DNA from: an uncultured Gammaproteobacteria bacterium
Lineage (GTDB): Bacteria > Patescibacteriota > Microgenomatia > UBA12405
DNA: 64,000 bases
NCBI GenBank assembly: GCA_964549165.1
Contig: CAZJUH010000001.1
Coordinates: 74,566 to 138,565 of the forward strand
Direction of reading: 5' to 3'
Part shown: piece by piece, positions 1 through 64,000 of the stretch
Layout of the letters: each line of letters begins with the position of its first letter
How positions within the stretch are numbered: the stretch's first letter is position 1
Translations under genes and position numbers: made by a program
Notes under the pieces: generated by a model
The model's database searches: none
What the model was told of the DNA's origin: nothing
Seen by the model: only the letters and a program-made list of their open reading frames with translations

Positions 1-1
1 T

Positions 2-751
2 GGCTTTATTTTTATTCTCTCTGGCTCCTTGTCTTATCTTTTAGCTGGCCGCACTCTTCGCCCAATTCAAAAAATGACTGAAGAGCAAAAACGTTTTATT
101 AGCGATGCTTCTCATGAGTTAAAAACTCCTCTAACTGGTCTTAAATCCCTTTTTGAAGTTTCTCTTCGCGATAAAAAAATTAATTTAGCTGAGGCCAAAA
201 ATGTGATCAAAGAAGGCCTTTCTCAAACAAATCAACTTCAGCTTCTTTCCGATTCTCTTTTAGAGCTCAATTATTTAAGTAGTTCCTCCTCTTTAAGCCA
301 AGAGTCCATCTCTATTAAAAAAATTATGACTGAGACGGTTAAAAAAATTAAACCCAAAGCCGATTTTAAAAAAATTATCATTAAAACAAAAACTGTTTCT
401 GGTGAAATTACTGTTGATCATCAAAAAATTGAAGAATTGTTTTTGATCCTACTCGACAATGCGATTAAATATAGTCCCGAGTCCCGGCCTATTAAATTTA
501 TGGCTCATAAAGCAAACAAAAATATTATTTTTAAAGTTATTGATCAGGGAATTGGCATTTCTAAAAAGGACCTTCCTTTTATTTTTGATCGTTTTTATCA
601 AGCCGACAATGCCCGCACCAAGGGCTCAAACTCTGGCTATGGGCTTGGGCTTTGTATTGCCAAGACGATCGTCAAGCAGCATCAGGGTCAAATAAAGGTT
701 AATAGTCTCCTTGGCCGGGGCAGTGAATTTCAAATTATTTTACCGATATAA
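2..751 (+). CDS. sensor histidine kinase, C-terminal HisKA + HATPase_c part; 5' end runs off the window (frame is open to position 2)
   Basis: H-box FISDASHELKTPL, N-box LLDNAIKYS, G1 box DQGIGISKKDLPFIFDRFYQAD, G2 box GYGLGLCIAKTIV; no stop between the window edge and the first listed codon. Confidence 0.8.
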   Translation, partial: GFIFILSGSLSYLLAGRTLRPIQKMTEEQKRFISDASHELKTPLTGLKSLFEVSLRDKKINLAEAKNVIKEGLSQTNQLQLLSDSLLELNYLSSSSSLSQESISIKKIMTETVKKIKPKADFKKIIIKTKTVSGEITVDHQKIEELFLILLDNAIKYSPESRPIKFMAHKANKNIIFKVIDQGIGISKKDLPFIFDRFYQADNARTKGSNSGYGLGLCIAKTIVKQHQGQIKVNSLLGRGSEFQIILPI

Positions 752-793
752 ATCTTCAGTTTTCTTTCAGCTTAAATTTTCATAATCAGCGTC

Positions 794-2107
794 ATGAAAT
801 CAATTAAAAAAATAAAAAACAAATTTTTCTCTTTCCCTCTCTTTTTAAAAATTATTTTTTCTCTAATTCTTCTCGGACTCATTTATTTCTCAGTAAAAAA
901 AATATTTTTTTCCTCAAACTCTGAGCCTCAATATAAAACTACTCAAGTCCAAAAGAGTAACATTGTTCAAAGCATTTCTGCCACCGGTTCTATTACCGGT
1001 GGTAATAATACTAGTATTTACACCAGCGCTTCTGGAATTGTCACGGCTCTTTATGCCAAAAATGGAGATAGCGTCAAACAAGGCCAAAAAATTGCCCAAA
1101 TTCAACTTGATCAAGATGGTCAAAAAAAACAAAGCAGTGCCTGGGCTTCTTATTTAAGTGCCAAAAACGCTGTTACTTCAGCTGAGCAAAATAAGCTGAC
1201 TCTTCAAAACCAGTTTGAATCATCTAAACTAGCTTTTGATCAGGCCGAGGATGCTGTCAATAAAATAGAAGACTTTACTAAAACTGACCTTCAAAAAGAG
1301 GTTATTAATATCAACTACAGTACCAGTCAAAGGTCTTTGACTCTATCGGAGCAAAAATATGCCACGGCCGACTTGGCTATTGCCATTGCCAAAGCTCAGC
1401 TTTCAGCCGCCTGGTATTCTTATCAGCAATCATCGAATACCATTTATGCCCCAGCCACAGGAGTATTAACCAATTTCGCCCTAACGAAAGGAATGTCCGT
1501 GGCGAATTTATCTTCTGATTCTACTAATTCCACTAGCAGCTCTGCTACCCAGTCTGTTGGCATTATCGCCAATCCCAATAATCAAACCACTGCCTCAATT
1601 TCCTTGACAGAAATTGATGTCATTAGCGTCAAGCCAGGTCAAAAAGTAACCATGACCATGGACGCCTTTCCCGACAAAACTTTCACTGGAGAAGTTTTGG
1701 CTCTCAATACTAGTGGCCAATCATCTAGTGGCGTCACCTCTTATCCAACTATCATTGTTTTTGATAATAGTCTTGACAATAGGTATCCCAACATGTCGGT
1801 TAGCGCCAATATCATTATCGATTCTAAAACTGATGTTTTGACTATTCCCACTTCCGCCCTTCAAACTACCGATGGAATTTCAACTGTTAAAGTCCTAAAA
1901 GATGGTCAAATTTCTCAAGAAACAGTTGAAGTCGGTATTTCTGACAATACCAATACCGAAATTATTTCAGGCCTAAACGAAGGAGAGGTTGTTGTCGTTT
2001 CCACCACCAGTGCTACGACTAATAATGGTATTTCTACCTCCACCACCAAATCGGTTTTTAGTGGGAGCGGGATTGGTGGTATGGGTGGTGGCGGCATGCG
2101 CCCTTAA
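794..2107 (+). CDS. HlyD/MacA-family periplasmic adaptor subunit of a tripartite efflux system
   Basis: N-terminal TM anchor, long coiled-coil-like middle region, biotin-lipoyl-like and beta-barrel segments (SITGGNNTSIYTSASGIVTALYAKNGDSVKQGQKIAQI); directly precedes an ABC ATPase and an FtsX permease; Gly/Met-rich tail. Confidence 0.7.
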   Translation: MKSIKKIKNKFFSFPLFLKIIFSLILLGLIYFSVKKIFFSSNSEPQYKTTQVQKSNIVQSISATGSITGGNNTSIYTSASGIVTALYAKNGDSVKQGQKIAQIQLDQDGQKKQSSAWASYLSAKNAVTSAEQNKLTLQNQFESSKLAFDQAEDAVNKIEDFTKTDLQKEVININYSTSQRSLTLSEQKYATADLAIAIAKAQLSAAWYSYQQSSNTIYAPATGVLTNFALTKGMSVANLSSDSTNSTSSSATQSVGIIANPNNQTTASISLTEIDVISVKPGQKVTMTMDAFPDKTFTGEVLALNTSGQSSSGVTSYPTIIVFDNSLDNRYPNMSVSANIIIDSKTDVLTIPTSALQTTDGISTVKVLKDGQISQETVEVGISDNTNTEIISGLNEGEVVVVSTTSATTNNGISTSTTKSVFSGSGIGGMGGGGMRP

Positions 2108-2111
2108 AAAT

Positions 2112-2834
2112 ATGAAAAAGGTTCCAATTATTTCCATAAAAAATCTTTCTAAAATTTATCAAACTGACGTATTAAAAACTGTCGCTTTAGATAATGTTTC
2201 TTTTGATATTCAAAAAGGGGAGTATGTCGCCATTATGGGTCCCTCAGGTTCGGGAAAATCTACCCTAATGCACATTATTGGCGCTCTTGACAAGCCTACT
2301 TCTGGAATTTATTTTCTCGATGGTCAAAACGTCTCGAAGTTAGATGATGACCAGCTGGCTGAAATTCGTAATCAAAAAATAGGTTTTATTTTTCAGGCTT
2401 ATAATTTACTGCCCCGAACTACAACCGTCAAAAATGTCATGCTCCCTATGGCTTATGCCAACATAGAAAAAGGAGAAAGAGAAAATAGAGCCATTAAATA
2501 TTTAAATTTAGTTGGTCTGGGCGATCATCTAAAACACACTAGCAATCAACTTTCCGGTGGTCAACAACAGCGTGTAGCCATTGCCCGGGCCTTAAGCATG
2601 CACCCCTCAGTCCTTTTGGCTGATGAACCAACTGGTAATATTGCCACCGTTCAGGCTGAAGAAATTATGGCTATCTTTCAAAAAATTAACGATGAAGGAA
2701 ACACTATTATTATGATTACTCATGAAGAAGATATTGCCAGACATGCAAAAAGAATTATTGTTGTTCGTGACGGCAAGATTGTTTCTGATGATTTAAATCA
2801 TCAACAGGTCGTTATTAATAATCAAAAATCATGA
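2112..2834 (+). CDS. ABC transporter ATP-binding protein (MacB/LolD-type ATPase)
   Basis: Walker A GPSGSGKST, ABC signature LSGGQQQRVAIARAL, Walker B LLADEPTGN; start taken at ATG 2112 (MKKVPII), not the alternative-start ORF beginning at 1989. Confidence 0.9.
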   Translation: MKKVPIISIKNLSKIYQTDVLKTVALDNVSFDIQKGEYVAIMGPSGSGKSTLMHIIGALDKPTSGIYFLDGQNVSKLDDDQLAEIRNQKIGFIFQAYNLLPRTTTVKNVMLPMAYANIEKGERENRAIKYLNLVGLGDHLKHTSNQLSGGQQQRVAIARALSMHPSVLLADEPTGNIATVQAEEIMAIFQKINDEGNTIIMITHEEDIARHAKRIIVVRDGKIVSDDLNHQQVVINNQKS

Positions 2835-4057
2835 AACTTAAAGAATTATTTTTAGAAAGTCTTGGGACTTTGACCTTAAACAAAACCCGGACCTTCCTCG
2901 CAATACTAGGAATTGTCATTGGAATAGGGAGTGTAATTGCTCTCATGTCCCTTGGTCAAGCGACTCAAAAATCGATTCAGAATCAAATCGAATCTCTTGG
3001 TTCCAATCTTTTGACGGTTCAGCCTGGGGCGATGCGAACTAATTCTGGTGTTCGCAGTGCTCCTGGTAGTCGCACCAGCCTAACCTTAGCCGACGCCAAA
3101 GCCATTGAGTCATCAACTGAAATTACGACTATTGACAAAGTGTCGCCGGAATATTCCTCTCGAACCCAGATTATTACTAGTCAAGGTAATTCCAATTCTC
3201 AGGTTATTGGCGTGACCCCAAACTATCAAAGCGTCCACAAAATTTCCCTTGAAGACGGGACTTTTATTACCGAGGCCGATGTTGATAGTTTAAAAAAAGT
3301 GACCGTCATCGGTCCAAATGTGGTGGCTACTCTCTTTCCCGGTGGAGATAATCCTATCGGTCAAAACATAAGAGTAAATAACCAAAGTTTAACTGTGGTT
3401 GGAGTTACCACCGCCAAAGGTGGTACTGGTTTTAATAATCAAGATGATATTGTTTACGTACCTCTGAGCACGGCCCAAAAACAAATTTTTGGTGTTAATT
3501 ATTTAAGCTCGATTGCTCTTGAGGCCAAAAGTGCCGATCTGATGGTGGCTGCTCAAGATGAAATTGGTTATTTTCTTCTCAGTCGCCACAAAATTTCTGA
3601 TGTTTCTGAGGCCGATTTTACGATTATGTCCCAGCAGGATATGATTAATACCATTAGCTCTACCACCGCCACCTTTACTACTCTTTTAGCCGGAGTTGCC
3701 GCCATCTCTCTGTTGGTTGGTGGTATTGGCATTATGAATATAATGCTTGTCACTGTTACCGAGCGAACTCGGGAAATCGGTCTTAGAAAAGCCCTTGGCG
3801 CCAAAAAGAAAACTATTACGACGCAGTTTTTGATTGAATCTGTAATTCTTACTTTTACGGGTGGTATTATTGGCATTATTTTTGGAATTATTACTTCCTT
3901 TATTATTTCAAGAGTAACCTCTTCTCTTTTTATTGTTTCCCCTGGCTCCGTCTTTTTGGCTTTTTCTGTCTCCACTCTTATTGGTATTTTATTTGGTTGG
4001 TATCCTGCGAGCAAGGCTGCGAAGCTTGAACCAATCGACGCTCTAAGATATGAATAA
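2831..4057 (+). CDS. ABC transporter permease, FtsX/MacB family with large periplasmic domain
   Basis: N-terminal TM, ~250-aa extracytoplasmic domain, C-terminal FtsX-like 3-TM region (ERTREIGLRKALGA); ATGA overlap with the upstream ATPase gene. Confidence 0.85.
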   Translation: MKLKELFLESLGTLTLNKTRTFLAILGIVIGIGSVIALMSLGQATQKSIQNQIESLGSNLLTVQPGAMRTNSGVRSAPGSRTSLTLADAKAIESSTEITTIDKVSPEYSSRTQIITSQGNSNSQVIGVTPNYQSVHKISLEDGTFITEADVDSLKKVTVIGPNVVATLFPGGDNPIGQNIRVNNQSLTVVGVTTAKGGTGFNNQDDIVYVPLSTAQKQIFGVNYLSSIALEAKSADLMVAAQDEIGYFLLSRHKISDVSEADFTIMSQQDMINTISSTTATFTTLLAGVAAISLLVGGIGIMNIMLVTVTERTREIGLRKALGAKKKTITTQFLIESVILTFTGGIIGIIFGIITSFIISRVTSSLFIVSPGSVFLAFSVSTLIGILFGWYPASKAAKLEPIDALRYE

Positions 4058-4110
4058 TTCAGTTTATTATTAGAAATAATTATTATTTATTATTAAATTT
4101 ATTAAAAAAT

Positions 4111-4581
4111 ATGAAAACAAATAAAATATTTCCACTCATTGTTCTTTTTGTTCTTGTTTCTCTCGGTTCTTTTCTTATCGGTATTAAGTATCAGCAAAAA
4201 AAAGTTTTTTCCAATTTCGGTCAATTAGCTTCAACAGGTAACCCCCAAGGTCTTGGTCGAAACACCAAAAGACCGGATGAACTTAATAATATTGATCAAA
4301 AAAATCGTGGCCAAGCTCTTGGTTTTAGACAAACTTTTGGAGAAATTATTAGTCTTGACGATAAATCAATTACAATTAAATTGACTGATGGCAGTTCCAA
4401 AATAATTTTACTTTCCGAATCTACCTTAATTAATCAATCCGTTGAGGCTTCTCTTTCAGACCTAAAAGTTGGCACCAAAGTTTCTGTTAACGGTGACACT
4501 AACACTGGTGGTTCAGTCACCGGTCGCAGTATTGAAATTAATCCTGTCTTTGCCACTATTTCTCCAATTCCTACAAGATAA
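4111..4581 (+). CDS. hypothetical secreted/membrane-anchored protein
   Basis: N-terminal hydrophobic segment, no recognisable motifs; last gene of the efflux operon. Confidence 0.4.
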   Translation: MKTNKIFPLIVLFVLVSLGSFLIGIKYQQKKVFSNFGQLASTGNPQGLGRNTKRPDELNNIDQKNRGQALGFRQTFGEIISLDDKSITIKLTDGSSKIILLSESTLINQSVEASLSDLKVGTKVSVNGDTNTGGSVTGRSIEINPVFATISPIPTR

Positions 4582-4603
4582 TTTCTAATTATCATTCTTG
4601 ACT

Positions 4604-4717
4604 CTTTGGCGGCATTGGGGCCTGGGATTAGTCTGTCTCTATAACACCCATATTATTACTGTCTTATTTTATCAACCTTTTGTGGCTAAATGAGACAAAT
4701 GAGACAGTATAAAAAAC
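4604..4717 (+). repeat. copy A of a ~115-bp intergenic repeat (ctttggcgg..ggtctggga..ctgtctctataacac..gtcttatttt..cttttgtagctaaatgagacaaatgagacagtataaaaaa)
   Basis: near-identical 3' 45 bp and a similar 5' part shared with copies at 7817-7932 and 12869-12984, all in the same orientation; internal inverted GAGACA/TGTCTC hexamers. Confidence 0.7.
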
Positions 4718-4800
4718 TCCAAACATCTTTAGAACTTAATATCTCAAAAAACGCGCAATAAAAACTTTAATCTGTTTTTAGGCAAAAAATTATTAAAAAA

Positions 4801-5208
4801 TCAATCAAAGGGATTATTTATTAAATGTTCGAACGGCATCTGCTCAGGAATTATGCCGATTGATTTGCCATATTCTCGTGCCTGAATCAATTGTGGATCA
4901 TTATCCCCAAAATCAAAAACCCTGTCTTTAAATACAACAGTCATCCTGCCGTTTTTACATAAATGTGTGTAAAACCCATCCTTAATATCAGTTTTTGCTT
5001 GCTTAACATATCCGTCTTTTATGGAATCAGAAACTTCAACTTTATGAAAGGTCATTACCCTGTTCTCTTTTTCCAGTTTCTCAACATCTGTGTGTACTAT
5101 TCTAGCCATGGCCAAAATCGATTTATCTTGTAAACTCTCTTCAAGCACAACTCCTTGCCATAAATTTAATTGATTTTCATTTTTATCCATATTTATCATA
5201 AAAACCAT
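4801..5208 (-). CDS. hypothetical protein
   Basis: 135-aa ORF with no recognisable motifs. Confidence 0.35.
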   Translation of the reverse strand: MVFMINMDKNENQLNLWQGVVLEESLQDKSILAMARIVHTDVEKLEKENRVMTFHKVEVSDSIKDGYVKQAKTDIKDGFYTHLCKNGRMTVVFKDRVFDFGDNDPQLIQAREYGKSIGIIPEQMPFEHLINNPFD

Positions 5209-5311
5209 TAATTATGTGTATTTTAATTTCTATAACAAAAATTGTCAAATAAGATCATTTATTACAATACATATGGGCAATATTCTTCGTTATATTTGGT
5301 AATTAACTTAG

Positions 5312-5817
5312 TTAGATCATTTCGCAACCAAGGTGTTTGAACTTCATAATAATCATAATTACTCCAATCCTCGAGTGTTTTTTGGGGGGGGTAAAACCAT
5401 GTTTGACAGCTTGATCATATAAAGGAGTACCTGGGAAAGGAGTGTAAATGTGTGCTTTTACTTCATGGATTGAACCTTTTTTCATGATTTTTTCACCAAA
5501 ATTCAACGTTCTTTTTATATTTTCTTCGGGAAAACCAGGATAACCAACAATAATGGTAAAACTACCGTGTATTTCAAAATTCTTTAACATCCTCGCCACC
5601 TTCAATACTTCTTTGGTTGTTACCCCTTTTTGAATAAATTTAAGCTCGTCTTCATTTCCAGATTCTGCTCCTATAAGAATTCTGGATAAACCGCTCTTCT
5701 TCAACAAAGAGAACTCTTCCTTTGTATATGACAACAAACTCTTTGGATGTGCCGATGCGGCCCAATTTATTTTCCAGTCTTTTTCGATTACATTTTGAGC
5801 AAATGCTAATACTCTTT
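5312..5817 (-). pseudogene. radical SAM (B12-binding class-like) gene remnant: N-terminally truncated at the IS boundary and frameshifted at a G8 homopolymer
   Basis: translation resembles the C-terminal half of B12-binding radical SAM enzymes (ILIGAESGNEDEL, IIVGYPGFPEE); the reading frame stays open up to a TGA abutting the IS end at 5818; the G8 run at ~5383-5390 is followed by a nonsense tail (IGVIMIIMKFKHLGCEMI). Confidence 0.55.
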
Positions 5818-5834
5818 GTCAAGTACCCCATTTG

Positions 5835-6692
5835 TTAAACCACTTTTTCTATAAGGTTTAGTTTTTGAAGATATTGTTGTTTGAATTGGATCGGAGACAT
5901 CTTGAGACTAGTGTGGATTCTGGTTTGGTTGTAGTAATTAATTGTTTGGTGAATAGCTTCGACAAATTCACCAACTGAATTAAACCTATCAAACTCTAAA
6001 CCAAGATCAGTTTTGAAATTATCATAGAAAGATTCCTGATAACCATTTTCCCAAGGTGAAGCTTTTTTACTCATGGATACTGTTACACCCAGATCAGTGA
6101 TTAGTTTGGTGTAATCATGGCAATTGTACTCTACTCCCTGATCTGAATGAACAAATTTAGGCAAGATTCCTTTGTTTTCAAAAGCATCAAAAAAGGCATT
6201 GATAACTAAATCTTTGGTATGTCTGGCTGATAAGCTCCAACCAACAATTTCTCTAGTGAAAAGATCCATGAAAGTACAAAGGTAAATAAATCTGGAATTA
6301 AATCTAAGATAAGTAAAATCTGACACCCAGGTGACATTGGGAACAATGGGAAAACTACCTTTAATTTGATTGGTAAAAGCAGCTTCCGTCCTTCTTTCAT
6401 CTCTTCGTTTTCGCCATTTTCTTTTTCTCTTATACGGTTTGATATTAAATTGTTTCATCACCCGACGGATTCTTTTCTTGTTAACGCCTAAGGCAATAGC
6501 GATTCTTCTGTGACCATAACTGGGGTTTGATTCCAAAACAGACAGGATTTGTGCTTTTAATTGTTCGTCTTGATTTGGTTTAGAAGAACAGTAAAAGTAA
6601 ACATCACGAGAAATTCCTAAAAGTTTAATTATTTGGTTTTTACTGGCTTTAATCAAACTGTTATCTAGTTTGATTTTAATGACATCAAACAA
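5835..6692 (-). CDS. IS3-family transposase OrfB (DDE integrase catalytic domain)
   Basis: HRRIAIAL.. integrase-core region, YTYLRFN, HSDQGVEY motifs typical of IS3/IS150 OrfB. Confidence 0.85.
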   Translation of the reverse strand: MFDVIKIKLDNSLIKASKNQIIKLLGISRDVYFYCSSKPNQDEQLKAQILSVLESNPSYGHRRIAIALGVNKKRIRRVMKQFNIKPYKRKRKWRKRRDERRTEAAFTNQIKGSFPIVPNVTWVSDFTYLRFNSRFIYLCTFMDLFTREIVGWSLSARHTKDLVINAFFDAFENKGILPKFVHSDQGVEYNCHDYTKLITDLGVTVSMSKKASPWENGYQESFYDNFKTDLGLEFDRFNSVGEFVEAIHQTINYYNQTRIHTSLKMSPIQFKQQYLQKLNLIEKVV

Positions 6693-6711
6693 CCATTGAT
6701 AGAAAAGTGAT

Positions 6712-6960
6712 CTACTTTTTCTTTTTTTTTAATTTTTCCAATTCGATAGTTAAAGCCCCAACAATTTCTTTAAGTATTTGGTTTTCTTTCTTAATCTTAC
6801 CCAGTTCTAGGACAGAAATTGTGTCAACTACACCCACCTTTAACCAAGCATAAATAGTTCGATCAGAAACTCCGTATTGTGTAGCCACTTCCTTAACAGT
6901 TTTGCCAGATTTAACTTTGTCTAAGATTTCTTTTTTAACTTCAGAATTAATAGTACTCAT
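6712..6960 (-). CDS. IS3-family transposase OrfA (HTH)
   Basis: 82-aa HTH protein (VKEVATQYGVSDRTIYAWLK) with leucine-zipper-like C-terminus ending in KKKKK over an AAAAAAAG slippery site (programmed -1 frameshift site). Confidence 0.75.
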   Translation of the reverse strand: MSTINSEVKKEILDKVKSGKTVKEVATQYGVSDRTIYAWLKVGVVDTISVLELGKIKKENQILKEIVGALTIELEKLKKKKK

Positions 6961-7002
6961 TTAGTACCTCCTTAAATTATTAAACCACATGCACTAACTG
7001 GT

Positions 7003-7701
7003 TTAGTTTAAGGGGTACCGGTCAACATCCTCAGAGAATTCAAATACATTTGTCCACATTAATTCAACAATTTTATCTATTTCTTGATTATTTATTCTGG
7101 GTAGTAAGAGAGTTACTTTACCGTTATTGTTTTGATATTTTGCATGTCCCAATGACAAACCTCCATGTTCAATCTTTGATCTAACTTCATTAAAAAAATC
7201 ATGCCATTTCCGATCCTCAATGAGCATTTTTGCAAACTCTTTATCTCTTAAACTTCCGCTTTCCATTAGTTGTTTAATACCTTGATCAAATTTGTTTATT
7301 TTTTGAAAAAAGAATCCGATATCTAAACCATATCTTTTTACTAAATATTGTAGAGCTTTGAGTGCAATTTCTCCTTTGATGAAGAAATCTTTAAAATACT
7401 GGTTAACTTGTCGGTCTATCGATTCTTTAACTTCTACAATTTCTCCATTGTTCTGGAATCCCACTATCGTACCCGTCTCTATCTGTTCTCTATGATGCAA
7501 AATCAAAGAAACGAGTTGGTTTTTACTTTCTTGGCAATCATCTAGATTTTCAAGTATGGGGTTGTATAAATCATCAAATTCATTCCTTTCCAAGTCGTTT
7601 TTTACGATTAGGTCTCTTAATTTCATCACGCCAAACATCATCCTTGCATTAAAAGGGTCGTTTGAACCAGTATCTTTATACTTAATTAATGTACCTTGCA
7701 T
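7003..7701 (-). CDS. hypothetical protein (last 5 codons and stop lie inside the IS left inverted repeat)
   Basis: 232-aa ORF with no recognisable motifs; 3' end overlaps the IS terminus. Confidence 0.35.
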   Translation of the reverse strand: MQGTLIKYKDTGSNDPFNARMMFGVMKLRDLIVKNDLERNEFDDLYNPILENLDDCQESKNQLVSLILHHREQIETGTIVGFQNNGEIVEVKESIDRQVNQYFKDFFIKGEIALKALQYLVKRYGLDIGFFFQKINKFDQGIKQLMESGSLRDKEFAKMLIEDRKWHDFFNEVRSKIEHGGLSLGHAKYQNNNGKVTLLLPRINNQEIDKIVELMWTNVFEFSEDVDRYPLN

Positions 7702-7816
7702 TCCTTATTTTACCCTATTACAGGCTATTTCAGTGAAAAATGTTGTATTTGACGAATATATGGCAACAGCTTAGGACAATACTTGACTAGCAAGTGGGTC
7801 GCATAGAACTTTGACC

Positions 7817-7932
7817 CTTTGGCGGAACATTAAGGTCTGGAACCTTTCTGTCCTTATAACACTGTCCCCAACCTCTGTCTTATTTTACCAGTCTTTTGTA
7901 GCTAAATGAGACAAACGAGACAGTATAAAAAA
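7817..7932 (+). repeat. copy B of the ~115-bp intergenic repeat
   Basis: aligns with copies A and C; lies in the divergent promoter region between 7701 and 8036. Confidence 0.7.
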
Positions 7933-8035
7933 GGAATATTTCCACAGATTAGGAAATAATACATATATATTGTATATCTATATATTACAGGATGTTGTTC
8001 CAAAATAGGCACCTATTTGAAAAATACGTAAAATA

Positions 8036-9334
8036 GTGGTAAAACATAGTACTATGAAATCAAAAATCCTGTTCTTGTGGCCACCAGAGATACCATACGA
8101 CTTGACCCTACATTATCACTATACTGACTTTGGCGAAATTGCGGCTTATTTCATGAACCAACCAGATAAATATGAGGTCGATATTTTTGATGGTGGGGTA
8201 TTGGCTTACCTCAAAAAAGAGTACGTTAGCTACCTTCTCAAGGAATATGATTATTTGGTTATTCTAACCTACATTCAAAATACCCATTCTGCCGTTAGGG
8301 CAGCTGATCTATGTAAAAAGATATCTCCCAAAACTAAAATTATTGCCTATGGTTCATCGCCATATTACGTTCCTCAATTTTTTGAGAAGGAACCGTTCGA
8401 TGGTTATGTTTGGGATGGAGATTGGGAACTGGCAATTGAGAGTTTCGTAAAATACCATAATGGAGAAATTACCAAAGAAGAAACAAAAGGTATCTGTATT
8501 GATGAAGGCAAAATCAAAAACAAAGGCGAGTGGCTTGATCCCGCCAAATGGGCTTTTCCTCCATTGGGTTTACTTCCTTTGGATGACTACGACCGAGTCT
8601 TATCACAAAAGAAAACTATCAAGAAATTCGGTGACCGACAAATTAGTGTTACTGTTTCTCGAGGTTGTCCATTCGCCTGTCCATTTTGTAAAGCTTCGGT
8701 AATGTATGGTCGTCAAGAAAAACGCCGACCAGTTGATCAATTTATTAAATATTTGGAGGATAACATCGACAGATTTGACGTTCTTCAAATGTTTGCTCCA
8801 AACTTTACTCTTGATCAAGAATGGACAAAAGAATTTTGCCAAAAAATAATAGATAAAAAGTTAAAACTTGACTGGCGTTGCACCACCAGAGCACAATTAA
8901 TTACCCCAGAACTTGCTGAAATAATGGCAAAAGCAGGATGTAAATCTATTGGTATTGGCGTTGAATCTCTTCAGGATGATATTCAGAAAAACATCGGCAA
9001 AGTTCTTAATACTCATCAAATTTTGGACACATTTAGAACCCTAAAAAAAGTTGGTATTATTCCCAAAGGTTACATCATGCTGGGACTACCCGGTCAGACA
9101 CGTGAAGATGTTTATAAAACAATTCGCATGATTACAGAAGCTGGCGGAGAGGTTCGTCCAAGTTCATATTCGCCATACCAGAATCTAAATCGTCAATCGA
9201 CCTTAAAAGAAATTGCGGCTATGAATCGTTACACCTACGATATTAATGCCGTTAAAGGCTTAAATCCAGTTGAGTTCTTAAAAATTGTCTTCGAAAGAGA
9301 TCTTGAAGATCATCAACATCATTATGAAGATTAA
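8036..9334 (+). CDS. B12-binding domain radical SAM protein
   Basis: N-terminal Rossmann-like cobalamin-binding-type region, then the CPFACPFC (CxxxCxxC) radical SAM cluster motif. Confidence 0.8.
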   Translation: MVKHSTMKSKILFLWPPEIPYDLTLHYHYTDFGEIAAYFMNQPDKYEVDIFDGGVLAYLKKEYVSYLLKEYDYLVILTYIQNTHSAVRAADLCKKISPKTKIIAYGSSPYYVPQFFEKEPFDGYVWDGDWELAIESFVKYHNGEITKEETKGICIDEGKIKNKGEWLDPAKWAFPPLGLLPLDDYDRVLSQKKTIKKFGDRQISVTVSRGCPFACPFCKASVMYGRQEKRRPVDQFIKYLEDNIDRFDVLQMFAPNFTLDQEWTKEFCQKIIDKKLKLDWRCTTRAQLITPELAEIMAKAGCKSIGIGVESLQDDIQKNIGKVLNTHQILDTFRTLKKVGIIPKGYIMLGLPGQTREDVYKTIRMITEAGGEVRPSSYSPYQNLNRQSTLKEIAAMNRYTYDINAVKGLNPVEFLKIVFERDLEDHQHHYED

Positions 9335-10403
9335 ATTAACTGAAGAAGAGATTAATAAACTAAAGGTAAACCAAGGTGTCCGACCGCACCGAGTTAAATT
9401 TCAATTGACGAATGCTTGCAATGCAAGATGTAAGCATTGTAATTTGTACTTAATAAAGCCGGATGTGTTGTCCAAAGAAGTTGTTCTAAAAACTCTTGAA
9501 GATCTATCAGGACTAGGTGGTAAAGATGTCGATTTTACCGGAGGTGAGCCGACGACTCATCCAAATTTTGTCGAATTCATAAAGACTGCAACAGATTACG
9601 GACTCAAGGTAAAAGCAAATACCAACGGATTCTTGTTGACAGAAAAGTTAGCTGAGGGAATGATAAAAGCTGGTTTAAAAGAACTAGCAATATCTGTTGA
9701 CTCCCATAGCGCCGAGGAACATGACAGGCGCCGATGTTTACCCGGTGGTTGGCAGAAAGCCATTGACGGCATCAATTTTATCGATAAGTATCGAAATAAA
9801 TATAAGACAAGTACTAAGGTGATTCTTTATTCCATACTCTCTAATAAAAATTACAACCACGCTCCAGAAATAATTGATCTGAAAAAGATTGCTAATTTCG
9901 ACGAGATAAATTTTATCCCCATCAAAGACATTGAAAATAAAGAGGATTTTTTAACAAAAGAACAAATTCAAGATTATTACAAAAATATTAAACAGATATT
10001 GGTTGAAAAATACAATGAGTACAAATTCACTGGTATTTTTAGAACAATAGACGATCCGTTTGGTGTTATGGCCTCAAAAACCGAAGATAAATCAACCTCG
10101 GCCAAATACACCGAAGAAATTTACAAGAATCTTCCCTGTTATATCACTAATTTTTATTCATATATTATTTCTGACGGCTCAGTTGTTCAATGTTGTGTGG
10201 CGCCCCACCATCTTCGACCTGAATTTATCATGGGAAACATCAATCAACAAAGCTTTAAAGAAATTTGGAACTCTGACCGATATAATCAACTAAGACAAAC
10301 ACTTCTCAAACCAAATTTTGAAATTTGTAAATGTTGTAGTGGGCACCACACCGCTTTTAATCTTGATGTTCACCAGCAAATAAATGACTATGAAAAGGGT
10401 TGA
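9324..10403 (+). CDS. radical SAM protein with C-terminal SPASM/twitch-like Cys-rich domain
   Basis: CNARCKHC (CxxxCxxC) near the N-terminus; C-terminal CCVAPHH...CKCCSGHH cysteine cluster; start taken at ATG 9324 (MKIKLTEEE), overlapping the upstream gene. Confidence 0.8.
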   Translation: MKIKLTEEEINKLKVNQGVRPHRVKFQLTNACNARCKHCNLYLIKPDVLSKEVVLKTLEDLSGLGGKDVDFTGGEPTTHPNFVEFIKTATDYGLKVKANTNGFLLTEKLAEGMIKAGLKELAISVDSHSAEEHDRRRCLPGGWQKAIDGINFIDKYRNKYKTSTKVILYSILSNKNYNHAPEIIDLKKIANFDEINFIPIKDIENKEDFLTKEQIQDYYKNIKQILVEKYNEYKFTGIFRTIDDPFGVMASKTEDKSTSAKYTEEIYKNLPCYITNFYSYIISDGSVVQCCVAPHHLRPEFIMGNINQQSFKEIWNSDRYNQLRQTLLKPNFEICKCCSGHHTAFNLDVHQQINDYEKG

Positions 10404-11100
10404 AGATCTACTCATACGAGGTGAATTAACACCATTAAGGCGGGGATTAGTTAAGGAAACTTACCGTCACAAAGATGTTGTTATTGGACTGGTTCGGGTT
10501 GATAAATTGGATGTTCATGATCGTGACCCTCTAATGTTGCGTGATTCTGTCAGAAAATACGTTGACGGATTACATAGTGCTGGAGTACCAATAGTTGATG
10601 TTGTGGAAGTGGAACTTCAAGGATCTAATTTAGTGATGGTAACCAAGTTTATGCCTCAGTTCTTAGATTTAGCCATGAAGGCCAGTGAGGTAGATTTTGT
10701 CGCTGGGAGTAACCGAATGCTTTCAGATATTGCTAAAACTAAAGATACTCAAGTTGGGATTGATCCAACCCCCAAAAACTTTGCCTATAATCACGATCAA
10801 ATTTTATATGCAGATTTCTTTTATCCCATTACTCGGGAATATTCCGAGTGGAAAAAGAGTCGAATGACTTTAGATACTCCAAGACGTCGTTGGGTTCACT
10901 TTGCTCAAGATTACTTTTATTACCCCAGTGTCTATACTCATGCGATTTGTGATTTAGCCGATATCGGTATCCAAACTCGTGACGAGACGTTTCAACTAGT
11001 CACTGATTTTTGTCAGCATCGAGGTTTTGGTATTGACCTTAAATCTTCATTAGATTATTATCAGGAAACAAGGATTCGACATGGTCAACAAAAACACTAG
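10384..11100 (+). CDS. hypothetical protein with protein-kinase-like/aminoglycoside-phosphotransferase-like catalytic loop
   Basis: GIDPTPKNFAYNHDQILYADF resembles the H/DxxxxN...DF catalytic/DFG region of APH/choline-kinase-fold enzymes; weak. Confidence 0.35.
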   Translation: MTMKRVEDLLIRGELTPLRRGLVKETYRHKDVVIGLVRVDKLDVHDRDPLMLRDSVRKYVDGLHSAGVPIVDVVEVELQGSNLVMVTKFMPQFLDLAMKASEVDFVAGSNRMLSDIAKTKDTQVGIDPTPKNFAYNHDQILYADFFYPITREYSEWKKSRMTLDTPRRRWVHFAQDYFYYPSVYTHAICDLADIGIQTRDETFQLVTDFCQHRGFGIDLKSSLDYYQETRIRHGQQKH

Positions 11101-12241
11101 AACCCTATTCAAAAATACCACTGCTATTATCGGAGATGGAATGGAAGTGACTAATAATATAGATCTCTTAGTCATTGGTGACACTATTACTCAAATCGAT
11201 AAGGATGTCGATACATCTAATACTGAAATTTTAGATGGCGAACAATTTGTTTTATGTCCGTCATTTGTGAATGCACACACACATCTTGACGATAGTACTA
11301 TTACTGATATTGGCATTGGCCAAAGTCTTGAAGAGTTAGTATTTCCAAATGGTGTCAGAGAAAAAATTACTTCAGTTTCAAGGGACGATTTCAAATCTTC
11401 TATTAAAGATACTGTTCACAGAATAATTCTCGGTGGGACAGGAGTAATTTGCAGTTTTTGCGAAAGTGGAACTGAAGGTGTTGAGAAGGTTAAAGAATCA
11501 ATCAATCCTGATTTAAAGTCAATCTTGGTTGGTCGATTCAAAAGCAGGTTCCCGTACGAATCTAATGTTGAGAATCTACTAAAAATTGCCGATGGATTTG
11601 CTCCGGGTTTTATTAAGGATATCTCTGAAGAAGATTTGAAAAAAATATCTCAAAGGATTTTAACTGTTGGTGGTTTTATCGCAATGCACAGCCTTGAGTC
11701 AAAAGATCTTCCAGTAGAAAACTTTTATAAGACAGTCGATTATCTGAAACCAAAATTTTTGGTTCACCTAGTTCAAGCTAGTCAAAAAGAGATTAGCTAT
11801 CTTGCCGACAAAGATATCGGAGTTGTCTGTTGTCCCCGCGGTAATTCAATTACCGGAGTTGGCATTCCCCCAATTCTCCCGCTTTTAGAAAAGGGAATAA
11901 CCGTGGCTCTCGGGACTGATAATATTTTTCTTAATTCTCCTGATATGTTTCGGGAAATGGAGTTTACCTCAAGACTATTAAGAGGCATCACTCAAAATGC
12001 ATCAGCTACTGACTCAAAGACAATTCTTAAAATGGCAACAATAAATGGGGCCAAGATTCTCGGAATAGAGGGTAGCTATGGATCACTTTCTGTCGGTAAA
12101 AAAGCCAATATCATTGTATTCTCTAAGAAGTCAAGCAGTTTCATTCGATCTGCCGACATTGTTTCAACAATAGTTCATCGAGCTGGGGTAGACGATATTC
12201 ATGAGGTATATCTAAACGGGGATGTTTACAGCTCCAGGTGA
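11081..12241 (+). CDS. amidohydrolase-family metal-dependent hydrolase
   Basis: VNAHTHLDDS HxH metal-binding motif near the N-terminus, TIM-barrel amidohydrolase-like length and later His/Asp positions (HSLES, GTDN). Confidence 0.65.
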   Translation: MVNKNTRTLFKNTTAIIGDGMEVTNNIDLLVIGDTITQIDKDVDTSNTEILDGEQFVLCPSFVNAHTHLDDSTITDIGIGQSLEELVFPNGVREKITSVSRDDFKSSIKDTVHRIILGGTGVICSFCESGTEGVEKVKESINPDLKSILVGRFKSRFPYESNVENLLKIADGFAPGFIKDISEEDLKKISQRILTVGGFIAMHSLESKDLPVENFYKTVDYLKPKFLVHLVQASQKEISYLADKDIGVVCCPRGNSITGVGIPPILPLLEKGITVALGTDNIFLNSPDMFREMEFTSRLLRGITQNASATDSKTILKMATINGAKILGIEGSYGSLSVGKKANIIVFSKKSSSFIRSADIVSTIVHRAGVDDIHEVYLNGDVYSSR

Positions 12242-12813
12242 GATGTGTCGTTCCAAAATTTTACTTCAGCTTTGTCACCTTCAATTTCGAGTAGAGATAA
12301 AGCTCCACCAGTGGTGTGTTCCAATTTCATTCCAAAAAGAGAGTTAAGCCGACCAATGAAATGACCATGAGTGATGACTAATATATTTTCAAAACCTGAT
12401 TTTTCAATTAGTTCTTTAAATTCGGCGGCTCGACGTTTTACATCATTCTCACTCTCACCACCTTTACATTTGAAATCATCAGGATCAAGGCCACTACTAT
12501 CACGAACCGCATAATATTCCGTTGAAGGTTGGCCTTCAAACTCCAATCTGTTTATTTCTCGGACTAAGTCAGTAACAATCACTTTTTTTGGGTCAACTCT
12601 GAAGCCACCCTTAAAAATTTGATCCATGGTTTGCAATGTTCGAAAGAGACTACTACAATAAATCGCATCAATCTTGATACCATCTCTTACTAGTCTCTCT
12701 CCTAACTTTTTGGCATCCACCATTCCTTTGTCAGATAACCCGGTATAAGAAAAAGCGATGTATCCTTCGGCGTTACTAATAGACTCTCCGTGACGTGTAA
12801 GATATATTCTCAT
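12226..12813 (-). CDS. histidine phosphatase family protein (phosphoglycerate-mutase-like)
   Basis: IYLTRHGES RHG motif, later ITHGHFI histidine; convergent 16-bp overlap with the amidohydrolase gene. Confidence 0.75.
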   Translation of the reverse strand: MRIYLTRHGESISNAEGYIAFSYTGLSDKGMVDAKKLGERLVRDGIKIDAIYCSSLFRTLQTMDQIFKGGFRVDPKKVIVTDLVREINRLEFEGQPSTEYYAVRDSSGLDPDDFKCKGGESENDVKRRAAEFKELIEKSGFENILVITHGHFIGRLNSLFGMKLEHTTGGALSLLEIEGDKAEVKFWNDTSHLEL

Positions 12814-12868
12814 GAGTGATTATAACTTAATATAAAAAAACAATAAAATTGCTCGAACAATACACGAA

Positions 12869-12984
12869 GTGCGGAGCATGTGGGTCTGGGATGAAACTGT
12901 CTCTATAACACCCACATTGTCATTGTCTTATTTTTTATCAGCCTTTTGTAGCTAAATGAGACAAATGAGACACTATAAAAAAGG
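12869..12984 (+). repeat. copy C of the ~115-bp intergenic repeat
   Basis: aligns with copies A and B; immediately 3' of the minus-strand gene ending at 12986. Confidence 0.7.
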
Positions 12985-12985
12985 A

Positions 12986-13897
12986 CTACAACAGTTTATT
13001 GATTTCTAAGTCCCACCCATCTTTATGAATTAGTCGATCTTTACAAAGATTAGCATTGATTATCTCAGCTTTGGTTTTTTGAGACAACTCTTCCCAATTA
13101 TTTTCCAAAATATAGGTGGCATTTCCATAAAATGGGCTTTCAAGTACAAATAGATTTTTATTGGTAAAACCCATAATAATATAACCATGGAAACCTGCAT
13201 TTCCGACGGCAGTAAAATCAGGATGGTGTTTATTTATAAGTTCAAGACGATGTTCTAGATAAGAGCGATTTCCTTTTGGGGTCTCTTCAATAATCTTTTC
13301 AACCTCTTTTTTAAGAGATGACCATGGCATTTGTCCTTGTGGCAATATTGTCCAATTCAATCGTCTTGTTGGTGAAGCTACATCACCCATTTTTGGATCT
13401 AAAATCTGACATTCACCAAATATTTCCAAAAATAAATTTACTACATGTGTTACTTTGTCTTCATCACTAACATCAATTGTTGGACTAACAATTAGTTTTA
13501 TCCCATTTTGAATTGTTGATATTGATAATTCCACACTTGGTGGAACAATAAAAGTTCTCGGATATCTTTTATAAGGAACTTCAACAAATTTACTACGTTC
13601 AACCTGATAAGGACCGTGCCACTCTTGCCATGTCCATTCAGTAACACGCGATACTTCTTCCATTGGTTGATCTTTATGGATTAAATACTTACCCTCTGCA
13701 TTAAAGCTACTGACAGGACCGAATTGTGCTGACGGTAAAACTGTTTCTCCATTCTCAATTTTAGATGTAAAGCCTATTTTGCTGCTTAATTTTGAGTTTT
13801 CTGCGTCAACTGATACTCCAATAATAATATTTTTATATTTTGATAAAACTCCTTTAAAGGGTTTTAATGTTCTGATTCTTCTTTTTTTGATTAACAT
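12986..13897 (-). CDS. hypothetical protein, 303 aa, co-transcribed downstream of the Cas2/VapD-like gene
   Basis: no recognisable motifs; 12-bp spacing to the upstream gene. Confidence 0.4.
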   Translation of the reverse strand: MLIKKRRIRTLKPFKGVLSKYKNIIIGVSVDAENSKLSSKIGFTSKIENGETVLPSAQFGPVSSFNAEGKYLIHKDQPMEEVSRVTEWTWQEWHGPYQVERSKFVEVPYKRYPRTFIVPPSVELSISTIQNGIKLIVSPTIDVSDEDKVTHVVNLFLEIFGECQILDPKMGDVASPTRRLNWTILPQGQMPWSSLKKEVEKIIEETPKGNRSYLEHRLELINKHHPDFTAVGNAGFHGYIIMGFTNKNLFVLESPFYGNATYILENNWEELSQKTKAEIINANLCKDRLIHKDGWDLEINKLL

Positions 13898-13909
13898 AGT
13901 TTTAATAAT

Positions 13910-14176
13910 TTATAATCTGGCGTTTAACCAGTCATGGGCACCAGTGATCATCCATGCGGAATAGCTATTTTTATACAATTGAGCAGTGAAGATATAATCA
14001 TTTGAATCGACCACTGTTCTTATTTGATCACTAATAGTATTGAGATCATAAGCGGTATCCAGAAACCACAAATTTTGTAATGGATGAAGAGTTTGACCTA
14101 AACTCATAATTTTTTTATAGAGAGCATCGTAATTTTGCCCTTCTTTCCTTAGATCGTATGTTATTATATAGACCAT
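13910..14176 (-). CDS. Cas2/VapD-like small protein (ferredoxin-like-fold endoribonuclease family)
   Basis: 88 aa; MVYIITYDL N-terminus (Cas2 MLVLVxYDI/VapD MYAIAFDL pattern with the conserved Asp), central LHPLQNLWFL (cf. Cas2 RVQYSVFEC), C-terminal IRTVVDSNDYIFTAQL (cf. Cas2 IVDSEDSIRVYxL); motif-level resemblance only. Confidence 0.45.
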   Translation of the reverse strand: MVYIITYDLRKEGQNYDALYKKIMSLGQTLHPLQNLWFLDTAYDLNTISDQIRTVVDSNDYIFTAQLYKNSYSAWMITGAHDWLNARL

Positions 14177-14287
14177 ATTGACTTTAATTTATAATGATTT
14201 ATACTTAATTAATAAGGCTTAAGCCTACATCTTTAAGCATATACTTACAATTTTAAGCTTTTTATTAAAAAAATCAAGGGGTAATTT

Positions 14288-14656
14288 ATGATAAATAAAA
14301 TAGATTTAGGTTTTAGGATTGCTGAAAAAAGAAAAAGATTGGAAATGTCCCAATCACAATTAGGGGAAATGTTAGGTATTAGTCATGCGGCTGTATCTGA
14401 TATTGAAAGAGGGATAACTAATCTTAATGTTGAAGGAATATCTAAAATTGCTGATATTCTTAAAACAACATTTGAAGATCTTACTTTTATAAATGATTAC
14501 AGTTCTGCCACACAATCATTTAATTCATCGAATGGGATAAGTGTTTCTGGATATAGATTAGGAAAATACGCTAACAATAATGATATGGAAGAAGCAGATA
14601 AAAAAATTAAAGATAGATTGGCACAATTAAGAAAGGAGAAAAATGATTCACAGTAA
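14288..14656 (+). CDS. XRE-family HTH transcriptional regulator
   Basis: SQSQLGEMLGISHAAVSDIERG HTH_3 motif. Confidence 0.8.
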   Translation: MINKIDLGFRIAEKRKRLEMSQSQLGEMLGISHAAVSDIERGITNLNVEGISKIADILKTTFEDLTFINDYSSATQSFNSSNGISVSGYRLGKYANNNDMEEADKKIKDRLAQLRKEKNDSQ

Positions 14657-15149
14657 AGCTGCAAGAGAAAAAGCAGATAATATTATTGAAATGTATCATA
14701 TTGATGAAGCACCGGTCGATATTTTTGGAATTGCAGAAAAACTAGGTTTTGTGGTAGATAAAATTGAGTTACCCAATGAAATACCTGCAAAAATTGAGGC
14801 TCATGAAGATATTAAGGTCATTTTCATTAATAGTAAACATCCTTTAACAAAACAAAGATTCTCCGTTGGTCATGAACTTGGTCATTATCTGAGTGGGCAT
14901 GAAAATTTCAATGTCGATATTAGATCAATGGCAGATCCGGATAGAAAATATCTTAACTCTCAATATCAACAAGAATACGAAGCTGATGATTTTGCTGCAG
15001 AAATTTTAATGCCAAAATCAATTCTAAAAAAAGATTCCATGGAAAATAAACTTAGTCTAGCTGATTTGGTAAAGAAATACGAGGTAAGTGAACAAGCAAT
15101 GACCATTCAACTTGTTAATCTAAAATTACCCTTTAACAGTGAAAAGTAG
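14643..15149 (+). CDS. ImmA/IrrE-family metallopeptidase
   Basis: HELGHYLSGHE HEXXH motif in an ImmA-sized protein immediately downstream of, and overlapping, an XRE regulator gene. Confidence 0.8.
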   Translation: MIHSKAAREKADNIIEMYHIDEAPVDIFGIAEKLGFVVDKIELPNEIPAKIEAHEDIKVIFINSKHPLTKQRFSVGHELGHYLSGHENFNVDIRSMADPDRKYLNSQYQQEYEADDFAAEILMPKSILKKDSMENKLSLADLVKKYEVSEQAMTIQLVNLKLPFNSEK

Positions 15150-15151
15150 TG

Positions 15152-16234
15152 TCAGGATACAATTTTTACTAAATCATCCTCACTTTCGTAGCCCCTGATT
15201 CTACCTGTTAGAATTCCAAGTCTCTGACTGATTCCGTCACTCATTAATCGCCAGTTTGTATCTTCCAATGTTTTTTTAATCAATTTTTTTAAGTTATTTT
15301 GACTATCGTAGTCACTTTTTGAAGTATCTGATTCTTGTACAGAAAATGGAATTATTACATCTCTAGTAATTTCTGGTTTATCAAAGGAAAGTTCAATATA
15401 TTTTGCTTTTTCTAAGGTTTCTTTTAAAAGTTTTTGTAAATCAAAGACTTTTATTTTTTTTAAGGCTTTTGCTTTCTTATAACGTGGGTCAGCTTCCTTT
15501 GTTTTTCTTTCCTCTTCGTGTTTAGAATATAATTCTGACTGTATTTGATTTGAAACATACTCTTCCCCTTTTTCTTTACTTAAGCAAAATACTCCCCTAA
15601 AAGTTTCTAATAATTGTTTATCTTTTTCTTGTTTCCTTTTATATTCATCACTCTCAGCTTTCATATCCCAAACATCCTTGTTTTTATAACCACATTTGCA
15701 TGTTTCGATGGTAGTAATTACTTCACCTTTTCGTTGGCTATCTTCTTTTAATTCTTGATTACATTTAGGGCATGTGGGTCTTTTTGGTTTAAATTCTTCA
15801 CCATTATCAAAAACACCTCTTCCTTTTTTACAATTAGGACATCTGAAAAAGAATAATATGTTTGATGATTTTTCAGAAAGGTTATATAAGGTTTTGTCTT
15901 CAAACTCCATTGCCCAATTACAATCTGGGCAAAATATTGAACTTGGCTCTTTTGCATTGTCATATATTTCTTGTTCTATTCGATCCTTATCCATCCATTC
16001 TCTTATTGTTTTTTCCTTGTTTCGATATTCCTCACCTTTTTTATAATAGAGAGATATCTCTCCTAATCCTTCTACAAATCCTTTTGGATCTGCTAATTTA
16101 AAATCATTGATTTCTTCTCTATCTTTTTTAATCTTCTTTTTCCATATTTCAATAAAATCAAGGCAATTTTTAATAGTTAATAGATCATAAAGATCTTCAT
16201 AGTATTGTTTCTCTTTTATATAATTCATTAACAA
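15152..16234 (-). CDS. hypothetical protein with multiple CxxC zinc-ribbon motifs
   Basis: CPDCNW...CPNCKK...CPKCNQ...CKCGYK cysteine pairs; charged low-complexity regions; start overlaps the upstream gene by 7 bp. Confidence 0.4.
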   Translation of the reverse strand: MLMNYIKEKQYYEDLYDLLTIKNCLDFIEIWKKKIKKDREEINDFKLADPKGFVEGLGEISLYYKKGEEYRNKEKTIREWMDKDRIEQEIYDNAKEPSSIFCPDCNWAMEFEDKTLYNLSEKSSNILFFFRCPNCKKGRGVFDNGEEFKPKRPTCPKCNQELKEDSQRKGEVITTIETCKCGYKNKDVWDMKAESDEYKRKQEKDKQLLETFRGVFCLSKEKGEEYVSNQIQSELYSKHEEERKTKEADPRYKKAKALKKIKVFDLQKLLKETLEKAKYIELSFDKPEITRDVIIPFSVQESDTSKSDYDSQNNLKKLIKKTLEDTNWRLMSDGISQRLGILTGRIRGYESEDDLVKIVS

Positions 16235-16833
16235 TTAGCCTCTTCTGAATCTATTTCTTTTTGCGATTTAACAAATTTACCAGTGTCCATATCAAAACCT
16301 CTTACAAATTCAATTGAGTAGATACCGATACTATTAGCTGTTGAATCAACTGGTTGGTTTGATATCCTAGACAATTCATCAAATTTCTTATCATCAGTAG
16401 TAACCAAAACTGGTATCCAATTAATATAATTCCATTCTTTCTTTTTAACATCATAATGAGCTGGTAAAACCATAATATTATAAAACTGGTAAACATCATC
16501 CATCATTTTCATATATTCTTTTGATCTAAACAGATCATCAGTGGGAACAATATCTTTAGAATTCCAATATTCCTTTTTGAGTGGGAATCTTTTATTAAAA
16601 TTAATCTTAATAATAACCAACCCACTAACATAAATCGGGCCTTCTTTTAATTTAAGTAAATCTTTTCTTAATTTTTTAACTCTAGTTTGAAGAGATTTTA
16701 CTGTTGGATATATTTGAACTAGTATTTGAATATATCTTAAATTATCAGTTTTACCAACAAATATCACTCCCACATAAGCAGTATCTGGGAAATCCGGCTC
16801 TCGATAACAATACTTTTGGCTTTTCTTATCCAT
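16228..16833 (-). CDS. hypothetical protein, 201 aa
   Basis: ORF with no recognisable motifs; co-directional with, and between, the type IIG RM gene and the zinc-ribbon gene. Confidence 0.35.
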   Translation of the reverse strand: MDKKSQKYCYREPDFPDTAYVGVIFVGKTDNLRYIQILVQIYPTVKSLQTRVKKLRKDLLKLKEGPIYVSGLVIIKINFNKRFPLKKEYWNSKDIVPTDDLFRSKEYMKMMDDVYQFYNIMVLPAHYDVKKKEWNYINWIPVLVTTDDKKFDELSRISNQPVDSTANSIGIYSIEFVRGFDMDTGKFVKSQKEIDSEEANC

Positions 16834-17085
16834 GTTTTAACCAATATTAACATTTAAGGTAAAATTAAATTGAAATGAGTCCTTGGTTTAAAAAATGGTT
16901 ATGTAGAATAATTCTTTGGTATTCGGCCTTTTTTATAATTGCTGATATCTGGGGAGTGGATAATTTGAATCTGTTTATTATGGCCTTTTTTACTTTCTTT
17001 ATAATTGTCGTTCTCCGATTTGTAATAAGAATTTTAACAGAATTATTTAATCTCAGGCTAGAAATTTATCTACACAATTAAATTA

Positions 17086-19875
17086 TTAGGTATTTTCTAT
17101 AATTCCCTTTTCTTCTTCGTTTAATCCATACAATTTATAAACTTCTTTATCTATTTGTTTCTCTATTTCCGTAATTTTATTATTTAATTCAAAATATTTA
17201 TCTGAATTTTTAGAAATATTATTAACTTCTGTTTTAAAACTAATAATTTTATCGACTAGATTAATAATGTCCTTCTGTTGTTCTTTTTCTGCTTTATATA
17301 TTGGCACTTTTAATAAAGGACCTTTGTCTATTTGGAGCAAATCTCCTAATCTTTTTCCCTTATTTATCAACCAATAAAAAGCCAATTTTGAATTTAGCAA
17401 CCCAACTAAATATTTTAAGTTTATTCTATCGGTTTTAATAAAATTTAAAGCCCTTGATCCATAATACTCATTTTCAGTGTAGAAAAAACTTGGTAATGCT
17501 ACTCTTGCACCACCAATAATTTTACTTCCTTTTGTAAAAAACCGTTCATCTCTTTCTCGATGTAGGTAGTAATATGGTTTTGTTGGAGTTTTATATTTTA
17601 TTTTGGAATCTTTTAGCAAAGTTTCGTATTTTTTAAAATGGTTATGTAGTGATGGAAAATCTTCTATTGATTTTCCATTAAAATTTTTAGCGGATAAATA
17701 AATGATATATTTATTTGTTTGCGCTCCATTATATTTTTGTGCTGAAGTATAAAACGATTTAATATATTCACGTTCTTGTAATCCAAAATCTTTTAATTCA
17801 TTGATAATAAAACATTTATCAGGTGCACCAACAATACCTTGTGCTACTTCTTTTTCTTCCAACTGGAAATTTGCCTTTGATAGTATTTTTTCTAAAATCG
17901 AATTATTTTCCTTGTTTGAGAATATTATGTTTTGACCTAATAGTTTATTTTTTTCTATTTGAATTTTTATTTTGCTCTGTTGAATTTTGTTAATTATTTC
18001 TAGTTCAGTAGAACTACTGTTTTCAATTTTTAGATATTCAACATTGTATTTTTCTCGTGGTTTACATTTTTTAAAAACAAAAATCATCGTTTGTATCCCA
18101 GCTTCATTAAATACTTTGTAATCTCCGAAATCTATAAAGCTTAATATTTCTCCCTCATTTAATATTTTGTCTCTAAAAATACTAGCACCTGCATTGGAAA
18201 TCCAATTATTTGGTGCAATAAAACTTAAATATCCACCGTCACGAAGAAGATCAATTGCTTTACAGGCAAACAGTGTCCATAAATCCATTTTTCCTTGATA
18301 ATATGGGCTATCGTGTAAATCATTAAATGCCGCTTTGTTTACAAATTCTTTAATATATGGTGGATTTCCGACAATTACGTCGAATCCTGGATTTTCCCGC
18401 TTAAAAATATATTCAAATTCTTTTTTATATTCAAAAGCCTTATCAGTTGTTTTTTTATCTTCAATTAAAGAATTTCCTACACAAATGTTCTTGCTTATTA
18501 TTGGTAATTTGAAGTTTGGGACGACTGATTGTAGTAAAAGATTAAGTCGAGCAATTTCAATAGCTTGTTCGTCTAGATCAACTCCATAAATGTTTTCTTG
18601 TAATATTCGATATTTTCTAATTGCGGCAATATCTTTATCATTAATATCTTGATTATTTTCTTTTCTTAAATATTGATCTAAATATTCAAAACTATTTATT
18701 AAAAAAGAGCCACTACCACATGCAGGATCAAGAATTTTAATCGATTGTTTCTCGTTCAAATTATTCATTTCTGATAATTTTTTCCCAATTGTATTACTGA
18801 CTATATAATCAACAATGTAACTTGGTGTGTAATATATTCCCTGTTTTTTTCTTTTTCCCTCATCTTTTTTCCCTTTTTGAAGGTATCCCAAATATTGTTC
18901 ATAGACTTTTCCTAATACATCGGCATTTATTGCATCAAATCGATAACTAACCTGTTGTTTTTCATTGCGGTAAAGCTCAGGAATAATTTGTTTGAAAGGA
19001 TTACCCTCAGTATCGAGCTTTTCGCAATAATGTTCATGGAACAAATTACTGTTATAAGTTTGGTCAAATTTTCTAAAGAGTGGAATTAATAGTTCAATAA
19101 AATTATATGGTTTAAATCCATTGCTTTGCCATCTTTGAAATGTTTGCCATAAAAATTTATCTTCTATTCCTTTATCTTCAATCACACGAATAAAAATCAA
19201 TCTATCTAAAATTCTTTGGACAGATTCATTTAACAATCTCAAATCAACACCTGTATTCCATTGTTTTAGATTATTAGTTAATGTGTCTCGCCATCTGACT
19301 AGATCAGCTGCCAGTAATTCATTTACTTTTATTCTTTTTGAGCCAATACCAAAACTTGATAAAGTAGTATCAAGTAAATTTTGGTTAAATGATTCTTTTG
19401 AAAGAAGCCATAGGGTATCAAATTTATCTAAATATTCTGTATATTTAAAATCAAGCCTCTCTTTTGGTCGACCGATATTTTCTTCTGAATTAAAAAGTTT
19501 TAATCCTTCAAAGTCAGTTAATACAACCCATGGAACACCCATATTCCAACCGTATTCAACCGTTTGATTAGCCCATTGTTCTTTGTCTAGATTTTCCGAC
19601 ATTGATTTTGCTTCTAATAAAAACTGTGTTAGATGATTGACTCTAAAAGCATAATCAACTCGACCACAAATAGATGGATCTTCTTCAACAATATCTTCAT
19701 GAATATCCCAACCAAGAGCTTCAAACATTGGAAGAATAAAGTTTTTTCTTGTGTTTGCTTCGTTATAACTTTTCTTTTCTAAGGGTGTTAATCTCTTATA
19801 TTTTTCGATTAATTCAGAAATTTTTATCTTTGCTTCGTCTTTAGACATTTGTTTTTGATTATCTATTGGTGACAT
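17086..19875 (-). CDS. type IIG restriction-modification enzyme (MmeI/Eco57I-like: N-terminal PD-(D/E)xK nuclease + gamma-class N6-adenine methyltransferase + C-terminal specificity region)
   Basis: N-terminal GRVDYAFRV...LLEAKSM (HsdR-N/Mrr-like D..EAK nuclease motif), motif I ILDPACGSGSFL, motif IV VGNPPYIKE; 929 aa. Confidence 0.75.
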   Translation of the reverse strand: MSPIDNQKQMSKDEAKIKISELIEKYKRLTPLEKKSYNEANTRKNFILPMFEALGWDIHEDIVEEDPSICGRVDYAFRVNHLTQFLLEAKSMSENLDKEQWANQTVEYGWNMGVPWVVLTDFEGLKLFNSEENIGRPKERLDFKYTEYLDKFDTLWLLSKESFNQNLLDTTLSSFGIGSKRIKVNELLAADLVRWRDTLTNNLKQWNTGVDLRLLNESVQRILDRLIFIRVIEDKGIEDKFLWQTFQRWQSNGFKPYNFIELLIPLFRKFDQTYNSNLFHEHYCEKLDTEGNPFKQIIPELYRNEKQQVSYRFDAINADVLGKVYEQYLGYLQKGKKDEGKRKKQGIYYTPSYIVDYIVSNTIGKKLSEMNNLNEKQSIKILDPACGSGSFLINSFEYLDQYLRKENNQDINDKDIAAIRKYRILQENIYGVDLDEQAIEIARLNLLLQSVVPNFKLPIISKNICVGNSLIEDKKTTDKAFEYKKEFEYIFKRENPGFDVIVGNPPYIKEFVNKAAFNDLHDSPYYQGKMDLWTLFACKAIDLLRDGGYLSFIAPNNWISNAGASIFRDKILNEGEILSFIDFGDYKVFNEAGIQTMIFVFKKCKPREKYNVEYLKIENSSSTELEIINKIQQSKIKIQIEKNKLLGQNIIFSNKENNSILEKILSKANFQLEEKEVAQGIVGAPDKCFIINELKDFGLQEREYIKSFYTSAQKYNGAQTNKYIIYLSAKNFNGKSIEDFPSLHNHFKKYETLLKDSKIKYKTPTKPYYYLHRERDERFFTKGSKIIGGARVALPSFFYTENEYYGSRALNFIKTDRINLKYLVGLLNSKLAFYWLINKGKRLGDLLQIDKGPLLKVPIYKAEKEQQKDIINLVDKIISFKTEVNNISKNSDKYFELNNKITEIEKQIDKEVYKLYGLNEEEKGIIENT

Positions 19876-20090
19876 TTATGCTTTGATTATATCTCATAGG
19901 AGAATTAAAGCGGTTGGCTAAAATAAAAAAATCAAAAGAATTACTATAATTACTATAGATGCACAAAAATCGAGACCCAAACAAGCGGGACTCTCAACTG
20001 CCGTAACTCTTATATATCGGTCATAAGCATCTTACATAAGGACAAAATTTATTTATTTTTTGCGGTTTAGACCGCTGTCCTAATATAATT

Positions 20091-21446
20091 ATGATCGATA
20101 AAAATACAAACATTAATATTGAGTATATTGATATCAATTTACTCAATCCTTCCGCTTATAATCCTCGAAAACACGATAAGGAATCGGAAGAACAACTAAA
20201 ACAAAGTATTGAACGCTTTGGATTAGTTGATCCCCTAATTGTTAATTCTTCACCTGAAAGAAACAATATTGTGATTGGAGGCCACTTTAGATTAAAAGTG
20301 GCAAAGCAACTTGGTATTGATAAAGTGCCAGTTGTTTATGTCGATATTCCCGATATTGAAAAAGAAAAAGAATTAAATCTCCGATTAAATAGGAACACTG
20401 GTGAATTCGACTTCAAATTATTAGCCGAGTTTGACCAGAAATTCTTAATTGATGTCGGTTTCAGTAGTGAGGAACTCGACGATATTTTTCCAACTGAAGA
20501 TACTCCAGAAAACTTTGACTTGGAAAAAGCATTAGCAAAAGCTGGAGTAAATGAAGTTAAAACCAAAGAAGGTGACATTTGGCTTTTGGGAGATTCTAAA
20601 CTTATGGTTGGTGATTCAACTAAAGAGGAAGACATTTTAAAACTAATGGAAAAGGAAAAAGCCGATATGTGTTTTACTGATCCACCTTACATTCTTAATT
20701 ATCTAAAAGATAAAAAGAAAGATGGAGAACCAACAAAAGGCTTTGGTCAAAAACAAAACCGAAAATATATCGGGACTGATTCTCTCCCTGACAATTTTAC
20801 TGAATTATGGATGGCTAATATTGCCAAAATTCAGAAAGAAAGTTTTTCAATTATCGTTTATGAAAATTGGAAAAATATTAGAATCATTTGGGGAGAGATG
20901 GAAAAGTATTGGCGAGTAAAAAATATGCTCGTTTGGCATTTAAATAATCGTAGCCAAGGCTTTTCAGCAAAGTACAAATTCTTCTCAAAACACGACATTG
21001 CTATGGTGGGATCGTCCCAAAATGCCGATATTGAATTTAATATGGAGGAAGAAAAAGATGGATTACAAGAAGAATATGAAACCGCACTTTTTGCTATTCA
21101 AGGACATCCACAGTGGGAAGGTTATGAAAAAGGCAAAAAGTATCAGCCGACTGATTTTATCGAACATAAAGCGTCGGATGAAAAAAGTTCGGGCCAGGGA
21201 GTAATTTTTGGAACTAAGCCATTAGAAATATTAATCCCCTACATTAAAGTATTAACCAAAAGGGATAATTTAATTATCGAACCGTTTGGTGGTAGTGGTA
21301 GTACTTTGATCGCAGCAGTAAAAATGAAAAGACGCTGTTTTATTATGGAAAAATGTCCAGCTTATGCTGAGGTCATCAAAAAACGCTGGGAAAATCTAAC
21401 TGGACTTAAAGGAGTTTTGTATGAAGAGCAAAAAGGAAGTAATTAA
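20091..21446 (+). CDS. ParB-like nuclease domain fused to a DNA N4/N6 methyltransferase (beta class)
   Basis: N-terminal ParB/Srx-like segment (NPRKHD...GGHFRL), motif IV CFTDPPY preceding motif I EPFGGSGST. Confidence 0.8.
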   Translation: MIDKNTNINIEYIDINLLNPSAYNPRKHDKESEEQLKQSIERFGLVDPLIVNSSPERNNIVIGGHFRLKVAKQLGIDKVPVVYVDIPDIEKEKELNLRLNRNTGEFDFKLLAEFDQKFLIDVGFSSEELDDIFPTEDTPENFDLEKALAKAGVNEVKTKEGDIWLLGDSKLMVGDSTKEEDILKLMEKEKADMCFTDPPYILNYLKDKKKDGEPTKGFGQKQNRKYIGTDSLPDNFTELWMANIAKIQKESFSIIVYENWKNIRIIWGEMEKYWRVKNMLVWHLNNRSQGFSAKYKFFSKHDIAMVGSSQNADIEFNMEEEKDGLQEEYETALFAIQGHPQWEGYEKGKKYQPTDFIEHKASDEKSSGQGVIFGTKPLEILIPYIKVLTKRDNLIIEPFGGSGSTLIAAVKMKRRCFIMEKCPAYAEVIKKRWENLTGLKGVLYEEQKGSN

Positions 21447-21951
21447 GTGCTTAAAAAAGAACTCTATAATTCAAATAGCTTGTCAGCAAGCGGATATTAG
21501 TCGCGCCACCTATTATCGGTGGCGCGATGAAGATAAAAACTTTAAAAAAGAAACTGACCAAGCCAAAAAAGAAGGATTTGAAGTGATTAATGATTTAGCA
21601 GAAACAGGCTTAATAAAAGCAATTAAAGATGGTAACGTCACGGCTATTTTTTATCGACTTAATCATTGTCACCCAGATTATTCTGACAAGAGGTTGTATT
21701 TGTCTAACTCTGACCAAAAACAATTGATTGATGATATTAGTACAAGCAATATAAAAAATATATTGGAAATTCTAATGGAAAAACTTATAAAAGGAGAAAT
21801 TTCAAAATCTGCTGCTAACCAAGTCATATTAATGATTAATAAAATTTATCCACAAGAGGTTAATTCGTTACGTCAGCAGGAAATAAGGAAAACATTAAAT
21901 GAGATGTCAGATCTAATTAATGAGTTAAGTCCAAATTCAAATAGAAAATAG
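21421..21951 (+). CDS. HTH-containing phage-like protein (terminase-small-subunit/transposase-HTH-like N-terminus)
   Basis: IACQQADISRATYYRWRDEDKNF HTH pattern; overlaps the upstream methyltransferase gene. Confidence 0.35.
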   Translation: MKSKKEVIKCLKKNSIIQIACQQADISRATYYRWRDEDKNFKKETDQAKKEGFEVINDLAETGLIKAIKDGNVTAIFYRLNHCHPDYSDKRLYLSNSDQKQLIDDISTSNIKNILEILMEKLIKGEISKSAANQVILMINKIYPQEVNSLRQQEIRKTLNEMSDLINELSPNSNRK

Positions 21952-21967
21952 TAAATTAACTAATCTA

Positions 21968-22189
21968 CTATTCAAAAATATCTGAAAGACTTACTTTCAA
22001 AGCCTTGGCTATTTTTCCTAAAATTTCTAATGATGGAGTGTTCCTCCCTTGTTCGACATATCCAATATAAACTCGGCTAGCTCCGACTTTTTCAGCTAGA
22101 TCTTCTTGAGTCATATTAGCTTCATGTCTAAACTTTCTTATTTTTTGACACATTTTTTTGGTCAACTTGGAGTTTTTTCTCATTCCCAA
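21968..22189 (-). CDS. XRE-family HTH transcriptional regulator (small)
   Basis: MTQEDLAEKVGASRVYIGYVEQGRNTPSLEIL HTH_3 motif. Confidence 0.75.
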   Translation of the reverse strand: MGMRKNSKLTKKMCQKIRKFRHEANMTQEDLAEKVGASRVYIGYVEQGRNTPSLEILGKIAKALKVSLSDIFE

Positions 22190-22308
22190 GGCTATTGTGA
22201 AATTAGTATTTACTCCACTAAGCCAAACTTAGCAAATAGGCACAACATAGCCTTGACTTTCTGCTAATCGACAGTTAGCATTGTGATAATTAACAGTTAA
22301 TAAAAAAA

Positions 22309-22785
22309 ATGGAAAAAAAGAAAAATTGGTTTATGAAACACAAGATACTTACGATTATTTTGGCATTAGTAGTATTTTCAATTTTTAAAGGTGCAGCTGA
22401 AAGCGGAAAGGCTGCTAGAGTTAGTGAAAATCAATCTAAATCAGAAATAAAAACTGTTTTTGATGTTCCATTATTAGTTGGAAAAAATGTGGATGAAGTA
22501 ATCGCAACAATTGGACAGCCAAGAGAAAATAGTTTGCCAACCGAAGAACAATCAAAATTAACCAGTGACTGGAGTATTGAATTTGATAAAGAGGGACAGA
22601 TATTATTAGTTGAATATAATCTCAAGACAAAGATTGTTAAAGATTTATTTATCAGCGGTGATAATAAAGAAGATTTATTAAAAATCGGCAATTTGAAAGA
22701 AAATGCTGATAATTACGCTTTGAATTTTGTTAAACAACAGAATGATCCGACAAAAATAACTGGAGTGACAATTACCAAGAAATAA
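22309..22785 (+). CDS. hypothetical secreted protein
   Basis: N-terminal signal/TM segment; followed by a terminator hairpin. Confidence 0.4.
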   Translation: MEKKKNWFMKHKILTIILALVVFSIFKGAAESGKAARVSENQSKSEIKTVFDVPLLVGKNVDEVIATIGQPRENSLPTEEQSKLTSDWSIEFDKEGQILLVEYNLKTKIVKDLFISGDNKEDLLKIGNLKENADNYALNFVKQQNDPTKITGVTITKK

Positions 22786-22805
22786 ATAAAGGAATTATTT
22801 TAAAA

Positions 22806-22833
22806 CCCTCTGAGAAATCGGAGGGTTTTTGTA
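22806..22833 (+). terminator. rho-independent terminator
   Basis: ccctctgagaaatcggaggg hairpin followed by a T-run. Confidence 0.5.
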
Positions 22834-22846
22834 ATATCATTTAGAT

Positions 22847-23380
22847 ATGAATATCCAATCATGGTTGATAATAGTAGTTCTTGCATTTGTGGTAATTTAC
22901 CAATTTGTTAAATATTCTAATTTAGAAAAAAGAGCTTACGAAATAAAAGATGCTTATTTAAATTTAGCTATCAAAAAGAAATTAATAAATAGAAGAAAGT
23001 TTTTGCGATATGACGAAAATGAATTATATAAAACCCTAATTAATATCGCTGGCGGTAATTTTATTGTTATTCCTCAAGTTCATCTATGTGATATAGCTGA
23101 GGTTAAAACTGGATATAACGATCACGATAACTTATATTACGAACTCAAAAGAATAATTTACGATTACGCTATTTTTGACAAAGAATTTAATCCTTTAGTA
23201 CTTATTGAACTAAATGGAAAATCACACTTCTTTCAAGACAATAGAATAAATAGAGATGCTATTGCAGAAAATAATGCCAAAAATTTAGATCTACCTCTTA
23301 TTCCAATAAAAAAAGAAGATCGTTTTAATGAAAAACTTATAACAGAGAAGCTTTCACCTTATTTAAAACAAATCATCTAA
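22847..23380 (+). CDS. DUF2726-like protein (restriction-endonuclease/PD-(D/E)xK-like fold) with N-terminal TM anchor
   Basis: IVIPQVHLCDI ... IYDYAIFDKEFNPLVLIELNGKSH resembles the D...(D/E)xK core of DUF2726/NERD-like nuclease-fold proteins. Confidence 0.45.
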   Translation: MNIQSWLIIVVLAFVVIYQFVKYSNLEKRAYEIKDAYLNLAIKKKLINRRKFLRYDENELYKTLINIAGGNFIVIPQVHLCDIAEVKTGYNDHDNLYYELKRIIYDYAIFDKEFNPLVLIELNGKSHFFQDNRINRDAIAENNAKNLDLPLIPIKKEDRFNEKLITEKLSPYLKQII

Positions 23381-23414
23381 TAGACTTCCATAAAACCTGC
23401 GGTACAGTAGTGTC

Positions 23415-24755
23415 ATGAATAATAAAGAAGGTGGAAAGATACAGGAAAATGAACTAATCAAATATTGTCTTTATGCTCGAAAATCATCAGAATCTGATGA
23501 ACGACAAGCAATGTCGATCGAGTCTCAAATTAATGAGATGAAAACAATGGCAGAAAGAGAAAATTTGGTTATTAAGGAAATTAGACAGGAAAGTCATTCA
23601 GCTAAATCATCAGGGCTGAGACCAGTTTTTAATAAACTTTTGATTGATATCAGAAATGGAGAATTTAATGCACTACTAACTTGGGCACCTGATCGATTAA
23701 GCAGAAATGCAGGAGACTTAGGAACCTTAGTAGATTTGATGGATCAGGGAAAATTAAAAACTATTCGAACTTTTTCTCAATCATTTTCTAATAATCCAAA
23801 TGAGAAATTCTTATTAATGATTCTCTGTTCTCAGGCAAAACTGGAAAATGATAACCGAGGAATAAATGTCAGAAGAGGCATGAGAGCAAAGTGTGAGGCT
23901 GGATGGAGACCTAATATGGCACCGCTTGGATATTTAAACATAATGAGTTACAACAGAATTAGTTTTGTAGAAATTGATAGTGAAAGAGCACCAATAATTA
24001 AACAGATGTTTCAACGAGTCGGAGAAGAAGGACATAGTGGAAGAACAATTAAGAACTGGCTCGACAGAATCAAATTTACCACCCGAAGTGGAAAGCCACT
24101 AGCCTTGAGTAAGGTTTATACAACATTAAAAAATCCATTTTATTATGGAGAGTTTGAATTCGGTGGCAAGATTTATAAAGGCAAGCATGAACCGTTAATA
24201 GACAGGGCATTGTTCGATAAAGTTCAAAGACAGTTAATAGTTCCAGAAAAAGAATGGAATAAAAAAGTATTCCCTTTTAGAAACCTATGTGTCTGCGGGA
24301 GTTGTGGAGAAAAAGTAACTGCTGAAGAAAAGTATAAAAAAAGTAAATATGGTGAGGTAAGAAAATATGTTTATTATCATTGCGGGCGACATATAAATTA
24401 TGATTGTGACGAACCTTATATTACCGAGGAAGATTTAATTCAACAGCTAGTTATTCATATTGATGAAATAAGGTTACACGAGGTAGAACTCGCTCAATAT
24501 TTAAAACAAGATATTGATAAATTCCATAGGTTAAGAACAGAAGTTTTAAACCAGGAAATTTTAAGCGGAAAATTAGTTGAATTAGAATACGATGCTTTTA
24601 ATCACGTCGACAAAGATATGGCAAAAGAATATTTGATTTATATTCTTAAATTTGGAACAGCAGAGGAAAGAATAAAAGTGATGTCGGCAATAAAAACGAG
24701 ATTTATATTGCACAATAAGGAACTAACAATAAGAATTGATAATAGAAAAATATAA
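23415..24755 (+). CDS. large serine recombinase (resolvase catalytic domain + recombinase domain + Cys zinc ribbon)
   Basis: N-terminal YARKSSESDERQAMSIESQ with catalytic Ser, central recombinase region, CVCGSCGEK...YHCGRH zinc-ribbon cysteines, C-terminal coiled coil; 446 aa. Confidence 0.8.
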   Translation: MNNKEGGKIQENELIKYCLYARKSSESDERQAMSIESQINEMKTMAERENLVIKEIRQESHSAKSSGLRPVFNKLLIDIRNGEFNALLTWAPDRLSRNAGDLGTLVDLMDQGKLKTIRTFSQSFSNNPNEKFLLMILCSQAKLENDNRGINVRRGMRAKCEAGWRPNMAPLGYLNIMSYNRISFVEIDSERAPIIKQMFQRVGEEGHSGRTIKNWLDRIKFTTRSGKPLALSKVYTTLKNPFYYGEFEFGGKIYKGKHEPLIDRALFDKVQRQLIVPEKEWNKKVFPFRNLCVCGSCGEKVTAEEKYKKSKYGEVRKYVYYHCGRHINYDCDEPYITEEDLIQQLVIHIDEIRLHEVELAQYLKQDIDKFHRLRTEVLNQEILSGKLVELEYDAFNHVDKDMAKEYLIYILKFGTAEERIKVMSAIKTRFILHNKELTIRIDNRKI

Positions 24756-24772
24756 TTTTAGTCTATTCAGAG

Positions 24773-26473
24773 TTATACCGTCAATAATGGTATTCTGGTA
24801 ACTAAAATTTTATTAATATTCATAATATTTTTATTAATATTTTCCTTGGTTTCCATATCAATATTTTTCTTGAAATCTTTTTTTTCTTTTTTAGAATAAA
24901 AAATATAGGTAATAGTCTTTTTTAAATCAGATAAATTGGCAAGTTTTTTTAATCTATCACTATCATTTTTAGAAAACATTCCTTCTAATAAAATTCTGTT
25001 TTCGTTTTTATCACAGTACTGAATCCAATTCTCTGATTCTTTATTTCCAAAGAATTTTTTATATTTTTCAATTGCTTTGTCGCCAGCATTATCTCCATCA
25101 AAAACAGCCGTATATCTTTTAGAAGTTCCTATGGCAATGCTAATTAAATATTCATTTTGTTCTGCACCAAATCCAGGTAAAATTACAATATTTTCTGGTA
25201 AAATCATTTTCCAAAAATAAAAATCGGTTATTCCTTCAAAAACTATAACTTTTTTACTTAATGTACTATTAACCGATATTTTTGTTCTTAAAGCATTATA
25301 AAGTGTGGTCATAGCTCCTTGGTTTCTTTTACCTTTTGCCTCAGATAAAGGTACTAAATTGATTTGTCTGTCACTTTTATTTGCAATTTTTATTTTATTA
25401 ATATTAATTATTTCTGGATCAAGTAAAAACTCAGAATGTGTGGAAAAAATAACAGGGTGATCAACGGACAAGTCTTTTATTGCTTTTAATAAAATACTTT
25501 GGGCACTGTTATGTAAGTATGAACCCGGCTCATCAAATAAATATATAAATTTTTCCTGAGATCTAGCCCCATAACATTTTTTAGCACTAAAATTAAAAAA
25601 CCAAATAAAACCTAAGCTTCTTTCACTGAGTTTCATCGAAATTGAATGCTTTTGTTTATTATCATCTTCGAAATTTTCAAAAACATTAATTTTTATTGAC
25701 ATTTTATTTTGTGTATCTTGTAACAATCTGATTTCTATGTTTTCTAATTTTTCTTCACCAACTTCATCGTCTCTTAAATGCATTTTAATCCAATCATCTA
25801 TCATGTCTTTTGTAGTTTCTTTATTTATTTCTGTTAAATAAGTATCTTTAGTATTATCATCATCTTCAGTTAAAAATTCTTTTAAGGAATATCCTGCTTT
25901 TAAAAACATATTTTCTATTATTATTTGGTGTTCATTTAGAACATAGTCAGGATTATTAATATAATCTTGATCAAAATCTACATGATCGTTAAATTTATTC
26001 TCTAAAAAACTGTCAAAATAAAATATTCTTGGTAATCTATTGATTATATCTATACAAAATTTTTCGATTACAGGATCTTCTTCTTCATTAATATGGTAAT
26101 TAATACTCTCACCATCTTGATTTTTTCGAAAATATCTTTTAATAACTAGATTATCTGTTTTTATTAGTGTTAATAACTTTTGCTTCTCTTCTTCTAAATA
26201 ATTAACGATAATATCTTCTATTTCTGATTGTTTGATTGAAATTTCAGAGGTTATACAAAATTCTTTTTCTTGAGGTTTATATCTATTATTAAATTTCCAA
26301 CCTCTTTGAGCAGCCATACTATCGTTTCTGTGATCAAATCTAGCAATAGCTTCAAGAACAGATGTTTTTCCAGACTCATTTACTCCAATTATTGGTACTG
26401 GGTCAGAACCAATAGAAATATTAGAGTTTTTAATTGCTTTATAACTTTCTATATTAAATCTTATATATTCCAT
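24773..26473 (-). CDS. OLD-family ATP-dependent endonuclease (ABC-ATPase + TOPRIM)
   Basis: Walker A GVNESGKTS at the N-terminus, ABC-like middle (LFDEPGSYLH), C-terminal Toprim-like VIVFEGITDFYF ... DGDNAGD. Confidence 0.75.
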   Translation of the reverse strand: MEYIRFNIESYKAIKNSNISIGSDPVPIIGVNESGKTSVLEAIARFDHRNDSMAAQRGWKFNNRYKPQEKEFCITSEISIKQSEIEDIIVNYLEEEKQKLLTLIKTDNLVIKRYFRKNQDGESINYHINEEEDPVIEKFCIDIINRLPRIFYFDSFLENKFNDHVDFDQDYINNPDYVLNEHQIIIENMFLKAGYSLKEFLTEDDDNTKDTYLTEINKETTKDMIDDWIKMHLRDDEVGEEKLENIEIRLLQDTQNKMSIKINVFENFEDDNKQKHSISMKLSERSLGFIWFFNFSAKKCYGARSQEKFIYLFDEPGSYLHNSAQSILLKAIKDLSVDHPVIFSTHSEFLLDPEIININKIKIANKSDRQINLVPLSEAKGKRNQGAMTTLYNALRTKISVNSTLSKKVIVFEGITDFYFWKMILPENIVILPGFGAEQNEYLISIAIGTSKRYTAVFDGDNAGDKAIEKYKKFFGNKESENWIQYCDKNENRILLEGMFSKNDSDRLKKLANLSDLKKTITYIFYSKKEKKDFKKNIDMETKENINKNIMNINKILVTRIPLLTV

Positions 26474-26641
26474 ATTTTGTAATTTTCCTTATTTTACAAC
26501 ATATTTCGAATATATCTTATAGATGTAAAAAGTATCATTACAGGCTTCAAAACTGAAAAAAGTTGTTTCCTAAAAAAATACGAAGGAAAGTTAGGGATTT
26601 GTAGCTATACCACACAAATTTAGTGGAAAGACAGGCAATTT

Positions 26642-26726
26642 GCGGAAGGGGGGGGAGTCGAACCCCCATGCCCCTTACGGGACGCGGGTTTAGCAAACCC
26701 GTGCCTTACCATTCGGCGCACCCTTC
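26642..26726 (-). tRNA. tRNA-Ser (anticodon GCU), type II with long variable arm
   Basis: manual fold: acceptor GGAAGGG/CCCTTCC, anticodon stem CGGGT/ACCCG with loop TTGCTAA, long variable arm, T-arm GGGGG-TTCGACT-CCCCC. Confidence 0.8.
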
Positions 26727-26780
26727 CAAAAGACTTCACAAGTATATCAAATTTAAAGCAAATGCTTTATTATTATTTCA

Positions 26781-27326
26781 ATGGCACAAAGTCAAAATCC
26801 AACAAACGAAGTCAATGATTTATACGAAGAAAAAATTCTTTTTGAATGGGAGGCTCCCGAGAGGCCTTATCAAAAAAAAGGTAAAGACTTTTGGGTTACT
26901 TCCATTGCTATTTTGATTTTAGTATCCGTCATTTTGATTTTTATTAACGAATTCTTTTTAATTATGGCCCTAATCTCGGTCTTGTTTGTTTACTATGCCC
27001 TGTCCTCCGTCCCCCCGGGAACTGTCAAAAACAAGATCACTAACCATGCTGTTTATTTTGGTGAACTTCGATATAAATGGAACGGACTCCAAAATTTTTG
27101 GTTTAAAAAAAGCCTTTCCAGTCAAACCATCAACTTTGACACCATGCTTCGTTTTCCTAGAATGGTCTCACTAGTTATCGATCCCAAGGACCAGGAAAAA
27201 CTAAAAGAAATTGTCGTTAAACGGATTCCGATGTTGGAAAACTCGCCTACTTTTGTTGATAAATTGACAAAATGGTTTGCTGACCGACTTCCTCTTGAAG
27301 ATAGAAAAGAGGACAAAAAAGGGTAA
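26781..27326 (+). CDS. hypothetical membrane protein
   Basis: two predicted TM helices (ILILVSVILIFINEFFLIMALISVLFVYYAL). Confidence 0.4.
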   Translation: MAQSQNPTNEVNDLYEEKILFEWEAPERPYQKKGKDFWVTSIAILILVSVILIFINEFFLIMALISVLFVYYALSSVPPGTVKNKITNHAVYFGELRYKWNGLQNFWFKKSLSSQTINFDTMLRFPRMVSLVIDPKDQEKLKEIVVKRIPMLENSPTFVDKLTKWFADRLPLEDRKEDKKG

Positions 27327-27348
27327 TTAAGGTATAATTCGATGCATC

Positions 27349-27422
27349 GTACCCGTAGCTCAATTGGATAGAGTATTGGTTTGCGAAACCAACGGTTGGA
27401 GGTTCGAGCCCTCTCGGGTACA
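27349..27422 (+). tRNA. tRNA-Arg with anticodon GCG as read from the loop TTGCGAA
   Basis: manual fold: acceptor GTACCCG/CGGGTAC, D-arm GCTC-AATTGGATA-GAGT, anticodon stem TTGGT/ACCAA, T-arm GGAGG-TTCGAGC-CCTCT; acceptor/D/T arms nearly identical to the tRNA-Arg(CCG) at 43238. Confidence 0.7.
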
Positions 27423-27506
27423 CACCTACCTTGAGTTCGACCTGCCCGCAATCGCTGAAGTGATAGCTTCTGCAGGCGGGTTCTCAGTAGGCGCACATCC
27501 ATTTTT

Positions 27507-27590
27507 GGAGGGTTGGCCGAGTGGTTTATGGCGCTCGCTTCGAAAGCGTGTGGGCGAAAGTCCGCAGAGGTTCAAATCCTCTACCCTCCG
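27507..27590 (+). tRNA. tRNA-Ser (anticodon CGA), type II
   Basis: acceptor GGAGGGT/ACCCTCC, anticodon loop TTCGAAA, long variable arm TGGGCGAAAGTCCGCAG, T-arm AGAGG-TTCAAAT-CCTCT; one U-U mismatch in the anticodon stem. Confidence 0.65.
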
Positions 27591-27810
27591 CATTATCCCT
27601 AAGGTTACATACTATCTTAAATTAAGTTCTAAAACGAATCCGAACACCTGATTTAAAATCAGGTATGAATAAAAGAAAAAAATAAACGGAGTGGAGAGAG
27701 ATAAAAGGTGAATATCAGGCCATTAAGGGACATGAATTAAGTCTAAAAAGAAATAGAAAAAGTAGAAAAAACAATCCACTTAAAAATCCAGAAATCTATA
27801 GTTATGTTTA

Positions 27811-27869
27811 TGTCAAGTACCCCATTTGTTAAACCACTTTTTCTATGAGATTTAGTTTTTGAAGATATT
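27811..27869 (+). mobile_element. solo remnant of the IS3-family right end (terminal IR plus last ~35 bp of orfB)
   Basis: tgtcaagtaccccatttgttaaaccactttttcta..tttagtttttgaagatatt is ~90% identical to 5818-5876. Confidence 0.6.
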
Positions 27870-27883
27870 CATTATATAGCCAA

Positions 27884-28783
27884 TCATCTTATTTTTCGAA
27901 ATCCAATTACCAGATTGTTCACTCCTTTTTTGGAAACCACTGGCTGATACCCCTTAGATATAAATTGATCATTCAATTCAAGAAACTGCGCTTGATTCTG
28001 TTTTTTGGGAACAGCACTAACAATCATCCAACTCATAATGTTTTTAAGAAGATCTTTCGCCCCATGAATAGTCGTATCTTCTGGTTTTGCACCCAAAACT
28101 GTCACATACAATCCTCCGGGCCGTAATACCCGATTAATTTCTTCATTTTGTTGTCGTTCAGCCTCTTTCGATAGATACAAATTAAGCCCGTTGCTTATCA
28201 CAAGATCAAAACTTTCATTTTTATATGGGAGATACGTTACGTCTCCCTGTGCAAATAATGCATGTTCTCCAATATCACTTCTGTCGGCAGCTTTTTGAAG
28301 TGCTTCGTGAAGGATATCCATTCCTACAACATATTCACAATAGGGAGCAATAACTTTTGCCGCATTTCCAGAACCAGTGCCAATATCCAAACCTCGCTCA
28401 AACTTTCTCCATCGAACTTGTCGTTCTTCTTCCAATAACGGGATAACTAAAGATAGATTTTTTTCATTTTCGGATTGCGTAATGTCGTACCATAGTGCTC
28501 CATTAGAACAGGGTTGTAATAAAATATGATATCGCTCCTCCTGGGTTAATGCGGTTTGAAGTTGACGTCCGATAGTAATCATTTCATCAAGTGGAACTGT
28601 TGGTAAATATGTTTCTATCCCTTGTTCTTTTTCCACCAATGCCAAATTTACAATTGTATCCCAGGTCTTTTCATCATGCGGATTTTTCGCCGTCATATTC
28701 ATTAAAGTGCTATATTTCTCCTGAAAAAAAAGCTGAATCGCTTCAGGATTTTGACTATGGGAACCTTTTTCATCGGTCTTCAT
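27884..28783 (-). CDS. class I SAM-dependent methyltransferase
   Basis: LDIGTGSGNAAKVIA motif I, VVGMDI motif II. Confidence 0.75.
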   Translation of the reverse strand: MKTDEKGSHSQNPEAIQLFFQEKYSTLMNMTAKNPHDEKTWDTIVNLALVEKEQGIETYLPTVPLDEMITIGRQLQTALTQEERYHILLQPCSNGALWYDITQSENEKNLSLVIPLLEEERQVRWRKFERGLDIGTGSGNAAKVIAPYCEYVVGMDILHEALQKAADRSDIGEHALFAQGDVTYLPYKNESFDLVISNGLNLYLSKEAERQQNEEINRVLRPGGLYVTVLGAKPEDTTIHGAKDLLKNIMSWMIVSAVPKKQNQAQFLELNDQFISKGYQPVVSKKGVNNLVIGFRKIR

Positions 28784-29051
28784 CGAATTTTTGAGTCCAA
28801 TAAATAAGATTAGAATTATTCAGCATAATATTCATATTTTACCTTAAAAGGATCATAAGGGATTGAATAAGTTTCGGTACATTTGAGACTTTTGGTTGAC
28901 TAAATTATGTTCGGCCCAAAATTTAAACATCCTCTTAAATCCCTACATCACGGAATAGCAGGCTACAATCCGGCCATGAGTAAACATTATCAAAGTATTT
29001 TGGCCTTTGGGCTTCTAATTCACCGTGTACATTTGATTTATAGTTTGTTTA

Positions 29052-30959
29052 TTACAACCTTTCTTTAAATCCAAAAAGCCGAAGACCATTTAACACCACC
29101 AAAGCGGTGATTCCAACATCGGCAAAAATTGCTGATGTTAAGCTGCTCGATCCAGAAATGGCTAATATTAAAAATAATATTTTTACACCGACCGCGGCTC
29201 CGGTATTTACTTTTATAGTCTTATTTGATTTCTTTCCAAGTTCAATTAAATAAGGAACTAGAGATAAATTATTATTCATTAGAGCCACATCGGCGTTTTC
29301 AATAGCGACATCTGAGCCAATTGCCCCCATAACAATACCTACCGGAGCAGTAACAAGTGATGGGGCATCGTTGACACCATCACCCACCATGGCGACGTGT
29401 TTATATTCTTTTATTAACTTGTTTAATTCGTCTACTTTTTGCTCGGGTAATAATCCGGCACGAACAGATTCAATACCAATTTGATCGGCAATAAAACGAG
29501 CTGAGGCTTCATTATCACCAGTAAGAATAATTGGACTAATATTTGACTTATGGAGTGAACTTATCATATCCAGACTATCTTCTCTTAACTCATCAGTAAT
29601 ACTAATAACTCCAGTGACTTTTTTATTATCACTCATAATAATGGTAGTTTTTCCTTGTTTTTCAAACTCCTCAACTTGTTTTAAAATTTTATCTTCAACG
29701 TGATGCTCTTCGGTAATAAATTTAATACTACCTAAACAATGATGGCTATCAGAACAAACGGTACATTCACCTTTTAAACCTTTCCCGGCAACAGACTCAA
29801 AATGAGTAAATTCATGAGGAGTAATTTTATATTTTTTTGCTTCCTCTACAACAGAACGAGCCAAAGGGTGTTCGGAAAAAGATTCAATTCCTGAAGCACA
29901 GGCGATGACTTCTTTTTGAGTAAAGCCATTAAAAGGAATAATGTCGGAGATAACAGGTTCACCCTTAGTTAAAGTTCTGGTTTTATCAAAAGCAATTACT
30001 TTAATTCTTCCCAGTTCTTCTAAATATCGTCCGCCCTTAATAACAACACCACGTTTGGTGGCGTTACCAATGGCTGAAAAAATAGTGATAGGGGTAGAGA
30101 TAACCAAGGCACAGGGGCAAGAAATAATAAGAACTGTTAGAGCTTGGGTAAACCAAGGGGTAAATGGTTGATTAAAAAAACCGACGGGGATAACAACTAT
30201 TGAAGCGGCGATCAACATTACGGCAGGAGTGTAATACTGGGCAAATTTTTCGATAAACTTTTGGGACTGAGATTTCTTCTCGGCAGACTTATAAGTAAGT
30301 TTGATAATCTTTGACAAGGTACTATCTTGAGCAGTTTTAGTAACTTCGATTTCCAAATAACCGTTGCCGTTTATAGTACCGGCATAAACCAAGTCATCCT
30401 CATTTTTATTTTTAGGTAATGGCTCACCAGTAATAGTAGATTCATCAACTAAGGAAAAACCATTAGTCACTTTTCCGTCAAGCGGAATTTGGTCTCCAGG
30501 TCGAACAATAACAATTTGTCCAATTTTAACTTTTTTAATTGGAGTTTTAGAGTCTTTTCCTTTTATTTGAGCTAATTTGGGAGTGTTATCCACTAAATTT
30601 TTTAGAGCAGTTTGACTACGATTAATACCAAATTCTTCAAGAGCTTCTCCTAATCCAAAGAGAACCACAATAATTACTGCCTCAACAAATTGGTGGAGAG
30701 ATAAAGCTCCAAAAATAGCTATCGTCATCAATAAATTTATGTTGGCAAAATTAAGGCGAAATAAACTCTTAATGCCATCAATAAAGACATCTTTTCCAAA
30801 AACAAGAATTATGATTATAAAGATTGGTAGTTCAAACCAAATCGGAAGTCTGATTGAAAAAAACGATAATATCTCTGCTGGGATAACAATTAATAAAGAG
30901 GCTATTAAAAGTCGAATTTTGTTTTTCTCAAAAAATTCACTAATTTTATTTTCTTTCAT
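29052..30959 (-). CDS. heavy-metal-translocating P1B-type ATPase (CPC type)
   Basis: TM CPC motif (ISCPCALVISTP), DKTRTLT phosphorylation site, SEHPLA HP motif, VGDGVNDAPSL hinge; start placed at ATG 30959 (MKENKISEFF); the maximal ORF reaches a TTG at 31013. Confidence 0.85.
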   Translation of the reverse strand: MKENKISEFFEKNKIRLLIASLLIVIPAEILSFFSIRLPIWFELPIFIIIILVFGKDVFIDGIKSLFRLNFANINLLMTIAIFGALSLHQFVEAVIIVVLFGLGEALEEFGINRSQTALKNLVDNTPKLAQIKGKDSKTPIKKVKIGQIVIVRPGDQIPLDGKVTNGFSLVDESTITGEPLPKNKNEDDLVYAGTINGNGYLEIEVTKTAQDSTLSKIIKLTYKSAEKKSQSQKFIEKFAQYYTPAVMLIAASIVVIPVGFFNQPFTPWFTQALTVLIISCPCALVISTPITIFSAIGNATKRGVVIKGGRYLEELGRIKVIAFDKTRTLTKGEPVISDIIPFNGFTQKEVIACASGIESFSEHPLARSVVEEAKKYKITPHEFTHFESVAGKGLKGECTVCSDSHHCLGSIKFITEEHHVEDKILKQVEEFEKQGKTTIIMSDNKKVTGVISITDELREDSLDMISSLHKSNISPIILTGDNEASARFIADQIGIESVRAGLLPEQKVDELNKLIKEYKHVAMVGDGVNDAPSLVTAPVGIVMGAIGSDVAIENADVALMNNNLSLVPYLIELGKKSNKTIKVNTGAAVGVKILFLILAISGSSSLTSAIFADVGITALVVLNGLRLFGFKERL

Positions 30960-31284
30960 ATTTATTTTTATAACGCTGACACGATTCAATTTCTGGACCA
31001 ATTTTGGTAACAATTTTATCTGTTAATGACAATAATTTGTTAATGTCTTTATCTTTAATAAAATAAATAATATTTTTTCCAACTCGTCTTTTATCTACCA
31101 TGCCGCAATCAGAAAGACATTTTAAATGATTAGATACATTCGATTGAGACTGTTTGGTTAACTCAATTATTTGACTGACTGTTTTTTCACCATCAATTAA
31201 TGTCGTCAAAATTGACAACCTAGTTTCATCCGAAAATCCCCGATAAAATTTTACAATAGTGGAATTTATTTTTTGTTTTAACAT
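30946..31284 (-). CDS. ArsR/SmtB-family metalloregulator
   Basis: winged-HTH ELTKQSQSNVSNHLKCLSDCGMV; stop overlaps the ATPase start. Confidence 0.8.
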   Translation of the reverse strand: MLKQKINSTIVKFYRGFSDETRLSILTTLIDGEKTVSQIIELTKQSQSNVSNHLKCLSDCGMVDKRRVGKNIIYFIKDKDINKLLSLTDKIVTKIGPEIESCQRYKNKYERK

Positions 31285-31585
31285 ATCACCAACTAATGAT
31301 ATGTTATTTAATTAATTTAATCAAGAGTCACTTTATTTAATAGACATTTCTTTATTGTGAAGAATAAATTTTGTTTTTATTACCGACATTATTTAAATTC
31401 TATCCTCGGCTGATCTGGCTTTTAGGACATGGCGAATAATATCCGCTTTTATATAAAATAATTGTGCAATGTGTTTATCTTTTAGGGTCTAATAGTCATC
31501 CTTATGTTGGTTGTATGCTAATCTATTTATTAGATAATTCTACAAACTGTTTCCAAAATATTAAAAAAATGGACAAAAAAAATTA

Positions 31586-32206
31586 ATGATCGCCATTATT
31601 TTAACCGCCATTGCCACTTTTATTGCCACCGGAATAGATGAAATTGTTGTCCTGACTATACTTTTTGTCCATTACAAAGAAAGCCATTCTGTTAAAGATA
31701 TCTACATTGGTCAATTAATCTCAATGGTAGTTCTTTTGAGTGTTAGCTTATTAGCAGTTTTTGGTATTGCGACCATACCAAAGGAGTGGATTGGCCTGTT
31801 GGGATTCGTTCCACTTGTTTTAGGGGTTAGGGTTTTGTTAACCGGTGATACTGAATCTGATGATGAGTATGAAGAAAAAGATTTAATTAAAAAAACCAAA
31901 AAGTATAATAATTTAATTTTAGCGGTAGCTATAATTGCTATCGCCAGTGGTGCCGAAGAATTATCTATTTATATACCTTATTTGGCATCGCTAAACACCA
32001 AAGATCTTATTACCACATTAATAACTTTTATTTTATTAGTACCAATTTGGTGTGCCGTATGTAAAAGACTTTCTTCTGTTAAGGGTATTCAGGAAAGAAT
32101 TGGAAAATTTGAAAGAATTATTGTTCCAATTGTGTTTATCGGCTTAGGGATATTTGTTTTGATTGAAAACAATACCCTAGGTTATTTTATAAAATTGTTT
32201 TATTAA
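31586..32206 (+). CDS. CadD-family cadmium-resistance transporter-like membrane protein
   Basis: 206 aa, 5-6 TM, N-terminal TAIATFIATGIDEIVVLTILF resembles the CadD family signature; acidic central loop. Confidence 0.55.
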   Translation: MIAIILTAIATFIATGIDEIVVLTILFVHYKESHSVKDIYIGQLISMVVLLSVSLLAVFGIATIPKEWIGLLGFVPLVLGVRVLLTGDTESDDEYEEKDLIKKTKKYNNLILAVAIIAIASGAEELSIYIPYLASLNTKDLITTLITFILLVPIWCAVCKRLSSVKGIQERIGKFERIIVPIVFIGLGIFVLIENNTLGYFIKLFY

Positions 32207-32229
32207 GTCTATAGAGGTTATAATTATTT

Positions 32230-32553
32230 ATGATCAAAAAACTTTTAATCAACGCTCTTGCGTTTTATATTACGGCCTATTTAATGCCAGGCATTGTCAT
32301 TAGTGGTTGGTCAGCTCTGTTAGTTGTTTCTGTTGTTTGGGGAATACTGACAATTACTATTAAACCGATACTCGCTTTTTTAACCCTACCAATTAATATT
32401 GGAACCTTAGGTTTATTTACATTTGTGATTAATGCCGTTTTGCTCTTAATTGTTAGTAATATTGTTCCTGGATTCAGTGTTAATGGTTTCGCCACTGCCT
32501 TACTTGCTGCCGTAGTCCTGGCTGTTATTAACGGGTTTCTGTCGTTGATTTAG
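32230..32553 (+). CDS. phage-holin-4_2/DUF360-family small membrane protein
   Basis: 107 aa, 3-4 TM helices, YvlD-like pattern. Confidence 0.5.
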   Translation: MIKKLLINALAFYITAYLMPGIVISGWSALLVVSVVWGILTITIKPILAFLTLPINIGTLGLFTFVINAVLLLIVSNIVPGFSVNGFATALLAAVVLAVINGFLSLI

Positions 32554-32559
32554 TTCAAA

Positions 32560-33390
32560 TCAAGTAAAATTACTCTCCATCATCGCTTGATATCCCAAGT
32601 CGATTAATTTTTGATAGTTTCTTTTTCTAAAATCTAAAATAAAAATGTCGCTGTCAGTTAGGTTTAGATAGGTTATTTTTCTATTTTTTAATTTTTTAAT
32701 CTCTTCTTGCCCAATACGAAGTTGCATAAAAGCGACTGAGCTATAAAGTACGTCAAGTGAAGAGGTTTTATTATCAATTTTTTTAATTGGTCCGGTAATA
32801 TCAGAAACAATTAACTTGTCAGTGTCTTTAACGAGGGATATTGGTAAATTGTTGGCTAGCCCGCCGTCAATCAAATATTTTTCCTCAATTTTTACCGGAG
32901 AAAATACTCCGGGAATTGAAATAGCAGCCAACAGACCAGGAAAGAGAGGACCCTGATCAAAAACAACCTCTTCTTTTTGATTAATATCTGTGGTGTTAAA
33001 AGAAAATGGTATTTTAAGTTCAGAAAAAGTTTTTACCGGTATAAAACTTCTTAATAATGGTTCAATTCCTCTGGTTGAGCTTTCTTCTGTCCCAAGAGCG
33101 CTGGTTTTTAACATTTTTAAATAGTCGAGTTCTGAGACTAATTTTTCTAAATCAATTTGTGGATTAGCCGCATATATTGTTCCAATAATTGCTCCGATTG
33201 AGGTTCCGGATACTCTGTCTATTTTTATTCCTAACTCTTGAATTGCCTTAATAACCCCGACATGGAAAAAACCTCTGGCTCCGCCACCGCCAAGCACCAA
33301 ACCAATACTTCTCTTAGTAGATAGCACCCCTAAAGTATATCTAATCCTAAAGAATAAAACCGAAAAAGTTTCTTTAATGGTTTTAGCCAT
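32560..33390 (-). CDS. patatin-like phospholipase
   Basis: oxyanion GGGGARG, nucleophile elbow GTSIGA, later DGG catalytic Asp motif (LIDGGLANN). Confidence 0.85.
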   Translation of the reverse strand: MAKTIKETFSVLFFRIRYTLGVLSTKRSIGLVLGGGGARGFFHVGVIKAIQELGIKIDRVSGTSIGAIIGTIYAANPQIDLEKLVSELDYLKMLKTSALGTEESSTRGIEPLLRSFIPVKTFSELKIPFSFNTTDINQKEEVVFDQGPLFPGLLAAISIPGVFSPVKIEEKYLIDGGLANNLPISLVKDTDKLIVSDITGPIKKIDNKTSSLDVLYSSVAFMQLRIGQEEIKKLKNRKITYLNLTDSDIFILDFRKRNYQKLIDLGYQAMMESNFT

Positions 33391-33468
33391 GGTGGTTTAA
33401 ACCAGAGGGTACCTGACAAAGTTTAACTTAAAATTAGTAATCTAACCAAAATGTTCTAAAATAACCAA

Positions 33469-34107
33469 ATGATTATCAACGAAAGACTAAGCAACCAACT
33501 TAAAAAAACTCAAGAAAAATTAAAAGTTCCTCACCTCTCACTTGATGCTCTCGAAGAGATGAGTACTGAAACCAAAAAGATCTTTGATGAGTCGATAAAG
33601 TATTTGATGGCTAAACGCGACCTTCTTAAAAAAGTCGATTTTCGTCATGATTATTTAAAACTCTGGAAACATAAAGGGAAACAAGTTATTTTGCCGATTA
33701 ATTGGCGCTATCTTCTCAGCACTCCTTTTATTTATGGCATGATTTTTCCGGCTTTAATTTGGCACTTTGGCCTGGAAATTTATCATCAAATTTGTTTTAG
33801 ACTTTATGGCATTCCTCTGGTTAAAGCCGGAGAATATTTTATTTATGATCGGCAATTACTTTCCTTTTTAAATCCATTTGAAAAAATAAATTGCTACTAC
33901 TGTTCTTATGTGAATAATTTGATTCGCTATAGTTCTGAAATTGGCGGCCGGACCGAACGTTACTGGTGTCCCATCAAATATGCCAGAAGGGTAGGGAAAA
34001 CTCATTCTCAATATGCCAAATTTGTCGATATTAAGGACCAAAAACAATTTCGGAAGGAATGGGACAAACTTCGCGACTTTTCTGATATTGGTTCTAAAAA
34101 TAACTAA
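33469..34107 (+). CDS. hypothetical protein
   Basis: 212-aa ORF with one hydrophobic segment. Confidence 0.35.
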   Translation: MIINERLSNQLKKTQEKLKVPHLSLDALEEMSTETKKIFDESIKYLMAKRDLLKKVDFRHDYLKLWKHKGKQVILPINWRYLLSTPFIYGMIFPALIWHFGLEIYHQICFRLYGIPLVKAGEYFIYDRQLLSFLNPFEKINCYYCSYVNNLIRYSSEIGGRTERYWCPIKYARRVGKTHSQYAKFVDIKDQKQFRKEWDKLRDFSDIGSKNN

Positions 34108-34109
34108 TC

Positions 34110-35231
34110 ATGGCAGATATAGAATTTAAGCTGACTAAAAACAGAACCATTGGCAATTCAACTGTCTGGTTGCCGATAGCCACCACATTTTTGGTGGTCT
34201 TTATGGCAGTCGTCGCTATTTGGTTTTTCCGGGGAGGTTCTTTTCGACTTTATGCCAGTTTGTTTTTTGGACTTTATTCCATTGTTGGCCAAGTTTGGAT
34301 AGCCGTATTGTTGCTAGGACTTACTCAAACTATAGTTTTTATACCTCTCCATCTGTTGTCGCAACGTTTTTCCAACAGAATTGAAGATTTTGAAGATGAA
34401 CTTGAAAAAACTAAAGAAGACCAACAATATCTTTTATTCAAAGAAAAAGTCAAAAAAGGTGATTGGTCAATAATATTTTATATTCTCAATTTTGTTGTTA
34501 ATGCCATTGCCTTTTTATCAGCCGGAAGAATATTTTTAATTGATTTTTACACTCAAAAACTAAATCCACATTACCTCTACCATTTTATTCCGTATCCTAA
34601 TTATCCCCTAAAAGGAACGCTTTTTAAGTTACCAGCATTTAGAGTAACTGAAACCATCGCCTGGGAATGGAAAAATATCATATTACTTTGGCTGTCTTTC
34701 ATAGTCATTGCCGTAGTATTACGGCTTCTCTGGCGTTTTGTTAAACCAATTTTGGGTGGAAATAAGAAAATACTACAAATAAGGATTAGTCGAAACAAGT
34801 TTTTAGTCTGGGTTGGAGGAGGATCGGGAATATTATTAGTAGTTTCGACTTTTATCTTAAGACATATCCCCGTCGCTTTAGCACCAATAATGTTGGCAGC
34901 TGATTTAACTAGACAAAACACCACCATGAATACGGTGACTGCCATTGGCACCTTTATTATCACTTTTCATTTTGGTTATCAACAAAACAGAAAGGAAAGA
35001 AAAGAGGCCAAATTAGCCAACTTGTCGGATGAGATAATTGAGAAAGTCAGTCAACAGCACTTGAAAAACACCTTAAGAAACGCTGTGGTTTTGGCCCTTG
35101 GAGCATTTTTCTTAACTAATCAAATTCCCTGTGCCTTTGAATTATCTGTGGCCACATTTGAATTATTGGCAATGATAACGCCCTATTTTGAAAAAGGTAT
35201 TATCCAAAAAACAGTACATCAAACTAATTAA
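34110..35231 (+). CDS. polytopic membrane protein (possibly YidC/Oxa1-like insertase; weak)
   Basis: multiple TM helices with a charged helical loop after TM2; no strong motif. Confidence 0.3.
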   Translation: MADIEFKLTKNRTIGNSTVWLPIATTFLVVFMAVVAIWFFRGGSFRLYASLFFGLYSIVGQVWIAVLLLGLTQTIVFIPLHLLSQRFSNRIEDFEDELEKTKEDQQYLLFKEKVKKGDWSIIFYILNFVVNAIAFLSAGRIFLIDFYTQKLNPHYLYHFIPYPNYPLKGTLFKLPAFRVTETIAWEWKNIILLWLSFIVIAVVLRLLWRFVKPILGGNKKILQIRISRNKFLVWVGGGSGILLVVSTFILRHIPVALAPIMLAADLTRQNTTMNTVTAIGTFIITFHFGYQQNRKERKEAKLANLSDEIIEKVSQQHLKNTLRNAVVLALGAFFLTNQIPCAFELSVATFELLAMITPYFEKGIIQKTVHQTN

Positions 35232-36021
35232 TATTTTTCCACCAACCCTGGGCAATTTTTATATAATTTAGAACATATCTTTCTAAAAACCGTCTGACAT
35301 TTTTGTTTGCTATCTCTTTAATTTTATTTTTTAGCTCCTTAAGATTAGTGACCTTAGCAATCTGGCTAATAATTTGATAATCTCTTGGTAGCAAACCTTC
35401 CCTTCGACCTATTTCCTGAGCAATTTCTACACCCTCGACCACATATTCTCTAAAGGCATTTACTGAATTGCGCTTTTCGTATTTGAGAAGACCTTTTAAC
35501 TGTTTTAGTGGTATTTTTTTGGTTTCTTCCTTAGTAAAAAGATTGTTTAAAAAAATTTCCACTCCAAATTTAGTTTTGGCCATTTTTCTGAGACAAGGCA
35601 CTAAATCTTTTTTATAGTACACCCTTTCGCCGGTCAAATCTGAAAGAACATTCTGCATCCACCCGTTTAATGGATACCCCAAAACAACCTTAAATTTACC
35701 TTTTAAAACAGGCTCTAAAAGGTTTTTTAAATGATTATCGGAGAGATTGGTTAGGTCAGCATCAATAAAAGTGACTACTTCACCCTTAGCCCTTTTTATC
35801 CCCTCAACCAAAGCGTAACTTTTGCCTCTGTTTTTCTCAAAATCAATTAGTTGAATACTATTGTTAAACCTTTTTAAAATTTCTAAACTTTTATCAGTTG
35901 ATCCATCATTTATACATATGACCTCATTAATTAAGGGATTTTTTAACAAAACTTCAATAACGCCAGCGACGGTCTTTTCTTCATTGAAAACCGGGACTAT
36001 AGCAGAAACAGATTTTTTCAT
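35224..36021 (-). CDS. family 2 glycosyltransferase (dolichyl-phosphate sugar transferase-like)
   Basis: SAIVPVFNEE, DGSTD and DAD GT-A motifs. Confidence 0.8.
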   Translation of the reverse strand: MKKSVSAIVPVFNEEKTVAGVIEVLLKNPLINEVICINDGSTDKSLEILKRFNNSIQLIDFEKNRGKSYALVEGIKRAKGEVVTFIDADLTNLSDNHLKNLLEPVLKGKFKVVLGYPLNGWMQNVLSDLTGERVYYKKDLVPCLRKMAKTKFGVEIFLNNLFTKEETKKIPLKQLKGLLKYEKRNSVNAFREYVVEGVEIAQEIGRREGLLPRDYQIISQIAKVTNLKELKNKIKEIANKNVRRFLERYVLNYIKIAQGWWKNIN

Positions 36022-36650
36022 TTTATATCTTTAAAAAAGACAGTAATAATATCTTCTCCAAAGTTTTTAGTCTCTCTTTTAGCTGATGGGGGGATAACCT
36101 CAAAACCACGCTTGATTTGGTCAAGAAGTTGGTCATGGGTAGAAAAATATTCAACCTTAAAATCACCAGTACCGTCTTTTTCACTCCATTCTGTCAGACG
36201 TTTTTTTAAGAAATATATCAAACCACTACCAGTTTTCTCTTTTTTCCCGGGTTCACAAATAATAAACACTCTTTTGGTCGCAGAAAAACAATTTTTAATA
36301 AATCTCTTTCTCTCGTCGGGTTTTAGATGATGCAGAATATCGCAGGCAATAATCACATCTGCCGGATAATAACAACTTGGTTCAAGAACATTACCGAGAC
36401 GAACATTTAAGCCTTTTTTCAGAGCATAACTAAGAAATTCCTCATTAGTATCAAAACCACCATAAAGGAATCCTTCAGGTAGAAAATTTGCCAATATTGC
36501 TGGTCCACAGGCCGGTTCCAAAATTAAGTCGCCCTTCTTGGCGAAGCTGGCCATATATTGATAACGTTTGGCAAAATTAGTCCCATGAATCCAACCAAGA
36601 CCCCAAATATATAGCTGGGGATATTTATAAAAAATGCTTTTTTTACTCAT
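36018..36650 (-). CDS. class I SAM-dependent methyltransferase
   Basis: LEPACGPA motif I; overlaps the GT2 gene start by 4 bp. Confidence 0.7.
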   Translation of the reverse strand: MSKKSIFYKYPQLYIWGLGWIHGTNFAKRYQYMASFAKKGDLILEPACGPAILANFLPEGFLYGGFDTNEEFLSYALKKGLNVRLGNVLEPSCYYPADVIIACDILHHLKPDERKRFIKNCFSATKRVFIICEPGKKEKTGSGLIYFLKKRLTEWSEKDGTGDFKVEYFSTHDQLLDQIKRGFEVIPPSAKRETKNFGEDIITVFFKDIK

Positions 36651-36809
36651 TTACTTTCCTAACCTCCTTTGACGATTTTGAAATTCTAAAATAGTAATCT
36701 CTAATTGGGTTTTGTCAAAGTCTGGCCAATAAACTTTAGGAAAATACAATTTTGAATAAGTCGCTTGCCAGGGAAGCAATTCTTTTTGATTGGGGGACAT
36801 TTTATTCAT
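36651..36809 (-). CDS. possible 52-aa aromatic-rich small ORF (MNKMSPNQKELLPWQATYSKLYFPKVYWPDFDK...) between the rSAM/SPASM and methyltransferase genes; speculative
   Basis: ATG-initiated ORF abutting the methyltransferase start; not in the supplied ORF track (below its size cutoff); could be spurious. Confidence 0.2.
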   Translation of the reverse strand: MNKMSPNQKELLPWQATYSKLYFPKVYWPDFDKTQLEITILEFQNRQRRLGK

Positions 36810-36980
36810 CTATTTAATTTAATAAAACGTTCGGTCATACCAATAAAGGATTATACTACTTAACCCACCAAAACTTGTGACACCACCCATTATGGTATCT
36901 GGGCGAGGATTAGTCTTATAGCGACATCCATAATAATATTCACTGTTTATTATTTTTTGTTCTAATTTAATAAAATTACC

Positions 36981-38459
36981 TCATTTTGAGTTTTTATATT
37001 CTTTTTGCCAAATTGGGTCTAAGGTTTTAGCTAATTTTTTATCATAATCGATCATTCCCTCTTTATATTTTTGATCTTTTAATGCCTGTCTGGCAGTTTC
37101 ATCAATCGGCTGAGGTTTGTCTTGATCAATAAATTTCCTCATTTCTTCATAATGATCTCTGATAGGACAAGGTAGAATCCAATTACCCATATTTTCCGCT
37201 TTTTGTTTTAGAACGTAATCATCCTGCCATTTTCTAATTTTTTCAAGAAAAGGTAAGTTTAAAACGTCGTTTAAACTTCCACCTTTTTTATAAATTTCAT
37301 TAATATTAGCCACCGCATAAGGATTAAAGACGCAGGGGGTTACATTACCGTTCCATTCAATGTATAAATATCCGCCTTCTTTACCGGCCGAAATACAACC
37401 ATTGGTAACTGAACCACAATTCCAAAAATCAGCCATAAAGATCTTCTTTTTTTTAATTAATTGCTGGTTTTTCCTAAACATAGTTAATCTTTGTTCCGGA
37501 GTGACCAATAAATCCAAAGAATCAGCTCTCCCGATTGGCATTAATTGAAAAATCCAACCATAAACTGCTCCCTGTTTATTAAAATAAAAGTCCACAAATT
37601 CATCACTTAATATCAATTCAGCATTATTTTTAGTTGCGGTAACAGAAATACCAAAAGGTACCCCGGCCTCCCTTAAATTTTTCATCGCTTCTAAAATTTT
37701 CTTATGAATTCCTTTACCACGTCTGGCATCAGTTTCTTTTTCAAAACCTTCCACTGAAATGGCCGGAGTAATATTACCAACCTCAGCTAATTTTTTAGCC
37801 ATTTTTTTATCGATTAAAGTACTGTTGGTATACATCAGGAAAAAATTGTCCTGATGTTCTTTAGCCAAATCTATGATAGTTTTCCCCTGGCTCTCATAAA
37901 GTAAAGGTTCACCCCCAGAGATAACTGTAAAATAAGAACCCCATAATTTAGTTTTTTCTGTCACTATTTTATCCAAAACCTCCCAATCTAATTTTTCTGA
38001 AGAGGCTGAATTACTGTTGGCATAACAACCAGTACATTGTAAATTACAAAATTTCCCCGGACTAATAGTCAAAAAGGACGGTGGATTTCTCCCAAATTCT
38101 TTATGGAATTTCTCTTTCTGGATTTTTGATTTTAAAAAAATGTTTTGAATTAAAGAATTAATTAATGCTTTACGTACCATTGGAGCATTTTTGGCCCCTT
38201 CAAAAGCTTTATTCATTGCCGCAATAAAACTTCTCGACATGTAATATTTATCTTCTTGAACCTTTCGGGGGTAATTTTTATTTTCTAAAAGACCTTGATG
38301 AATTTTTTTATCCGCTAATCTGATTAGGTTTTTCCTAACAAGATGATTAGAAACCAATAGCTCCAACGGTTTACCCGTATATTTAGTAAATATTTCCTCC
38401 CACGAACTTTTTAGCTGATTTGTTTTCGACATAACTTCTCCTTTAAATTTTCTAATCAT
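36981..38459 (-). CDS. radical SAM/SPASM-domain protein with ~120-aa N-terminal extension
   Basis: CNLQCTGC CxxxCxxC motif, C-terminal Cys-rich SPASM-like region (CGSVTNGCISAG...CVF...CPIRDH). Confidence 0.8.
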   Translation of the reverse strand: MIRKFKGEVMSKTNQLKSSWEEIFTKYTGKPLELLVSNHLVRKNLIRLADKKIHQGLLENKNYPRKVQEDKYYMSRSFIAAMNKAFEGAKNAPMVRKALINSLIQNIFLKSKIQKEKFHKEFGRNPPSFLTISPGKFCNLQCTGCYANSNSASSEKLDWEVLDKIVTEKTKLWGSYFTVISGGEPLLYESQGKTIIDLAKEHQDNFFLMYTNSTLIDKKMAKKLAEVGNITPAISVEGFEKETDARRGKGIHKKILEAMKNLREAGVPFGISVTATKNNAELILSDEFVDFYFNKQGAVYGWIFQLMPIGRADSLDLLVTPEQRLTMFRKNQQLIKKKKIFMADFWNCGSVTNGCISAGKEGGYLYIEWNGNVTPCVFNPYAVANINEIYKKGGSLNDVLNLPFLEKIRKWQDDYVLKQKAENMGNWILPCPIRDHYEEMRKFIDQDKPQPIDETARQALKDQKYKEGMIDYDKKLAKTLDPIWQKEYKNSK

Positions 38460-39046
38460 TGGAATAATAAGGTAATAATTTGATCAGACACTTTGCCTGA
38501 ATTCATTCTTTTATCAAGAAATGAATATTCCAAAAGTAATCCATCCATCATACTGGTAAGTAGTGAGGTTAATAGCTTGCTATCAATTTTTTTAGTCAAT
38601 TTTTTACTGATCGATACCTCCTCAATTATTGGCTGGATTAAACTAATAACCTGTTCTCTTAACTGAATAATATGTCTGGTTATTTGAGGGTCGGATGAAG
38701 ATAACTTAAACACAAAAGCTTTAACTAAATTTTTCTCCTTAAAACCAAAATCTAAGTAATTTTTGATTAGCCGATATAACTTTTTATCGACTGTTGTTTC
38801 GTTTAAAGTCGCTTTGATTGCTAAACTTAAATCATCAAAAACACCTTCGAGTACCTGTTCGTAAATTTCCGCCTTGCCAGTAAAATGATAATAAAGTGCA
38901 GCTTTAGTAATATTTAGTTTTTTAGCAATATCGCTCATGGAAACACCTAAATAACTATATTCTGAGAAAAACCCACGGGCGGTATCGATAATATATTTTT
39001 TAGTATTTTGAACTACTCCTTTGGATTGGGTTGTGGTTGCTTGCAT
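38456..39046 (-). CDS. TetR/AcrR-family transcriptional regulator
   Basis: N-terminal HTH YLGVSMSDIAKKLNITKAALYYHF. Confidence 0.8.
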   Translation of the reverse strand: MQATTTQSKGVVQNTKKYIIDTARGFFSEYSYLGVSMSDIAKKLNITKAALYYHFTGKAEIYEQVLEGVFDDLSLAIKATLNETTVDKKLYRLIKNYLDFGFKEKNLVKAFVFKLSSSDPQITRHIIQLREQVISLIQPIIEEVSISKKLTKKIDSKLLTSLLTSMMDGLLLEYSFLDKRMNSGKVSDQIITLLFQ

Positions 39047-39174
39047 CGTTTTTAATATTCTATTTTTTACTTACCGCTCGGTAAGTTATTGATAGGTTAT
39101 CAGAAGGGCAAATGCATGTCAAATATTTTTAATGTTTATTCTCTGGGCTGGATATTTGTAAACAAATCTATTTT

Positions 39175-39660
39175 GTGAGATATTTATTTATGAAACTACC
39201 CAAATCCTGGACCACAGTTACCACCCTCTCAAAAATTATAGCCCTGGCCATGTTTGTCGGCCTACCCTTTATCGGCTTTTATTTTGGTTATCAGTACGGC
39301 ATTAAATCAGCGACAATTAGTAATTCAAATGTAAAACCAACTGTCGTAGAAGAAACACCAATCCAGCAAAAAGTAGAAAAAGCTCCGGAAACTGTGAAAG
39401 ACGCAGTTTCTAAAATTCTAATTAATAAATATAATTTGGAAAAAGATAAAGTATCTGTTCAGGTAAATAAGCAGGTGGGTGATTTTGCCACTGGATCGGT
39501 GGGATTTGGGGAAGAAATGGGGGGCGGTGGCTGGCTGGCAAGAAAAGTGGGGGGAAAATGGGAAGTGGTCTGGGATGCTAACGGCTCAGTTGATTGTCAA
39601 AAATTGAGGACAGAATATAAGTTCCCGGATGAAATCCTAAAGCCCAGCTTTTGTGATTAA
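39175..39660 (+). CDS. hypothetical secreted protein
   Basis: N-terminal TM/signal; Gly-rich segment. Confidence 0.35.
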   Translation: MRYLFMKLPKSWTTVTTLSKIIALAMFVGLPFIGFYFGYQYGIKSATISNSNVKPTVVEETPIQQKVEKAPETVKDAVSKILINKYNLEKDKVSVQVNKQVGDFATGSVGFGEEMGGGGWLARKVGGKWEVVWDANGSVDCQKLRTEYKFPDEILKPSFCD

Positions 39661-39669
39661 AAAAGAGGA

Positions 39670-39909
39670 CTAACTTTTTCTCGTTTTAATTTGCACTCCC
39701 GCCAGTCGATCAGCCAATTCTCCCAATTTATGGCCATCTTTTATGCTACTTGATCTAAGTAAAAGACCATAAAACATCAAAGCTTCATTACATTTTTTAT
39801 GAAGAGATAGAGAATCATCGTATTCGCCTGGCTCAGAAATTATTATTTTTTCCCTTCTATCAGTTCTCTTGCAATAACCACACTCAGTTACTTCTTTTTT
39901 CATTGTCAT
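39670..39909 (-). CDS. small hypothetical protein, tandem paralog 1
   Basis: 79 aa; shares an (E/S)PG(D/E)..L..(H/K)(E/K)C..A...(F/Y)..LLRS...KLA..LA...I.TRK pattern with the adjacent 64-aa ORF. Confidence 0.4.
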   Translation of the reverse strand: MTMKKEVTECGYCKRTDRREKIIISEPGEYDDSLSLHKKCNEALMFYGLLLRSSSIKDGHKLGELADRLAGVQIKTRKS

Positions 39910-39912
39910 ATT

Positions 39913-40107
39913 TTATTTTCTCGTTTCAATATCAATTTTTGCCAATTTATTAGCCAGTTTTATCATTTGCTCCGTGTTCTTATCGGTTTCCATTGATCTC
40001 AAAATTGCAAAATAATTAAAAGCTTTTAAGCATTCTTCATGAAAAGGCTTTAGATTTTCTAAATCATCCCCAGGTGAAGCATAAACTTTTTTTCTCTCGT
40101 CTACCAT
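39913..40107 (-). CDS. small hypothetical protein, tandem paralog 2
   Basis: 64 aa; paralogous to 39670-39909. Confidence 0.4.
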   Translation of the reverse strand: MVDERKKVYASPGDDLENLKPFHEECLKAFNYFAILRSMETDKNTEQMIKLANKLAKIDIETRK

Positions 40108-40279
40108 CCCACACCATTCGCATCGAACAGCTTTGTTATTTATATTGTCTTGTTCTATTGTTATTCTTTATTTTACCTCTTCCTTTCTATATTTTCTCCT
40201 CGATCCGTCGTACCCACCCCTTGCTAGTTTTTTTTGAAAGAAAAAGCCCGTTTCTGTTGTATATATACTATATATAGTT

Positions 40280-40852
40280 ATGATCGATCGGCAATGTCAA
40301 AATTTGGACGACGGGGAGCTCGTTGCGCTTTCTCTTAAGGACAGTCAATATTTTTACTGTCTCATGCGCCGTTACGAAGAAAAGCTTAGCCGCTATCTTC
40401 GGCGTTTTACCTATCTTGGTGATGATGATATTGCCGACATTGTCCAGGAATCATTTATTCGTGTTTATCAGCATCTAAATGATTTTGATTCAGAGTTAAA
40501 ATTTAGTTCCTGGATCTATCGCATTGTCCACAATCAGGCTCTTAATTTTATTAAAAAAAATAAGCAATCACTAAAAATTGAGATGACTGACTCTGATGAC
40601 AATTTTATTGATTGGCTGGTCGCTGATACCAATATTGAAAAAGAAACCCTTATCAAAGAACAAGATGAACACATTTCCTCTCTTTTATCTCAGCTAAAAC
40701 CGGATTATAAAGAAGTTTTAGTCTTAAAATTTTTTGAAGACAAGGATTATCAAGAAATCAGCGATATTTTACAAAAGCCCATGGGGACCGTCGCTACCCT
40801 TATTTCTCGGGCTAAGATACAATTTAAAAAAATCTATGAAAAAGAAAAATAG
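40280..40852 (+). CDS. ECF-subfamily RNA polymerase sigma-70 factor
   Basis: region 2 (DIVQESFIRVYQHLNDFD) and region 4 HTH (YQEISDILQKPMGTVATLISRAK). Confidence 0.85.
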   Translation: MIDRQCQNLDDGELVALSLKDSQYFYCLMRRYEEKLSRYLRRFTYLGDDDIADIVQESFIRVYQHLNDFDSELKFSSWIYRIVHNQALNFIKKNKQSLKIEMTDSDDNFIDWLVADTNIEKETLIKEQDEHISSLLSQLKPDYKEVLVLKFFEDKDYQEISDILQKPMGTVATLISRAKIQFKKIYEKEK

Positions 40853-41513
40853 TATCAGTGACATCACTTTAAAATTAATCAAAAAAAAGCATCTAAAACC
40901 TATTCCTAGGTGGGAATTTATCGCCAAAAACTGGGGCCTTTGGACCGGTCTTATTCTCTGTTTAATTCTTTTGGTTATTGGCTTTGGCCTCTCCATTTTT
41001 GGAGTCATTGACAATATTATTGTCCCTTATTTATGGCTTTTTATTGCTATTATCTTTTTTGTTCTATCCTATCTTCTTTTTCAAAAAACCAAGCATGGCT
41101 ATCACTTTCCTCGTTGGCAGGTCATCATTGTCATGATCGCCTTGGCTTTTATTTTTGGCACCGCCTTTTTCAAAGTTGGTTTTGCTCGTCGGCTCGATTC
41201 TAGTTTGGAAAACAAAATTCCCCGCTACCGTGAAGTGGTTCCCATGAAGCTTCAAACTTGGTCTCGTCCGGAGCAGGGCTATCTCTCCGGTACTATTACT
41301 AAAATAGTTGACGATTCAAATTTTGAAATTAGGGATTTTTCTGGGAAAAAATGGCAAATAAGTGGCAATAATATAATCATAAAAGGTCGTCTGACACTTA
41401 AGGTCGGCACTGAAATAAAATTAGTTGGCTCTCAGAGCGGTAAAGATACTTTTACTGTTTCTGAAATCCGCCCCTGGACGGGCATGGGTCAAAACTTGAT
41501 GAAAGAAAATTAA
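40839..41513 (+). CDS. putative membrane-anchored anti-sigma factor / sigma-associated membrane protein
   Basis: immediately downstream of and overlapping the ECF sigma gene; N-terminal cytoplasmic segment then 3 TM helices; start taken at ATG 40839. Confidence 0.45.
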   Translation, partial: KKKNSISDITLKLIKKKHLKPIPRWEFIAKNWGLWTGLILCLILLVIGFGLSIFGVIDNIIVPYLWLFIAIIFFVLSYLLFQKTKHGYHFPRWQVIIVMIALAFIFGTAFFKVGFARRLDSSLENKIPRYREVVPMKLQTWSRPEQGYLSGTITKIVDDSNFEIRDFSGKKWQISGNNIIIKGRLTLKVGTEIKLVGSQSGKDTFTVSEIRPWTGMGQNLMKEN

Positions 41514-41573
41514 CAGCCGCCTTGTATTACTAATAGACTGCGCAAGTCTTTTAATCATTTATTTCAAAAAAAT

Positions 41574-41936
41574 ATGACAACTAAAATTGTTCTCGGAATT
41601 GCGGCTTTAGCCCTCGGGCTAGTAGCTGTTAAATCTTTTACTCCAGTACTCGCTTATCGTGGTGATGCCACCGTCAAAGGTCCAAATTATACCGAGGAAC
41701 GACACACTATAAATACTACCGCCTTTCAAAAAGGGGACTACAAAGCCTGGGCTGCTAATATGGCTGGTCGAGGTGCGACAAGATTCGTTAACCAGTCTAA
41801 TTTTAAAGAATTTGCCGAGGCTCAACTAGCTTCACAAAAAGGTGATAATACCCTAATTAATGCTTTCCGTGCTAAATATGGCATGGGTCAAGGCAACGGT
41901 CAAGGTCGTGGCATGGGCATGCACGCCAATCAGTAA
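41574..41936 (+). CDS. hypothetical secreted protein with Gly-rich C-terminus
   Basis: signal peptide; GMGQGNGQGRGMGMH tail. Confidence 0.4.
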   Translation: MTTKIVLGIAALALGLVAVKSFTPVLAYRGDATVKGPNYTEERHTINTTAFQKGDYKAWAANMAGRGATRFVNQSNFKEFAEAQLASQKGDNTLINAFRAKYGMGQGNGQGRGMGMHANQ

Positions 41937-41956
41937 TTATCAAAATTACCTAATTA

Positions 41957-41990
41957 ATACCCGCCTCTTCGGCGGGTATTTTTATTTTCG
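41957..41990 (+). terminator. rho-independent terminator
   Basis: acccgcctcttcggcgggt hairpin followed by a T-run. Confidence 0.55.
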
Positions 41991-42566
41991 GCTAAATAGT
42001 CGAGTAAACCAACCAAAAAGACCATTAACCTTCTTTTCGTTGTTCAATTCGTTTTCTAAAGAAGTATTTTGCTTGATCATCGATGCAATTGTTAATTGAA
42101 GTTGATCTTTTTCTGCCTGATTTAAGGCTTGAGTCTTAAGTTTTTCTAAATTATCAATCAATAATTTGTTCTCATTGCTCATATATTCCAAGGCCTCAAT
42201 CTTCTTTTTGTCACTTCCCACGAAAAGTCTAACTAATTGACCTCTGTTTTTTAGTTCATAGTATGTTGACTTAATTTTTTCTTGATTTTTTTCCTGGTTT
42301 TGGGAAATTTCTCGAACTTGGGCTCCAATTCCACCCTCATCTTTAAAATCCAGTTTCAGCTGTTTAACCTGATCCGAAACTCTATTCATATTTTTACTTA
42401 CCCCCTCATCGACTTGCTCGATTTCCTCATTTTGAACCTGATTTTGATTCTTAATCTGATTTCCGTTAGCGCTTTTTGCTATTACCGGAAAAGAGATAAA
42501 TAAAAACAAAAACGACAGTATTAGATATTTCTTCATATTATTCAATTTAACTATTAATCTACTCAA
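41982..42566 (-). CDS. secreted coiled-coil protein
   Basis: signal peptide, Q/E/K-rich heptad-like sequence. Confidence 0.4.
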   Translation of the reverse strand: MSRLIVKLNNMKKYLILSFLFLFISFPVIAKSANGNQIKNQNQVQNEEIEQVDEGVSKNMNRVSDQVKQLKLDFKDEGGIGAQVREISQNQEKNQEKIKSTYYELKNRGQLVRLFVGSDKKKIEALEYMSNENKLLIDNLEKLKTQALNQAEKDQLQLTIASMIKQNTSLENELNNEKKVNGLFGWFTRLFSRK

Positions 42567-42649
42567 CTACAAATCTAATCTAATCATAACACTTTTACAA
42601 TTAAATTATCTTCTTGACACCCCCAGGGGGTGTAATATAAGCTTATTAA

Positions 42650-42889
42650 GTGAAAACGAATCAGCAACGCTTAAACAATGTTATCGGCCAGCTCAAAGGG
42701 ATCAAAAAAATGATGGATTCAAAAGCCGATTGTCTTAAAATTTTAACTCAATTAAAAGCCACTAGATCGGCTCTTTCTTCTGTCACGGATTCCGTGGTGG
42801 AAGACAAGTTCAACACCTGTCTTAAGAGTCTCAATAAAGATGATAAAAAATTATTTATTAATCTAAAAAAATATGTCAAATCCAATTAA
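42650..42889 (+). CDS. CsoR/RcnR/FrmR-family metal-sensing transcriptional repressor
   Basis: RLNNVIGQLKGIKKMMDSKADCLKILTQLKATRSALSSV closely follows the DUF156 pattern (RL.RIEGQ.RG...M.E....C.DIL.Q..A...AL..V). Confidence 0.65.
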   Translation: MKTNQQRLNNVIGQLKGIKKMMDSKADCLKILTQLKATRSALSSVTDSVVEDKFNTCLKSLNKDDKKLFINLKKYVKSN

Positions 42890-43208
42890 TGTCACCGGTC
42901 AGGAAAATTTTTTGACCGAAGTTATTAAATCTGGTCTCCCTGTTCTCGTCGACTTTTGGGCTGCTTGGTGCGGTCCTTGTCAAATGATGGCTCCAGTTCT
43001 CTCTGAGCTCGCCGATAAATTTGACGGGAAATTAAAAGTAGTTAAAGTTGATACGGAGGAGCCTCAAAATCAACAACTGGCTATGAATTACCAAATCCAG
43101 AGTATTCCCAACATAAAATTATTTATCAAAGGGGAGCTCGTCAAAGATTTCATCGGCTATCGTCCCACTGACACTTTCGCCACTGAATTAAAAGAATTTT
43201 TAGATTAA
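42873..43208 (+). CDS. trxA: thioredoxin
   Basis: WCGPC active site, thioredoxin length and fold pattern. Confidence 0.9.
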
Positions 43209-43237
43209 ATTAAGGTAAAATACGGGTACATCATCAA

Positions 43238-43311
43238 GTACCCGTAGCTCAATTGGATAGAGCATCGGCCTCCGAAGCTGAAGGTTGGAGGTTCAAATCC
43301 TCTCGGGTATA
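43238..43311 (+). tRNA. tRNA-Arg (anticodon CCG)
   Basis: manual fold: acceptor GTACCCG/CGGGTAT (G-U), anticodon stem TCGGC/GCTGA, loop CTCCGAA, T-arm GGAGG-TTCAAAT-CCTCT. Confidence 0.75.
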
Positions 43312-43396
43312 CCCAGTTCGACTTGCCAAGCCGTAGTTTTCAACGAAGGCTGGTTCCCGCCGGGCATACCCTCTATTTCATGCGTTATAATATCTT

Positions 43397-43909
43397 ATGA
43401 ATAAAAAGCCTGAAACACAGGATAATCTTTATTTTGACGAACGCTCTGCCGGTGGTATCGTTTATCGCCTTATCGATAACCAAATTTACTGGCTCGTTAT
43501 CAAAACTTTATCCAAAAAAAAGATCAATCGTCGCGGTCACAAAATCCGCCATACTATTTATAAGTTCCCTAAGGGTCACTTAAATTCCGGTGAAGTATTA
43601 AAACAAGCTGCCATGCGCGAGGTCGAGGAAGAGGGTCGAATCAAAGCTAAAATTATCGATAAAATTGGCTCCAAAGATTATATTATCTGGGATGAAGTTC
43701 AGAATAAAAAAATTATCAAAAAAGTCACTTTTTTTCTGATGGAGTACGAGGGTGAAAGCAATCTAAAATATTACGATACTGAAACTGTCATTGGTCGGGA
43801 GTGGTACAAGCTTGAGGATTCTCTCAAAAAATTGGCCTACGATTTTGAGAGGACTCTTCTCAAAAAAGCTAATTTTAAACTAAAAGCTTTATTAAAATCC
43901 CAAAAATAG
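43397..43909 (+). CDS. NUDIX hydrolase
   Basis: Nudix box GHLNSGEVLKQAAMREVEEEGRI. Confidence 0.8.
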   Translation: MNKKPETQDNLYFDERSAGGIVYRLIDNQIYWLVIKTLSKKKINRRGHKIRHTIYKFPKGHLNSGEVLKQAAMREVEEEGRIKAKIIDKIGSKDYIIWDEVQNKKIIKKVTFFLMEYEGESNLKYYDTETVIGREWYKLEDSLKKLAYDFERTLLKKANFKLKALLKSQK

Positions 43910-44071
43910 ATAAAATACTTTGCCTCGTGAAGTTATTTGGGTATTGCTCGTATTTTTTTAATGGAGGGCAAGCCCTCCGTAGCTTTAGCAGGGAGGGGTC
44001 GGACTATGCCCGTCCGTAGTCCTGAGTTTATCGAAGGACGAAGGCGGGTAGTGGTTTTTATTTAACAATTT

Positions 44072-44155
44072 GGAGGGGTCGGATAGTGGTTCATTCCACA
44101 CGCTTGGAAAGCGTGCGTCCGAAAGGACTCGCGGGTTCAAATCCCGCCCCCTCCG
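44072..44155 (+). tRNA. tRNA-Ser (anticodon GGA), type II
   Basis: acceptor GGAGGGG/CCCCTCC, anticodon stem CACGC/GCGTG with loop TTGGAAA, variable arm CGTCCGAAAGGACTC, T-arm GCGGG-TTCAAAT-CCCGC. Confidence 0.7.
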
Positions 44156-44375
44156 CTTGTAGTTTTTTCAAAGTTTTAGGAAAAATAATTTTAATAGTTA
44201 TTTTTTTGGTATTTTTTTTACATTTTGACATTATGTTTTCCCGAGCCTTTTTTTAAAAATAAAATTAAAAAATCAATAATCTATCGAGCATTTTACGAAC
44301 ACATAAACAAAAAACATTTTGGGGGTGGTTGGAAATAATTGTATTTATCGGACTTAATTGCTACAATAAGCCTCA

Positions 44376-45344
44376 ATGATTGGTCTTATTGAGGCTTGTC
44401 AACACAGTAGTGCCACTGTCCTAGATGTGGCTCGAAATCCAACCCATTTTTTAAAGGCACCCCACTCCAGTACAAAAACTGAATTAGTTCTTCAAACTGC
44501 CTCCCGTATCGCTTTTCCCGACATAAATAAAGAATCTTGCTCTGAAAAATTTAGATTAATTTCCAATCTAATTTTTTCTGCCAACGAATACTGGGATATT
44601 GGTCTTCGAGCCAAAGAAGAGCTTTACAAAAACAAAGCTCATAAATTTGTTGCTCTCAATACCATTTTCAGTGAAACAAAAGCCTCCTTAAACAATTCTT
44701 TAAATGAATTTAATTTAAAATATCCTCACTTAACCGATTTAGCCACCACTTTTATTCATGATGGGGAGGTCTTGGCCAGTAATAGTAAAGATTTTTCTGG
44801 TGTTCATTACCGTGAAATTGACAGTGGGATTACGGCTCTTTTTACTTTTGAATCTTTTTGTCAAAATGATTATTTTGAAAATCTGGGCATCGACTCGAGT
44901 AAAAAATGTCAGATGAGCCAGGATTTACTTGATAAATATAAATATTTTTTAGTCAACGATATCGATATTGGTAAATTGGATAAAAAATTAAAGAAAATTG
45001 TTGGATTGCAGGCCATCGAAATGATGGTCGCCTGTCAGGACGATCGCTGGGGGATCACCGAAGATTCAATTTTAAAAATCCCAAACACCATGGATAAAGG
45101 TCTCGATGAAAACAAAAAACTTTTCGATTCTTATAAAAATAAGGCCGTTAAATGTGGTTTTTCACCCCTTATTCCTGAGGTGCTATCTCGTCTTTCATCT
45201 CTTCACCGTATCAAATCAAATCGAATAAAAAATCTCAACACTATTGAAATTAATCACATTCAAAGACATCGCAATTTTAATAAAATCCATTATCTTCGTG
45301 AATGGCTCAATGAGTCTTCTCTCCTTTCTCAGCTTTTTTCCTAA
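44376..45344 (+). CDS. hypothetical protein
   Basis: 322-aa ORF, no recognisable motifs. Confidence 0.35.
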   Translation: MIGLIEACQHSSATVLDVARNPTHFLKAPHSSTKTELVLQTASRIAFPDINKESCSEKFRLISNLIFSANEYWDIGLRAKEELYKNKAHKFVALNTIFSETKASLNNSLNEFNLKYPHLTDLATTFIHDGEVLASNSKDFSGVHYREIDSGITALFTFESFCQNDYFENLGIDSSKKCQMSQDLLDKYKYFLVNDIDIGKLDKKLKKIVGLQAIEMMVACQDDRWGITEDSILKIPNTMDKGLDENKKLFDSYKNKAVKCGFSPLIPEVLSRLSSLHRIKSNRIKNLNTIEINHIQRHRNFNKIHYLREWLNESSLLSQLFS

Positions 45345-45348
45345 AACA

Positions 45349-45702
45349 TCATTGTTTTGGCAAATTTCTGTACTCTATCATTTGTCCAATTTTTTCCGCA
45401 TCTTTAATTCCATAGTTCATTCCCTCTGAAATTCCTCTATCGGTATATATAACTGTTGCTTCTGCTGTCGGTCTCCAGGTAAAACCTGCTTCAATTCCTT
45501 GCATTCTTTCACCAAAATCAGCATTATTCAATATTCCTTCTTGGGTATATAGTAAATGACTAGCAAAAGGAGCTTCATTGTGTCTCACAATACAGTCTCT
45601 GAGACATGCCCTTGCATATCTAACATTTTCTTCTTGTTCTTCGGGGGTTTTCCCTTTAAAAGGGGATTCAACTATAACTAGTCTTCGTTTAATTTCTGTC
45701 AT
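45349..45702 (-). CDS. hypothetical protein (GC-richer ORF; possibly DUF4406/nucleoside-deoxyribosyltransferase-like; weak)
   Basis: 117 aa; LVIVESPFKG...IYTDRGIS pattern; local composition differs from the neighbouring genes. Confidence 0.3.
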   Translation of the reverse strand: MTEIKRRLVIVESPFKGKTPEEQEENVRYARACLRDCIVRHNEAPFASHLLYTQEGILNNADFGERMQGIEAGFTWRPTAEATVIYTDRGISEGMNYGIKDAEKIGQMIEYRNLPKQ

Positions 45703-45766
45703 AGATTAACTTATAACAAAACACACATCAAAGTACAATAAGTATTAATTATTAAACTTTTTATTC

Positions 45767-46276
45767 TCAGCTTTTTTCTTGATCTTCTCCGTTAAACCAA
45801 TCAGAGACGATATCTACCCAGGTTCTAAAGTGTCTTGGCTTAGCTTTTGGTTTTTTGTCTTCGGGATGATTCAACAGATAGTTACTTTCTTTTTCTTTTG
45901 CTAGATTAAACAGATATTCATCGGTACTCCAGTCTCCAACTCTTGTTCTATGGGTTTCAGAAGAATGTTCGTATTCTTTAAAAGAGTTTTTATTTTTTGG
46001 GTATTCTTTTAGTTTCCAAGAAAGTTCTGGATAAAGAGAAGACTGTTTTCCATAAATATTTGTCCCCGTCAGCTCCATAAAATGATGTCGACAAATCGGT
46101 ACTCCTACCGAGCCTCTTCCCTCAATTTCTATTTTAGTCACATATAAATTATCTTTATTGCAGTTTCGATAAAAACCTTTATTTTCTGAATAAAAAGTTT
46201 TTTGACAACTAGCATTAGCCTCATCACCACTCCAAACTTTCAGCCACCACTGTCTTAAATTTTCTGAAAAAGCCAT
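45767..46276 (-). CDS. hypothetical protein
   Basis: 169-aa ORF; Cys/His-containing middle (CRHHFMEL). Confidence 0.3.
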   Translation of the reverse strand: MAFSENLRQWWLKVWSGDEANASCQKTFYSENKGFYRNCNKDNLYVTKIEIEGRGSVGVPICRHHFMELTGTNIYGKQSSLYPELSWKLKEYPKNKNSFKEYEHSSETHRTRVGDWSTDEYLFNLAKEKESNYLLNHPEDKKPKAKPRHFRTWVDIVSDWFNGEDQEKS

Positions 46277-46466
46277 AGTGAAGTATTTTACCTCATTTAT
46301 CGATTTATTTCCCTGTCCTTTAGCTAGTTTTTGTTTTGCTTATTTTAGTTAAGATATTTATAATTAATTATGAAAAATTTAAGAGGCAATAAAACCTTCC
46401 GACTGGTTTTAATCGGAATTCTAATTCTCCTGGTCACTTATATGTTGTACTCCTTATATTAAAAAT

Positions 46467-46901
46467 ATGGCTATCCCCAAATTCAAACCCTTAGCAAACG
46501 CTTCTGAAAAAACTAAAAAGACCGCGAAACCCATTTTAATGGCGGTTATTGCCGTCCTTCTTGGTGCCTTCGGCCTGACCGCTTCTGGCAATGATTGGGA
46601 CCTTAATAAAATTTTGACCGGTTCCTCGATGTCTGAATCCAAAATTCAAACTGACGAAGAGGGAAATCTAGTTCAAAATGAAGCTGGCGAATTCCTTTCT
46701 CGAATTATGCGCGATAAAGAAGGTAATGTTGTCGAAAGTGGCGGTAAATATACTGACCAGTACAACTGCGACGATTTTGCTACTCAGGAGGAAGCCCAAA
46801 AATTCTTCAAAAATGCCGGTGGTCCAAGTAAGGACGTCAATAACCTTGATGGTGACAACAATGGCATTGCTTGTCAGACCTTACCTTCAGAAAAACTCTA
46901 A
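46467..46901 (+). CDS. secreted protein with C-terminal Excalibur calcium-binding domain
   Basis: N-terminal TM/signal; C-terminal [18 protein letters not shown]...[12 protein letters not shown] (DxDxDGxxCE-like Excalibur motif). Confidence 0.65.
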
Positions 46902-47008
46902 CCCAAAATATATTTTTTTGTGTTTTCGGACTCGTGTCTTTTAATTTCCCTATCTTTAGGTAAATTGGCTCTGGCATTTTATTCTTAAAGTAATAAAATA
47001 AAACCTAC

Positions 47009-48772
47009 ATGAAACCCTTGCGGCATTATTATCAATTTTTAGCTAAATATAAATGGCAAATGCTTATCTTTTTAAGCATTTATGCTCTCTCCGTCGGCCT
47101 CGAAACCGTCCGTCCCTACTGGCTTAAATCTATTTTAGATAGTGCGCAAAATAATAATTTTAAAGCTGTTTTTAATTATCTGCTTCTTTTTGGTACCTCC
47201 ACTATTGGCGCTTCCTGGATTTCCGCTTTTGCCTACTACCTTGGTGATGGAGTTTTGATTCCTTTTTCAAGGGAAATTAGAGAGACTGTTTTTAAAAAAG
47301 TTTTAGAGCTTGATTTTGCCTATCATGTCAATAAAAATACCGGCTCTCTTATTAGTGCCTTTCGTCGGGGAGATGGAGCCGTTTATTCTATTTTCCACAG
47401 TATTCATTTTGAATTATTTCAAGTTTTTGTTTCTCTCTTCATTACCTTAATCTTTCTCTTTCGTGCCTCTCCCGACATTGCTTTTTCTATGATGGTTCTT
47501 TTTACTGTCAACATATTTTTGATCATTTGGCTGATAAAAATAAATCTAAAAACCCGTACCGAATTCAACAGTGCCGAGGATCATATTTCTGGAATTATTA
47601 CCGATTCTCTCATTAATTATGAAACCGTTAAATTTTTTGCCGCCGAGGAAAAGGAGCGCCAGCGCTTAAGTATTTCTTTCAGAGACTGGACCAAAAAATT
47701 TTGGAATTTTTCCAGTTCTTTTCGTCTAATGGATGTGGGGATTGGCACCACCTCCGGTCTGGGGATGCTTTTTATTCTCTGGCTAGCCGTCAATAAATTG
47801 AATCATGGTTTTACCTTGGGAGATCTCGTCATGGTAGCTGGTTTTATTACCGGATTTTATTATCAGTTCTTTAACCTCTTTTTTCGAATTCGGGATATTG
47901 CCAAAAATGTTACTGATTTAGACAAATATTTTTCTATCCTCGAAAACGAAACTCAGGTCAAAGATCCCTCTTCACCTAAAACCTTATCTAGTCCCACCGG
48001 CTCTCTTGAATTCAAAAACATCGCCTTTGCCTATCCTGGCAATAGGGAAAGAGTCGTTGATAAAATCAATCTTGAAATCAAATCAGGGGAGCAGGTTGCC
48101 TTTGTTGGTCGCTCTGGTGCTGGCAAGACCACTTTAGTTAAACTGCTATTGCGTTTTTATGACCCAACCTCTGGTGTCATCAAATTTGATGGAGTCGATA
48201 TTACCCACTTTACCAAAAGTTATTTGCGCAGTCTCATGGCCGTTGTCCCTCAGGAGCCAATTATGTTCAACAATACCATTAAATTTAACCTAAGCTATGG
48301 CAAAGAAAAAGCGACGATGACCAAGATGAAAAAAGCGGCCACTGATGCTAATATTTTAAATTTCATTGAAAATCTTCCCAAAAAATGGCAAACCGAGGTC
48401 GGTGAGCGGGGAATAAAACTCAGCGGTGGTCAAAAGCAACGTCTGGCTATTGCCCGGGCTCTCCTGACTGACCCAAAAATTTTAATTTTTGATGAAGCTA
48501 CTAGCAATCTCGATTCCGAGTCCGAGCGTCAAATTCAAAAAGCTCTCAAAATTGCTTCTCAAAGTCGCACCGTCATTATCATTGCTCATCGTTTTTCCAC
48601 CATTAGAAATGCCGACAAAATTGTGGTTTTGAGTAGTGGGACTATTGCTGAGATCGGTAAACACAGCGAATTAATTGCCAAAAATGGTCTTTACAAAATG
48701 CTCTGGACCCTCCAGTCAAAAGGTAAATTAATCACTGACAAAGAAGGTTTATTCGATTCTAATATAAGATAA
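47009..48772 (+). CDS. ABC exporter, fused transmembrane + ATP-binding domains (MsbA/MdlB-like)
   Basis: 6-TM N-terminal half, Walker A GRSGAGKTT, signature LSGGQKQRLAIARAL, Walker B ILIFDEATS. Confidence 0.85.
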   Translation: MKPLRHYYQFLAKYKWQMLIFLSIYALSVGLETVRPYWLKSILDSAQNNNFKAVFNYLLLFGTSTIGASWISAFAYYLGDGVLIPFSREIRETVFKKVLELDFAYHVNKNTGSLISAFRRGDGAVYSIFHSIHFELFQVFVSLFITLIFLFRASPDIAFSMMVLFTVNIFLIIWLIKINLKTRTEFNSAEDHISGIITDSLINYETVKFFAAEEKERQRLSISFRDWTKKFWNFSSSFRLMDVGIGTTSGLGMLFILWLAVNKLNHGFTLGDLVMVAGFITGFYYQFFNLFFRIRDIAKNVTDLDKYFSILENETQVKDPSSPKTLSSPTGSLEFKNIAFAYPGNRERVVDKINLEIKSGEQVAFVGRSGAGKTTLVKLLLRFYDPTSGVIKFDGVDITHFTKSYLRSLMAVVPQEPIMFNNTIKFNLSYGKEKATMTKMKKAATDANILNFIENLPKKWQTEVGERGIKLSGGQKQRLAIARALLTDPKILIFDEATSNLDSESERQIQKALKIASQSRTVIIIAHRFSTIRNADKIVVLSSGTIAEIGKHSELIAKNGLYKMLWTLQSKGKLITDKEGLFDSNIR

Positions 48773-48797
48773 GAGATTTAAATGCTAAAATAATCCC

Positions 48798-51104
48798 ATG
48801 GATAAGAGTTATTCTTCGGCCAGCGAATCGGATACTTACCAGTCTTGGGAAAAATCAGGTGCCTTTACTCCAACCATTGATAAAACTAAAAAGCCTTTTT
48901 CTATAATTTTGCCTCTCCCCAACGCCAATGATCCCATGCATATGGGTCATGCTCTTTTTACCATCCAAGACATTTTAATTCGCTATCATCGGATGCTCGG
49001 TGATCCCACCCTCTGGCTCCCCGGTGGCGACCACGCCGGTATCGAAACCCAGTTTGTTTTTGAAAAAATGCTTCAAAAAGAAGGTAAATCCCGTTTTGAT
49101 TTTGATCGGGAAACTCTTTATCAAATGATTTGGGATTTTGTCGAAAAGAATCGTATCCTTAATCAATTCCAAATGAAAAAGCTTGGTTTTTCCATGGACT
49201 GGACCCGCTATCACTATTCACTCGAGCCTAAAATTGTTGACAATGTCCTTTTAACTTTCAAAAAACTTTACGATGATGGCCTCATTTACCGCGATGAAAA
49301 AATCGTCAATTATTGTACTTTTTGCGGCACTTCTTTTTCTAATCTCGAAGTTAATCACAAAAGTGTTGACTCTCATCTTTGGTATATCAAATATGGCCCC
49401 TTGACCGTGGCCACTACCCGACCCGAAACCATGCTCGGCGACACTGCCGTGGCTGTTAATCCCAAAGATAAAAGATATCGGGGGTTGATTGGCCAAAAAA
49501 TATTATTACCTCTAGTTAATCGAGAAATTCCTGTCATAGGGGAAGAAACAATTGATATCAAATTTGGTACCGGAGCTGTTAAAGTCACTCCCTCTCATTC
49601 TCCCGAAGATTACGACATGGCCAAAAAACACGATTTAGAATTTGTTCGCATTTTTGATTATGATGGTAAATCCAATCTCAATGTCCCTGAAAAATATCGT
49701 GGCTTATTTCCAAATCAAGTCCGTCAAATGGTCATCGACGACCTTAACGCCGCCGGTCTCATTGAGAAAATTGAAAATTATTCTCATGAAGTTGGTCACT
49801 GCTACAAATGCGGACACCCCATCGAGCCTTTAACTGCGCCTCAGTGGTTTTTAAAAATAGATCCTCTGGCCAAAGCTGCTATCAAAGCTGCCAAAGATGA
49901 TGACATAAAGTTCTTCCCTTCTCGTTTTAAAAAAGCCTATCTTACCTGGATGGAATCAATTCGCGACTGGAATATTTCCCGTCAGATTGTTTGGGGTCCT
50001 CGTATTCCTGCCTGGTATTGTCTAGATTGTAATCCTCAGATTAAAATTAATTTTCTTGATAAAAACAAAAAATTAATTTCAGCTTACTACGCCGATATCA
50101 AAGATAAATATGGCTTTGAGGAAATCAATAGTGGCCTTCAATCTCTCCTCGCTCCGGTCGACTCCAAATATATTGTCGATTGTAGATTGAAGATTGAAGA
50201 CTGTCCCCGCTGTCAATCAAAAGCTCTACTTCAGGAAACTGATACCTTCGATACTTGGTTTTTAAGTGGCCAGTGGCCTTTAAATACTCTTGGTTTTAAT
50301 CCCAAAGATCCAAGTAAATCTTCACCTGACTTTGATTATTTTTACCCCACCTCTGTTATGGATACTCTCTGGGATATTCTTTTTTTCTGGGTGGCTCGGA
50401 TGACCATGTTTGGTCTTTATTTAACCAAAAAAGTTCCCTTCAAAACTGTTCATCTTCATTCTCGGGTCGTTGATGCTAAGGGTCAAAAAATGTCAAAGTC
50501 CAAGGGTAATGTTATCGATCCTCTCGTCATGACTGAAAAATATGGCACCGATGCTCTGCGTATGTCTCTAGTTTATGGCATTGCTCCCGCCTCCGATTTT
50601 GTCGTCTCTGAGGACAAAATTCGCGCTCAGCGTAATTTTGTCAATAAAATTTGGAACGCCTCTCGTTTTGTATTAATGATTATCGAGCGTTTTCAAGAAA
50701 GTAATCCAAATTTAAAGTTAGCCCCCTTTCCTCAAAGGGGGATGTCCGAAGGACAGGGGGATTTAAACCTCGACGACAAAGCCATTCTCACTTCTCTCAA
50801 TAAAATTATCTCTTCCACCACCACCGATATCAATCGCTACCATTTTGGTCAAGCCTCCGAGAATCTCTATCAATTTTTCTGGCATGATTTTTGCGATGTT
50901 TATATTGAAAAAGTTAAAGATAGAAATGAGGATGTCGTCCCAGTTTTACTCACCGTTTTAATCACTTCCCTAAAGCTTCTTCATCCTTTTATTCCCTTTG
51001 TCACTGAGTCTGTTTACCAGATTCTTAGGGAAAAAATAAAATTAGACGAAGAACAACTTATCACCGCATCTTGGCCAGCTGAGGTATCACTTCCTCAAAA
51101 ATAG
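48798..51104 (+). CDS. valS: valine--tRNA ligase (short form)
   Basis: PNANDPMHMGHA HIGH-type motif, WLPGGDHAGIETQ (ValRS GTDHAGIATQ pattern), KMSKSKGN motif, editing and anticodon-binding regions. Confidence 0.8.
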   Translation: MDKSYSSASESDTYQSWEKSGAFTPTIDKTKKPFSIILPLPNANDPMHMGHALFTIQDILIRYHRMLGDPTLWLPGGDHAGIETQFVFEKMLQKEGKSRFDFDRETLYQMIWDFVEKNRILNQFQMKKLGFSMDWTRYHYSLEPKIVDNVLLTFKKLYDDGLIYRDEKIVNYCTFCGTSFSNLEVNHKSVDSHLWYIKYGPLTVATTRPETMLGDTAVAVNPKDKRYRGLIGQKILLPLVNREIPVIGEETIDIKFGTGAVKVTPSHSPEDYDMAKKHDLEFVRIFDYDGKSNLNVPEKYRGLFPNQVRQMVIDDLNAAGLIEKIENYSHEVGHCYKCGHPIEPLTAPQWFLKIDPLAKAAIKAAKDDDIKFFPSRFKKAYLTWMESIRDWNISRQIVWGPRIPAWYCLDCNPQIKINFLDKNKKLISAYYADIKDKYGFEEINSGLQSLLAPVDSKYIVDCRLKIEDCPRCQSKALLQETDTFDTWFLSGQWPLNTLGFNPKDPSKSSPDFDYFYPTSVMDTLWDILFFWVARMTMFGLYLTKKVPFKTVHLHSRVVDAKGQKMSKSKGNVIDPLVMTEKYGTDALRMSLVYGIAPASDFVVSEDKIRAQRNFVNKIWNASRFVLMIIERFQESNPNLKLAPFPQRGMSEGQGDLNLDDKAILTSLNKIISSTTTDINRYHFGQASENLYQFFWHDFCDVYIEKVKDRNEDVVPVLLTVLITSLKLLHPFIPFVTESVYQILREKIKLDEEQLITASWPAEVSLPQK

Positions 51105-51609
51105 TCGAATTATCTTTAATTTCAAAGATCATTCCTTGATATTTTTTAATTACTGTTTCATATTTGTTTTTATTTTTTATTTCTTGTCTTGTCATCTCCA
51201 GTCTCTGTTTTATTTTTTCTTCACATTCACCTCTGTCCTTCATTCTTTTTTCAAGTATTTCCAGATTATTTTTATCTATGGTTAACCATATGGGCAAAAA
51301 ATTTGGATTATTTTGCATAAACTCTTCGAGGCTTTCTTGAGTAATTGCCAAGGTTAGTGGTGTTTTTTTCAGATCTTTTTTACTCCAGCCATAGTTAAAA
51401 TCACCGTACTGTAGGGTAAAAAAGAAATTAGTTCGGTTCTTTTCAAATTTCTCTCTACTCAGGGAGATTAATTTTTGAGAATCTTCTCCTGGGCGTCTTT
51501 CCCTATCGGTATATTTTGGAATCTGAAAACTTAATCCCTGTCTTTCGAGTTCCTCTTCTAAAAAACTTTTACCTACTCCAGAGGTTCCGGTAATAACTAT
51601 ATTTCTCAT
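51061..51609 (-). CDS. guanylate-kinase-like P-loop NTPase
   Basis: P-loop GTSGVGKSF, YTDRERRPGE resembling GMP-kinase TTRxxRxGE. Confidence 0.5.
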   Translation of the reverse strand: MRNIVITGTSGVGKSFLEEELERQGLSFQIPKYTDRERRPGEDSQKLISLSREKFEKNRTNFFFTLQYGDFNYGWSKKDLKKTPLTLAITQESLEEFMQNNPNFLPIWLTIDKNNLEILEKRMKDRGECEEKIKQRLEMTRQEIKNKNKYETVIKKYQGMIFEIKDNSTIFEEVIPQLAKMR

Positions 51610-52703
51610 TTTTTTGCCAATAGTTCTTTCATTTTGGCCAAATTTCTGGCCATTTCCGGTTTTTCAAAATATGTCCTCGCTGGTTCTAGTTTGTTAATTA
51701 TCCACTCTGTCAGCGCATTTTTTAAATCAAGTGGAAAAAGTGCTCCACTGGCGTAGTCGGTAACGATATCAGTATATCGGGTATAAGTTTTATTACCACC
51801 AAATTTCTCAGGTCTTTCAATAGTAAACTCTCCAGTTTCTTCACCCCAAAAAATCAGTGTTTTTACCCAGTTTAGGAGAGGATTAAATTCAACTATTTTG
51901 GGCGGTCCGTAGGCTTTTAAAATTTTATTTTTTATTTCCTCTGGAGTGTCATGAATAAAAATGGCACTATTTGGCTTTGACTTGCTCATTTTCAGTGACT
52001 CTTCATCTTTAATCTCGCTATCAGGGCCAGTGAGCCCGGCAATTAAATTTTGATGGATAGCTACCGGTGTTTGATGTTCTCCGGAAATCTTTTTTATGGC
52101 GCTTCTGGCTATTACATGAGCTTTTCTTTGATCCATCCCAGCGTGCGCCAAATTAATGTTCATCGTTACGATATCCGCTACTTGTAGCGGGGGATAAAAG
52201 AGGGTGGCCATGTCAACATCATTACCTTGTTTTTTTCCCATAATCGAAATACTCCGGAGGTTTCTGGACAGAGTCACCTCTTTTCCAATCTCCATAAAAT
52301 TTTGCCAATGAATTGGATTTTTTTCATACAAATTTTTTCCACTGACAAATTCAACCTCATTTTCTTCAACCCCGTAGCATTTTAGCGAGGCAACCAAGGC
52401 TGGTTTAAAATAATTTTCGGAGGCCCAGCGGATATCTTCCCATTTTCCTCCGAGTTTATTATTCAAAAAGCTATGAAAATCAGCCAAAAATATTTTACAT
52501 TTCACTCCGGCTTTTAAAAAATCGGCTATCTTTCCCATTGACATTAAGCCTGTACCCAAATGGACTAGCCCTGATATTTCAAAACCAATATAGTGATTAA
52601 TTGGCTTTTCACTCTCAATTAATTTCTTCAAATCTTCTTCCGTCAACACCTCTTGGCAGTTGCGGGTAATCAGTTTCATCTTTTCTTCTGTGGTCATGCT
52701 CAT
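51606..52703 (-). CDS. trpS: tryptophan--tRNA ligase, archaeal/eukaryotic type (class Ic; Tyr not fully excluded)
   Basis: GFEISGLVHLGTG HIGH-region, KMSKSKPNSAIFIHDTPEEIKNKI closely resembling eukaryotic-type TrpRS KMSASDPNSSIFLTD. Confidence 0.6.
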   Translation of the reverse strand: MSMTTEEKMKLITRNCQEVLTEEDLKKLIESEKPINHYIGFEISGLVHLGTGLMSMGKIADFLKAGVKCKIFLADFHSFLNNKLGGKWEDIRWASENYFKPALVASLKCYGVEENEVEFVSGKNLYEKNPIHWQNFMEIGKEVTLSRNLRSISIMGKKQGNDVDMATLFYPPLQVADIVTMNINLAHAGMDQRKAHVIARSAIKKISGEHQTPVAIHQNLIAGLTGPDSEIKDEESLKMSKSKPNSAIFIHDTPEEIKNKILKAYGPPKIVEFNPLLNWVKTLIFWGEETGEFTIERPEKFGGNKTYTRYTDIVTDYASGALFPLDLKNALTEWIINKLEPARTYFEKPEMARNLAKMKELLAKK

Positions 52704-52717
52704 ATTATACTAGTAAT

Positions 52718-53284
52718 ATGTCAACAATTTATCTCTTTCGTCATGGTCAGTCAGAATTTAATTTAAACAAAACCTTTACCGGCTGGCTTGATGCCAAGCT
52801 AACACCCCTCGGAATCGAGCAGGCCAAAGCTCTAGGAGAAATGTTAAAAGATAAAACCATCGATTTAGCCATTACTACCAGATTATCTCGTGCCGCCGAT
52901 ACCCTTAAAGAAGTTTTAGTTTTTCATCCCGAATGCCGGGAAACTATTATCGACGACCGGATGATAGAGCGTTCTTACGGTGACCTAAGTGGTCACACTC
53001 ACGAGGAAACTATCACTAAATACGGTCAAGAACAATTCGATAAATGGCATCGCGGCTGGACAGACAAAGCTGAAAATGGCGAATCATTTGCTGATGTTGA
53101 AATCCGGGTTAAAGAATTTATCGAATATCTAAAACCTAATTTCTCGTCTCAAAACTTAGGCATCGCTATCTCCGCCCACAGCAACTCTATTCGTCTTTTT
53201 AGAAAAATAATGGAAAACGCCACAATAGAGGATTGCGTCTCTTGGACCATTCCCTACGACCAGTATTTCGAGTATCAGATTTAA
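52718..53284 (+). CDS. histidine phosphatase family protein (phosphoglycerate-mutase-like)
   Basis: IYLFRHGQSEFN RHG motif, later SAHSNSIR histidine. Confidence 0.8.
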   Translation: MSTIYLFRHGQSEFNLNKTFTGWLDAKLTPLGIEQAKALGEMLKDKTIDLAITTRLSRAADTLKEVLVFHPECRETIIDDRMIERSYGDLSGHTHEETITKYGQEQFDKWHRGWTDKAENGESFADVEIRVKEFIEYLKPNFSSQNLGIAISAHSNSIRLFRKIMENATIEDCVSWTIPYDQYFEYQI

Positions 53285-54534
53285 ATTCCCATTTCCTCGG
53301 CAATGCGCATCAGTCTGTTATATTTACAGACTCTTTCCCCTCTAGTTGGGCCAACTTTGATGTATTCACTCCCAACAGCCACAGCCAGGTCTACCATAAA
53401 GGTATCATTTGATTCGCCCCCGCCTCGATGAGAAGGCACCGTCCACATGCTGTTTTCCTTGGCTTCGACACAGCAATCAATGGTTTCAGTCACGCTTCCT
53501 GCCTGATTTAGTTTTATTAAAATCGCATTTGCTGCCTTCATTTCAATTGCTTTTCGCCATCTTTTCAAATTGGTTACTGTCAAATCATCGGCAATATTAG
53601 GCATATTTCCTACTTTACTCGTTAGCTCCACCCAGTTTTCCCAGTCATCCTCACTCAGCATATCTTCAAAACTGACAATCGGATATTTTTGTAGCCAGGG
53701 CAAAAAATACTCAATTAGCTGCTTTCCATCCAGTTTTTTATTCTCTATTTTTAGGTTATATTTACCATCAGAAAAAAATTCAGAGGCAGCGGCATCAATT
53801 GAAATTCCAGCATCAATTCCCGGTATATAGCCTGAATTTTTTATAGCTTCGAGTATATATTCCATCGGTTTTTCGTTTGAAGTCAGTCCACTTGGAGCAA
53901 AAGCCCCTTCGTTGCCCACATTGGTTGATTTGTTTTCTCTTTTTAAAATCTTTTTTAATTCTTCATAAATTTCCATTTCCATTCTCACGTTTTCGCTAGC
54001 GCTTCTATTTCCCATTGCCGATACCAAATATTCCTGTAAATCGGTACTATCAGCCGCATGCTTGCCCCCTTCAATCATCACTATCATGGGTTTGGGTAAA
54101 GCATTAACCGGAACTAAATTAAAAGTCTTTTGCAGGTATTTATAAAGAGGTAGCCCTTCTTCAGTCGCCTGTGCCCTTGCTACTGCCATACTGACTCCGA
54201 GAATTGCATTTCCCCCCAGCTTAGCTTTATTTTCCGTCCCATCCATAGAAATCATTTTTTCATCGATCTTTCTTTGCTCACTGGTTTCCATTCCAATGAG
54301 TGTCTTCGAAATAATGTCATTTATATTTTTAACAGCCATCAGCATTCCTTTTCCTTTATATCTTTTTTCATCCCCATCAAGTAAAACTGTTACTTCATGA
54401 CTTCCAGCGCTGGCTCCATAGCTCACCGAGGCTTCCCCAATTGCTCCCGATTCTAGCGTAATTGTGACTTCTAGAGTTGGCGCCCCGCCGCTGGCCAGTA
54501 TCTCTCTGGCTTTAATTGTTTTTATTTTTGACAT
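53281..54534 (-). CDS. eno: enolase (phosphopyruvate hydratase)
   Basis: enolase-like N-terminal domain, SHRGGGESND (enolase SHRSGETED signature), IKVGPTRGER. Confidence 0.9.
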   Translation of the reverse strand: MSKIKTIKAREILASGGAPTLEVTITLESGAIGEASVSYGASAGSHEVTVLLDGDEKRYKGKGMLMAVKNINDIISKTLIGMETSEQRKIDEKMISMDGTENKAKLGGNAILGVSMAVARAQATEEGLPLYKYLQKTFNLVPVNALPKPMIVMIEGGKHAADSTDLQEYLVSAMGNRSASENVRMEMEIYEELKKILKRENKSTNVGNEGAFAPSGLTSNEKPMEYILEAIKNSGYIPGIDAGISIDAAASEFFSDGKYNLKIENKKLDGKQLIEYFLPWLQKYPIVSFEDMLSEDDWENWVELTSKVGNMPNIADDLTVTNLKRWRKAIEMKAANAILIKLNQAGSVTETIDCCVEAKENSMWTVPSHRGGGESNDTFMVDLAVAVGSEYIKVGPTRGERVCKYNRLMRIAEEMGI

Positions 54535-55319
54535 ATTGAGTTCATTATACCTTTTATAAATTTTTTATACTTAACATTTTTTATCATTATCCAGTAGTCT
54601 TGAAATTCCATTTTCTTTTTCAAAAAAAGATCGCAGTACCCAGGTCCCCAGACTTTTATTCCTTTATGTATCGGCCAGGGGACAGAAGCAAAGTCGTTGA
54701 TACTCCAAATATTTTGATAAATATTTTTCAAAAAATATATCATTTTATTATCCTTATATTCACCTGGCGTGTACTCCAAAAAAAGTGTCGGCTTGTCTCT
54801 TTTAATAATTTTTTTTGCTCCCTTTATAACTTCGGGTTCAAAGCCCTGAGTATCCACCTTAATCAAACTAATATATTGTTCATTTATTAACATATTATCC
54901 AGAGTCTCCGTCATAATTCTAGTGTCAATTTTCTCGTTTCTCATCTCTGATATCCGACTATTTCCCTGATTTTCTTCATCTTTTATCAAAAATCTATTCT
55001 CTTTCTTATTACTCGCTGCTTTATTAATTAGCACCACATTATTTAAATTATTTTCCTTTACATTTTTCTTCAAAATTTCAAAGCATTTTTTGTCCGGCTC
55101 GATAGCATAGACTCTTTTTACCCTTTGCGCCATTTGGAGAGTATAGTAACCAATATTGGCTCCCACATCAACAACGACACTATTTATATTAAGCTGGGTT
55201 AGCATTATCGCCGTTTCATATTTTTCATATTTCCCAAGGGCTATTCTTTGACCGATATATTTATCATCTTCCTGGTACCAAAAATCTAAACTGCTTAATT
55301 TTGTTTTTTTTAATGTCAT
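54522..55319 (-). CDS. FkbM-family methyltransferase
   Basis: VVDVGANIGYYT motif, AIEP motif. Confidence 0.8.
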   Translation of the reverse strand: MTLKKTKLSSLDFWYQEDDKYIGQRIALGKYEKYETAIMLTQLNINSVVVDVGANIGYYTLQMAQRVKRVYAIEPDKKCFEILKKNVKENNLNNVVLINKAASNKKENRFLIKDEENQGNSRISEMRNEKIDTRIMTETLDNMLINEQYISLIKVDTQGFEPEVIKGAKKIIKRDKPTLFLEYTPGEYKDNKMIYFLKNIYQNIWSINDFASVPWPIHKGIKVWGPGYCDLFLKKKMEFQDYWIMIKNVKYKKFIKGIMNSICQK

Positions 55320-55419
55320 CCTCCTCTATTATCTCACTTATCCCCTTGACCTATCGCCACTAATAGATATAATATTAGCAGTCTATTGCCCCGACTGATA
55401 ATTATAAATTTATCTTATT

Positions 55420-55713
55420 ATGCCTAAATCAAATATCAAACCAGTTGCCGGTTATATCTTAGTCGAACCCCTAAAACAGGAAAAAACTACTGCCTCAGGC
55501 ATTGTTTTACCCGAATCCCACGAGGAAAAACCTCAATCAGGTAAAGTTCTATCCGTCGGTGCCTCTATTTTTGACGATGGTCACGAAGTTTTGTCTCCCT
55601 GTAAAGTGGATGATGTCATTATCTACCGCGAATGGGGTGGAAAAGAATACAAGGATGGCGACAGGAATCTCCTAATTCTCAAATTTGAGGACGTCATGGC
55701 CACCATTAACTAA
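55420..55713 (+). CDS. groES: co-chaperonin GroES
   Basis: 97 aa, IKPVAGYILVEP ... mobile-loop pattern; immediately upstream of groEL. Confidence 0.9.
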   Translation: MPKSNIKPVAGYILVEPLKQEKTTASGIVLPESHEEKPQSGKVLSVGASIFDDGHEVLSPCKVDDVIIYREWGGKEYKDGDRNLLILKFEDVMATIN

Positions 55714-55739
55714 TTATCTATTTATCTATTAACTAATAA

Positions 55740-57410
<1,671 letters not shown>

Positions 57411-57486
57411 CGAGGTTAATACCGAGTCATCCCGATGGTGTCGATCTATCGACATAATATCGGGATAAATATTTAAAATTTTTAAT

Positions 57487-57512
57487 CCTCCCGCTCCGGC
57501 GGGAGGATTTTT
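57487..57512 (+). terminator. rho-independent terminator of the groES-groEL operon
   Basis: cctcccgctccggcgggagg hairpin followed by TTTTTG. Confidence 0.6.
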
Positions 57513-57526
57513 GTATAAAATATCTT

Positions 57527-58609
57527 ATTCGCAAAATATATTTTCTACTATTTATAGATCTTCTTTTATTAGCGGCTATTTTTGTTTTAAAAATATATTT
57601 CCAGCCAATCGCTATTGTTTTACCCCATCACAATATTGTTCAAAATATTCGTCAAAATTTCCTCCAAAAAATTTCTCATTCTCGATTAGTTACAAAAAAA
57701 ATTATTCTCATTGCTCCCGATCATTTTTCGCAAAACCAAGAGCAAATAAATATCAACAACGAAAATTGGAATTTATCAACTGGCCTTTTAAAATTTCAGG
57801 ATTTAAATTTTAATTTACCGGTCAAGAACACTCTTTTAAAAAATGATCACGCAGTTTACAATCCTCTGGCTGACCTCAAAACTTATTTTCCGAAGGCCAT
57901 CATTTACCCTATTCTAATTGGTCAAAAAGTTCCTTTTTCTAGTCTCGAAACTCTTATCTCCAATCTCAAATCTGTTTGTCGTTTTAATTGTCTGTTAGTC
58001 GCTTCTGTCGATTTTTCTCATTATCTTCCAGCCACTCTGGCCGAGGTTCATGACACTCACACTCTTAAAATTTTAAATAATTTTGATTTTAACAATCTAA
58101 ATAATGTTGAAGTTGATAGCCCCCAATCACTTTATATTTTGATTAAGTTTTCTCAAAATAAATCGGCTAAAAAATTCAATTTATTTGCTCATACCAATTC
58201 TGGTTTTATCATCGGCAATCCTGATATTGAAACAACGACTCATATTTTTGCCTATTACACTAGGGGATTTACACAAAAAATTAATATTTTCACCACAGTC
58301 TCCACTCCAAAATTATTAAGCCGAGCTGATAATCAAAGCACTTTGGGTGACCGATTTTTCTACGGCGTTGATGAATTTTCCCTTGATCCTTCTCTCGATT
58401 TTGTTGTCGCTAGTGTCACTACATCAAGTCAGATTATTAAATCATATTTACCCATCAAAGATAATTTGTTTATTCGAGGCGAGGAAAAACAAAAATTAAT
58501 AAAAAATTATTTTGACTCTCTTCCAAGTGACCAAAATATTACAAAAGACTATTATTGGGGTAGAATTATTTATGACAGAAAACAATCTTCTCCCTCCTCC
58601 AGTAATTGA
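57527..58609 (+). CDS. MEMO1-family (Memo-like) protein with N-terminal TM helix; no canonical in-frame start codon found (possible frameshift, non-canonical start or pseudogene)
   Basis: hand translation in the frame of the 58139..58609 ORF is open back to ~57458 and reads IYFLLFIDLLLLAAIFVLKIYF (TM) ... AIVLPHHN ... IILIAPDHFS ... NDHAVYNPL ... IIYPILIGQ ... LLVASVDFSHYLPA, matching the MEMO1 motifs (ILGPSHH, IAPHAGY, EHSIE..LP, IPVLVG, VVSSDFCHW); the first ATG/GTG/TTG in this frame is at 58139. Confidence 0.45.
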   Translation: MRKIYFLLFIDLLLLAAIFVLKIYFQPIAIVLPHHNIVQNIRQNFLQKISHSRLVTKKIILIAPDHFSQNQEQININNENWNLSTGLLKFQDLNFNLPVKNTLLKNDHAVYNPLADLKTYFPKAIIYPILIGQKVPFSSLETLISNLKSVCRFNCLLVASVDFSHYLPATLAEVHDTHTLKILNNFDFNNLNNVEVDSPQSLYILIKFSQNKSAKKFNLFAHTNSGFIIGNPDIETTTHIFAYYTRGFTQKINIFTTVSTPKLLSRADNQSTLGDRFFYGVDEFSLDPSLDFVVASVTTSSQIIKSYLPIKDNLFIRGEEKQKLIKNYFDSLPSDQNITKDYYWGRIIYDRKQSSPSSSN

Positions 58610-60347
58610 AACTCCCGAAAAACGCGAAATATTAAAGCCAATTAAACCAAAATTTAAATTTTCACCCATTTTTTTAATTATTGTATTAAGTCTCTTTTTT
58701 GTCGGCACTATTTTGGCGGCTTATTACTATGGTATTTCTAAAAAACAACCTACTGTTGAGGTGCCTGTCCCTGTCTTAACCGAGCCAACTCCTATTCCCA
58801 GTGAACCTGTTCCAACTGTTATACCAACTATTAGTGAAGATGTCAGTGACTTTGGTAAAATAACTTGGCTTTCTAATCCTATTAAAGTACCCAATCCTGA
58901 TATTCTTAACAAAAAGAATTTAGATTTAGAAAATTCTAACGGACACTCTTTTTTAACTGATGGTAGTACCTATAAAGTCGCTACTTTTTCTAATGGTGCC
59001 TCTCTACTCGTTACTTTTATTTCTCCAGTTGGTCCTTCTTCACCATATATTTTTAGAATTATACAAAATGGAAATAATTATTATCTTCATGAGTCTTTAG
59101 TTATCAATAAATATATTAAACCAGAGCTTGATAATATTTTTGATAAAAGCAAGATTAAGTATATTTCTTATAATACGCTTAATTTACTTCCTCCTGATTA
59201 TGTTATGTCTTTAGATAATAAAGTAGTATTTACTTCTGGCCTTAGCAGTTATGATCAATTTTTTCCTAAATTAAAAAACCCTGAGAAAATCGCTTCTTCA
59301 AAATATGGTGATTTTTATGCCGCTTACTCTGAATCATATCAAAACAGTAAACAGGTTTTAGAACGGCAAATATATTTAAAATTAGCGGATTCTACACTTT
59401 TATCTTATAAAACTGAAAGCATTTCTTCCTCTGATAACCATGTCCCCTATGTCAATATTTCAGGACAAGAAAACAAAGATGCTTACGAAAGCGGAATTAC
59501 AGTTAAATGTGGTCTCGGTGATGCTACAACTATTATTAAATCCAATTCTTCTATTCTTAATGACAAAGAAGAAGTAGGTAATGTATCAAACAATGACCAA
59601 AAAATTTATCAAATCAAAAATTCTTCAAATGAATTAGTTAAACAAATCTACGATAATTATAAAATTGGTCGTGATTATCCTTCAGGACCTCCTGTTATGT
59701 CTATTGATCAGTTTGTTAAGGAGCCTAATCATTTTCTCGCTCAGGATAAATTAGGAGACTGGGTTGTTTTTGTAAATTCTAAGTATGCACTTCAAGCTGA
59801 GTGTGGCAAGCCAGTCATTTATCTTTATCCAGAGAAAAATACCGAGGTTACAGTTAAAGTTGGTGCAGATATTACAAAATCCGAGCCTCTTTATCCTAAA
59901 GATGGCTGGACGGTTTTAGCTCATCCCAGTGGCCAATTAGATTATCAAGATCAAGTTTACCCCAATCTTTTTTGGGAGGGGACCGGAAAGGGCTATTATC
60001 CCAATTTGACTAATTATGGTTTTGTTGTCGCTCAAAAAGATTTAATCTCTACCTTAAATTCTCAGTTAAGAGACTTAGGGCTTAATGCCAAAGAATCGGC
60101 TGATTTTATGGAATTTTGGACCGATAAATTACCAAAAGCTCCTTATGTCCGCCTCACCTGGCTAGGGAATGCCGAGATGAATCAGCTCGCACCTCTATCA
60201 GTTAGTCCGAGACCTGATACCTCTATTAGAATATTTTTAGATTTTGCAGGCCTCGATAAACCGATAAAATTAATTTCTCAGAAATTAAGTGCTCCGCCAA
60301 GACGCGGTTTTACTCTAGTCGAATGGGGTGGTCTGCTGATAAAATAG
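58572..60347 (+). CDS. large secreted/membrane-anchored hypothetical protein
   Basis: N-terminal TM helix (FSPIFLIIVLSLFFVGTILAAYYY), Pro-rich linker, then ~500-aa domain without recognisable motifs; start taken at ATG 58572. Confidence 0.45.
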   Translation: MTENNLLPPPVIETPEKREILKPIKPKFKFSPIFLIIVLSLFFVGTILAAYYYGISKKQPTVEVPVPVLTEPTPIPSEPVPTVIPTISEDVSDFGKITWLSNPIKVPNPDILNKKNLDLENSNGHSFLTDGSTYKVATFSNGASLLVTFISPVGPSSPYIFRIIQNGNNYYLHESLVINKYIKPELDNIFDKSKIKYISYNTLNLLPPDYVMSLDNKVVFTSGLSSYDQFFPKLKNPEKIASSKYGDFYAAYSESYQNSKQVLERQIYLKLADSTLLSYKTESISSSDNHVPYVNISGQENKDAYESGITVKCGLGDATTIIKSNSSILNDKEEVGNVSNNDQKIYQIKNSSNELVKQIYDNYKIGRDYPSGPPVMSIDQFVKEPNHFLAQDKLGDWVVFVNSKYALQAECGKPVIYLYPEKNTEVTVKVGADITKSEPLYPKDGWTVLAHPSGQLDYQDQVYPNLFWEGTGKGYYPNLTNYGFVVAQKDLISTLNSQLRDLGLNAKESADFMEFWTDKLPKAPYVRLTWLGNAEMNQLAPLSVSPRPDTSIRIFLDFAGLDKPIKLISQKLSAPPRRGFTLVEWGGLLIK

Positions 60348-60352
60348 ACTCT

Positions 60353-62992
60353 ATGCAAAAATTTGTCTATTTCTTTGGGAGCAAACAAACCGAGGGTGAT
60401 GCCTCACAAAAATTCTTACTTGGTGGTAAAGGGGCGAATCTCGCCGAAATGAGTCTGCTCGACATTCCCGTCCCTCCTGGATTTACTATTTCCACGGAGG
60501 TTTGCAAATATTTTTACGATAATAATAAAAAATATCCGGAGACTCTAAAAAAAGAAGTTGATACAAATTTGGAAAAATTAGAAAAAGCGACCGGCAAAAA
60601 ATTTGGTGATATCAAAAATCCTCTTTTAGTTTCTGTCCGTTCTGGGGCCGCTTCGTCCATGCCGGGGATGATGGATACTATTTTAAATCTAGGCCTGAGT
60701 GAAAAAGTCGTCAATAGTATTGCCGATAGTACGGATAATCCTCGCTTTGCCTGGGATTCCTATCGTCGTTTCATTCAAATGTATGGCAGTGTCGTTGAAA
60801 ATATTGAGCATGAAAAATTTGAACATCTGATTGAAAGTATTAAAGACAAAAAGGGGATTACTCAAGATACTGACATGGGTGCCGCTGACTGGGAAGAGGT
60901 TGTTAAAGCCTACAAAAAATTATTTAAAATTGAAAAAAATCGGGAATTTCCCGATGATGCCAAGGTTCAACTTTGGGGTGCTATCGGCGCCGTTATTGGC
61001 TCATGGAACAATGCCCGGGCTATCACTTATCGCCGCCTGAATCATATCGATGAAGCTAAGGTTTTTGGGACGGCCGTCAATATCCAGTCAATGGTTTTTG
61101 GCAATCTTGGGGCTGATTCTGGCACTGGCGTTGCCTTTACCCGGAATCCGGCCACCGGTGAAAAAAAGTCCTATGGGGAATATTTAATGAATGCCCAGGG
61201 TGAAGATGTGGTCGCTGGTATTCGGACTCCAAAACATCTTGATTCCTTAAAAGAAGACAATGAAGAGGTTTACCAGCAGCTTACGGATATTTTTTCCAAG
61301 CTTGAAAAACATTATCGAGATATGCAGGACGTTGAGTTTACCATTGAAAATGGAAAACTTTATATTCTTCAGACTCGCAGTGGCAAAAGAACTGCCCCCG
61401 CTTCCATTAAAGTCGCCATAGATTTAGTCTCGGAAAAATTAATTACCAAAAAAGAAGCTCTTCTTCGAATTGAACCCGAAAAACTAGATCAGCTTTTACA
61501 TCCAACTCTCGATCCGAAAGCTAAATCTAAATTTAAGCTTATTGCTACCGGTTTACCCGCTTCTCCAGGTGCCGGTGTTGGTCAGGTTGTTTTCAATGCT
61601 GATACTGCCGTTGATTGGAAAGAAAACGGTAAAAAGGTTATTTTAGTCAGAGCCGAAACCTCTCCCGAGGATATTTCTGGGATGGATGCGGCCGAGGGTA
61701 TTTTAACTGCCAGGGGTGGCATGACTTCTCATGCTGCGGTTGTTGCCCGAGGCATGGGTAAATGCTGTGTTTCTGGCTGCGAATCAGTTGCTGTTTCCGA
61801 AATTGAGAAAAAATTCCGTGTTGGCGATTTGATTGTCTCTGAAGGGGATTTAATCACTCTCGACGGCTCGACAGGCGAGGTATTTCTGGGTGAAGTACCT
61901 ACAGTTAATCCGGAGCTTTCCGGATATTTTGGCACTATTCTGCAGTGGTCAGACGAATATAAAAAACTAGGAGTCCGTACCAATGCGGACACCCCAAGGG
62001 ATGCGCAGGTTGCCCGTGATTTTGGCGCTGCCGGCATTGGGCTTTGTCGAACCGAACACATGTTTTTCCAGGCCGATCGCATTTTTGCCGTTCGTCAAAT
62101 GATTTTGTCAGATACTCTCGAGCAAAGAAAAGCGGCTCTGGCCAAAATTTTTCCTATGCAAAAAAATGATTTTTTGGAACTCTTCAAAATTATGAAAGGT
62201 TTCCCGGTCAAAATTCGTTTACTCGACCCCCCTCTTCATGAATTTTTACCGAAAGTTAAAGCTGATATTGAGGCTTTGGCGGGGGAAATGGGTATTACGG
62301 TTGAAAAATTACAGGATAAAGTTGATTCTCTCCACGAACAGAACCCTATGATGGGTCACCGTGGCTGTCGCCTTGGAATTAGCTTTCCTGAAATCTCCGA
62401 AATGCAGGTCAAAGCGATTGCGGAGGCTGCCTGTGAGCTGATAAAAAGTGGTCAAAAAATCATTCCCGAAATTATGATTCCCTTAGTCGGTGAATATAAT
62501 GAGTTTAAATGGCTCAAAGATCGCCTTGTTCCTATTATTGAGGCCACTATCAAGGAGTATAAGGTCAAGATGGCTTATGAAATTGGCACCATGATTGAAA
62601 TCCCTCGGGCGGCTCTCACTGCCGACACCATTGCTACTGAGGCTGATTTTTTCTCTTTTGGCACCAATGATTTAACTCAAATGACCTATGGTTTTTCCCG
62701 CGATGACGCCGGTAAATTCTTAAAAGATTATTTAGACAAAAAAATTCTTTCAGAAGATCCTTTTAAAAGTCTAGATACTGTCGGGGTAGGCAGGCTGATG
62801 AAAATGGCGGTTGATCTTGGTCGATTAAGCAAAAAAGATCTTCACATTGGCATTTGCGGTGAGCAGGGTGGTGATCCGGCGACCATCAAGTTTTGCCATC
62901 AAATAGGTTTAAACTATGTTTCCTGTAGCCCCTATCGGGTCCCCATTGCCCGCCTTGCCGCCGCCCAGGCCGCCATTGAGGCCGAGAAGTAA
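60353..62992 (+). CDS. ppdK: pyruvate, phosphate dikinase
   Basis: N-terminal PEP-synthase-like ATP-grasp region, central phosphohistidine motif GGMTSHAAVVARGMGKCCVSG, C-terminal PEP-utilising TIM barrel (NDLTQMTYGFSRDD, CGEQGGDP); start at ATG 60353 (MQKFVYFFG). Confidence 0.9.
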   Translation: MQKFVYFFGSKQTEGDASQKFLLGGKGANLAEMSLLDIPVPPGFTISTEVCKYFYDNNKKYPETLKKEVDTNLEKLEKATGKKFGDIKNPLLVSVRSGAASSMPGMMDTILNLGLSEKVVNSIADSTDNPRFAWDSYRRFIQMYGSVVENIEHEKFEHLIESIKDKKGITQDTDMGAADWEEVVKAYKKLFKIEKNREFPDDAKVQLWGAIGAVIGSWNNARAITYRRLNHIDEAKVFGTAVNIQSMVFGNLGADSGTGVAFTRNPATGEKKSYGEYLMNAQGEDVVAGIRTPKHLDSLKEDNEEVYQQLTDIFSKLEKHYRDMQDVEFTIENGKLYILQTRSGKRTAPASIKVAIDLVSEKLITKKEALLRIEPEKLDQLLHPTLDPKAKSKFKLIATGLPASPGAGVGQVVFNADTAVDWKENGKKVILVRAETSPEDISGMDAAEGILTARGGMTSHAAVVARGMGKCCVSGCESVAVSEIEKKFRVGDLIVSEGDLITLDGSTGEVFLGEVPTVNPELSGYFGTILQWSDEYKKLGVRTNADTPRDAQVARDFGAAGIGLCRTEHMFFQADRIFAVRQMILSDTLEQRKAALAKIFPMQKNDFLELFKIMKGFPVKIRLLDPPLHEFLPKVKADIEALAGEMGITVEKLQDKVDSLHEQNPMMGHRGCRLGISFPEISEMQVKAIAEAACELIKSGQKIIPEIMIPLVGEYNEFKWLKDRLVPIIEATIKEYKVKMAYEIGTMIEIPRAALTADTIATEADFFSFGTNDLTQMTYGFSRDDAGKFLKDYLDKKILSEDPFKSLDTVGVGRLMKMAVDLGRLSKKDLHIGICGEQGGDPATIKFCHQIGLNYVSCSPYRVPIARLAAAQAAIEAEK

Positions 62993-63007
62993 AAAATATT
63001 TCTATTA

Positions 63008-63340
63008 TTATTTAATCCAATCAAAATCTTCTTTATAGTCATTGTTAAAAGACCATCCAGAACAATCATCACCCTTGATAAGGCTAACATCGGCACTAAT
63101 TGTGCCATCAGAAACATAACTATCTCTTCCTTTTTCCACACTTTCCCCCTTATCTATTTCGCAATATTTGCGTTCTATGAGAGAATCTAAAGGATTAATT
63201 ACTAAAGAGACGGTATCTTTTGCAACGCCATTATCTCCTATTTCTAGGTCTTGTGTTTTACTATCACATCCGGTCAAACCACCAATAGCAACACTAGCAC
63301 AGACAAGAGCTTTTACTTTAAGAGGAATATTTCTTTCCAT
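63008..63340 (-). CDS. hypothetical lipoprotein
   Basis: signal peptide with lipobox LTGC. Confidence 0.5.
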   Translation of the reverse strand: MERNIPLKVKALVCASVAIGGLTGCDSKTQDLEIGDNGVAKDTVSLVINPLDSLIERKYCEIDKGESVEKGRDSYVSDGTISADVSLIKGDDCSGWSFNNDYKEDFDWIK

Positions 63341-63438
63341 ATTTTTATGTTTAATGAATTAACAAAAATATTATCCCATAATATTAGTTATTTGTCAATA
63401 AGTAGACTTATAGGACACTGTTGTGATATTATATCGCC

Positions 63439-63744
63439 ATGACTGAAGCACATCTAATCAATACCCCGAGAGAATATAATCGAGAGTTATATTTTTCTGT
63501 TAAACCAAATGTTCATGGCGATGATATGGCCAGTATTTGTGGTCGCTGCGATTTAGAGCCTTGGTGTTTTGGTACCACCGCTCCAAATCGAAAAGACGCT
63601 CACATTAGTCTTGATGTTCCAAGAATCAGAAAAATTATTTCGTCTGACACCTCAAACTGCGGCATTATTATCGATCTCTTGGTTAAAAAAAATGAAGTTC
63701 AACCAGGTTTTTTTCCTAAACCAGGGTTTTCTCCGGCTAAATAA
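63439..63744 (+). CDS. hypothetical protein
   Basis: 101-aa ORF, no recognisable motifs. Confidence 0.3.
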   Translation: MTEAHLINTPREYNRELYFSVKPNVHGDDMASICGRCDLEPWCFGTTAPNRKDAHISLDVPRIRKIISSDTSNCGIIIDLLVKKNEVQPGFFPKPGFSPAK

Positions 63745-63812
63745 AAAAACAAAATGTTATGTCTCTGGCGCTAGGGCTAGAAATAGTTTAAAATCACGCA
63801 TAACTGATTCAA

Positions 63813-63883
63813 TGACCCGGTAGTCAAGCGGTTAGACAGCGGTCTGCAAAACCGTTCAGGTGGGTCCAACTCCCACCCGGGTC
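63813..63883 (+). tRNA. tRNA-Cys (anticodon GCA)
   Basis: acceptor GACCCGG/CCGGGTC, anticodon stem GCGGT/ACCGT with loop CTGCAAA, T-arm GTGGG-TCCAACT-CCCAC; short D-stem. Confidence 0.6.
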
Positions 63884-64000
63884 TCAATCTAAATTCAACT
63901 CTTTTACCAATCCGAAGCCTTGGCGTAGGATGGCCACCCGGGTCTCACAAATACTTTTTAAGTTTTTTTATTTCTTCAGCGTACACTTTTTGAGCCCATT

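Follow-up and report, generated by a model that had tools for sequence, protein, structure and literature searches.

The repeats and the question

Patescibacteria, whose genomes are tiny, represent a large part of bacterial diversity, and their genetics remains poorly understood. The stretch of Patescibacteria DNA analysed here (64,000 nucleotides, hereafter the window) contains an accessory region in which three copies of a non-coding repeat lie between blocks of genes, which raises the question of what the repeat is and how it came to lie there. We propose, with a probability of roughly one half, that this repeat, termed E, forms the end away from the recombinase in phage-like Patescibacteria elements that encode a large serine recombinase (LSR), where it probably also serves as a control region, and that the three window copies (W1–W3) were left behind, as remnants of junctions or left ends, when such elements inserted one after another at a hotspot. 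The E core, identical in more than 100 species, would then show where phage-like LSR elements end and where accessory blocks join, and would explain the block-built region in the window. For prophages and islands in Patescibacteria genomes, E would be a practical landmark. It would also point towards the att sites of a large and untapped group of serine integrases, enzymes of use in genome engineering, and it may be a regulatory RNA or DNA structure of a new kind.

Three diverged copies in the window

The original prediction placed three copies in one orientation at 4604-4717, 7817-7932 and 12869-12984, in a convergent gap, a divergent region and the 3′ flank of a gene. This description was borne out, contexts included: all three lie on the + strand (Table 1) and zero more occur within the 64 kb. 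The 3′ part was correctly described as near-identical and the 5′ part as conserved but diverged, because pairwise identity over about 120 nt is 74% (W1–W2), 78% (W1–W3) and 74% (W2–W3). A 3′ 32-mer, GCTAAATGAGACAAATGAGACAGTATAAAAAA, has three occurrences with 0–1 mismatch, against 0 expected from 100 shuffles. A search of the 64-kb window found no further E copy, half-copy or box pair, no reciprocal half site (D-only or M-only) and no E 3′ of the window LSR. All three copies are truncated at the identical point, where the closing D box is absent, and the stop codon of a − strand ORF (12986-13897) adjoins W3. No intrinsic terminator (GC-rich stem, 3–8-nt loop, T run) and no sigma-70 promoter (−35/−10 hexamers at 16–18 nt spacing) was called inside W1, W2 or W3.

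Table 1. Coordinates of the E copies and neighbouring features in the window.
Feature	Position	Strand	Remarks
W1	4604..4717	+	U box 4660-4669; A1 4688-4696; A2 4697-4706
W1 M module (GGCGGCATTGGGGCCTGGGA)	about 4608-4627	+	5′ part of W1
W1 spacer GTATAAAAAA	4707-4716	+	without D box
Segment between W1 and W2	4718..7789	-	135-aa ORF, radical SAM gene fragment 5312-5737, IS3-type element
IS3-type element	orfB 5835-6692, orfA 6712-6960	-	beside radical SAM gene fragment
W2 including upstream extension	7790..7934	+	M0 (GCAAGTGGGTCGC) 7790-7802; M 7821-7844
W2 boxes	U 7876-7885; A1 7904-7912; A2 (AAACGAGACA) 7913-7922	+
W2 spacer	7923-7934	+	without D box
Cargo between W2 and W3	8036..12813	+	radical SAM, radical SAM-SPASM, DUF6206-like, amidohydrolase
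Histidine phosphatase in W2–W3 cargo segment	within 8036..12813	-
W3	12869..12984	+	M 12871-12893; U 12924-12933; A1 12954-12962; A2 12963-12972
W3 spacer CTATAAAAAAGG	12973-12984	+	without D box
Degraded phage-like mobile element	12985..26500, right boundary approximate	+	begins directly after W3; from Pfam and homologues
ORFs of 303 aa and 88 aa	first genes of 12985..26500 element	-
HTH_3/ImmA pair	14288-15149		in 12985..26500 element
360-aa protein	15152-16234	-	matches several loci from Zn-ribbon/HTH family search; candidate member only
Type IIG restriction-modification enzyme	17086-19875	-
ParB-methylase; TerS-like; DUF2726	20091-21446; 21421-21951; 22847-23380
LSR	23415..24755	+	strand of W1–W3; Resolvase, Recombinase, Zn_ribbon_recom domains
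OLD-type nuclease	24773-26473	-	in 12985..26500 element

Two features of the original prediction need amendment. The outer CTGTCTC/GAGACAG pair of the proposed dyad is present in the first and third copies but not in the second, which reads CTGTCC; in the pairing that is well conserved, TGTCTTATTT (the U boxes of Table 1) pairs with one AAATGAGACA box, be it the first or the second, and about 18–30 nt lie between the partners. The radical SAM segment, described as GC-richer, has 37.0% GC and merely equals the remaining window (36–38%), the AT-rich parts being the IS segment (32.9% GC) and 12985-24800 (30.4% GC).

A selfish MITE or REP-like repeat, or a functionless old local duplication, is a highly improbable explanation. 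E is short, intergenic and multi-copy in the window, and its hairpins recall REP/BIME or Correia-type repeats, which also lie between convergent or divergent genes; those, however, are species- or genus-specific with tens to hundreds of copies, whereas E is low-copy with a superphylum-wide core. That core is identical in many Patescibacteria classes, including distant lineages, so "lineage-specific" was wrong. The copies are not dispersed (all fall inside 8.4 kb, the other 55 kb of the window having none, and elsewhere there is usually one per 8 kb), and they lack terminal inverted repeats: they begin GGCGGAGCA... and end ...TATAAAAAAGG, full-length relatives end ...GTTACTC, and these ends are not mutually inverted. 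A check for target-site duplication revealed no direct duplication in the flanks of W1–W3 or of the loci L101 and L109. Simple local duplication is contradicted by W2, which is 92% identical to the copy of L109, from another MAG, and only 74% identical to W1 and W3; since W2 is nearer to a copy from another genome than to its neighbours, W1–W3 are not recent local duplicates. Membership of REP/BIME proper (20–40-nt palindromes, head tetranucleotide, RAYT) was rejected, E being 115–190 nt long and usually found once per 8-kb locus, with no Y1/HUH gene among its scanned neighbours.

A modular element across Patescibacteria

Sequence comparison indicates that W1–W3 are worn, diverged copies of an apparently undescribed modular non-coding element, which occurs at 120 or more genome loci, almost all of them in Patescibacteria (CPR), and in well over 100 species. 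A literature search returned no paper containing the E sequence. Rfam 15 covariance models, run on the window and 29 loci, identified only tRNAs, and nothing overlapped E even at E≤10. E begins with a 5′ M module, GGC[GT]GAGCA-n4-GGTCTRGAACC, followed by an inverted box, two tandem boxes AAATGAGAC AAATGAGACA and a spacer [GC]TATAAAAAGG, and usually ends with a closing inverted box (D); hairpin loops in full-length copies are 11–22 nt, and a 19-mer is invariant in more than 100 species. Sequence left of M is not conserved among loci, and the 5′ domain is not alignable between subfamilies. Three loci (L026, L057 and L139) have in common a block of about 125 bp that is 100% identical and has unrelated flanks, from which E appears to be a discrete unit. 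Only about 2 of 120 loci hold two copies. About 70% of the genome loci have no recognised mobile gene ≤3.5 kb from E, and the neighbours at loci without mobile genes are ordinary genes, for example those for AlaRS and CYTH.

Probable pairing within the box module

Sister modules keep the layout of E but use other box triplets, accompanied by matching inverted boxes, and at least 10 triplet types covary; every box in a module changes together, which points to pairing. The pairing is nested in L241 (A1 GAG, A2 AAG; D1 CTT, D2 CTC), loci L101, L109 and L118 form a compensatory series (U-A, U.G, C-G), and changes in the D-box core are G.U-compatible in 15 cases against 2 opposite transitions, a bias seen on the + strand only. 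Arrays of 6–7 hairpin units with different triplets occur within about 950 nt of non-coding DNA.

All of this would suit a structured + strand RNA that mobile elements merely carry or target. It could come from a small RNA gene, or be a 5′ leader/attenuator in which alternative hairpins (upstream inverted box with tandem boxes, or tandem boxes with downstream inverted box) regulate read-through to the gene that follows. Genes upstream of E often end with a terminator right before its GCGG start, and in many loci a + strand gene starts 33–260 nt past E. Nevertheless, we consider an RNA possible but unlikely: fold z-scores reach just −0.8 to −2.6, RNAalifold yields little except one hairpin, the 5′ domain is not alignable between subfamilies, and at 57 of 106 loci the following gene is convergent with E. 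The window copies, moreover, lack both a called promoter and the closing box. What survives of the structured RNA originally suggested is thus the box covariation and the G.U-compatible + strand bias, whereas folding energies are unremarkable and no Rfam family matches.

A broader reading, which we think rather improbable, is that E and its sister modules form an undescribed, superphylum-wide, pairing-coded class, either a CPR-phage RNA family or structure-specified recombination/insertion sites. Such a class would have a fixed frame, AAAT-NNN-ACA ... TGT-N′N′N′-ATTT, and a free 3-nt "address" common to all module arms. If true, streamlined symbiotic bacteria would have a previously undescribed means of gaining and rearranging genes.

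E and the large serine recombinase

The proposal that E is an element end stems from its position relative to the LSR. In one phage-like family E lies at the LSR-distal end, in the order E, Zn-ribbon/HTH gene, ParB-methylase, TerS and then LSR, which is the order in L241; a rebuilt IMG/VR contig of about 13 kb runs E, ParB-methylase, TerS, TerL and then LSR. The corresponding span from W3 to the LSR in the window is 10.4 kb, and E-bearing IMG/VR contigs encode homologues of the window's 360-aa protein, ImmA and TerS-like protein, together with a ParB-methylase and an LSR that are 60–68% and 46–54% identical to those of the window. LSR and E lie on the same strand in 13 of 13 genome loci; the LSR stop codon falls in or at M in 6 of the 13, and the LSR starts 92–1470 nt downstream in 6 of 13. 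The module is also on the LSR strand in all eight IMG/VR LSR loci that have one, although among related LSR loci of viral contigs no more than 8 of 57 carry a module ≤10 kb from the LSR.

E resembles the attP/attL of a serine-integrase prophage, in that it lies opposite the integrase end when integrated (window, IMG/VR contig) and beside the integrase gene in permuted or circular order. In the proposed model, the integrated element would have E at its left end and the LSR at its right end, on one strand; while the element is free or circular, its LSR gene would run into the 5′ M module of E. The recombination junction would therefore fall on the M side, the leading candidate for the half of the attachment site that the element contributes, and M may be part of that site. 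The M core is near-palindromic like such sites (GGTCTAGAACC; ACCTGGT..ACCAGGT in L242); weak arms (GTTC../GACC..) opposite GGTCTRGAACC appear in some loci only, with a centre that shifts by ±3 nt, and neither a conserved left arm nor a central dinucleotide was definable. LSR att sites normally leave no long direct repeats and measure 40–50 bp for serine integrases, whereas any plausible att core would leave out much of E (boxes, spacer); phage sites are also usually less conserved than a 19-mer that is invariant in more than 100 species. No matching pair of an empty and an occupied site was recovered.

The tandem/inverted-box module would form a pairing-dependent hairpin just 5′ of the first gene, often one for a Zn-ribbon plus excisionase-type HTH protein. 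Presumably active as RNA or as extruded DNA, this hairpin is likely to govern expression or excision. The Zn-ribbon/HTH gene begins 50–75 nt past the module in L022, L046, L241, L242 and L249/L250; the HTH_17 match of its product is weak. The same proximity could be explained if the module were a double-stranded operator array for an element-encoded protein, the Zn-ribbon/HTH_17 protein being the obvious candidate, and thus an immunity/excision control region of a phage-like element with the triplets as immunity specificities. Tandem boxes with a 9-nt period plus inverted copies do resemble Xis or repressor sites, viral contigs have E between divergent genes, and the invariant GAG-type sequence suggests sequence-specific recognition. 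An operator is hard to reconcile, however, with arrays that hold 6–7 different triplets within 900 bp, with asymmetric, wobble-type substitutions, with most E loci (W1 and W2 included) having no Zn-ribbon/HTH gene nearby, and with the homologue L301, which has no upstream module; we judge it distinctly unlikely.

Box arrangement also invites comparison with Flp FRT sites, which have two direct and one inverted repeat around a spacer, and with serine resolvase res/accessory sites, since about 115 bp is near res length. The spacer of E is 14–22 bp, though, versus 8 bp in FRT, and its boxes measure 9 nt; E modules show many coexisting box specificities, and neither a small resolvase nor a Flp-type enzyme lies close by.

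Variation among relatives

E copies or halves occur at rearrangement junctions, and the presence of E beside the radical SAM cassette varies among close relatives. In the relative L215, E is followed by the radical SAM cassette and this by the C-terminal half of an LSR (67% identity to that of the window), all as one unit; the L215 contig starts and ends inside E, and the W2 flank with M0 (7717-7820) recurs at the contig end. The radical SAM cluster of L216–L220 has no E alongside. A degenerate M half follows the DUF5666 gene at the W1-orthologous position in a 92%-identical relative, and in L307 a single 342-aa gene is flanked by an M half and an A-box half.

Could E instead be a cassette recombination site that acts as a folded single strand, like integron attC, with segments moving as one-E circles? 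The L215 and L307 junctions and the gene blocks bounded by same-orientation copies are what this would produce, and E is also similar to attC in size (about 60–140 bp), imperfect palindromes, covarying arms whose structure is kept while sequence varies, fixed short frame motifs and strand polarity. We nonetheless find it very doubtful, because no integron integrase, HUH or other plausible single-strand recombinase is seen: a Pfam scan of ORFs from 29 to 28783 (up to 28.8 kb) detected only the IS3 transposase and the LSR as recombinases, and no Y1/HUH gene, small resolvase or Flp-type enzyme occurs among the scanned E neighbours. The R′′/R′ consensus is absent, E is usually single, a 9117-bp repeat in an IMG/VR contig is a partial tandem duplication and not a circle, E-bounded blocks are multi-gene, of mixed orientation, and the genes beside E follow no fixed direction. 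The partition into cassettes by candidate recombination sites finds support in spirit, as E lies at junctions and bounds LSR elements, but integron-type machinery is absent. A true integron cassette array was rejected: no IntI came up among the scanned ORFs (29 to 28783), attI and Pc are missing too, and RYYYAAC/GTTRRRY boxes are absent from aligned copies. Arm covariation with free sequence and strand polarity, as in attC, is common to any hairpin element. TIGR arrays of Tas systems, with alternating 8–12-nt repeats, 9-nt spacers and 36-nt units beside a Nop-domain gene (PMC12045711), were also rejected, as the E layout is unlike that description and no Nop-domain gene was seen.

The LSR-end model offers a history for the window. 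Three left ends would have piled up head-to-tail in a variable hotspot downstream of a MacB/DUF5666 operon, probably by successive insertions: W3 would head a still-recognisable element ending in the LSR, W2 a cargo cassette whose LSR was lost, and W1 a decayed segment struck by an IS. The near-identical 45-bp cores would provide portable homology for further rearrangement. The ends of the IS3 element are unrelated to E, and a 232-aa ORF (7003-7701) has no Pfam match and no similarity to the cassette radical SAM protein. Composite SCC islands of staphylococci, with their Ccr LSRs, differ in having repeats of about 15–28 bp in the 3′ end of rlmH, whereas E is 115–190 bp, non-coding, with a hairpin module, a variable 5′ domain and no fixed host gene, and is only a candidate LSR substrate. 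They are like the window in their LSR, in head-to-tail accessory blocks between same-orientation direct repeats, some of these blocks having no recombinase of their own, and in the use of a single chromosomal hotspot.

Three copies of a modular element

Reading of the sites and alignment bore out three same-strand copies of the repeat (W1, W2 and W3; see table), with overall pairwise identities of 74–78%, and the gene map of the window placed them, as originally predicted, in a convergent gap, a divergent promoter region and the 3′ flank of a gene. A 3′ 32-mer occurs three times in the window at 0–1 mismatch and never in 100 shuffles. Whole-window repeat, box, generic tandem-box and M-module searches turned up neither another copy nor a half-copy across the 64 kb, and no reciprocal half sites of the element were found in the window. 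Of the proposed dyad symmetry, the conserved part is TGTCTTATTT pairing with an AAATGAGACA box; the outer CTGTCTC/GAGACAG pair is absent from the second copy. The radical SAM cassette between W2 and W3 had been described as GC-richer; its 37.0% GC is the window average, and the AT-rich parts are 4718–7816 (32.9% GC) and 12985–24800 (30.4% GC). W2 shares 92% identity with L109, from a different MAG, against 74% with W1 and W3, so recent duplication on the spot does not account for the array. A MITE/REP-like repeat or an inert duplication is a very improbable identity for these copies.

Alignments resolved a modular non-coding element, here called E, of which W1–W3 are copies. Its M module is sometimes repeated or preceded by M0 (GCAAGTGGGTCGC). 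A block of ~125 bp is shared at 100% identity by L026, L057 and an IMG/VR contig amid unrelated flanks, which indicates that E is a discrete unit. W1–W3 all end at the point where the D box starts in their closest full-length relatives (..AAGGA is followed by GTGTCTCA in L011, by ATATTT in W2 and by CTACAA in W3).

Modules of E and features of the window
Feature	Position	Description
W1	4604–4717 (+)	Copy of E
W2	7817–7932 (+)	Copy of E
W3	12869–12984 (+)	Copy of E
M module	5′ end of E	(T)GGC[GT]GAGCA-n4-GGTCTRGAACC, from alignments
Middle part	Between M and U	Lineage-specific; ..GTCC[CT]TATAAC.. in the window's subfamily
U	3′ of middle part, 5′ of A1	Inverted box
A1, A2	After U	Two tandem boxes
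Spacer	After A2	[GC]TATAAAAAGG
D	After spacer; begins 13–14 or 20–22 nt past A2	Inverted box; 61/113 loci
Extension	After D	~40 more conserved nt in the window's subfamily
IS3-type element	5817–6960	orfA 6712–6960, orfB 5835–6692; adjoins radical SAM gene fragment 5312–5737
HTH_3/ImmA (Peptidase_M78) pair	14288–15149	Within AT-rich element
Type IIG restriction-modification enzyme, 929 aa	17086–19875	Eco57I/MmeI-like; within AT-rich element
Large serine recombinase (LSR)	23415–24755
OLD-family nuclease (AAA_15 + Toprim)	24773–26473	Within AT-rich element
tRNA-Ser(gct)	26642–26727
tRNA-Arg + tRNA-Ser pairs	27349–27591; 43238–44156	gcg/cga, ccg/gga
IS3-type element end, copy	27811–27869	59 nt, isolated
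LSR 3′-end remnant	31345–31442 (−)	98 nt

Several other readings of these modules were discarded. The peptide of an ORF starting from the D box ([AG]TGTCTCAT) is not conserved, and the two A2–D spacing classes (~14 and ~22 nt), considered as attB versus attP, follow lineage, not context. Read as a tRNA, the minus strand (..GGTTCCAGACC..GCTCCGCCA) lacks a conserved T-arm and CCA, and ARAGORN and Rfam gave no match. The sequence ..ATGAGACAC-TATA.. (GAGACAC-TATA) at 4697–4716, with equivalents in many loci, matches what we take to be positions −9 to −1 of the SP6 promoter (GACACTATA) and resembles what is presumably the K11 promoter (GGCACACTATAG). The variable triplet of the boxes presumably falls where T7-type promoters encode specificity, and U-NNN-A recalls what we assume to be an anticodon loop. 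No single-subunit RNA polymerase gene fitting the promoter reading was seen, and these resemblances were set aside for want of a matching polymerase or function. In L026, E is immediately followed by a T-box-like leader (5940–6230; ..AACCAAGGTGGTACCACGGGAAG..) that has a promoter of its own and precedes an ORF; Rfam made no call on it at the gathering threshold.

Pairing between boxes

The window copies carry the triplet GAG, and the same layout is found with GGG, GGA, GGC, GGT, GCA, GTT, GTG, CTG, CGG and AAG; for every triplet type, the inverted boxes of each module carry the complementary triplet. Staskawiczbacteria contain ~950 nt of non-coding DNA with 6–7 such units of differing triplets, and between two of their genomes the triplets differ at homologous positions, the partner box having changed along. 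In L241, A1 and A2 (GAG and AAG) face D1 and D2 (CTT and CTC), which gives a nested two-box stem, and the close relatives L101, L109 and L118 form a U-A, U·G, C-G series. Changes in the D-box core comprise 15 C>T or A>G (G·U-compatible on the + strand) versus only 2 T>C or G>A. Judged from these substitutions, pairing in the boxes appears to be under selection. The exact GAG-type 19-mer is invariant, in more than 100 species among the matches listed, so sequence-specific recognition must act besides pairing.

Such pairing could reflect a stand-alone structured RNA or attenuator, which we regard as possible but rather unlikely: fold z-scores range only from −0.8 to −2.6, RNAalifold support is scant past one hairpin, and the window copies contain no promoter or terminator consensus. 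An attC-like cassette site acting as a folded strand is improbable.

In L086 (6340–7290) and L002 (~2300–2900), ~950 nt of non-coding DNA opens with an M-like domain, followed by 6–7 hairpin units that differ in their triplets (GGG, GGA, GCA, CTG, AAG, GTT, GAG). Ahead of every unit stands TTTTAGTCG[GT], and in L086 the array adjoins a small HNH endonuclease gene.

Distribution of the family

A scan with the 19-mer AAATGAGACAAAYGAGACA, one genome per species, returned at least 120 loci. A minority are chance or unrelated matches within coding sequence, in a Dehalococcoidia repeat or in Acidobacteria tandem arrays; the other loci belong to Patescibacteria/CPR MAGs of many classes, or have CPR-type flanks under generic labels. 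The Dehalococcoidia matches form a different multi-copy repeat in two genomes and those of Acidobacteria/Terriglobia MAGs form tandem GAGAC arrays (L056, L060, L067, L096, L097; L073, L107), both without the architecture of E.

Typical Patescibacteria-type copies also occur in many TPA_asm records titled 'uncultured Gammaproteobacteria' (L001, L005, L011, L013, L024 and others), one 'Neisseria sp.' and one 'Oligoflexia', some of them with CPR-type neighbour genes as well; the organism labels on these records look unreliable. The window is from a Microgenomates-type genome, and the nearest named homologues of its MacB protein are from Shapirobacteria, Roizmanbacteria and Gottesmanbacteria.

The window and 29 loci gave no Rfam match to E at gathering or permissive thresholds, GenBank phages and PLSDB plasmids contained no match, and in the literature searched for the sequence and for CPR non-coding elements there was nothing relevant. 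TIGR arrays were compared and are different.

Association with serine recombinases

Clustering of ORFs within 3.5 kb of E revealed an LSR in 13 loci, always on the same strand as E; six of these end inside or at M and six start 92–1470 nt downstream. A ParB-methylase, a TerS-like HTH protein and a Zn-ribbon protein that weakly matches the excisionase-type HTH_17 domain also recur near E, and the window has its own LSR, ParB-methylase and TerS-like gene. Homologues of these three window proteins, and of its 360-aa and ImmA proteins, are encoded on E-bearing IMG/VR contigs, in which E sits between divergent genes, immediately 5′ of the one for the Zn-ribbon/HTH protein. That position could also suit a duplex operator array recognized by the Zn-ribbon/HTH protein, although we consider this unlikely.

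In the rebuilt IMG/VR contig 3300020195_001307, E is followed on one strand by two unknown genes, ParB-methylase, methylase, TerS, TerL, further genes and the LSR, over ~13 kb. The gene order from W3 to the LSR in the window is the same, which indicates that integrated elements have E at their LSR-distal end, and that E adjoins the LSR when these are circularly permuted. The left part of the IMG/VR contig recurs in truncated form 9117 bp away; this repeat does not represent a circle but is a partial tandem duplication beside a full prophage. In viral contigs, only eight of 57 loci with a related LSR have a module within 10 kb, and ~70% of genome loci lack a recognised mobile gene near E. An M-only scan of viral contigs gave almost exclusively chance matches, and the neighbours on the converging side of E are diverse. 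For the 303-aa protein beside W3, the loci encode no homologues, and neither Pfam nor PHROG gave a match.

The best-supported reading is that E would form the end, or the control region, of phage-like elements of the LSR type. M would lie at the recombination junction, perhaps as part of att, with the box hairpin just upstream of the element's first gene. The three left ends in the window may stem from successive insertions that built up the array: W3 would still be joined to its LSR-bearing element, W2 to cargo whose LSR was lost, and W1 to a decayed segment struck by an IS. Their near-identical cores could permit further homologous exchange. Repeats at the ends of integrative elements, and composite islands arising via serine recombinases, are of a known kind. 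E is set apart by superphylum-wide conservation, a triplet-coded hairpin architecture and arrays, traits for which no match was found in Rfam or the literature searched. We see a small probability that it constitutes an RNA or recombination system of an altogether new sort.

The AT-rich element also holds three defence or regulation genes: the HTH_3/ImmA pair, the type IIG enzyme and the OLD-family nuclease. The tRNA-Ser(gct) lies just past the nuclease gene, where the mobile element probably ends on its right.

Rearrangement of the accessory region

The related locus L215 (80% protein identity) starts inside a copy of E with a single A box and a D box, continues with the same five cassette genes and then a C-terminal LSR half with 67% identity to the LSR of the window, and ends with the left flank and M0 of a copy of E. 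The radical SAM cassette occurs without E in other contexts in L216 and L217 (86%) and in L218–L220 (53–54%). Relatives share the RR-HK-MFP-ABC-MacB-DUF5666 operon, with different downstream content in each. In a 92% relative (L307), a degenerate M half directly follows the DUF5666 gene; this M half (5815–5906) and an A-box/spacer half (6950–7012) flank just one 342-aa gene of unknown function, an arrangement also seen in L308 and L309, and an M-plus-U fragment precedes the operon. Codons 1–36 of the L307 gene recur in the window at 39190–39297, and this fragment and further genes from the 'right flank' in relatives are dispersed over 26.8–43.9 kb of the window. These comparisons mark the region as a rearrangement hotspot with E or its halves at the joints.

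The radical SAM fragment in the segment between W1 and W2 is only 32% identical to the cassette gene and was rejected as its duplicate. The isolated copy of the IS3-type element end is 97% identical, which suggests that an IS mediated a rearrangement close to where the accessory region ends on the right. The LSR remnant, 84% identical to the L215 LSR fragment, is a further mobile-element scar, outside 4604–12984. The two tRNA-Arg and tRNA-Ser pairs look like diverged direct repeats.

Follow-up and report, generated by a model that had tools for sequence, protein, structure and literature searches.

The 64,000-nucleotide stretch analysed here (the window), from a Shapirobacteria-like (Patescibacteria) genome, carries a compact five-gene cassette that we are inclined to read as a self-contained accessory operon whose radical SAM enzymes tailor a small, phosphorylated metabolite of the carbohydrate type rather than mature a peptide. 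As its substrate, a nucleoside or nucleotide is most likely; a nucleotide-sugar or a sugar phosphate is the alternative. The genes of the cassette and the elements surrounding it are as follows.

4612 to 4716, forward strand: repeat copy A, which bounds a second cassette
7821 to 7935, forward strand: repeat copy B, an att-like element of about 115 nt forming the left boundary of the operon cassette
8054 to 9334, forward strand: gene A, a putative two-domain radical SAM enzyme of 426 aa (mechanical ORF call from 8036)
9324 to 10403, forward strand: gene B, a putative radical SAM enzyme of 359 aa with the motif CNARCKHC and a C-terminal SPASM-family domain
10390 to 11100, forward strand: gene C, a putative minimal kinase of 236 aa with a protein-kinase-like fold
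11081 to 12241, forward strand: gene D, a putative metal-dependent amidohydrolase of 386 aa, deaminase/chlorohydrolase class
12226 to 12813, reverse strand: gene E, a putative branch-1 histidine phosphatase of 195 aa, convergent with gene D
12865 to 12988, forward strand: repeat copy C, the right boundary of the operon cassette
26642 to 26727, reverse strand: tRNA-Ser(gct), context and likely anchor of the island

All five ORFs are real genes at the expected coordinates and overlap tightly, by 11 nt (A/B), 14 nt (B/C), 20 nt (C/D) and, at the 3' end of gene D, 16 nt (D/E, convergent). The original prediction of two overlapping radical SAM genes followed by a phosphotransferase-like ORF, an amidohydrolase and a convergent histidine phosphatase was borne out by the ORF coordinates and by Pfam matches for A, B, D and E, and the motifs CPFACPFC (A) and CNARCKHC (B) were found as described. 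None of the five enzymes reached an equivalog or curated family cut-off in an NCBIfam profile search, so the activities named here are all predicted from distant similarity. Assignment to housekeeping families with a conserved core-genome neighbourhood, which would have spoken against the original proposal, was not what we found: besides the absence of family-level matches, the neighbourhood differs in every relative.

Gene A begins at GTG 8036 in the mechanical call, while its relatives start with MKSK, which corresponds to 8054. The protein matches Radical_SAM (Pfam, 90 bits), with CPFACPFC as its CxxxCxxC core and a Rossmann, B12-binding-like domain at the N-terminus. The B12-binding label originally given to it is not supported by Pfam, which gives no PF02310 match for A or any of its orthologues (relatives at ~30% identity have one). 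The fold is class-B-like, but the best structural match is AprD4, which does not bind cobalamin (PMC12931638). Orthologues of A form a sharply bounded group at 55–96% identity, with the next relatives at ~30%. Similarly, orthologues of B form a sharp group at 44–86% identity before a drop to ~30%, and B always adjoins A.

Gene B matches Radical_SAM (79 bits) and SPASM (56 bits) in Pfam, and its top NCBIfam score, 101.6 bits, lies below the cut-off of 380. Its matches in the PDB are led by BlsE (6.7e-14), followed by SkfB, BtrN and viperin. Despite the Pfam match, the SPASM label is weakened, as the C-terminal cysteines (C272, C290/291, C335 and C338) are twitch-like: only five are conserved, rather than the seven of a full SPASM domain, and four of the five align with the single auxiliary-cluster set of BtrN. 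The premise that a SPASM domain implies a peptide substrate is therefore inapplicable to this cysteine set, as the substrate of BtrN is a small molecule. In addition, the reported absence of a precursor-peptide gene was confirmed, as the overlapping genes leave no intergenic space in the cassette and a scan for small ORFs found them only inside the repeats. Pfam searches of A and B detected Radical_SAM and SPASM-type domains only and no RRE/PqqD peptide-recognition domain.

The small-molecule alternative, and a nucleoside especially, is the reading that the evidence favours. The closest characterised relatives of A (AprD4) and B (BlsE, then BtrN, viperin and MoaA) would place both proteins near sugar and nucleoside enzymes. 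The best A-like plasmid match (27.6% identity over 92% of the length, E 1e-44) lies beside genes for a TruD-like synthase, an EPSP-family enolpyruvyl transferase, a Y_phosphatase3, a 2OG oxygenase and a P-loop kinase-like protein, which by similarity constitute a set like the PolA/PolH/PolJ genes of high-carbon nucleoside antibiotics (PMC5365060), and another A-like gene abuts a thymidylate-kinase-like gene. A B-like relative belongs to a glycan cluster that also encodes glycosyltransferases, epimerases and two B12-radical SAM proteins, and a distant C homologue stands between a polyol-phosphate dehydrogenase-like gene and genes for NTP_transferase, HAD and ribulose-phosphate epimerase. These relatives fall outside the orthologue groups, at only 27–30% identity, and their contexts might not transfer.

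In structure comparison, the folds nearest to that of kinase C are those of the protein kinases Bud32 and Rio. K22 does not vary among closer orthologues (alignment A2). In the wider family the same holds for D142 (YxDFF), P146 and H184, and D125-P-x-P-K-N130 and D188 are almost invariant. The family is rare: it accounts for 20 clusters in a set of 1.84 billion representatives, and 185,579 species genomes contain 6 loci. Gene D matches Amidohydro_1 (109 bits) and NCBIfam PRK07213 (238 bits versus a cut-off of 294), it is closest in the PDB to 4dyk/4gbd and to the MTA/SAH deaminases 4f0r and TM0936, and its motifs HxH (NAHTHL), HxxE (MHSLE), H (VHLVQ) and D (GTDN) are conserved among orthologues. 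Gene E matches His_Phos_1 (93 bits), carries conserved RHG and HGH motifs and is closest to PhoE (1h2e) in the PDB.

Relatives of the cassette were found only in Patescibacteria-type metagenome assemblies and fall into four operon variants. Variant 1 (the window, L001, L010–L018 and L020) has the order A-B-C-D-E, with E convergent; variant 2 (L004–L009) has A-B-K2-C-E, with E again convergent, and a GT2-like gene, accompanied in L004 by a methyltransferase; variant 3 (L040/L041) has A-B-HAD-K2-C-HAD; and variant 4 (L042) has a GT2-like gene followed by A-B-K2, a convergent E, a methyltransferase, a third radical SAM gene and an HD gene. The convergent orientation of E is thus retained in variants 1, 2 and 4. 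Across all four, the constant core comprises A, B, a kinase of the C-type fold and a phosphatase. The phosphatase fold switches between His_Phos and HAD, and because a phosphatase is always kept while its fold changes, the activity itself would seem to be integral; the HD-domain phosphohydrolase is an add-on of variant 4. Gene D is confined to variant 1, and since three of the four variants have no deaminase, it says little about the substrate of the core. Taken together, the accessory enzymes, namely D, a HAD of variant 3 nearest to YjjG-type nucleotidases, the RelA/SpoT-hydrolase-like HD protein of variant 4 and NUDIX proteins encoded close by in L006 and L040, point to nucleotides.

In the pathway that we propose, kinase C would phosphorylate a hydroxyl of the substrate to give a recognised or activated intermediate, on whose sugar ring the AprD4-like A and the twitch-type B would each carry out one 5'-deoxyadenosyl-radical step, with dehydration or deoxygenation, oxidation or decarboxylation, and C–C bond formation as candidate chemistries. 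Phosphatase E would then remove the phosphate, either as the final step or as self-protection, roles suggested by its separate (convergent) transcription. In variant 1 only, D may convert an adenine-type base of the product, or may instead clear 5'-deoxyadenosine and SAH, inhibitory by-products of both radical SAM enzymes. Precedents for a radical SAM enzyme combined with a kinase and a phosphatase are provided by SinC/SinF/SinD of sinefungin (bioRxiv 10.64898/2026.05.21.726688), and the same logic is found in 4'-thiothymidine (thmA-C) and albomycin (AbmG) (PMC12691670) and in polyoxin (PolH/PolJ; PMC5365060). Counting against the proposal, the core includes no nucleotidyl transferase, glycosyltransferase or transporter, so the start and end of the pathway are not visible.

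An unlikely alternative is that the cassette modifies a surface glycan or nucleotide-sugar, with the core producing a sugar phosphate of an unusual type (deoxy, branched or oxidised), the kinase and phosphatase acting like the kinase and GmhB in heptose activation, and the GT2-like protein attaching the sugar to an acceptor in the cell envelope. This alternative still falls under the small-molecule reading and differs from it in the end use. It is consistent with the GT2-like gene (450–468 aa) of variants 2 and 4, joined by a methyltransferase in L004 and L042, although the GT2 assignment is weak (E about 1e-3, with a score below the cut-off). Support also comes from the glycosyltransferase and epimerase cluster of the B-like relative noted above, from WaaP, an LPS sugar kinase, among the structural neighbours of C, and from the distant C homologue noted above, which shares its operon with NTP_transferase, HAD and sugar-phosphate epimerase genes. 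The window variant, however, has a nucleoside-type deaminase in place of any glycosyltransferase or nucleotidyl transferase.

It is less probable that the cassette generates an anti-phage or antagonistic nucleotide analogue in the manner of viperin or oxetanocin, whereby B and/or A would yield a chain terminator or antimetabolite, the kinase would supply the phosphorylated substrate, and the phosphatase and deaminase would shield the producer. The PADLOC pVip models score 75 and 71 bits on B, which also matches viperin structures, and thmC is an earlier case of a phosphohydrolase acting as self-resistance gene (PMC12691670). Several loci have defence or mobile genes as neighbours: in the window CapP-like/XRE genes, a type IIG restriction-modification enzyme and an OLD-like ATPase, in L010 AbiEii, and in L007 Cas1 and a gene with only a faint Cas12f-type match. 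However, B scores 63 bits against a cut-off of 180 for the NCBIfam prokaryotic viperin model and has a twitch domain that viperins do not, the viral contigs searched carry no cassette, and the link with defence genes is anecdotal, the neighbours in L004 and L006 being housekeeping-type.

The least probable reading, in which the radical SAM pair is a maturase of a full-size protein or RNA (or of a RiPP whose precursor lies elsewhere in the genome) regulated by a Bud32/Rio-like kinase and a protein phosphatase, draws on the protein or cofactor maturases that lead the curated matches of B (TIGR04317, GeoRSP and WgkB; W-cofactor maturase, AhbD and NirJ), on the structural similarity of A to MgmA and RimO, which modify proteins, on the protein kinases nearest to C and on the phosphohistidine phosphatase SixA among the weak matches of E, but the unit neither contains nor adjoins a precursor or fixed partner gene, its flanks vary in every locus, the RRE domain is absent, the phosphatase is swapped for HAD enzymes of the metabolite-phosphatase class, and deaminase, NUDIX, HD and glycosyltransferase accessories suit metabolites better. 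The resemblances of A, B and C listed here also count against the tailoring pathway.

Horizontal acquisition, as originally proposed, held up. Between the window and L018 the cassette is 99.7% identical over 7821–12908, beginning exactly at the start of repeat B and stopping within repeat C, and with L010 it shares 84.6% identity limited to 8015–12814; the flanks are unrelated in both cases. The flanking repeats are genuine (three copies versus 0 expected by chance). The first ~35 nt of repeat B resemble the reverse complement of the tRNA-Ser 3' end, and the remainder is a conserved hairpin-forming segment terminating in AAATGAGACAAAYGAGACAGTATAAAAAA. Within the second cassette (4717–7820) lie an IS3 element, the remnant of a radical SAM gene and two unknown ORFs. 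The tRNA-Ser(gct) gene probably anchors the entire variable island from 4.6 to 26.7 kb, which includes a large serine recombinase gene (23415–24755), and a decayed cassette copy adjoins tRNA-Ser(gct) in L021. These comparisons indicate that the operon is mobile and exchanged as a unit between genomes, as cargo of a repeat-bounded module within this island. The supposedly GC-richer composition of the cassette is not unusual (37.4% versus 35.2% for the window, with 20% of equal-sized windows equally GC-rich); the contrast arises because the neighbouring island is AT-rich, the real outlier being the adjoining 13–27 kb block.

As in other tRNA-anchored islands with att-like junctions, the cassette is located 3' of tRNA-Ser(gct), and its direct repeats begin with a sequence like the tRNA 3' end. 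It differs in that the repeat is ~120 nt long and mostly not tRNA-derived, and in that the sole recombinase is of the large serine type, ~10 kb away, rather than a tyrosine integrase.

Among individual enzymes, AprD4, which with AprD3 forms the radical SAM 1,2-diol dehydratase of apramycin biosynthesis, shares only 18% identity with A, and the cassette has no counterpart of its AprD3-type reductase partner. A may instead methylate its substrate, because the true B12 methylases TsrM, CysS and MgmA score nearly as well against it as AprD4. BlsE (cytosylglucuronate decarboxylase), the closest solved structure to the core of B, and BtrN (2-deoxy-scyllo-inosamine dehydrogenase) are both twitch-type enzymes with small-molecule substrates, whereas B is ~90 residues longer than BtrN, has an additional conserved cysteine (C291) and conserved histidines, and scores 67.8 bits against a cut-off of 400 for the BlsE model. 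Prokaryotic viperins likewise occur in a mobile and defence-rich setting and combine a MoaA/viperin-like radical SAM core with a kinase gene; apart from the features of B given above, the cassette differs from them in that its kinase has a protein-kinase-like fold rather than that of a nucleotide kinase. Cryptic-phosphorylation nucleoside pathways employ P-loop kinases and Y_phosphatase3 or NTPases where the cassette has a PKL kinase and a His_Phos protein, and the cassette encodes two radical SAM enzymes rather than one and no enolpyruvyl transferase; we do not claim membership. The arrangement of the cassette nevertheless resembles that of PolH/PolJ (NikJ/NikL), SinC/F/D, AbmG and thmA-C, in which radical SAM chemistry on a phosphorylated nucleoside is accompanied by a dedicated kinase and/or phosphatase gene.

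The five tightly packed genes of the original prediction were recovered in the ORF list, and Pfam backs most of its domain calls:

8036/8054-9334, plus strand: gene A, radical SAM protein
9324-10403, plus strand: gene B, radical SAM protein
10390-11100, plus strand: gene C, kinase-fold protein
11081-12241, plus strand: gene D, amidohydrolase
12226-12813, minus strand: gene E, histidine phosphatase

With start codons taken as in relatives, the A/B, B/C and C/D overlaps are 11, 14 and 20 nt, respectively, and the convergent genes D and E overlap by 16 nt. Pfam domains were assigned to A (Radical_SAM), B (Radical_SAM and SPASM), D (Amidohydro_1) and E (His_Phos_1). Since none of the five proteins reached a curated NCBIfam cut-off, assignment to housekeeping families, which the original prediction had named as the finding that would speak against it, fails. 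In the comparison with MiaB/RimO, MoaA, HemN/HemW, NirJ/AhbD and BchE, scores fell far under the equivalog cut-offs (MiaB/RimO 30 versus 251, MoaA 65 versus 284, AhbD 100 versus 500), and no fixed genomic position of the cassette was found, its flanks differing at every locus compared.

The cassette had also been described as GC-richer than its surroundings and horizontally acquired. We rejected the compositional evidence for transfer, as GC content is 37.4% in the cassette versus 35.2% in the window, one fifth of equal-sized windows equal or exceed it, and the outlier is the adjoining AT-rich block at 13-27 kb. Comparison among loci, in contrast, provides strong evidence of mobility, with near-identical cassettes occurring in unlike flanks. 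Positions 7821-12908 share 99.7% identity with L018, a metagenome contig whose flanks are otherwise unrelated or just 73-77% identical, while positions 8015-12814 share 84.6% identity with the Candidatus Shapirobacteria CG06 contig (L010), where the cassette neighbours a transposase fragment and AbiEii and SNase genes. The surrounding features of the window are as follows (repeat copies are lettered independently of the genes):

4612-4716: repeat copy A (direct repeat, ~120 nt)
5312-5737, minus strand: radical SAM remnant, 141-aa C-terminal part (B12-type, HpnJ-like, 67 bits)
5835-6960, minus strand: IS3-family element (orfA 6712-6960, orfB 5835-6692)
7821-7935: repeat copy B
12865-12988: repeat copy C
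13910-14176, minus strand: 88-aa ORF, phage family phrog_1090 (unknown function), 73 bits
14288-15149: XRE/ImmA (CapP-like) pair
17086-19875: type IIG restriction-modification enzyme
20091-21446: ParB-N6/N4 methylase
22847-23380: DUF2726 protein
23415-24755: large serine recombinase
24773-26473: AAA_15/OLD-like ATPase
26642-26727: genuine tRNA-Ser(gct)

At its start, each repeat copy looks like the tRNA-Ser(gct) 3' end in reverse complement; at its other end it has a hairpin-forming element followed by AAATGAGACA motifs in tandem. The first ~35 nt of the copies share homology with both the 3' end of this tRNA gene and its downstream flank, and in copy B the homology also covers ~100 nt leftward. 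The repeat family, which splits the island into cassettes, was found in 12 metagenome contigs and occurs in L018 and L027-L038. In all three scanned contigs with a called tRNA gene (L029, L030 and L031), the repeat is found 3' of a tRNA-Ser(gct) gene, with the relative orientation seen in the window, and on a further contig (L021) a decayed cassette consisting of a truncated C plus D and E adjoins tRNA-Ser(gct). An Rfam search over 4.4-13.2 kb returned no credible RNA family for the repeats (sole match sucC, E 0.59), and their folding z-scores are modest (-0.6 to -3.1), allowing no firm claim of a structured RNA. The repeat may be an att-like recombination site. Taken together, the repeat/tRNA homology, the L018 and CG06 comparisons and the decayed L021 copy mark the cassette as one module of a variable island that is anchored at tRNA-Ser and partitioned by the repeats.

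The stretch separating the repeats from the tRNA contains the large serine recombinase, ParB-methylase, OLD-like ATPase and type IIG restriction-modification enzyme. The AT-rich block at 12986-27326 (25-33% GC), which carries many mobile or defence-type genes and ends at tRNA-Ser(gct), is probably an integrative element. The radical SAM remnant is unrelated to A and B, lacks its N-terminal half and adjoins the IS3-family element, one end of which (5817-5875) recurs as a solitary 59-nt copy at 27811-27869 (96.6% identity). The 88-aa ORF has a 29%-identical relative near the cassette in L018, and was the only one among C and the neighbouring unknown ORFs to find a match in PHROGs.

Protein A carries the CxxxCxxC radical SAM core as CPFACPFC (Pfam Radical_SAM, 90.4 bits) and shares 96% identity with a protein of Candidatus Shapirobacteria CG06. 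Its fold is Rossmann-like, with AprD4 as the best structural and also the top PDB sequence match, followed in structure by the cobalamin-dependent methylases TsrM, CysS and MgmA. The cobalamin-binding domain PF02310 is matched in relatives at ~30% identity, but is absent from A and all 13 orthologues, and AprD4 has a Rossmann-related domain, yet is described as lacking cobalamin binding (PMC12931638). On these grounds, the label 'B12-binding' previously given to A would denote a resemblance of architecture, and the cofactor claim is not supported. The SPASM label of B was correct as a domain match (PF13186, 55.6 bits), but the seven-Cys motif for two auxiliary clusters is missing. Across 13 orthologues, the C-terminal domain retains only C272, C290, C291, C335 and C338, and four of these align with cysteines of the twitch region of BtrN (a single-cluster set), whose auxiliary cluster has Cys4 ligation (PMC10337720). 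Protein B is thus twitch-like, and with this the expectation that SPASM signifies a peptide substrate falls away. In the PDB comparison, its core was closest to BlsE, then to SkfB, PqqE, viperin and MoaA.

Protein C shows the hallmarks of a protein-kinase-like (PKL) fold: a bilobal kinase structure, the D-x4-N of the catalytic loop, a metal-binding D equivalent to that of DFG, and a conserved Lys. K22 does not vary among closer orthologues; D142 (YxDFF), P146 and H184 do not vary across the wider family, where D125-P-x-P-K-N130 and D188 are almost constant. No named Pfam or NCBIfam kinase family was found (the sole match, DUF6206, scored 22.7 bits against a cut-off of 30.4), nor were there NCBIfam, PADLOC, PHROG or PDB sequence matches, an exact record of the window's protein, or a paper on DUF6206 or this cassette. 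Homologues of C numbered only five by word-based search, 20 clusters when 1.84 billion representatives were scanned exhaustively with HMMER, and six loci among 185,579 species genomes (scanned with the A2 alignment), with none in the viral-contig scan or the plasmid collection. Four of the six loci are in assemblies named as Patescibacteria-group and the two labelled 'Gammaproteobacteria' are probably mislabelled. Two cassette-bearing contigs, L018 and L023, are titled 'uncultured Gammaproteobacteria bacterium'; their proteins share 100% and 39-58% identity with Patescibacteria loci, and these labels are therefore probably wrong.

Protein D was compared with the COG0402-type amidohydrolases (MTA/SAH/adenosine, guanine and cytosine deaminases, and chlorohydrolases). 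Its HxH, HxxE, H and D residues (NAHTHL, MHSLE, VHLVQ and GTDN) are kept in four orthologues, and it is nearest to adenosine/MTA/SAH deaminase structures, with 4dyk/4gbd, 4f0r and TM0936 as the closest PDB entries, though no specific equivalog was identified (PRK07213, 238 bits versus a cut-off of 294; 5'-dA deaminase, 119 versus 522). A menaquinone/futalosine-type reading was rejected, as the radical SAM families differ and aminofutalosine deaminase scored 71 bits versus a cut-off of 320. Protein E is a branch 1 histidine phosphatase (PF00300, 93.4 bits versus a cut-off of 21.7), nearest among PDB entries to the broad-specificity phosphatase PhoE, and its RHG (RHGES) and HGH (THGH) motifs are kept across operon variants. 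Gene neighbourhoods defined four such variants:

Variant 1 (the window's form): A-B-C-D, with E convergent
Variant 2: A-B-K2-C, with E convergent, then a weakly assigned GT2-like protein (also a methyltransferase in locus L004)
Variant 3: A-B-HAD-K2-C-HAD, and close by a NUDIX gene
Variant 4: GT2-like-A-B-K2; opposite these, E and genes for a methyltransferase, a third radical SAM protein and an HD-domain hydrolase

K2 is a paralogous kinase of 285-293 aa. The constant core comprises A, B, at least one kinase of the C family and at least one phosphatase, while the deaminase-class D is optional. In variant 3, HAD enzymes, one nearest to YjjG-type nucleotidases, replace the histidine phosphatase, and this non-orthologous displacement argues for dephosphorylation as an integral step. 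In one variant 2 locus (L007, 7763-12453), two genes come after the operon, one for a 1218-aa protein that faintly matches Cas12f-type TNB and one for Cas1; this may be a CPR genome's CRISPR locus.

As predicted originally, no precursor-peptide gene adjoins the cassette, there being no intergenic space, and no RRE Pfam match indicated an RRE/PqqD recognition element. Since the DNA shared with L010 covers 8015-12814 only, making the five genes the conserved unit, and small ORFs are confined to the repeats, the unit cannot encode a precursor peptide. Beyond the orthologue groups, the nearest relatives point to nucleosides or sugars. For example, an A-like radical SAM protein from Mesorhizobium huakuii plasmid p_3 (L043, 276-292 kb; 27.6% identity over 92% of length, E 1e-44) is encoded among genes for a TruD-like pseudouridine synthase, an EPSP-family enolpyruvyl transferase, Y_phosphatase3, a 2OG oxygenase, a P-loop kinase-like protein, a carbamoyltransferase and an aminotransferase. 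This unannotated-looking set resembles, by its gene content, a C-nucleoside/octosyl-acid-type antibiotic cluster on a rhizobial plasmid and matches the logic of PolA/PolH/PolJ, in which cyclisation of 3'-enolpyruvyl-UMP is the work of PolH, a radical SAM enzyme, and removal of the phosphate that of PolJ (PMC5365060). Similarly, a second A-like gene is followed by a thymidylate-kinase-like gene, a B-like gene lies among glycosyltransferases, epimerases and two B12-radical SAM genes, and a distant C homologue shares an operon with an NTP-transferase, a HAD protein and a sugar-phosphate epimerase. In published pathways, a radical SAM step on a nucleoside often has a phosphorylation before it and a dephosphorylation after it, as in those for sinefungin (SinC/F/D; bioRxiv 10.64898/2026.05.21.726688), albomycin and 4'-thiothymidine (PMC12691670). 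These contexts and published pathways favour, by a modest balance of probability, radical tailoring of a phosphorylated nucleoside or sugar.

Among the alternatives, use of the product for a surface glycan would suit the glycosyltransferases beside the B-like gene, but is rather unlikely, and the GT2-like protein of variants 2 and 4 matched nothing in the PDB or NCBIfam. A viperin-like defence or antimetabolite role seems quite doubtful: viperin is among the structural matches of B, and PADLOC's pVip model, from a library without curated thresholds, scored 75 bits, but prokaryotic viperin NF038283 in NCBIfam reached 63 bits versus a cut-off of 180, and PADLOC assigned no defence system beyond this generic pVip likeness. 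Modification of a protein or RNA is improbable. Overall, the original observation holds for the most part and its interpretation finds partial support: the mobile unit, the missing peptide gene and the small molecule that it allowed for are favoured, whereas its GC argument fails and its B12 label is not supported.

Patescibacteria (CPR) have very small genomes and almost no biosynthesis. That such genomes should devote two oxygen-sensitive radical SAM enzymes to a small molecule, in a conserved and horizontally exchanged operon, implies a function of ecological importance, for example in defence, antagonism or the decoration of the surface. In a more speculative and unlikely extension, the cassette would be the first nucleoside-analogue ('antimetabolite') pathway of Patescibacteria, whose four-enzyme core of AprD4-like radical dehydratase, twitch radical SAM enzyme, new minimal PKL metabolite kinase and phosphatase would remodel a common nucleotide, giving a deoxy or rearranged analogue. 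The product might act against phages, competitors or the host cell, the operon would spread as a plug-in module via the repeat-bounded slots of the tRNA-Ser island, and the repeats could themselves constitute a new mechanism of cassette exchange. With its five genes in 4.8 kb, the operon is directly suited to heterologous expression and could give access to new radical chemistry acting on sugars or nucleosides, together with a new metabolite-kinase family. Proteins A, B and the kinase are orphan subfamilies, none with a characterised member, and the kinase family is extremely rare; the cassette probably represents a rare, mobile and so far uncharacterised version of a known class, the radical SAM clusters that tailor small molecules.

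What the first reader, a model, noticed from the sequence alone, without database searches (positions are those of the whole stretch)
13900..26730. About 13 kb phage-like defence island ending at tRNA-Ser(GCU)
The island runs from the XRE-ImmA switch, through the type IIG RM operon and a ParB-nuclease/methyltransferase fusion, to a terminase-small-like HTH protein and a second XRE regulator. It continues with a secreted protein, a membrane-anchored DUF2726-like nuclease-fold protein, a large serine recombinase and an OLD-family ATPase-TOPRIM nuclease. The OLD gene abuts the 3' end of tRNA-Ser, the classic integration position. The content resembles a degraded prophage or satellite that retains its defence and anti-defence cargo but lacks visible structural genes.
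Basis: partly seen in the sequence, partly recalled or inferred. Interest (0 to 1): 0.5.

Follow-up and report, generated by a model that had tools for sequence, protein, structure and literature searches.

The report
Serine-recombinase mobile island at tRNA-Ser
The flagged stretch is a real, complete 13.8-kb mobile element in a candidate-phyla-radiation (Shapirobacteria-like) genome, and it belongs to a widespread family that uses a large serine recombinase, not the usual tyrosine integrase, to insert at the very 3' end of tRNA genes while carrying interchangeable defence cargo.

Summary
The island is real, but its limits and mechanism differ from what was proposed.

- **Limits.** The element spans window 12,871-26,646, not 13,900-26,730. 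It has a conserved ~115-nt left end and a conserved ~100-nt right arm abutting tRNA-Ser(GCU). The two ends share only a 5-6-nt core, (T)GCGGA. There is no long tRNA repeat.
- **Recombinase.** The only recombinase is a 446-aa large serine recombinase (LSR). In 54 of 61 informative relatives from metagenomes, the first tRNA after the LSR gene has its 3' end facing it, and 41 of the 54 are tRNA-Ser. None of 60 has a tRNA within 2.5 kb upstream.
- **Target specificity.** LSR clades track the tRNA type.
- **Backbone.** The shared genes are ParB-methyltransferase, TerS-like HTH, XRE and LSR, plus a large terminase in 39 loci. No capsid genes were seen in the seven complete 9.5-14.5-kb elements. Cargo lies in two variable bays.
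- **Polymorphism.** Relatives show an empty site, different cargo at the same junction, and tandem arrays.
- **Other copies.** The window also holds two solo left ends and a decayed sibling at tRNA-Ser(CGA).

Verdict: a new variant of a known kind, satellite-like or SCC-like. Whether it is packaged by a helper phage is untested.

The parts
12871..12985 (+). Left end of the element (attL: core GCGGA 12871-12875, then the P' arm). It contains a T-arm-like GGGTCTGGGA and a distal GAGACAAATGAGACA..TATAAAAAA block.
   Evidence: Homology to the near-identical strains L002, L004 and L005 breaks here. The same ~115-nt sequence forms the far end of LSR elements in L015/L020, L016, L018, L063, L083 and L092 (nhmmer E 1e-23 to 5e-33).
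12986..13897 (-). 303-aa cargo protein of unknown function. The family is found on mobile elements across phyla.
13910..14176 (-). 88-aa cargo protein (phrog_1090, unknown function).
   Evidence: PHROG E 3.3e-20. Weak PADLOC PDC-M24B hit.
14288..15149 (+). XRE repressor (122 aa) plus ImmA/IrrE M78 metalloprotease (168 aa). This is an ImmR/ImmA-type pair and is cargo, not backbone.
   Evidence: HTH_3 E 4.8e-14 and Peptidase_M78 E 3.3e-19. ImmA homologues occur in only 2 other loci.
15152..16833 (-). Two unknown proteins: a 360-aa protein with several CxxC zinc-ribbon motifs and a 201-aa protein.
   Evidence: No family hits. Sequences. The 360-aa protein has homologues in 5 other LSR loci; four of the five also show a partial (8-34% of the query), 21-36%-identical match to this type IIG enzyme.
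17086..19875 (-). Type IIG restriction-modification enzyme (929 aa).
   Evidence: Eco57I E 2.7e-38, N6_Mtase, TaqI_C. PADLOC REase_MTase_IIG E 1.9e-103, residues 13-925.
20091..21446 (+). Backbone gene 1: ParB_N + N6_N4 DNA methyltransferase fusion (451 aa).
   Evidence: Pfam and phrog_498 E 8e-81. Homologues in 54 LSR loci (48 at >=40% query coverage); upstream of the LSR in all 43 tabulated loci that have one.
21421..21951 (+). Backbone gene 2: small-terminase-like HTH protein (176 aa).
   Evidence: HTH_Tnp_1_2 E 6.7e-7 and PHROG terS families E 5e-6. 44% identical to the L016 protein that directly precedes a large terminase. Present in 54-55 loci.
21968..22189 (-). Backbone gene 3: XRE regulator (73 aa), divergent from the operon that ends in the LSR.
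   Evidence: HTH_3 E 4.3e-16. Homologues in 43 loci. In 25 of the 35 tabulated loci that have one it lies on the opposite strand between the terminase genes and the LSR, as here.
22309..23380 (+). 158-aa membrane-anchored or secreted protein and 177-aa DUF2726 protein with an N-terminal TM helix.
   Evidence: Translations. DUF2726 E 2.8e-11. Shared with only 4-6 close relatives.
23415..24755 (+). Large serine recombinase (446 aa), the element's integrase.
   Evidence: Resolvase + Recombinase + Zn_ribbon_recom. YARKSS serine and DRLSR motif align with SPbeta SprA. phrog_95 integrase E 3e-63. Thousands of homologues in Patescibacteria.
24773..26473 (-). OLD-like ATPase-Toprim nuclease (566 aa) in the right cargo bay.
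   Evidence: AAA_15 E 9e-17 and Toprim_2 E 0.0026. PADLOC AriA and Old ~1e-17; GajA model covers residues 207-533. No homologue in any other LSR locus.
26542..26646 (+). Right end of the element (attR: P arm 26542-26641, then core GCGGA 26642-26646, which is also the last bases of the tRNA).
   Evidence: P-arm profile hit E 2e-23. The ~70 nt next to the tRNA are conserved among elements of the same clade. 79% identical to L015 13263-13452.
26642..26727 (-). Host tRNA-Ser(GCU), the integration target. It is left intact.
   Evidence: ARAGORN and Rfam, 53.6 bits. The same gene with the same right-hand neighbours is present without an element in L134, L133 and L010.
4606..4717 (+). Solo copy of the left-end (P') repeat, preceded by a short P-arm-like remnant.
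   Evidence: Self-BLAST and alignment. nhmmer E 1.7e-30.
7720..7939 (+). P arm (type B) - core - P' arm: the kind of junction expected between two tandem elements.
   Evidence: P-arm profile E 4e-29. 91% identical to the P arm of L036. P' nhmmer E 1.5e-33. The same junction type occurs in L031, L083 and L078.
27592..31479 (-). Decayed sibling element in the opposite orientation at the 3' end of tRNA-Ser(CGA). It keeps a methyltransferase, a P-type ATPase, a 112-aa protein and the last ~45 codons of an LSR (31336-31479).
   Evidence: tblastn of the LSR C-terminus. Window 28998-31424 is colinear with the stretch of L040 running from the LSR 3' end into its right cargo bay, at 79% nt identity. 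Weak P-arm-like match at 27584-27619.

Best explanation
Window 12,871-26,646 is one complete integrated copy (13,771 bp) of a family of small mobile elements of Microgenomates-group Patescibacteria. I infer that its own large serine recombinase inserted it at the extreme 3' end of the host tRNA-Ser(GCU) gene.

**Shown:**
- The element has conserved ends.
- The junctions share only the last 5-6 bases of the tRNA, (T)GCGGA, so the tRNA stays intact.
- The arm next to the core on the far side carries a T-arm-like GGGTCTGGAACC at the same distance from the core as the real T arm.
- The LSR gene sits one cargo gene away from the tRNA.
- Relatives show the same layout at tRNA-Ser, Glu, Lys, Gln and Pro genes, with the tRNA type tracking the LSR clade.
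- Related genomes have an empty site, or different cargo at the same junction.

**Inferred:**
- The LSR recombines an attP (P arm - core - P' arm) with the tRNA 3' end and its trailer (attB), with the crossover inside GCGGA.
- The XRE regulator at 21968-22189, divergent from the 158-aa / DUF2726 / LSR operon, controls recombinase expression.
- The ParB-methyltransferase protects the element's DNA on entry into a new cell.
- The TerS-like protein lets the excised circle be packaged by a helper phage. Relatives add a large terminase but no capsid genes.
- The two bays flanking attP (12.9-20.1 kb and 24.8-26.5 kb) hold exchangeable cargo. Here that is a type IIG RM enzyme, an OLD-like nuclease, an XRE/ImmA pair and unknowns.
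- Repeated insertion at the same tRNA, and at the neighbouring tRNA-Ser(CGA), produced tandem arrays and relics. These allow cargo shuffling and chromosome rearrangement.
For: - **Boundaries and polymorphism.** L002 is 99.7% identical to window 7821-12908 and then carries different genes. L005 joins the same flank directly to a tRNA 3' end. L006 has another left-end variant.
- **Empty site.** L134 (~87% identical) has an empty tRNA-Ser(GCU) site reading ...AACTAAGT|GCGGAAGG. L010 has the tRNA about 970 nt from His_Phos_1.
- **No tRNA repeat and no tyrosine recombinase**.
- **LSR looks intact.** Three domains, catalytic Ser and the DRLSR motif are present.
- **Family statistics.** Of 61 informative loci, 54 have a downstream tRNA. 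All 54 are on the strand whose 3' end faces the LSR, and 48 lie within 2.5 kb. None of 60 has a tRNA within 2.5 kb upstream.
- **Target specificity.** The window's clade at >=75% identity targets Ser(GCU) 14 times and Ser(UGA) once. A separate 13-member clade targets only Glu or Lys.
- **Conserved ends.** P arms and P' arms are conserved, and the core matches the target tRNA: GCGGA for Ser, GTGAGCC for Lys.
- **Backbone versus cargo**. The large terminase matches phrog_38 at E 1e-77.
- **Closest element.** L018 (LSR 95% identical) has the same backbone but different cargo in both bays.
- **Cargo survey.** Cargo is a mix of defence and adaptive genes.
- **Tandem arrays** occur in the window, L031, L083, L078 and L125. 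A sibling relic lies at tRNA-Ser(CGA).
- **Composition.** GC drops across the island.
Against: - No excised circle or attP read was observed. An exact left-end pattern found nothing in IMG/VR.
- A scan of 11 reconstructed attP or tandem junctions showed no clear dyad symmetry centred on the core, which LSR sites usually have. Instead, the T-arm-like motifs in the P and P' arms lie in direct orientation.
- The near-identical 'unoccupied' contig L005 shows only 24 nt of tRNA, and that tRNA is a different allele from the window's.
- No replication gene and no recombination directionality factor was identified.
- The window copy lacks the large terminase that many relatives have.
- Some cargo in relatives is metabolic rather than defensive.
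- In two relatives the tRNA-Ser(GCU) flank corresponds to window ~39.2-40.2 kb inverted. The local history therefore includes a rearrangement I cannot fully reconstruct.
Confidence: 0.8

Rival explanations
1. It is a phage satellite in the strict sense. The element stays silent until a helper phage infects. It then excises via the LSR and uses its TerS-like protein (TerS plus TerL in relatives) to have its 9.5-14.5-kb genome packaged into helper capsids, while its cargo interferes with phages. This refines the best explanation rather than contradicting it.
For: - Terminase genes sit in the backbone, and no capsid, portal or tail genes are present in the seven complete 9.5-14.5-kb elements.
- The size matches known satellites.
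- XRE and ImmA-type switches are present.
- Relatives at 50-58% LSR identity are catalogued in IMG/VR.
- Satellites with serine recombinases are known: PLE and marine VEIME module 3 (PMC9618062).
Against: - No primase or replication module was recognised.
- No helper phage is known.
- The window copy has no TerL, and its TerS assignment rests on weak profile hits plus synteny in relatives.
- No packaged or circular form was seen.
- IMG/VR inclusion may simply reflect the terminase hits.
Confidence: 0.35
2. It is a non-packaged, SCCmec-like chromosomal cassette. The LSR only excises and integrates it, transfer relies on other routes, and the terminase genes are inherited remnants of a phage ancestor.
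For: - The LSR's best NCBIfam hit is CcrB (E 1.3e-32).
- Insertion is at the 3' end of a housekeeping gene without disrupting it.
- There are tandem arrays with recombinase-less units.
- Cargo includes RM and resistance-type genes.
- TerL has been lost in the window, L015, L018 and others.
Against: TerS is retained in 54-55 loci and TerL in 39, across 50-95% LSR divergence, with intact reading frames. That argues for selection on packaging genes.
Confidence: 0.3
3. It is a decayed prophage remnant that is no longer mobile: ancestral content fixed next to the tRNA.
For: - No structural genes and no TerL in this copy.
- Relics of sibling elements are nearby.
- No excision product was seen.
Against: - The LSR is full length with its catalytic motifs.
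- Both ends match family profiles at E<=1e-23.
- Strains 99.7-99.9% identical in the flank carry other content or none.
- The closest relative, L018, has the same backbone at 88-97% protein identity but different cargo.
Confidence: 0.1
4. It is a classical tyrosine-integrase tRNA island, as implied by 'classic integration position', with the LSR merely a passenger.
For: tRNA 3' ends are the canonical targets of tyrosine integrases (established knowledge; Williams 2002). The left end begins with a tRNA-3'-like sequence.
Against: - No Phage_integrase domain occurs in any of the 15 ORFs.
- There is no repeat of the tRNA longer than 6 nt.
- The 'tRNA-like' left end is conserved across elements that target different tRNAs, so it is element-encoded.
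- The LSR-tRNA linkage holds in 54 of 54 loci, with spacings as short as 125-183 nt.
Confidence: 0.03

Closest known systems
SCCmec / SCC cassettes of staphylococci (Ccr large serine recombinases)
   Same: LSR-driven, site-specific insertion at the 3' end of a conserved housekeeping gene without inactivating it. Short shared core repeats. Composite tandem arrays that include recombinase-less units. Variable cargo including RM and resistance genes. CcrB is the best NCBIfam hit of this LSR.
   Different: The target here is a tRNA gene, not rlmH. There is one 440-aa LSR instead of CcrA/CcrB or CcrC, and it scores 113 bits against a 900-bit cutoff, so it is not a Ccr orthologue. The backbone contains ParB-methyltransferase and terminase genes. 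The host is a CPR bacterium.
Tycheposons of Prochlorococcus (Hackl et al., bioRxiv 10.1101/2020.12.28.424599)
   Same: Small cargo-carrying or PICI-like elements in streamlined genomes. They are inserted at tRNA genes including tRNA-Ser, with recombinase clades specific for particular tRNAs, tandem arrays and partial tRNA-like ends.
   Different: Tycheposons that target tRNAs use tyrosine recombinases (910 of 937 elements; 474 of 501 carry a tRNA-associated tyrosine recombinase). They duplicate tRNA segments and many carry primase or helicase genes. Here the tRNA-targeting enzyme is an LSR and no replication module was found.
Phage satellites (PICI, cf-PICI, PLE, marine VEIMEs)
   Same: Size of 9.5-14.5 kb. 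An integrase plus a repressor switch plus small-terminase-like packaging genes. Defence cargo. PLE and VEIME module 3 use serine recombinases (PMC9618062).
   Different: No primase or replication gene, capsid-remodelling gene or AlpA was found. Many members carry both TerS and TerL but no capsid genes, a combination not among the four families searched by SatelliteFinder (PMC10085698, from its abstract). Helper dependence is untested.
Temperate-phage serine integrases (phiC31, Bxb1, TP901-1, SPbeta SprA)
   Same: Same domain architecture and catalytic motifs. SprA is the best solved-structure match (E 4e-11). Junctions share only a few bases.
   Different: From my own knowledge, those enzymes insert within protein-coding genes or intergenic sites with dyad-symmetric att sites. 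Here the target is the acceptor/T-arm end of tRNA genes, and clear dyad symmetry was not detected.
ICEBs1 ImmR/ImmA regulatory module
   Same: An adjacent XRE repressor and M78 (ImmA/IrrE) protease at 14288-15149.
   Different: Here the pair is cargo, found in only 2 other loci. It is not next to the recombinase. The conserved regulator of the family is a different 73-aa XRE.

Membership tests
Large serine recombinase (LSR) integrative element | Recombinase with Resolvase catalytic domain + Recombinase domain + zinc-ribbon domain, and a catalytic serine | tested here: met
   PF00239 E 2.7e-20, PF07508 E 7e-15, PF13408 E 6e-9. Ser24 in YARKSS and the DRLSR motif align with SprA.
Large serine recombinase (LSR) integrative element | Junctions share only a short core (2-12 bp); no long duplication | tested here: met
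   attL and attR share (T)GCGGA in the window. Relatives share GCGGA(G) or GTGAGCC.
Large serine recombinase (LSR) integrative element | attP and attB with imperfect dyad symmetry around the crossover | tested here: inconclusive
   The symmetry scan over 11 reconstructed sites shows no peak at the core. Only short AGAC/GTCT and GACCC/GGGTC inverted motifs are seen by eye.
Large serine recombinase (LSR) integrative element | Recombinase actually catalyses integration and excision at these sites | not testable with these tools
   Needs an in vivo or in vitro recombination assay, or reads spanning attP/attB.
Classical tRNA-targeting genomic island (tyrosine integrase type) | Tyrosine recombinase gene at one end | tested here: not met
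   No Phage_integrase hit in any ORF.
Classical tRNA-targeting genomic island (tyrosine integrase type) | Direct repeat of a 3' segment of the tRNA (typically >=15 nt) at the distal end | tested here: not met
   No second copy of the 22-nt tRNA 3' end at <=3 mismatches. The distal end is an element-encoded mimic.
Phage satellite (PICI-like) | Integrase, small size, no virion structural genes | tested here: met
   13.8 kb here and 9.5-14.5 kb in six relatives. No capsid, portal or tail hits.
Phage satellite (PICI-like) | Packaging-redirection gene (TerS or equivalent) | tested here: inconclusive
   Weak terS profile hits (E 5e-6). Homologous (44% identity) to the protein upstream of TerL in relatives. 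Function untested.
Phage satellite (PICI-like) | Own replication module (primase/helicase/Rep) | tested here: not met
   None was recognised in the window copy or among the backbone genes. Unknown ORFs remain.
Phage satellite (PICI-like) | Helper-phage-dependent induction and encapsidation | not testable with these tools
   No helper is known. Only integrated or tandem copies were found in IMG/VR.
Intact prophage | Capsid, portal, tail and lysis genes | tested here: not met
   Absent from all 15 ORFs.
SCC (Ccr) cassette | Ccr-orthologous recombinase and insertion in rlmH | tested here: not met
   CcrB model 113 bits against a 900-bit cutoff. The target is a tRNA.
Defence island | Two or more recognised anti-phage systems clustered on a mobile element | tested here: met
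   Type IIG RM (PADLOC E 1.9e-103) and an OLD-like nuclease (AriA/Old ~1e-17). Cargo of relatives includes SLFN/AlbA_2, KAP NTPase, LmuA and PDC families.
OLD-family nuclease | N-terminal ABC-type ATPase plus C-terminal Toprim domain | tested here: inconclusive
   AAA_15 is above its cutoff. Toprim_2 scores 18.5 bits, below the 22.1 cutoff. The PADLOC GajA model covers residues 207-533. No solved-structure match by sequence.

The most novel reading that the evidence does not exclude
A whole lineage of ~440-aa large serine recombinases, spread through Microgenomates-group CPR bacteria, has evolved to read the acceptor/T-arm end of tRNA genes as attB. Its attP arm mimics the T arm, and sub-clades are retargeted to Ser, Glu, Lys, Gln or Pro tRNAs. 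The elements it drives carry terminase genes but no capsid genes and swap defence cargo through tandem arrays. If helper-dependent, they would be the first phage satellites described for the candidate phyla radiation.
Probability: 0.35. Interest if true: 0.8.

Novelty: new variant of a known kind. Interest (0 to 1): 0.62.

Why it matters
- **An unusual target for this enzyme class.** tRNA 3' ends are textbook targets of tyrosine integrases. A large, internally consistent serine-recombinase family doing the same job, without duplicating the tRNA, would add a natural set of compact (~440 aa) LSRs. Their specificity co-varies with a highly conserved, easily predicted target, which is of interest for recombinase engineering.
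- **Gene flow in CPR bacteria.** These organisms have ~1-Mb genomes, few CRISPR systems and almost no described mobile elements. A family that occupies several tRNA-Ser genes per genome would explain how defence and adaptive genes move in these organisms. It delivers restriction, OLD, Schlafen-like, Lamassu-like and metal-resistance cargo, and it leaves tandem arrays and rearrangement breakpoints.
- **Limit of the literature check.** My literature searches found no description of LSR elements at tRNA genes in Patescibacteria. The library is incomplete, so prior description cannot be excluded.

Tried and rejected
- **tRNA repeat.** I searched for a repeat of the tRNA 3' end and found none. The generic repeat finder gave only AT-rich chance pairs.
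- **Rfam.** Nothing was found over the window beyond the six tRNAs, so the ~115-nt repeat is not a known RNA.
- **GAGACA motif.** The GAGACAnnnGAGACA motif occurs only in the three left-end copies, not at the XRE operator regions. A link to the XRE regulator was therefore dropped.
- **Dyad symmetry.** The scan of reconstructed attP sites gave no peak.
- **Promoter and terminator scan.** Fewer hits than in shuffled sequence; uninformative.
- **IMG/VR patterns.** The exact left-end pattern gave 0 hits. The GAGACA pattern gave 19 loci, of which only one contig belongs to the family. That contig is a tandem array, not a circle.
- **303-aa protein.** I tried to name it from a confident model, but found no informative fold match.
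- **Source contig.** An exact look-up of the 303-aa protein, to identify the source contig, failed.
- **Unit C.** I considered treating 7,940-12,870 as plain host flank. This remains unresolved because it is bracketed by att-type repeats, and L002 shares exactly that block.
- **Element-borne tRNA.** I considered that the tRNA might be carried by the element and rejected it. The tRNA and its right-hand neighbours are conserved in genomes without the element.

Full report
**1. What is in the sequence**

ARAGORN and Rfam place tRNA-Ser(GCU) at 26642-26727 on the minus strand, so its 3' end faces left toward the flagged region.

Fifteen ORFs fill 12,986-26,473.
- XRE and ImmA/M78
- a 929-aa type IIG RM enzyme
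- a ParB_N + N6_N4 methyltransferase fusion
- a TerS-like HTH protein
- a second XRE
- a membrane-anchored 158-aa protein and a TM-anchored DUF2726 protein
- a three-domain large serine recombinase (LSR)
- an OLD-like AAA_15/Toprim protein

GC falls to 0.25-0.33 across 14-27 kb, against 0.33-0.40 outside. No ORF has a tyrosine-recombinase domain.

**2. True boundaries**

Exact-protein look-ups of the flanking genes gave contigs from closely related strains:
- L002 (GCA_964582365.1) is 99.7% identical to window 7821-12908 and then carries entirely different genes.
- L004 stops at 12874.
- L006 continues into a variant of the same repeat.
- L005 runs from the same flank straight into a tRNA 3' end...ACACGAAGTGCGG|AAGGGATGGGAGTCGAACCCACATG.

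It includes a 303-aa and an 88-aa gene.

The left junction reads GAAGT-GCGGA-GCATGTGGGTCTGGGAT. The right junction reads GGCAATTT-GCGGA-AGGGGGGGGAGTCGAACC. Only (T)GCGGA, the last bases of the tRNA, is common to both.

**3. The organism and the empty site**

Relatives of the left-flank protein are Candidatus Shapirobacteria, Woesebacteria and Patescibacteria MAGs.

- In L010 the block tRNA-Ser(CGA) / tRNA-Arg(GCG) / 194-aa gene / tRNA-Ser(GCU) lies about 970 nt from the His_Phos_1 gene, with no 13-kb insert.
- The right-flank 181-aa gene is a conserved Shapirobacteria gene.
- In L134 and L133 (~87% nt identity, same tRNA allele) the tRNA block is conserved and the tRNA-Ser(GCU) 3' end abuts ordinary host DNA with no LSR element. 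In L134 this junction reads ...AACTAAGT|GCGGAAGG.

**4. The recombinase and its relatives**

The LSR has thousands of homologues. The best 120 are 62-92% identical, about 440 aa long, and those with a named source are all Patescibacteria. Its catalytic serine and DRLSR motif align with SPbeta SprA. Its best curated family hit is CcrB, far below the cutoff.

I collected genomic contexts from exact look-ups, 80 metagenome loci and 12 IMG/VR loci. They show a striking regularity:
- Of 61 informative non-redundant loci, 54 have a tRNA after the LSR gene.
- All 54 are on the strand that puts the tRNA 3' end toward the LSR.
- 48 lie within 2.5 kb (median 827 nt, minimum 125 nt).
- None of 60 loci has a tRNA within 2.5 kb upstream.
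- Forty-one targets are tRNA-Ser of any anticodon. A clade about 60% identical to the window's enzyme sits 181-183 nt from tRNA-Glu or tRNA-Lys in eight of its eleven members with a mapped tRNA.
- Clustering shows that target type follows LSR clade.

**5. The ends**

The ~70-100 nt between the last cargo gene and the tRNA (the P arm) is conserved within clades.

The ~115-nt sequence at 12,871-12,985 (the P' arm) is found, in the same orientation, 7-10 kb upstream of the LSR in L015/L020, L016, L018, L063, L083 and L092. This defines complete elements of 9.5-14.5 kb.

The P' arm starts with the terminal bases of whatever tRNA is targeted: GCGGA for Ser and GTGAGCC for Lys. It then carries GGGTCTGGAACC, with its GAACC at the same offset from the core as in the genuine T arm. 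Because this sequence is conserved across elements at different tRNAs, it is element-encoded and not a displaced tRNA fragment.

I could not demonstrate LSR-type dyad symmetry. This is the main weakness of the mechanistic assignment.

**6. Backbone and cargo**

tblastn of the window's proteins against all loci separates backbone from cargo.
- Backbone: ParB-methyltransferase (54 loci), TerS-like HTH (54), XRE-73 (43) and the LSR.
- Cargo, found in 0-10 loci and there mostly as partial or low-identity matches: every other gene of the island.

In 39 loci a 476-513-aa protein follows the TerS-like gene. It is a large terminase (phrog_38, E about 1e-77). None of the seven complete elements has capsid, portal or tail genes.

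The window copy, L015 and L018 lack TerL. L018, whose LSR is 95% identical, shares the backbone at 88-97% protein identity. It has a 1209-aa protein plus a Schlafen/AlbA_2 protein in the left bay, and YibE/F and others in the right bay.

I surveyed 97 non-redundant cargo ORFs. They include SLFN_AlbA_2, KAP NTPase, LmuA and PDC candidates, but also ArsP/ArsR, P-type ATPase, SDR, FolE2 and thioredoxin. Most have no annotation. The cargo is therefore mixed, and in this copy it is mainly defensive.

**7. Arrays, relics and rearrangement**

- The window has two more P' copies, at 4606-4717 and 7817-7939.
- The second copy is preceded by a P arm 91% identical to that of L036. This gives a P-core-P' junction, as expected between tandem elements. 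The same junction occurs in L031, L083 and L078, and in an IMG/VR contig with two units 9,117 nt apart.
- On the other side of the tRNA cluster, 31336-31479 encodes only the last ~45 codons of a sibling LSR. Window 28998-31424 is colinear with the stretch of L040 that runs from the LSR 3' end into its right cargo bay. This is a decayed element at tRNA-Ser(CGA).
- L133 also has a P arm right after tRNA-Ser(CGA).
- Relative to L133 and L134, the window carries an inversion of roughly 26.6-39.15 kb whose left end is the att core.
- Whether block 7,940-12,870 is host DNA or an LSR-less unit is unresolved (notebook).

**8. Interpretation**

The best-supported reading is an LSR-mobilised integrative element that targets the extreme 3' end of tRNA-Ser.
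- Shown: its structure, its distribution and its polymorphism.
- Inferred: catalysis by the LSR, control by the XRE regulator, and helper-phage packaging.

The closest known systems are:
- SCC cassettes, which share the LSR, the 3'-end target and the arrays.
- Tycheposons, which share tRNA targets, arrays and cargo but use tyrosine recombinases.
- Phage satellites, which share size, terminase genes and defence cargo; PLE and VEIME module 3 use serine recombinases.

The element fails the defining tests for a classical tRNA island, an intact prophage and a Ccr cassette. It meets some satellite criteria (size, no structural genes), is inconclusive for TerS, and lacks a recognisable replication module.

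Literature searches found no prior description of this arrangement in Patescibacteria. I rate it a new variant of a known kind, of moderate-to-high interest.

Noticed in passing
window 27592-31479: A decayed second element of the same family sits in the opposite orientation at the 3' end of tRNA-Ser(CGA). Only the last ~45 codons of its LSR survive (31336-31479, minus strand). Its right-bay cargo is colinear with L040 at 79% nt identity: a 112-aa protein, a P-type ATPase of 653 aa and a 299-aa methyltransferase.
   Followed up: yes
window 4606-4717 and 7720-7939: Two extra copies of the element's ~115-nt left end. The second copy is fused to a right-arm sequence 91% identical to that of another family member (L036), giving an attP-like tandem junction. 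The 5-kb block between 7.9 and 12.9 kb (two radical-SAM genes, amidohydrolase, His_Phos_1) is shared at 99.7% with L002, which differs on both sides. It may be a recombinase-less array unit or captured host DNA.
   Followed up: partly
window 26642 to about 39150: In two ~87%-identical relatives (L133, L134) the DNA abutting the tRNA-Ser(GCU) 3' end corresponds to window 39152-40174 in inverted orientation. This implies a ~12.5-kb inversion, or a more complex rearrangement, with one breakpoint exactly at the att core. A faint left-end-like motif (TCTGGGCTGGAT) lies at 39141-39156.
   Followed up: partly
window 5817-7000 and 27811-27869: An IS3-type insertion sequence (rve transposase 5835-6692, orfA 6712-6960, minus strand). 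A solo 59-nt copy of its end, 96.6% identical, lies at 27811-27869 beside the decayed element. These repeats coincide with the ends of the Logan contig SRR13007705_4205.
   Followed up: partly
[not shown]
   Followed up: partly
window 15152-16234 (minus strand): A 360-aa protein with four CxxC zinc-ribbon motifs recurs at 30-63% identity in five other LSR loci (L031, L041, L090, L083, L108), in different gene neighbourhoods where compared (L083). It may be an accessory function of the family rather than part of the RM system.
   Followed up: no
L018 and L040 (one contig, Ga0265297_10001459): A single 55-kb contig carries two elements of the family about 32 kb apart, at tRNA-Ser(GCU) and tRNA-Ser(GGA). 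Their LSRs are 95% and 75% identical to the window's. Multiple occupancy of tRNA-Ser genes in one genome therefore seems common.
   Followed up: no
L002 / L007 record title: The NCBI MAG contig CAZOQV010000015.1, 99.7% identical to this Shapirobacteria-like window over 5 kb, is titled 'uncultured Gammaproteobacteria bacterium'. This is probably a mis-binned or mislabelled contig.
   Followed up: no
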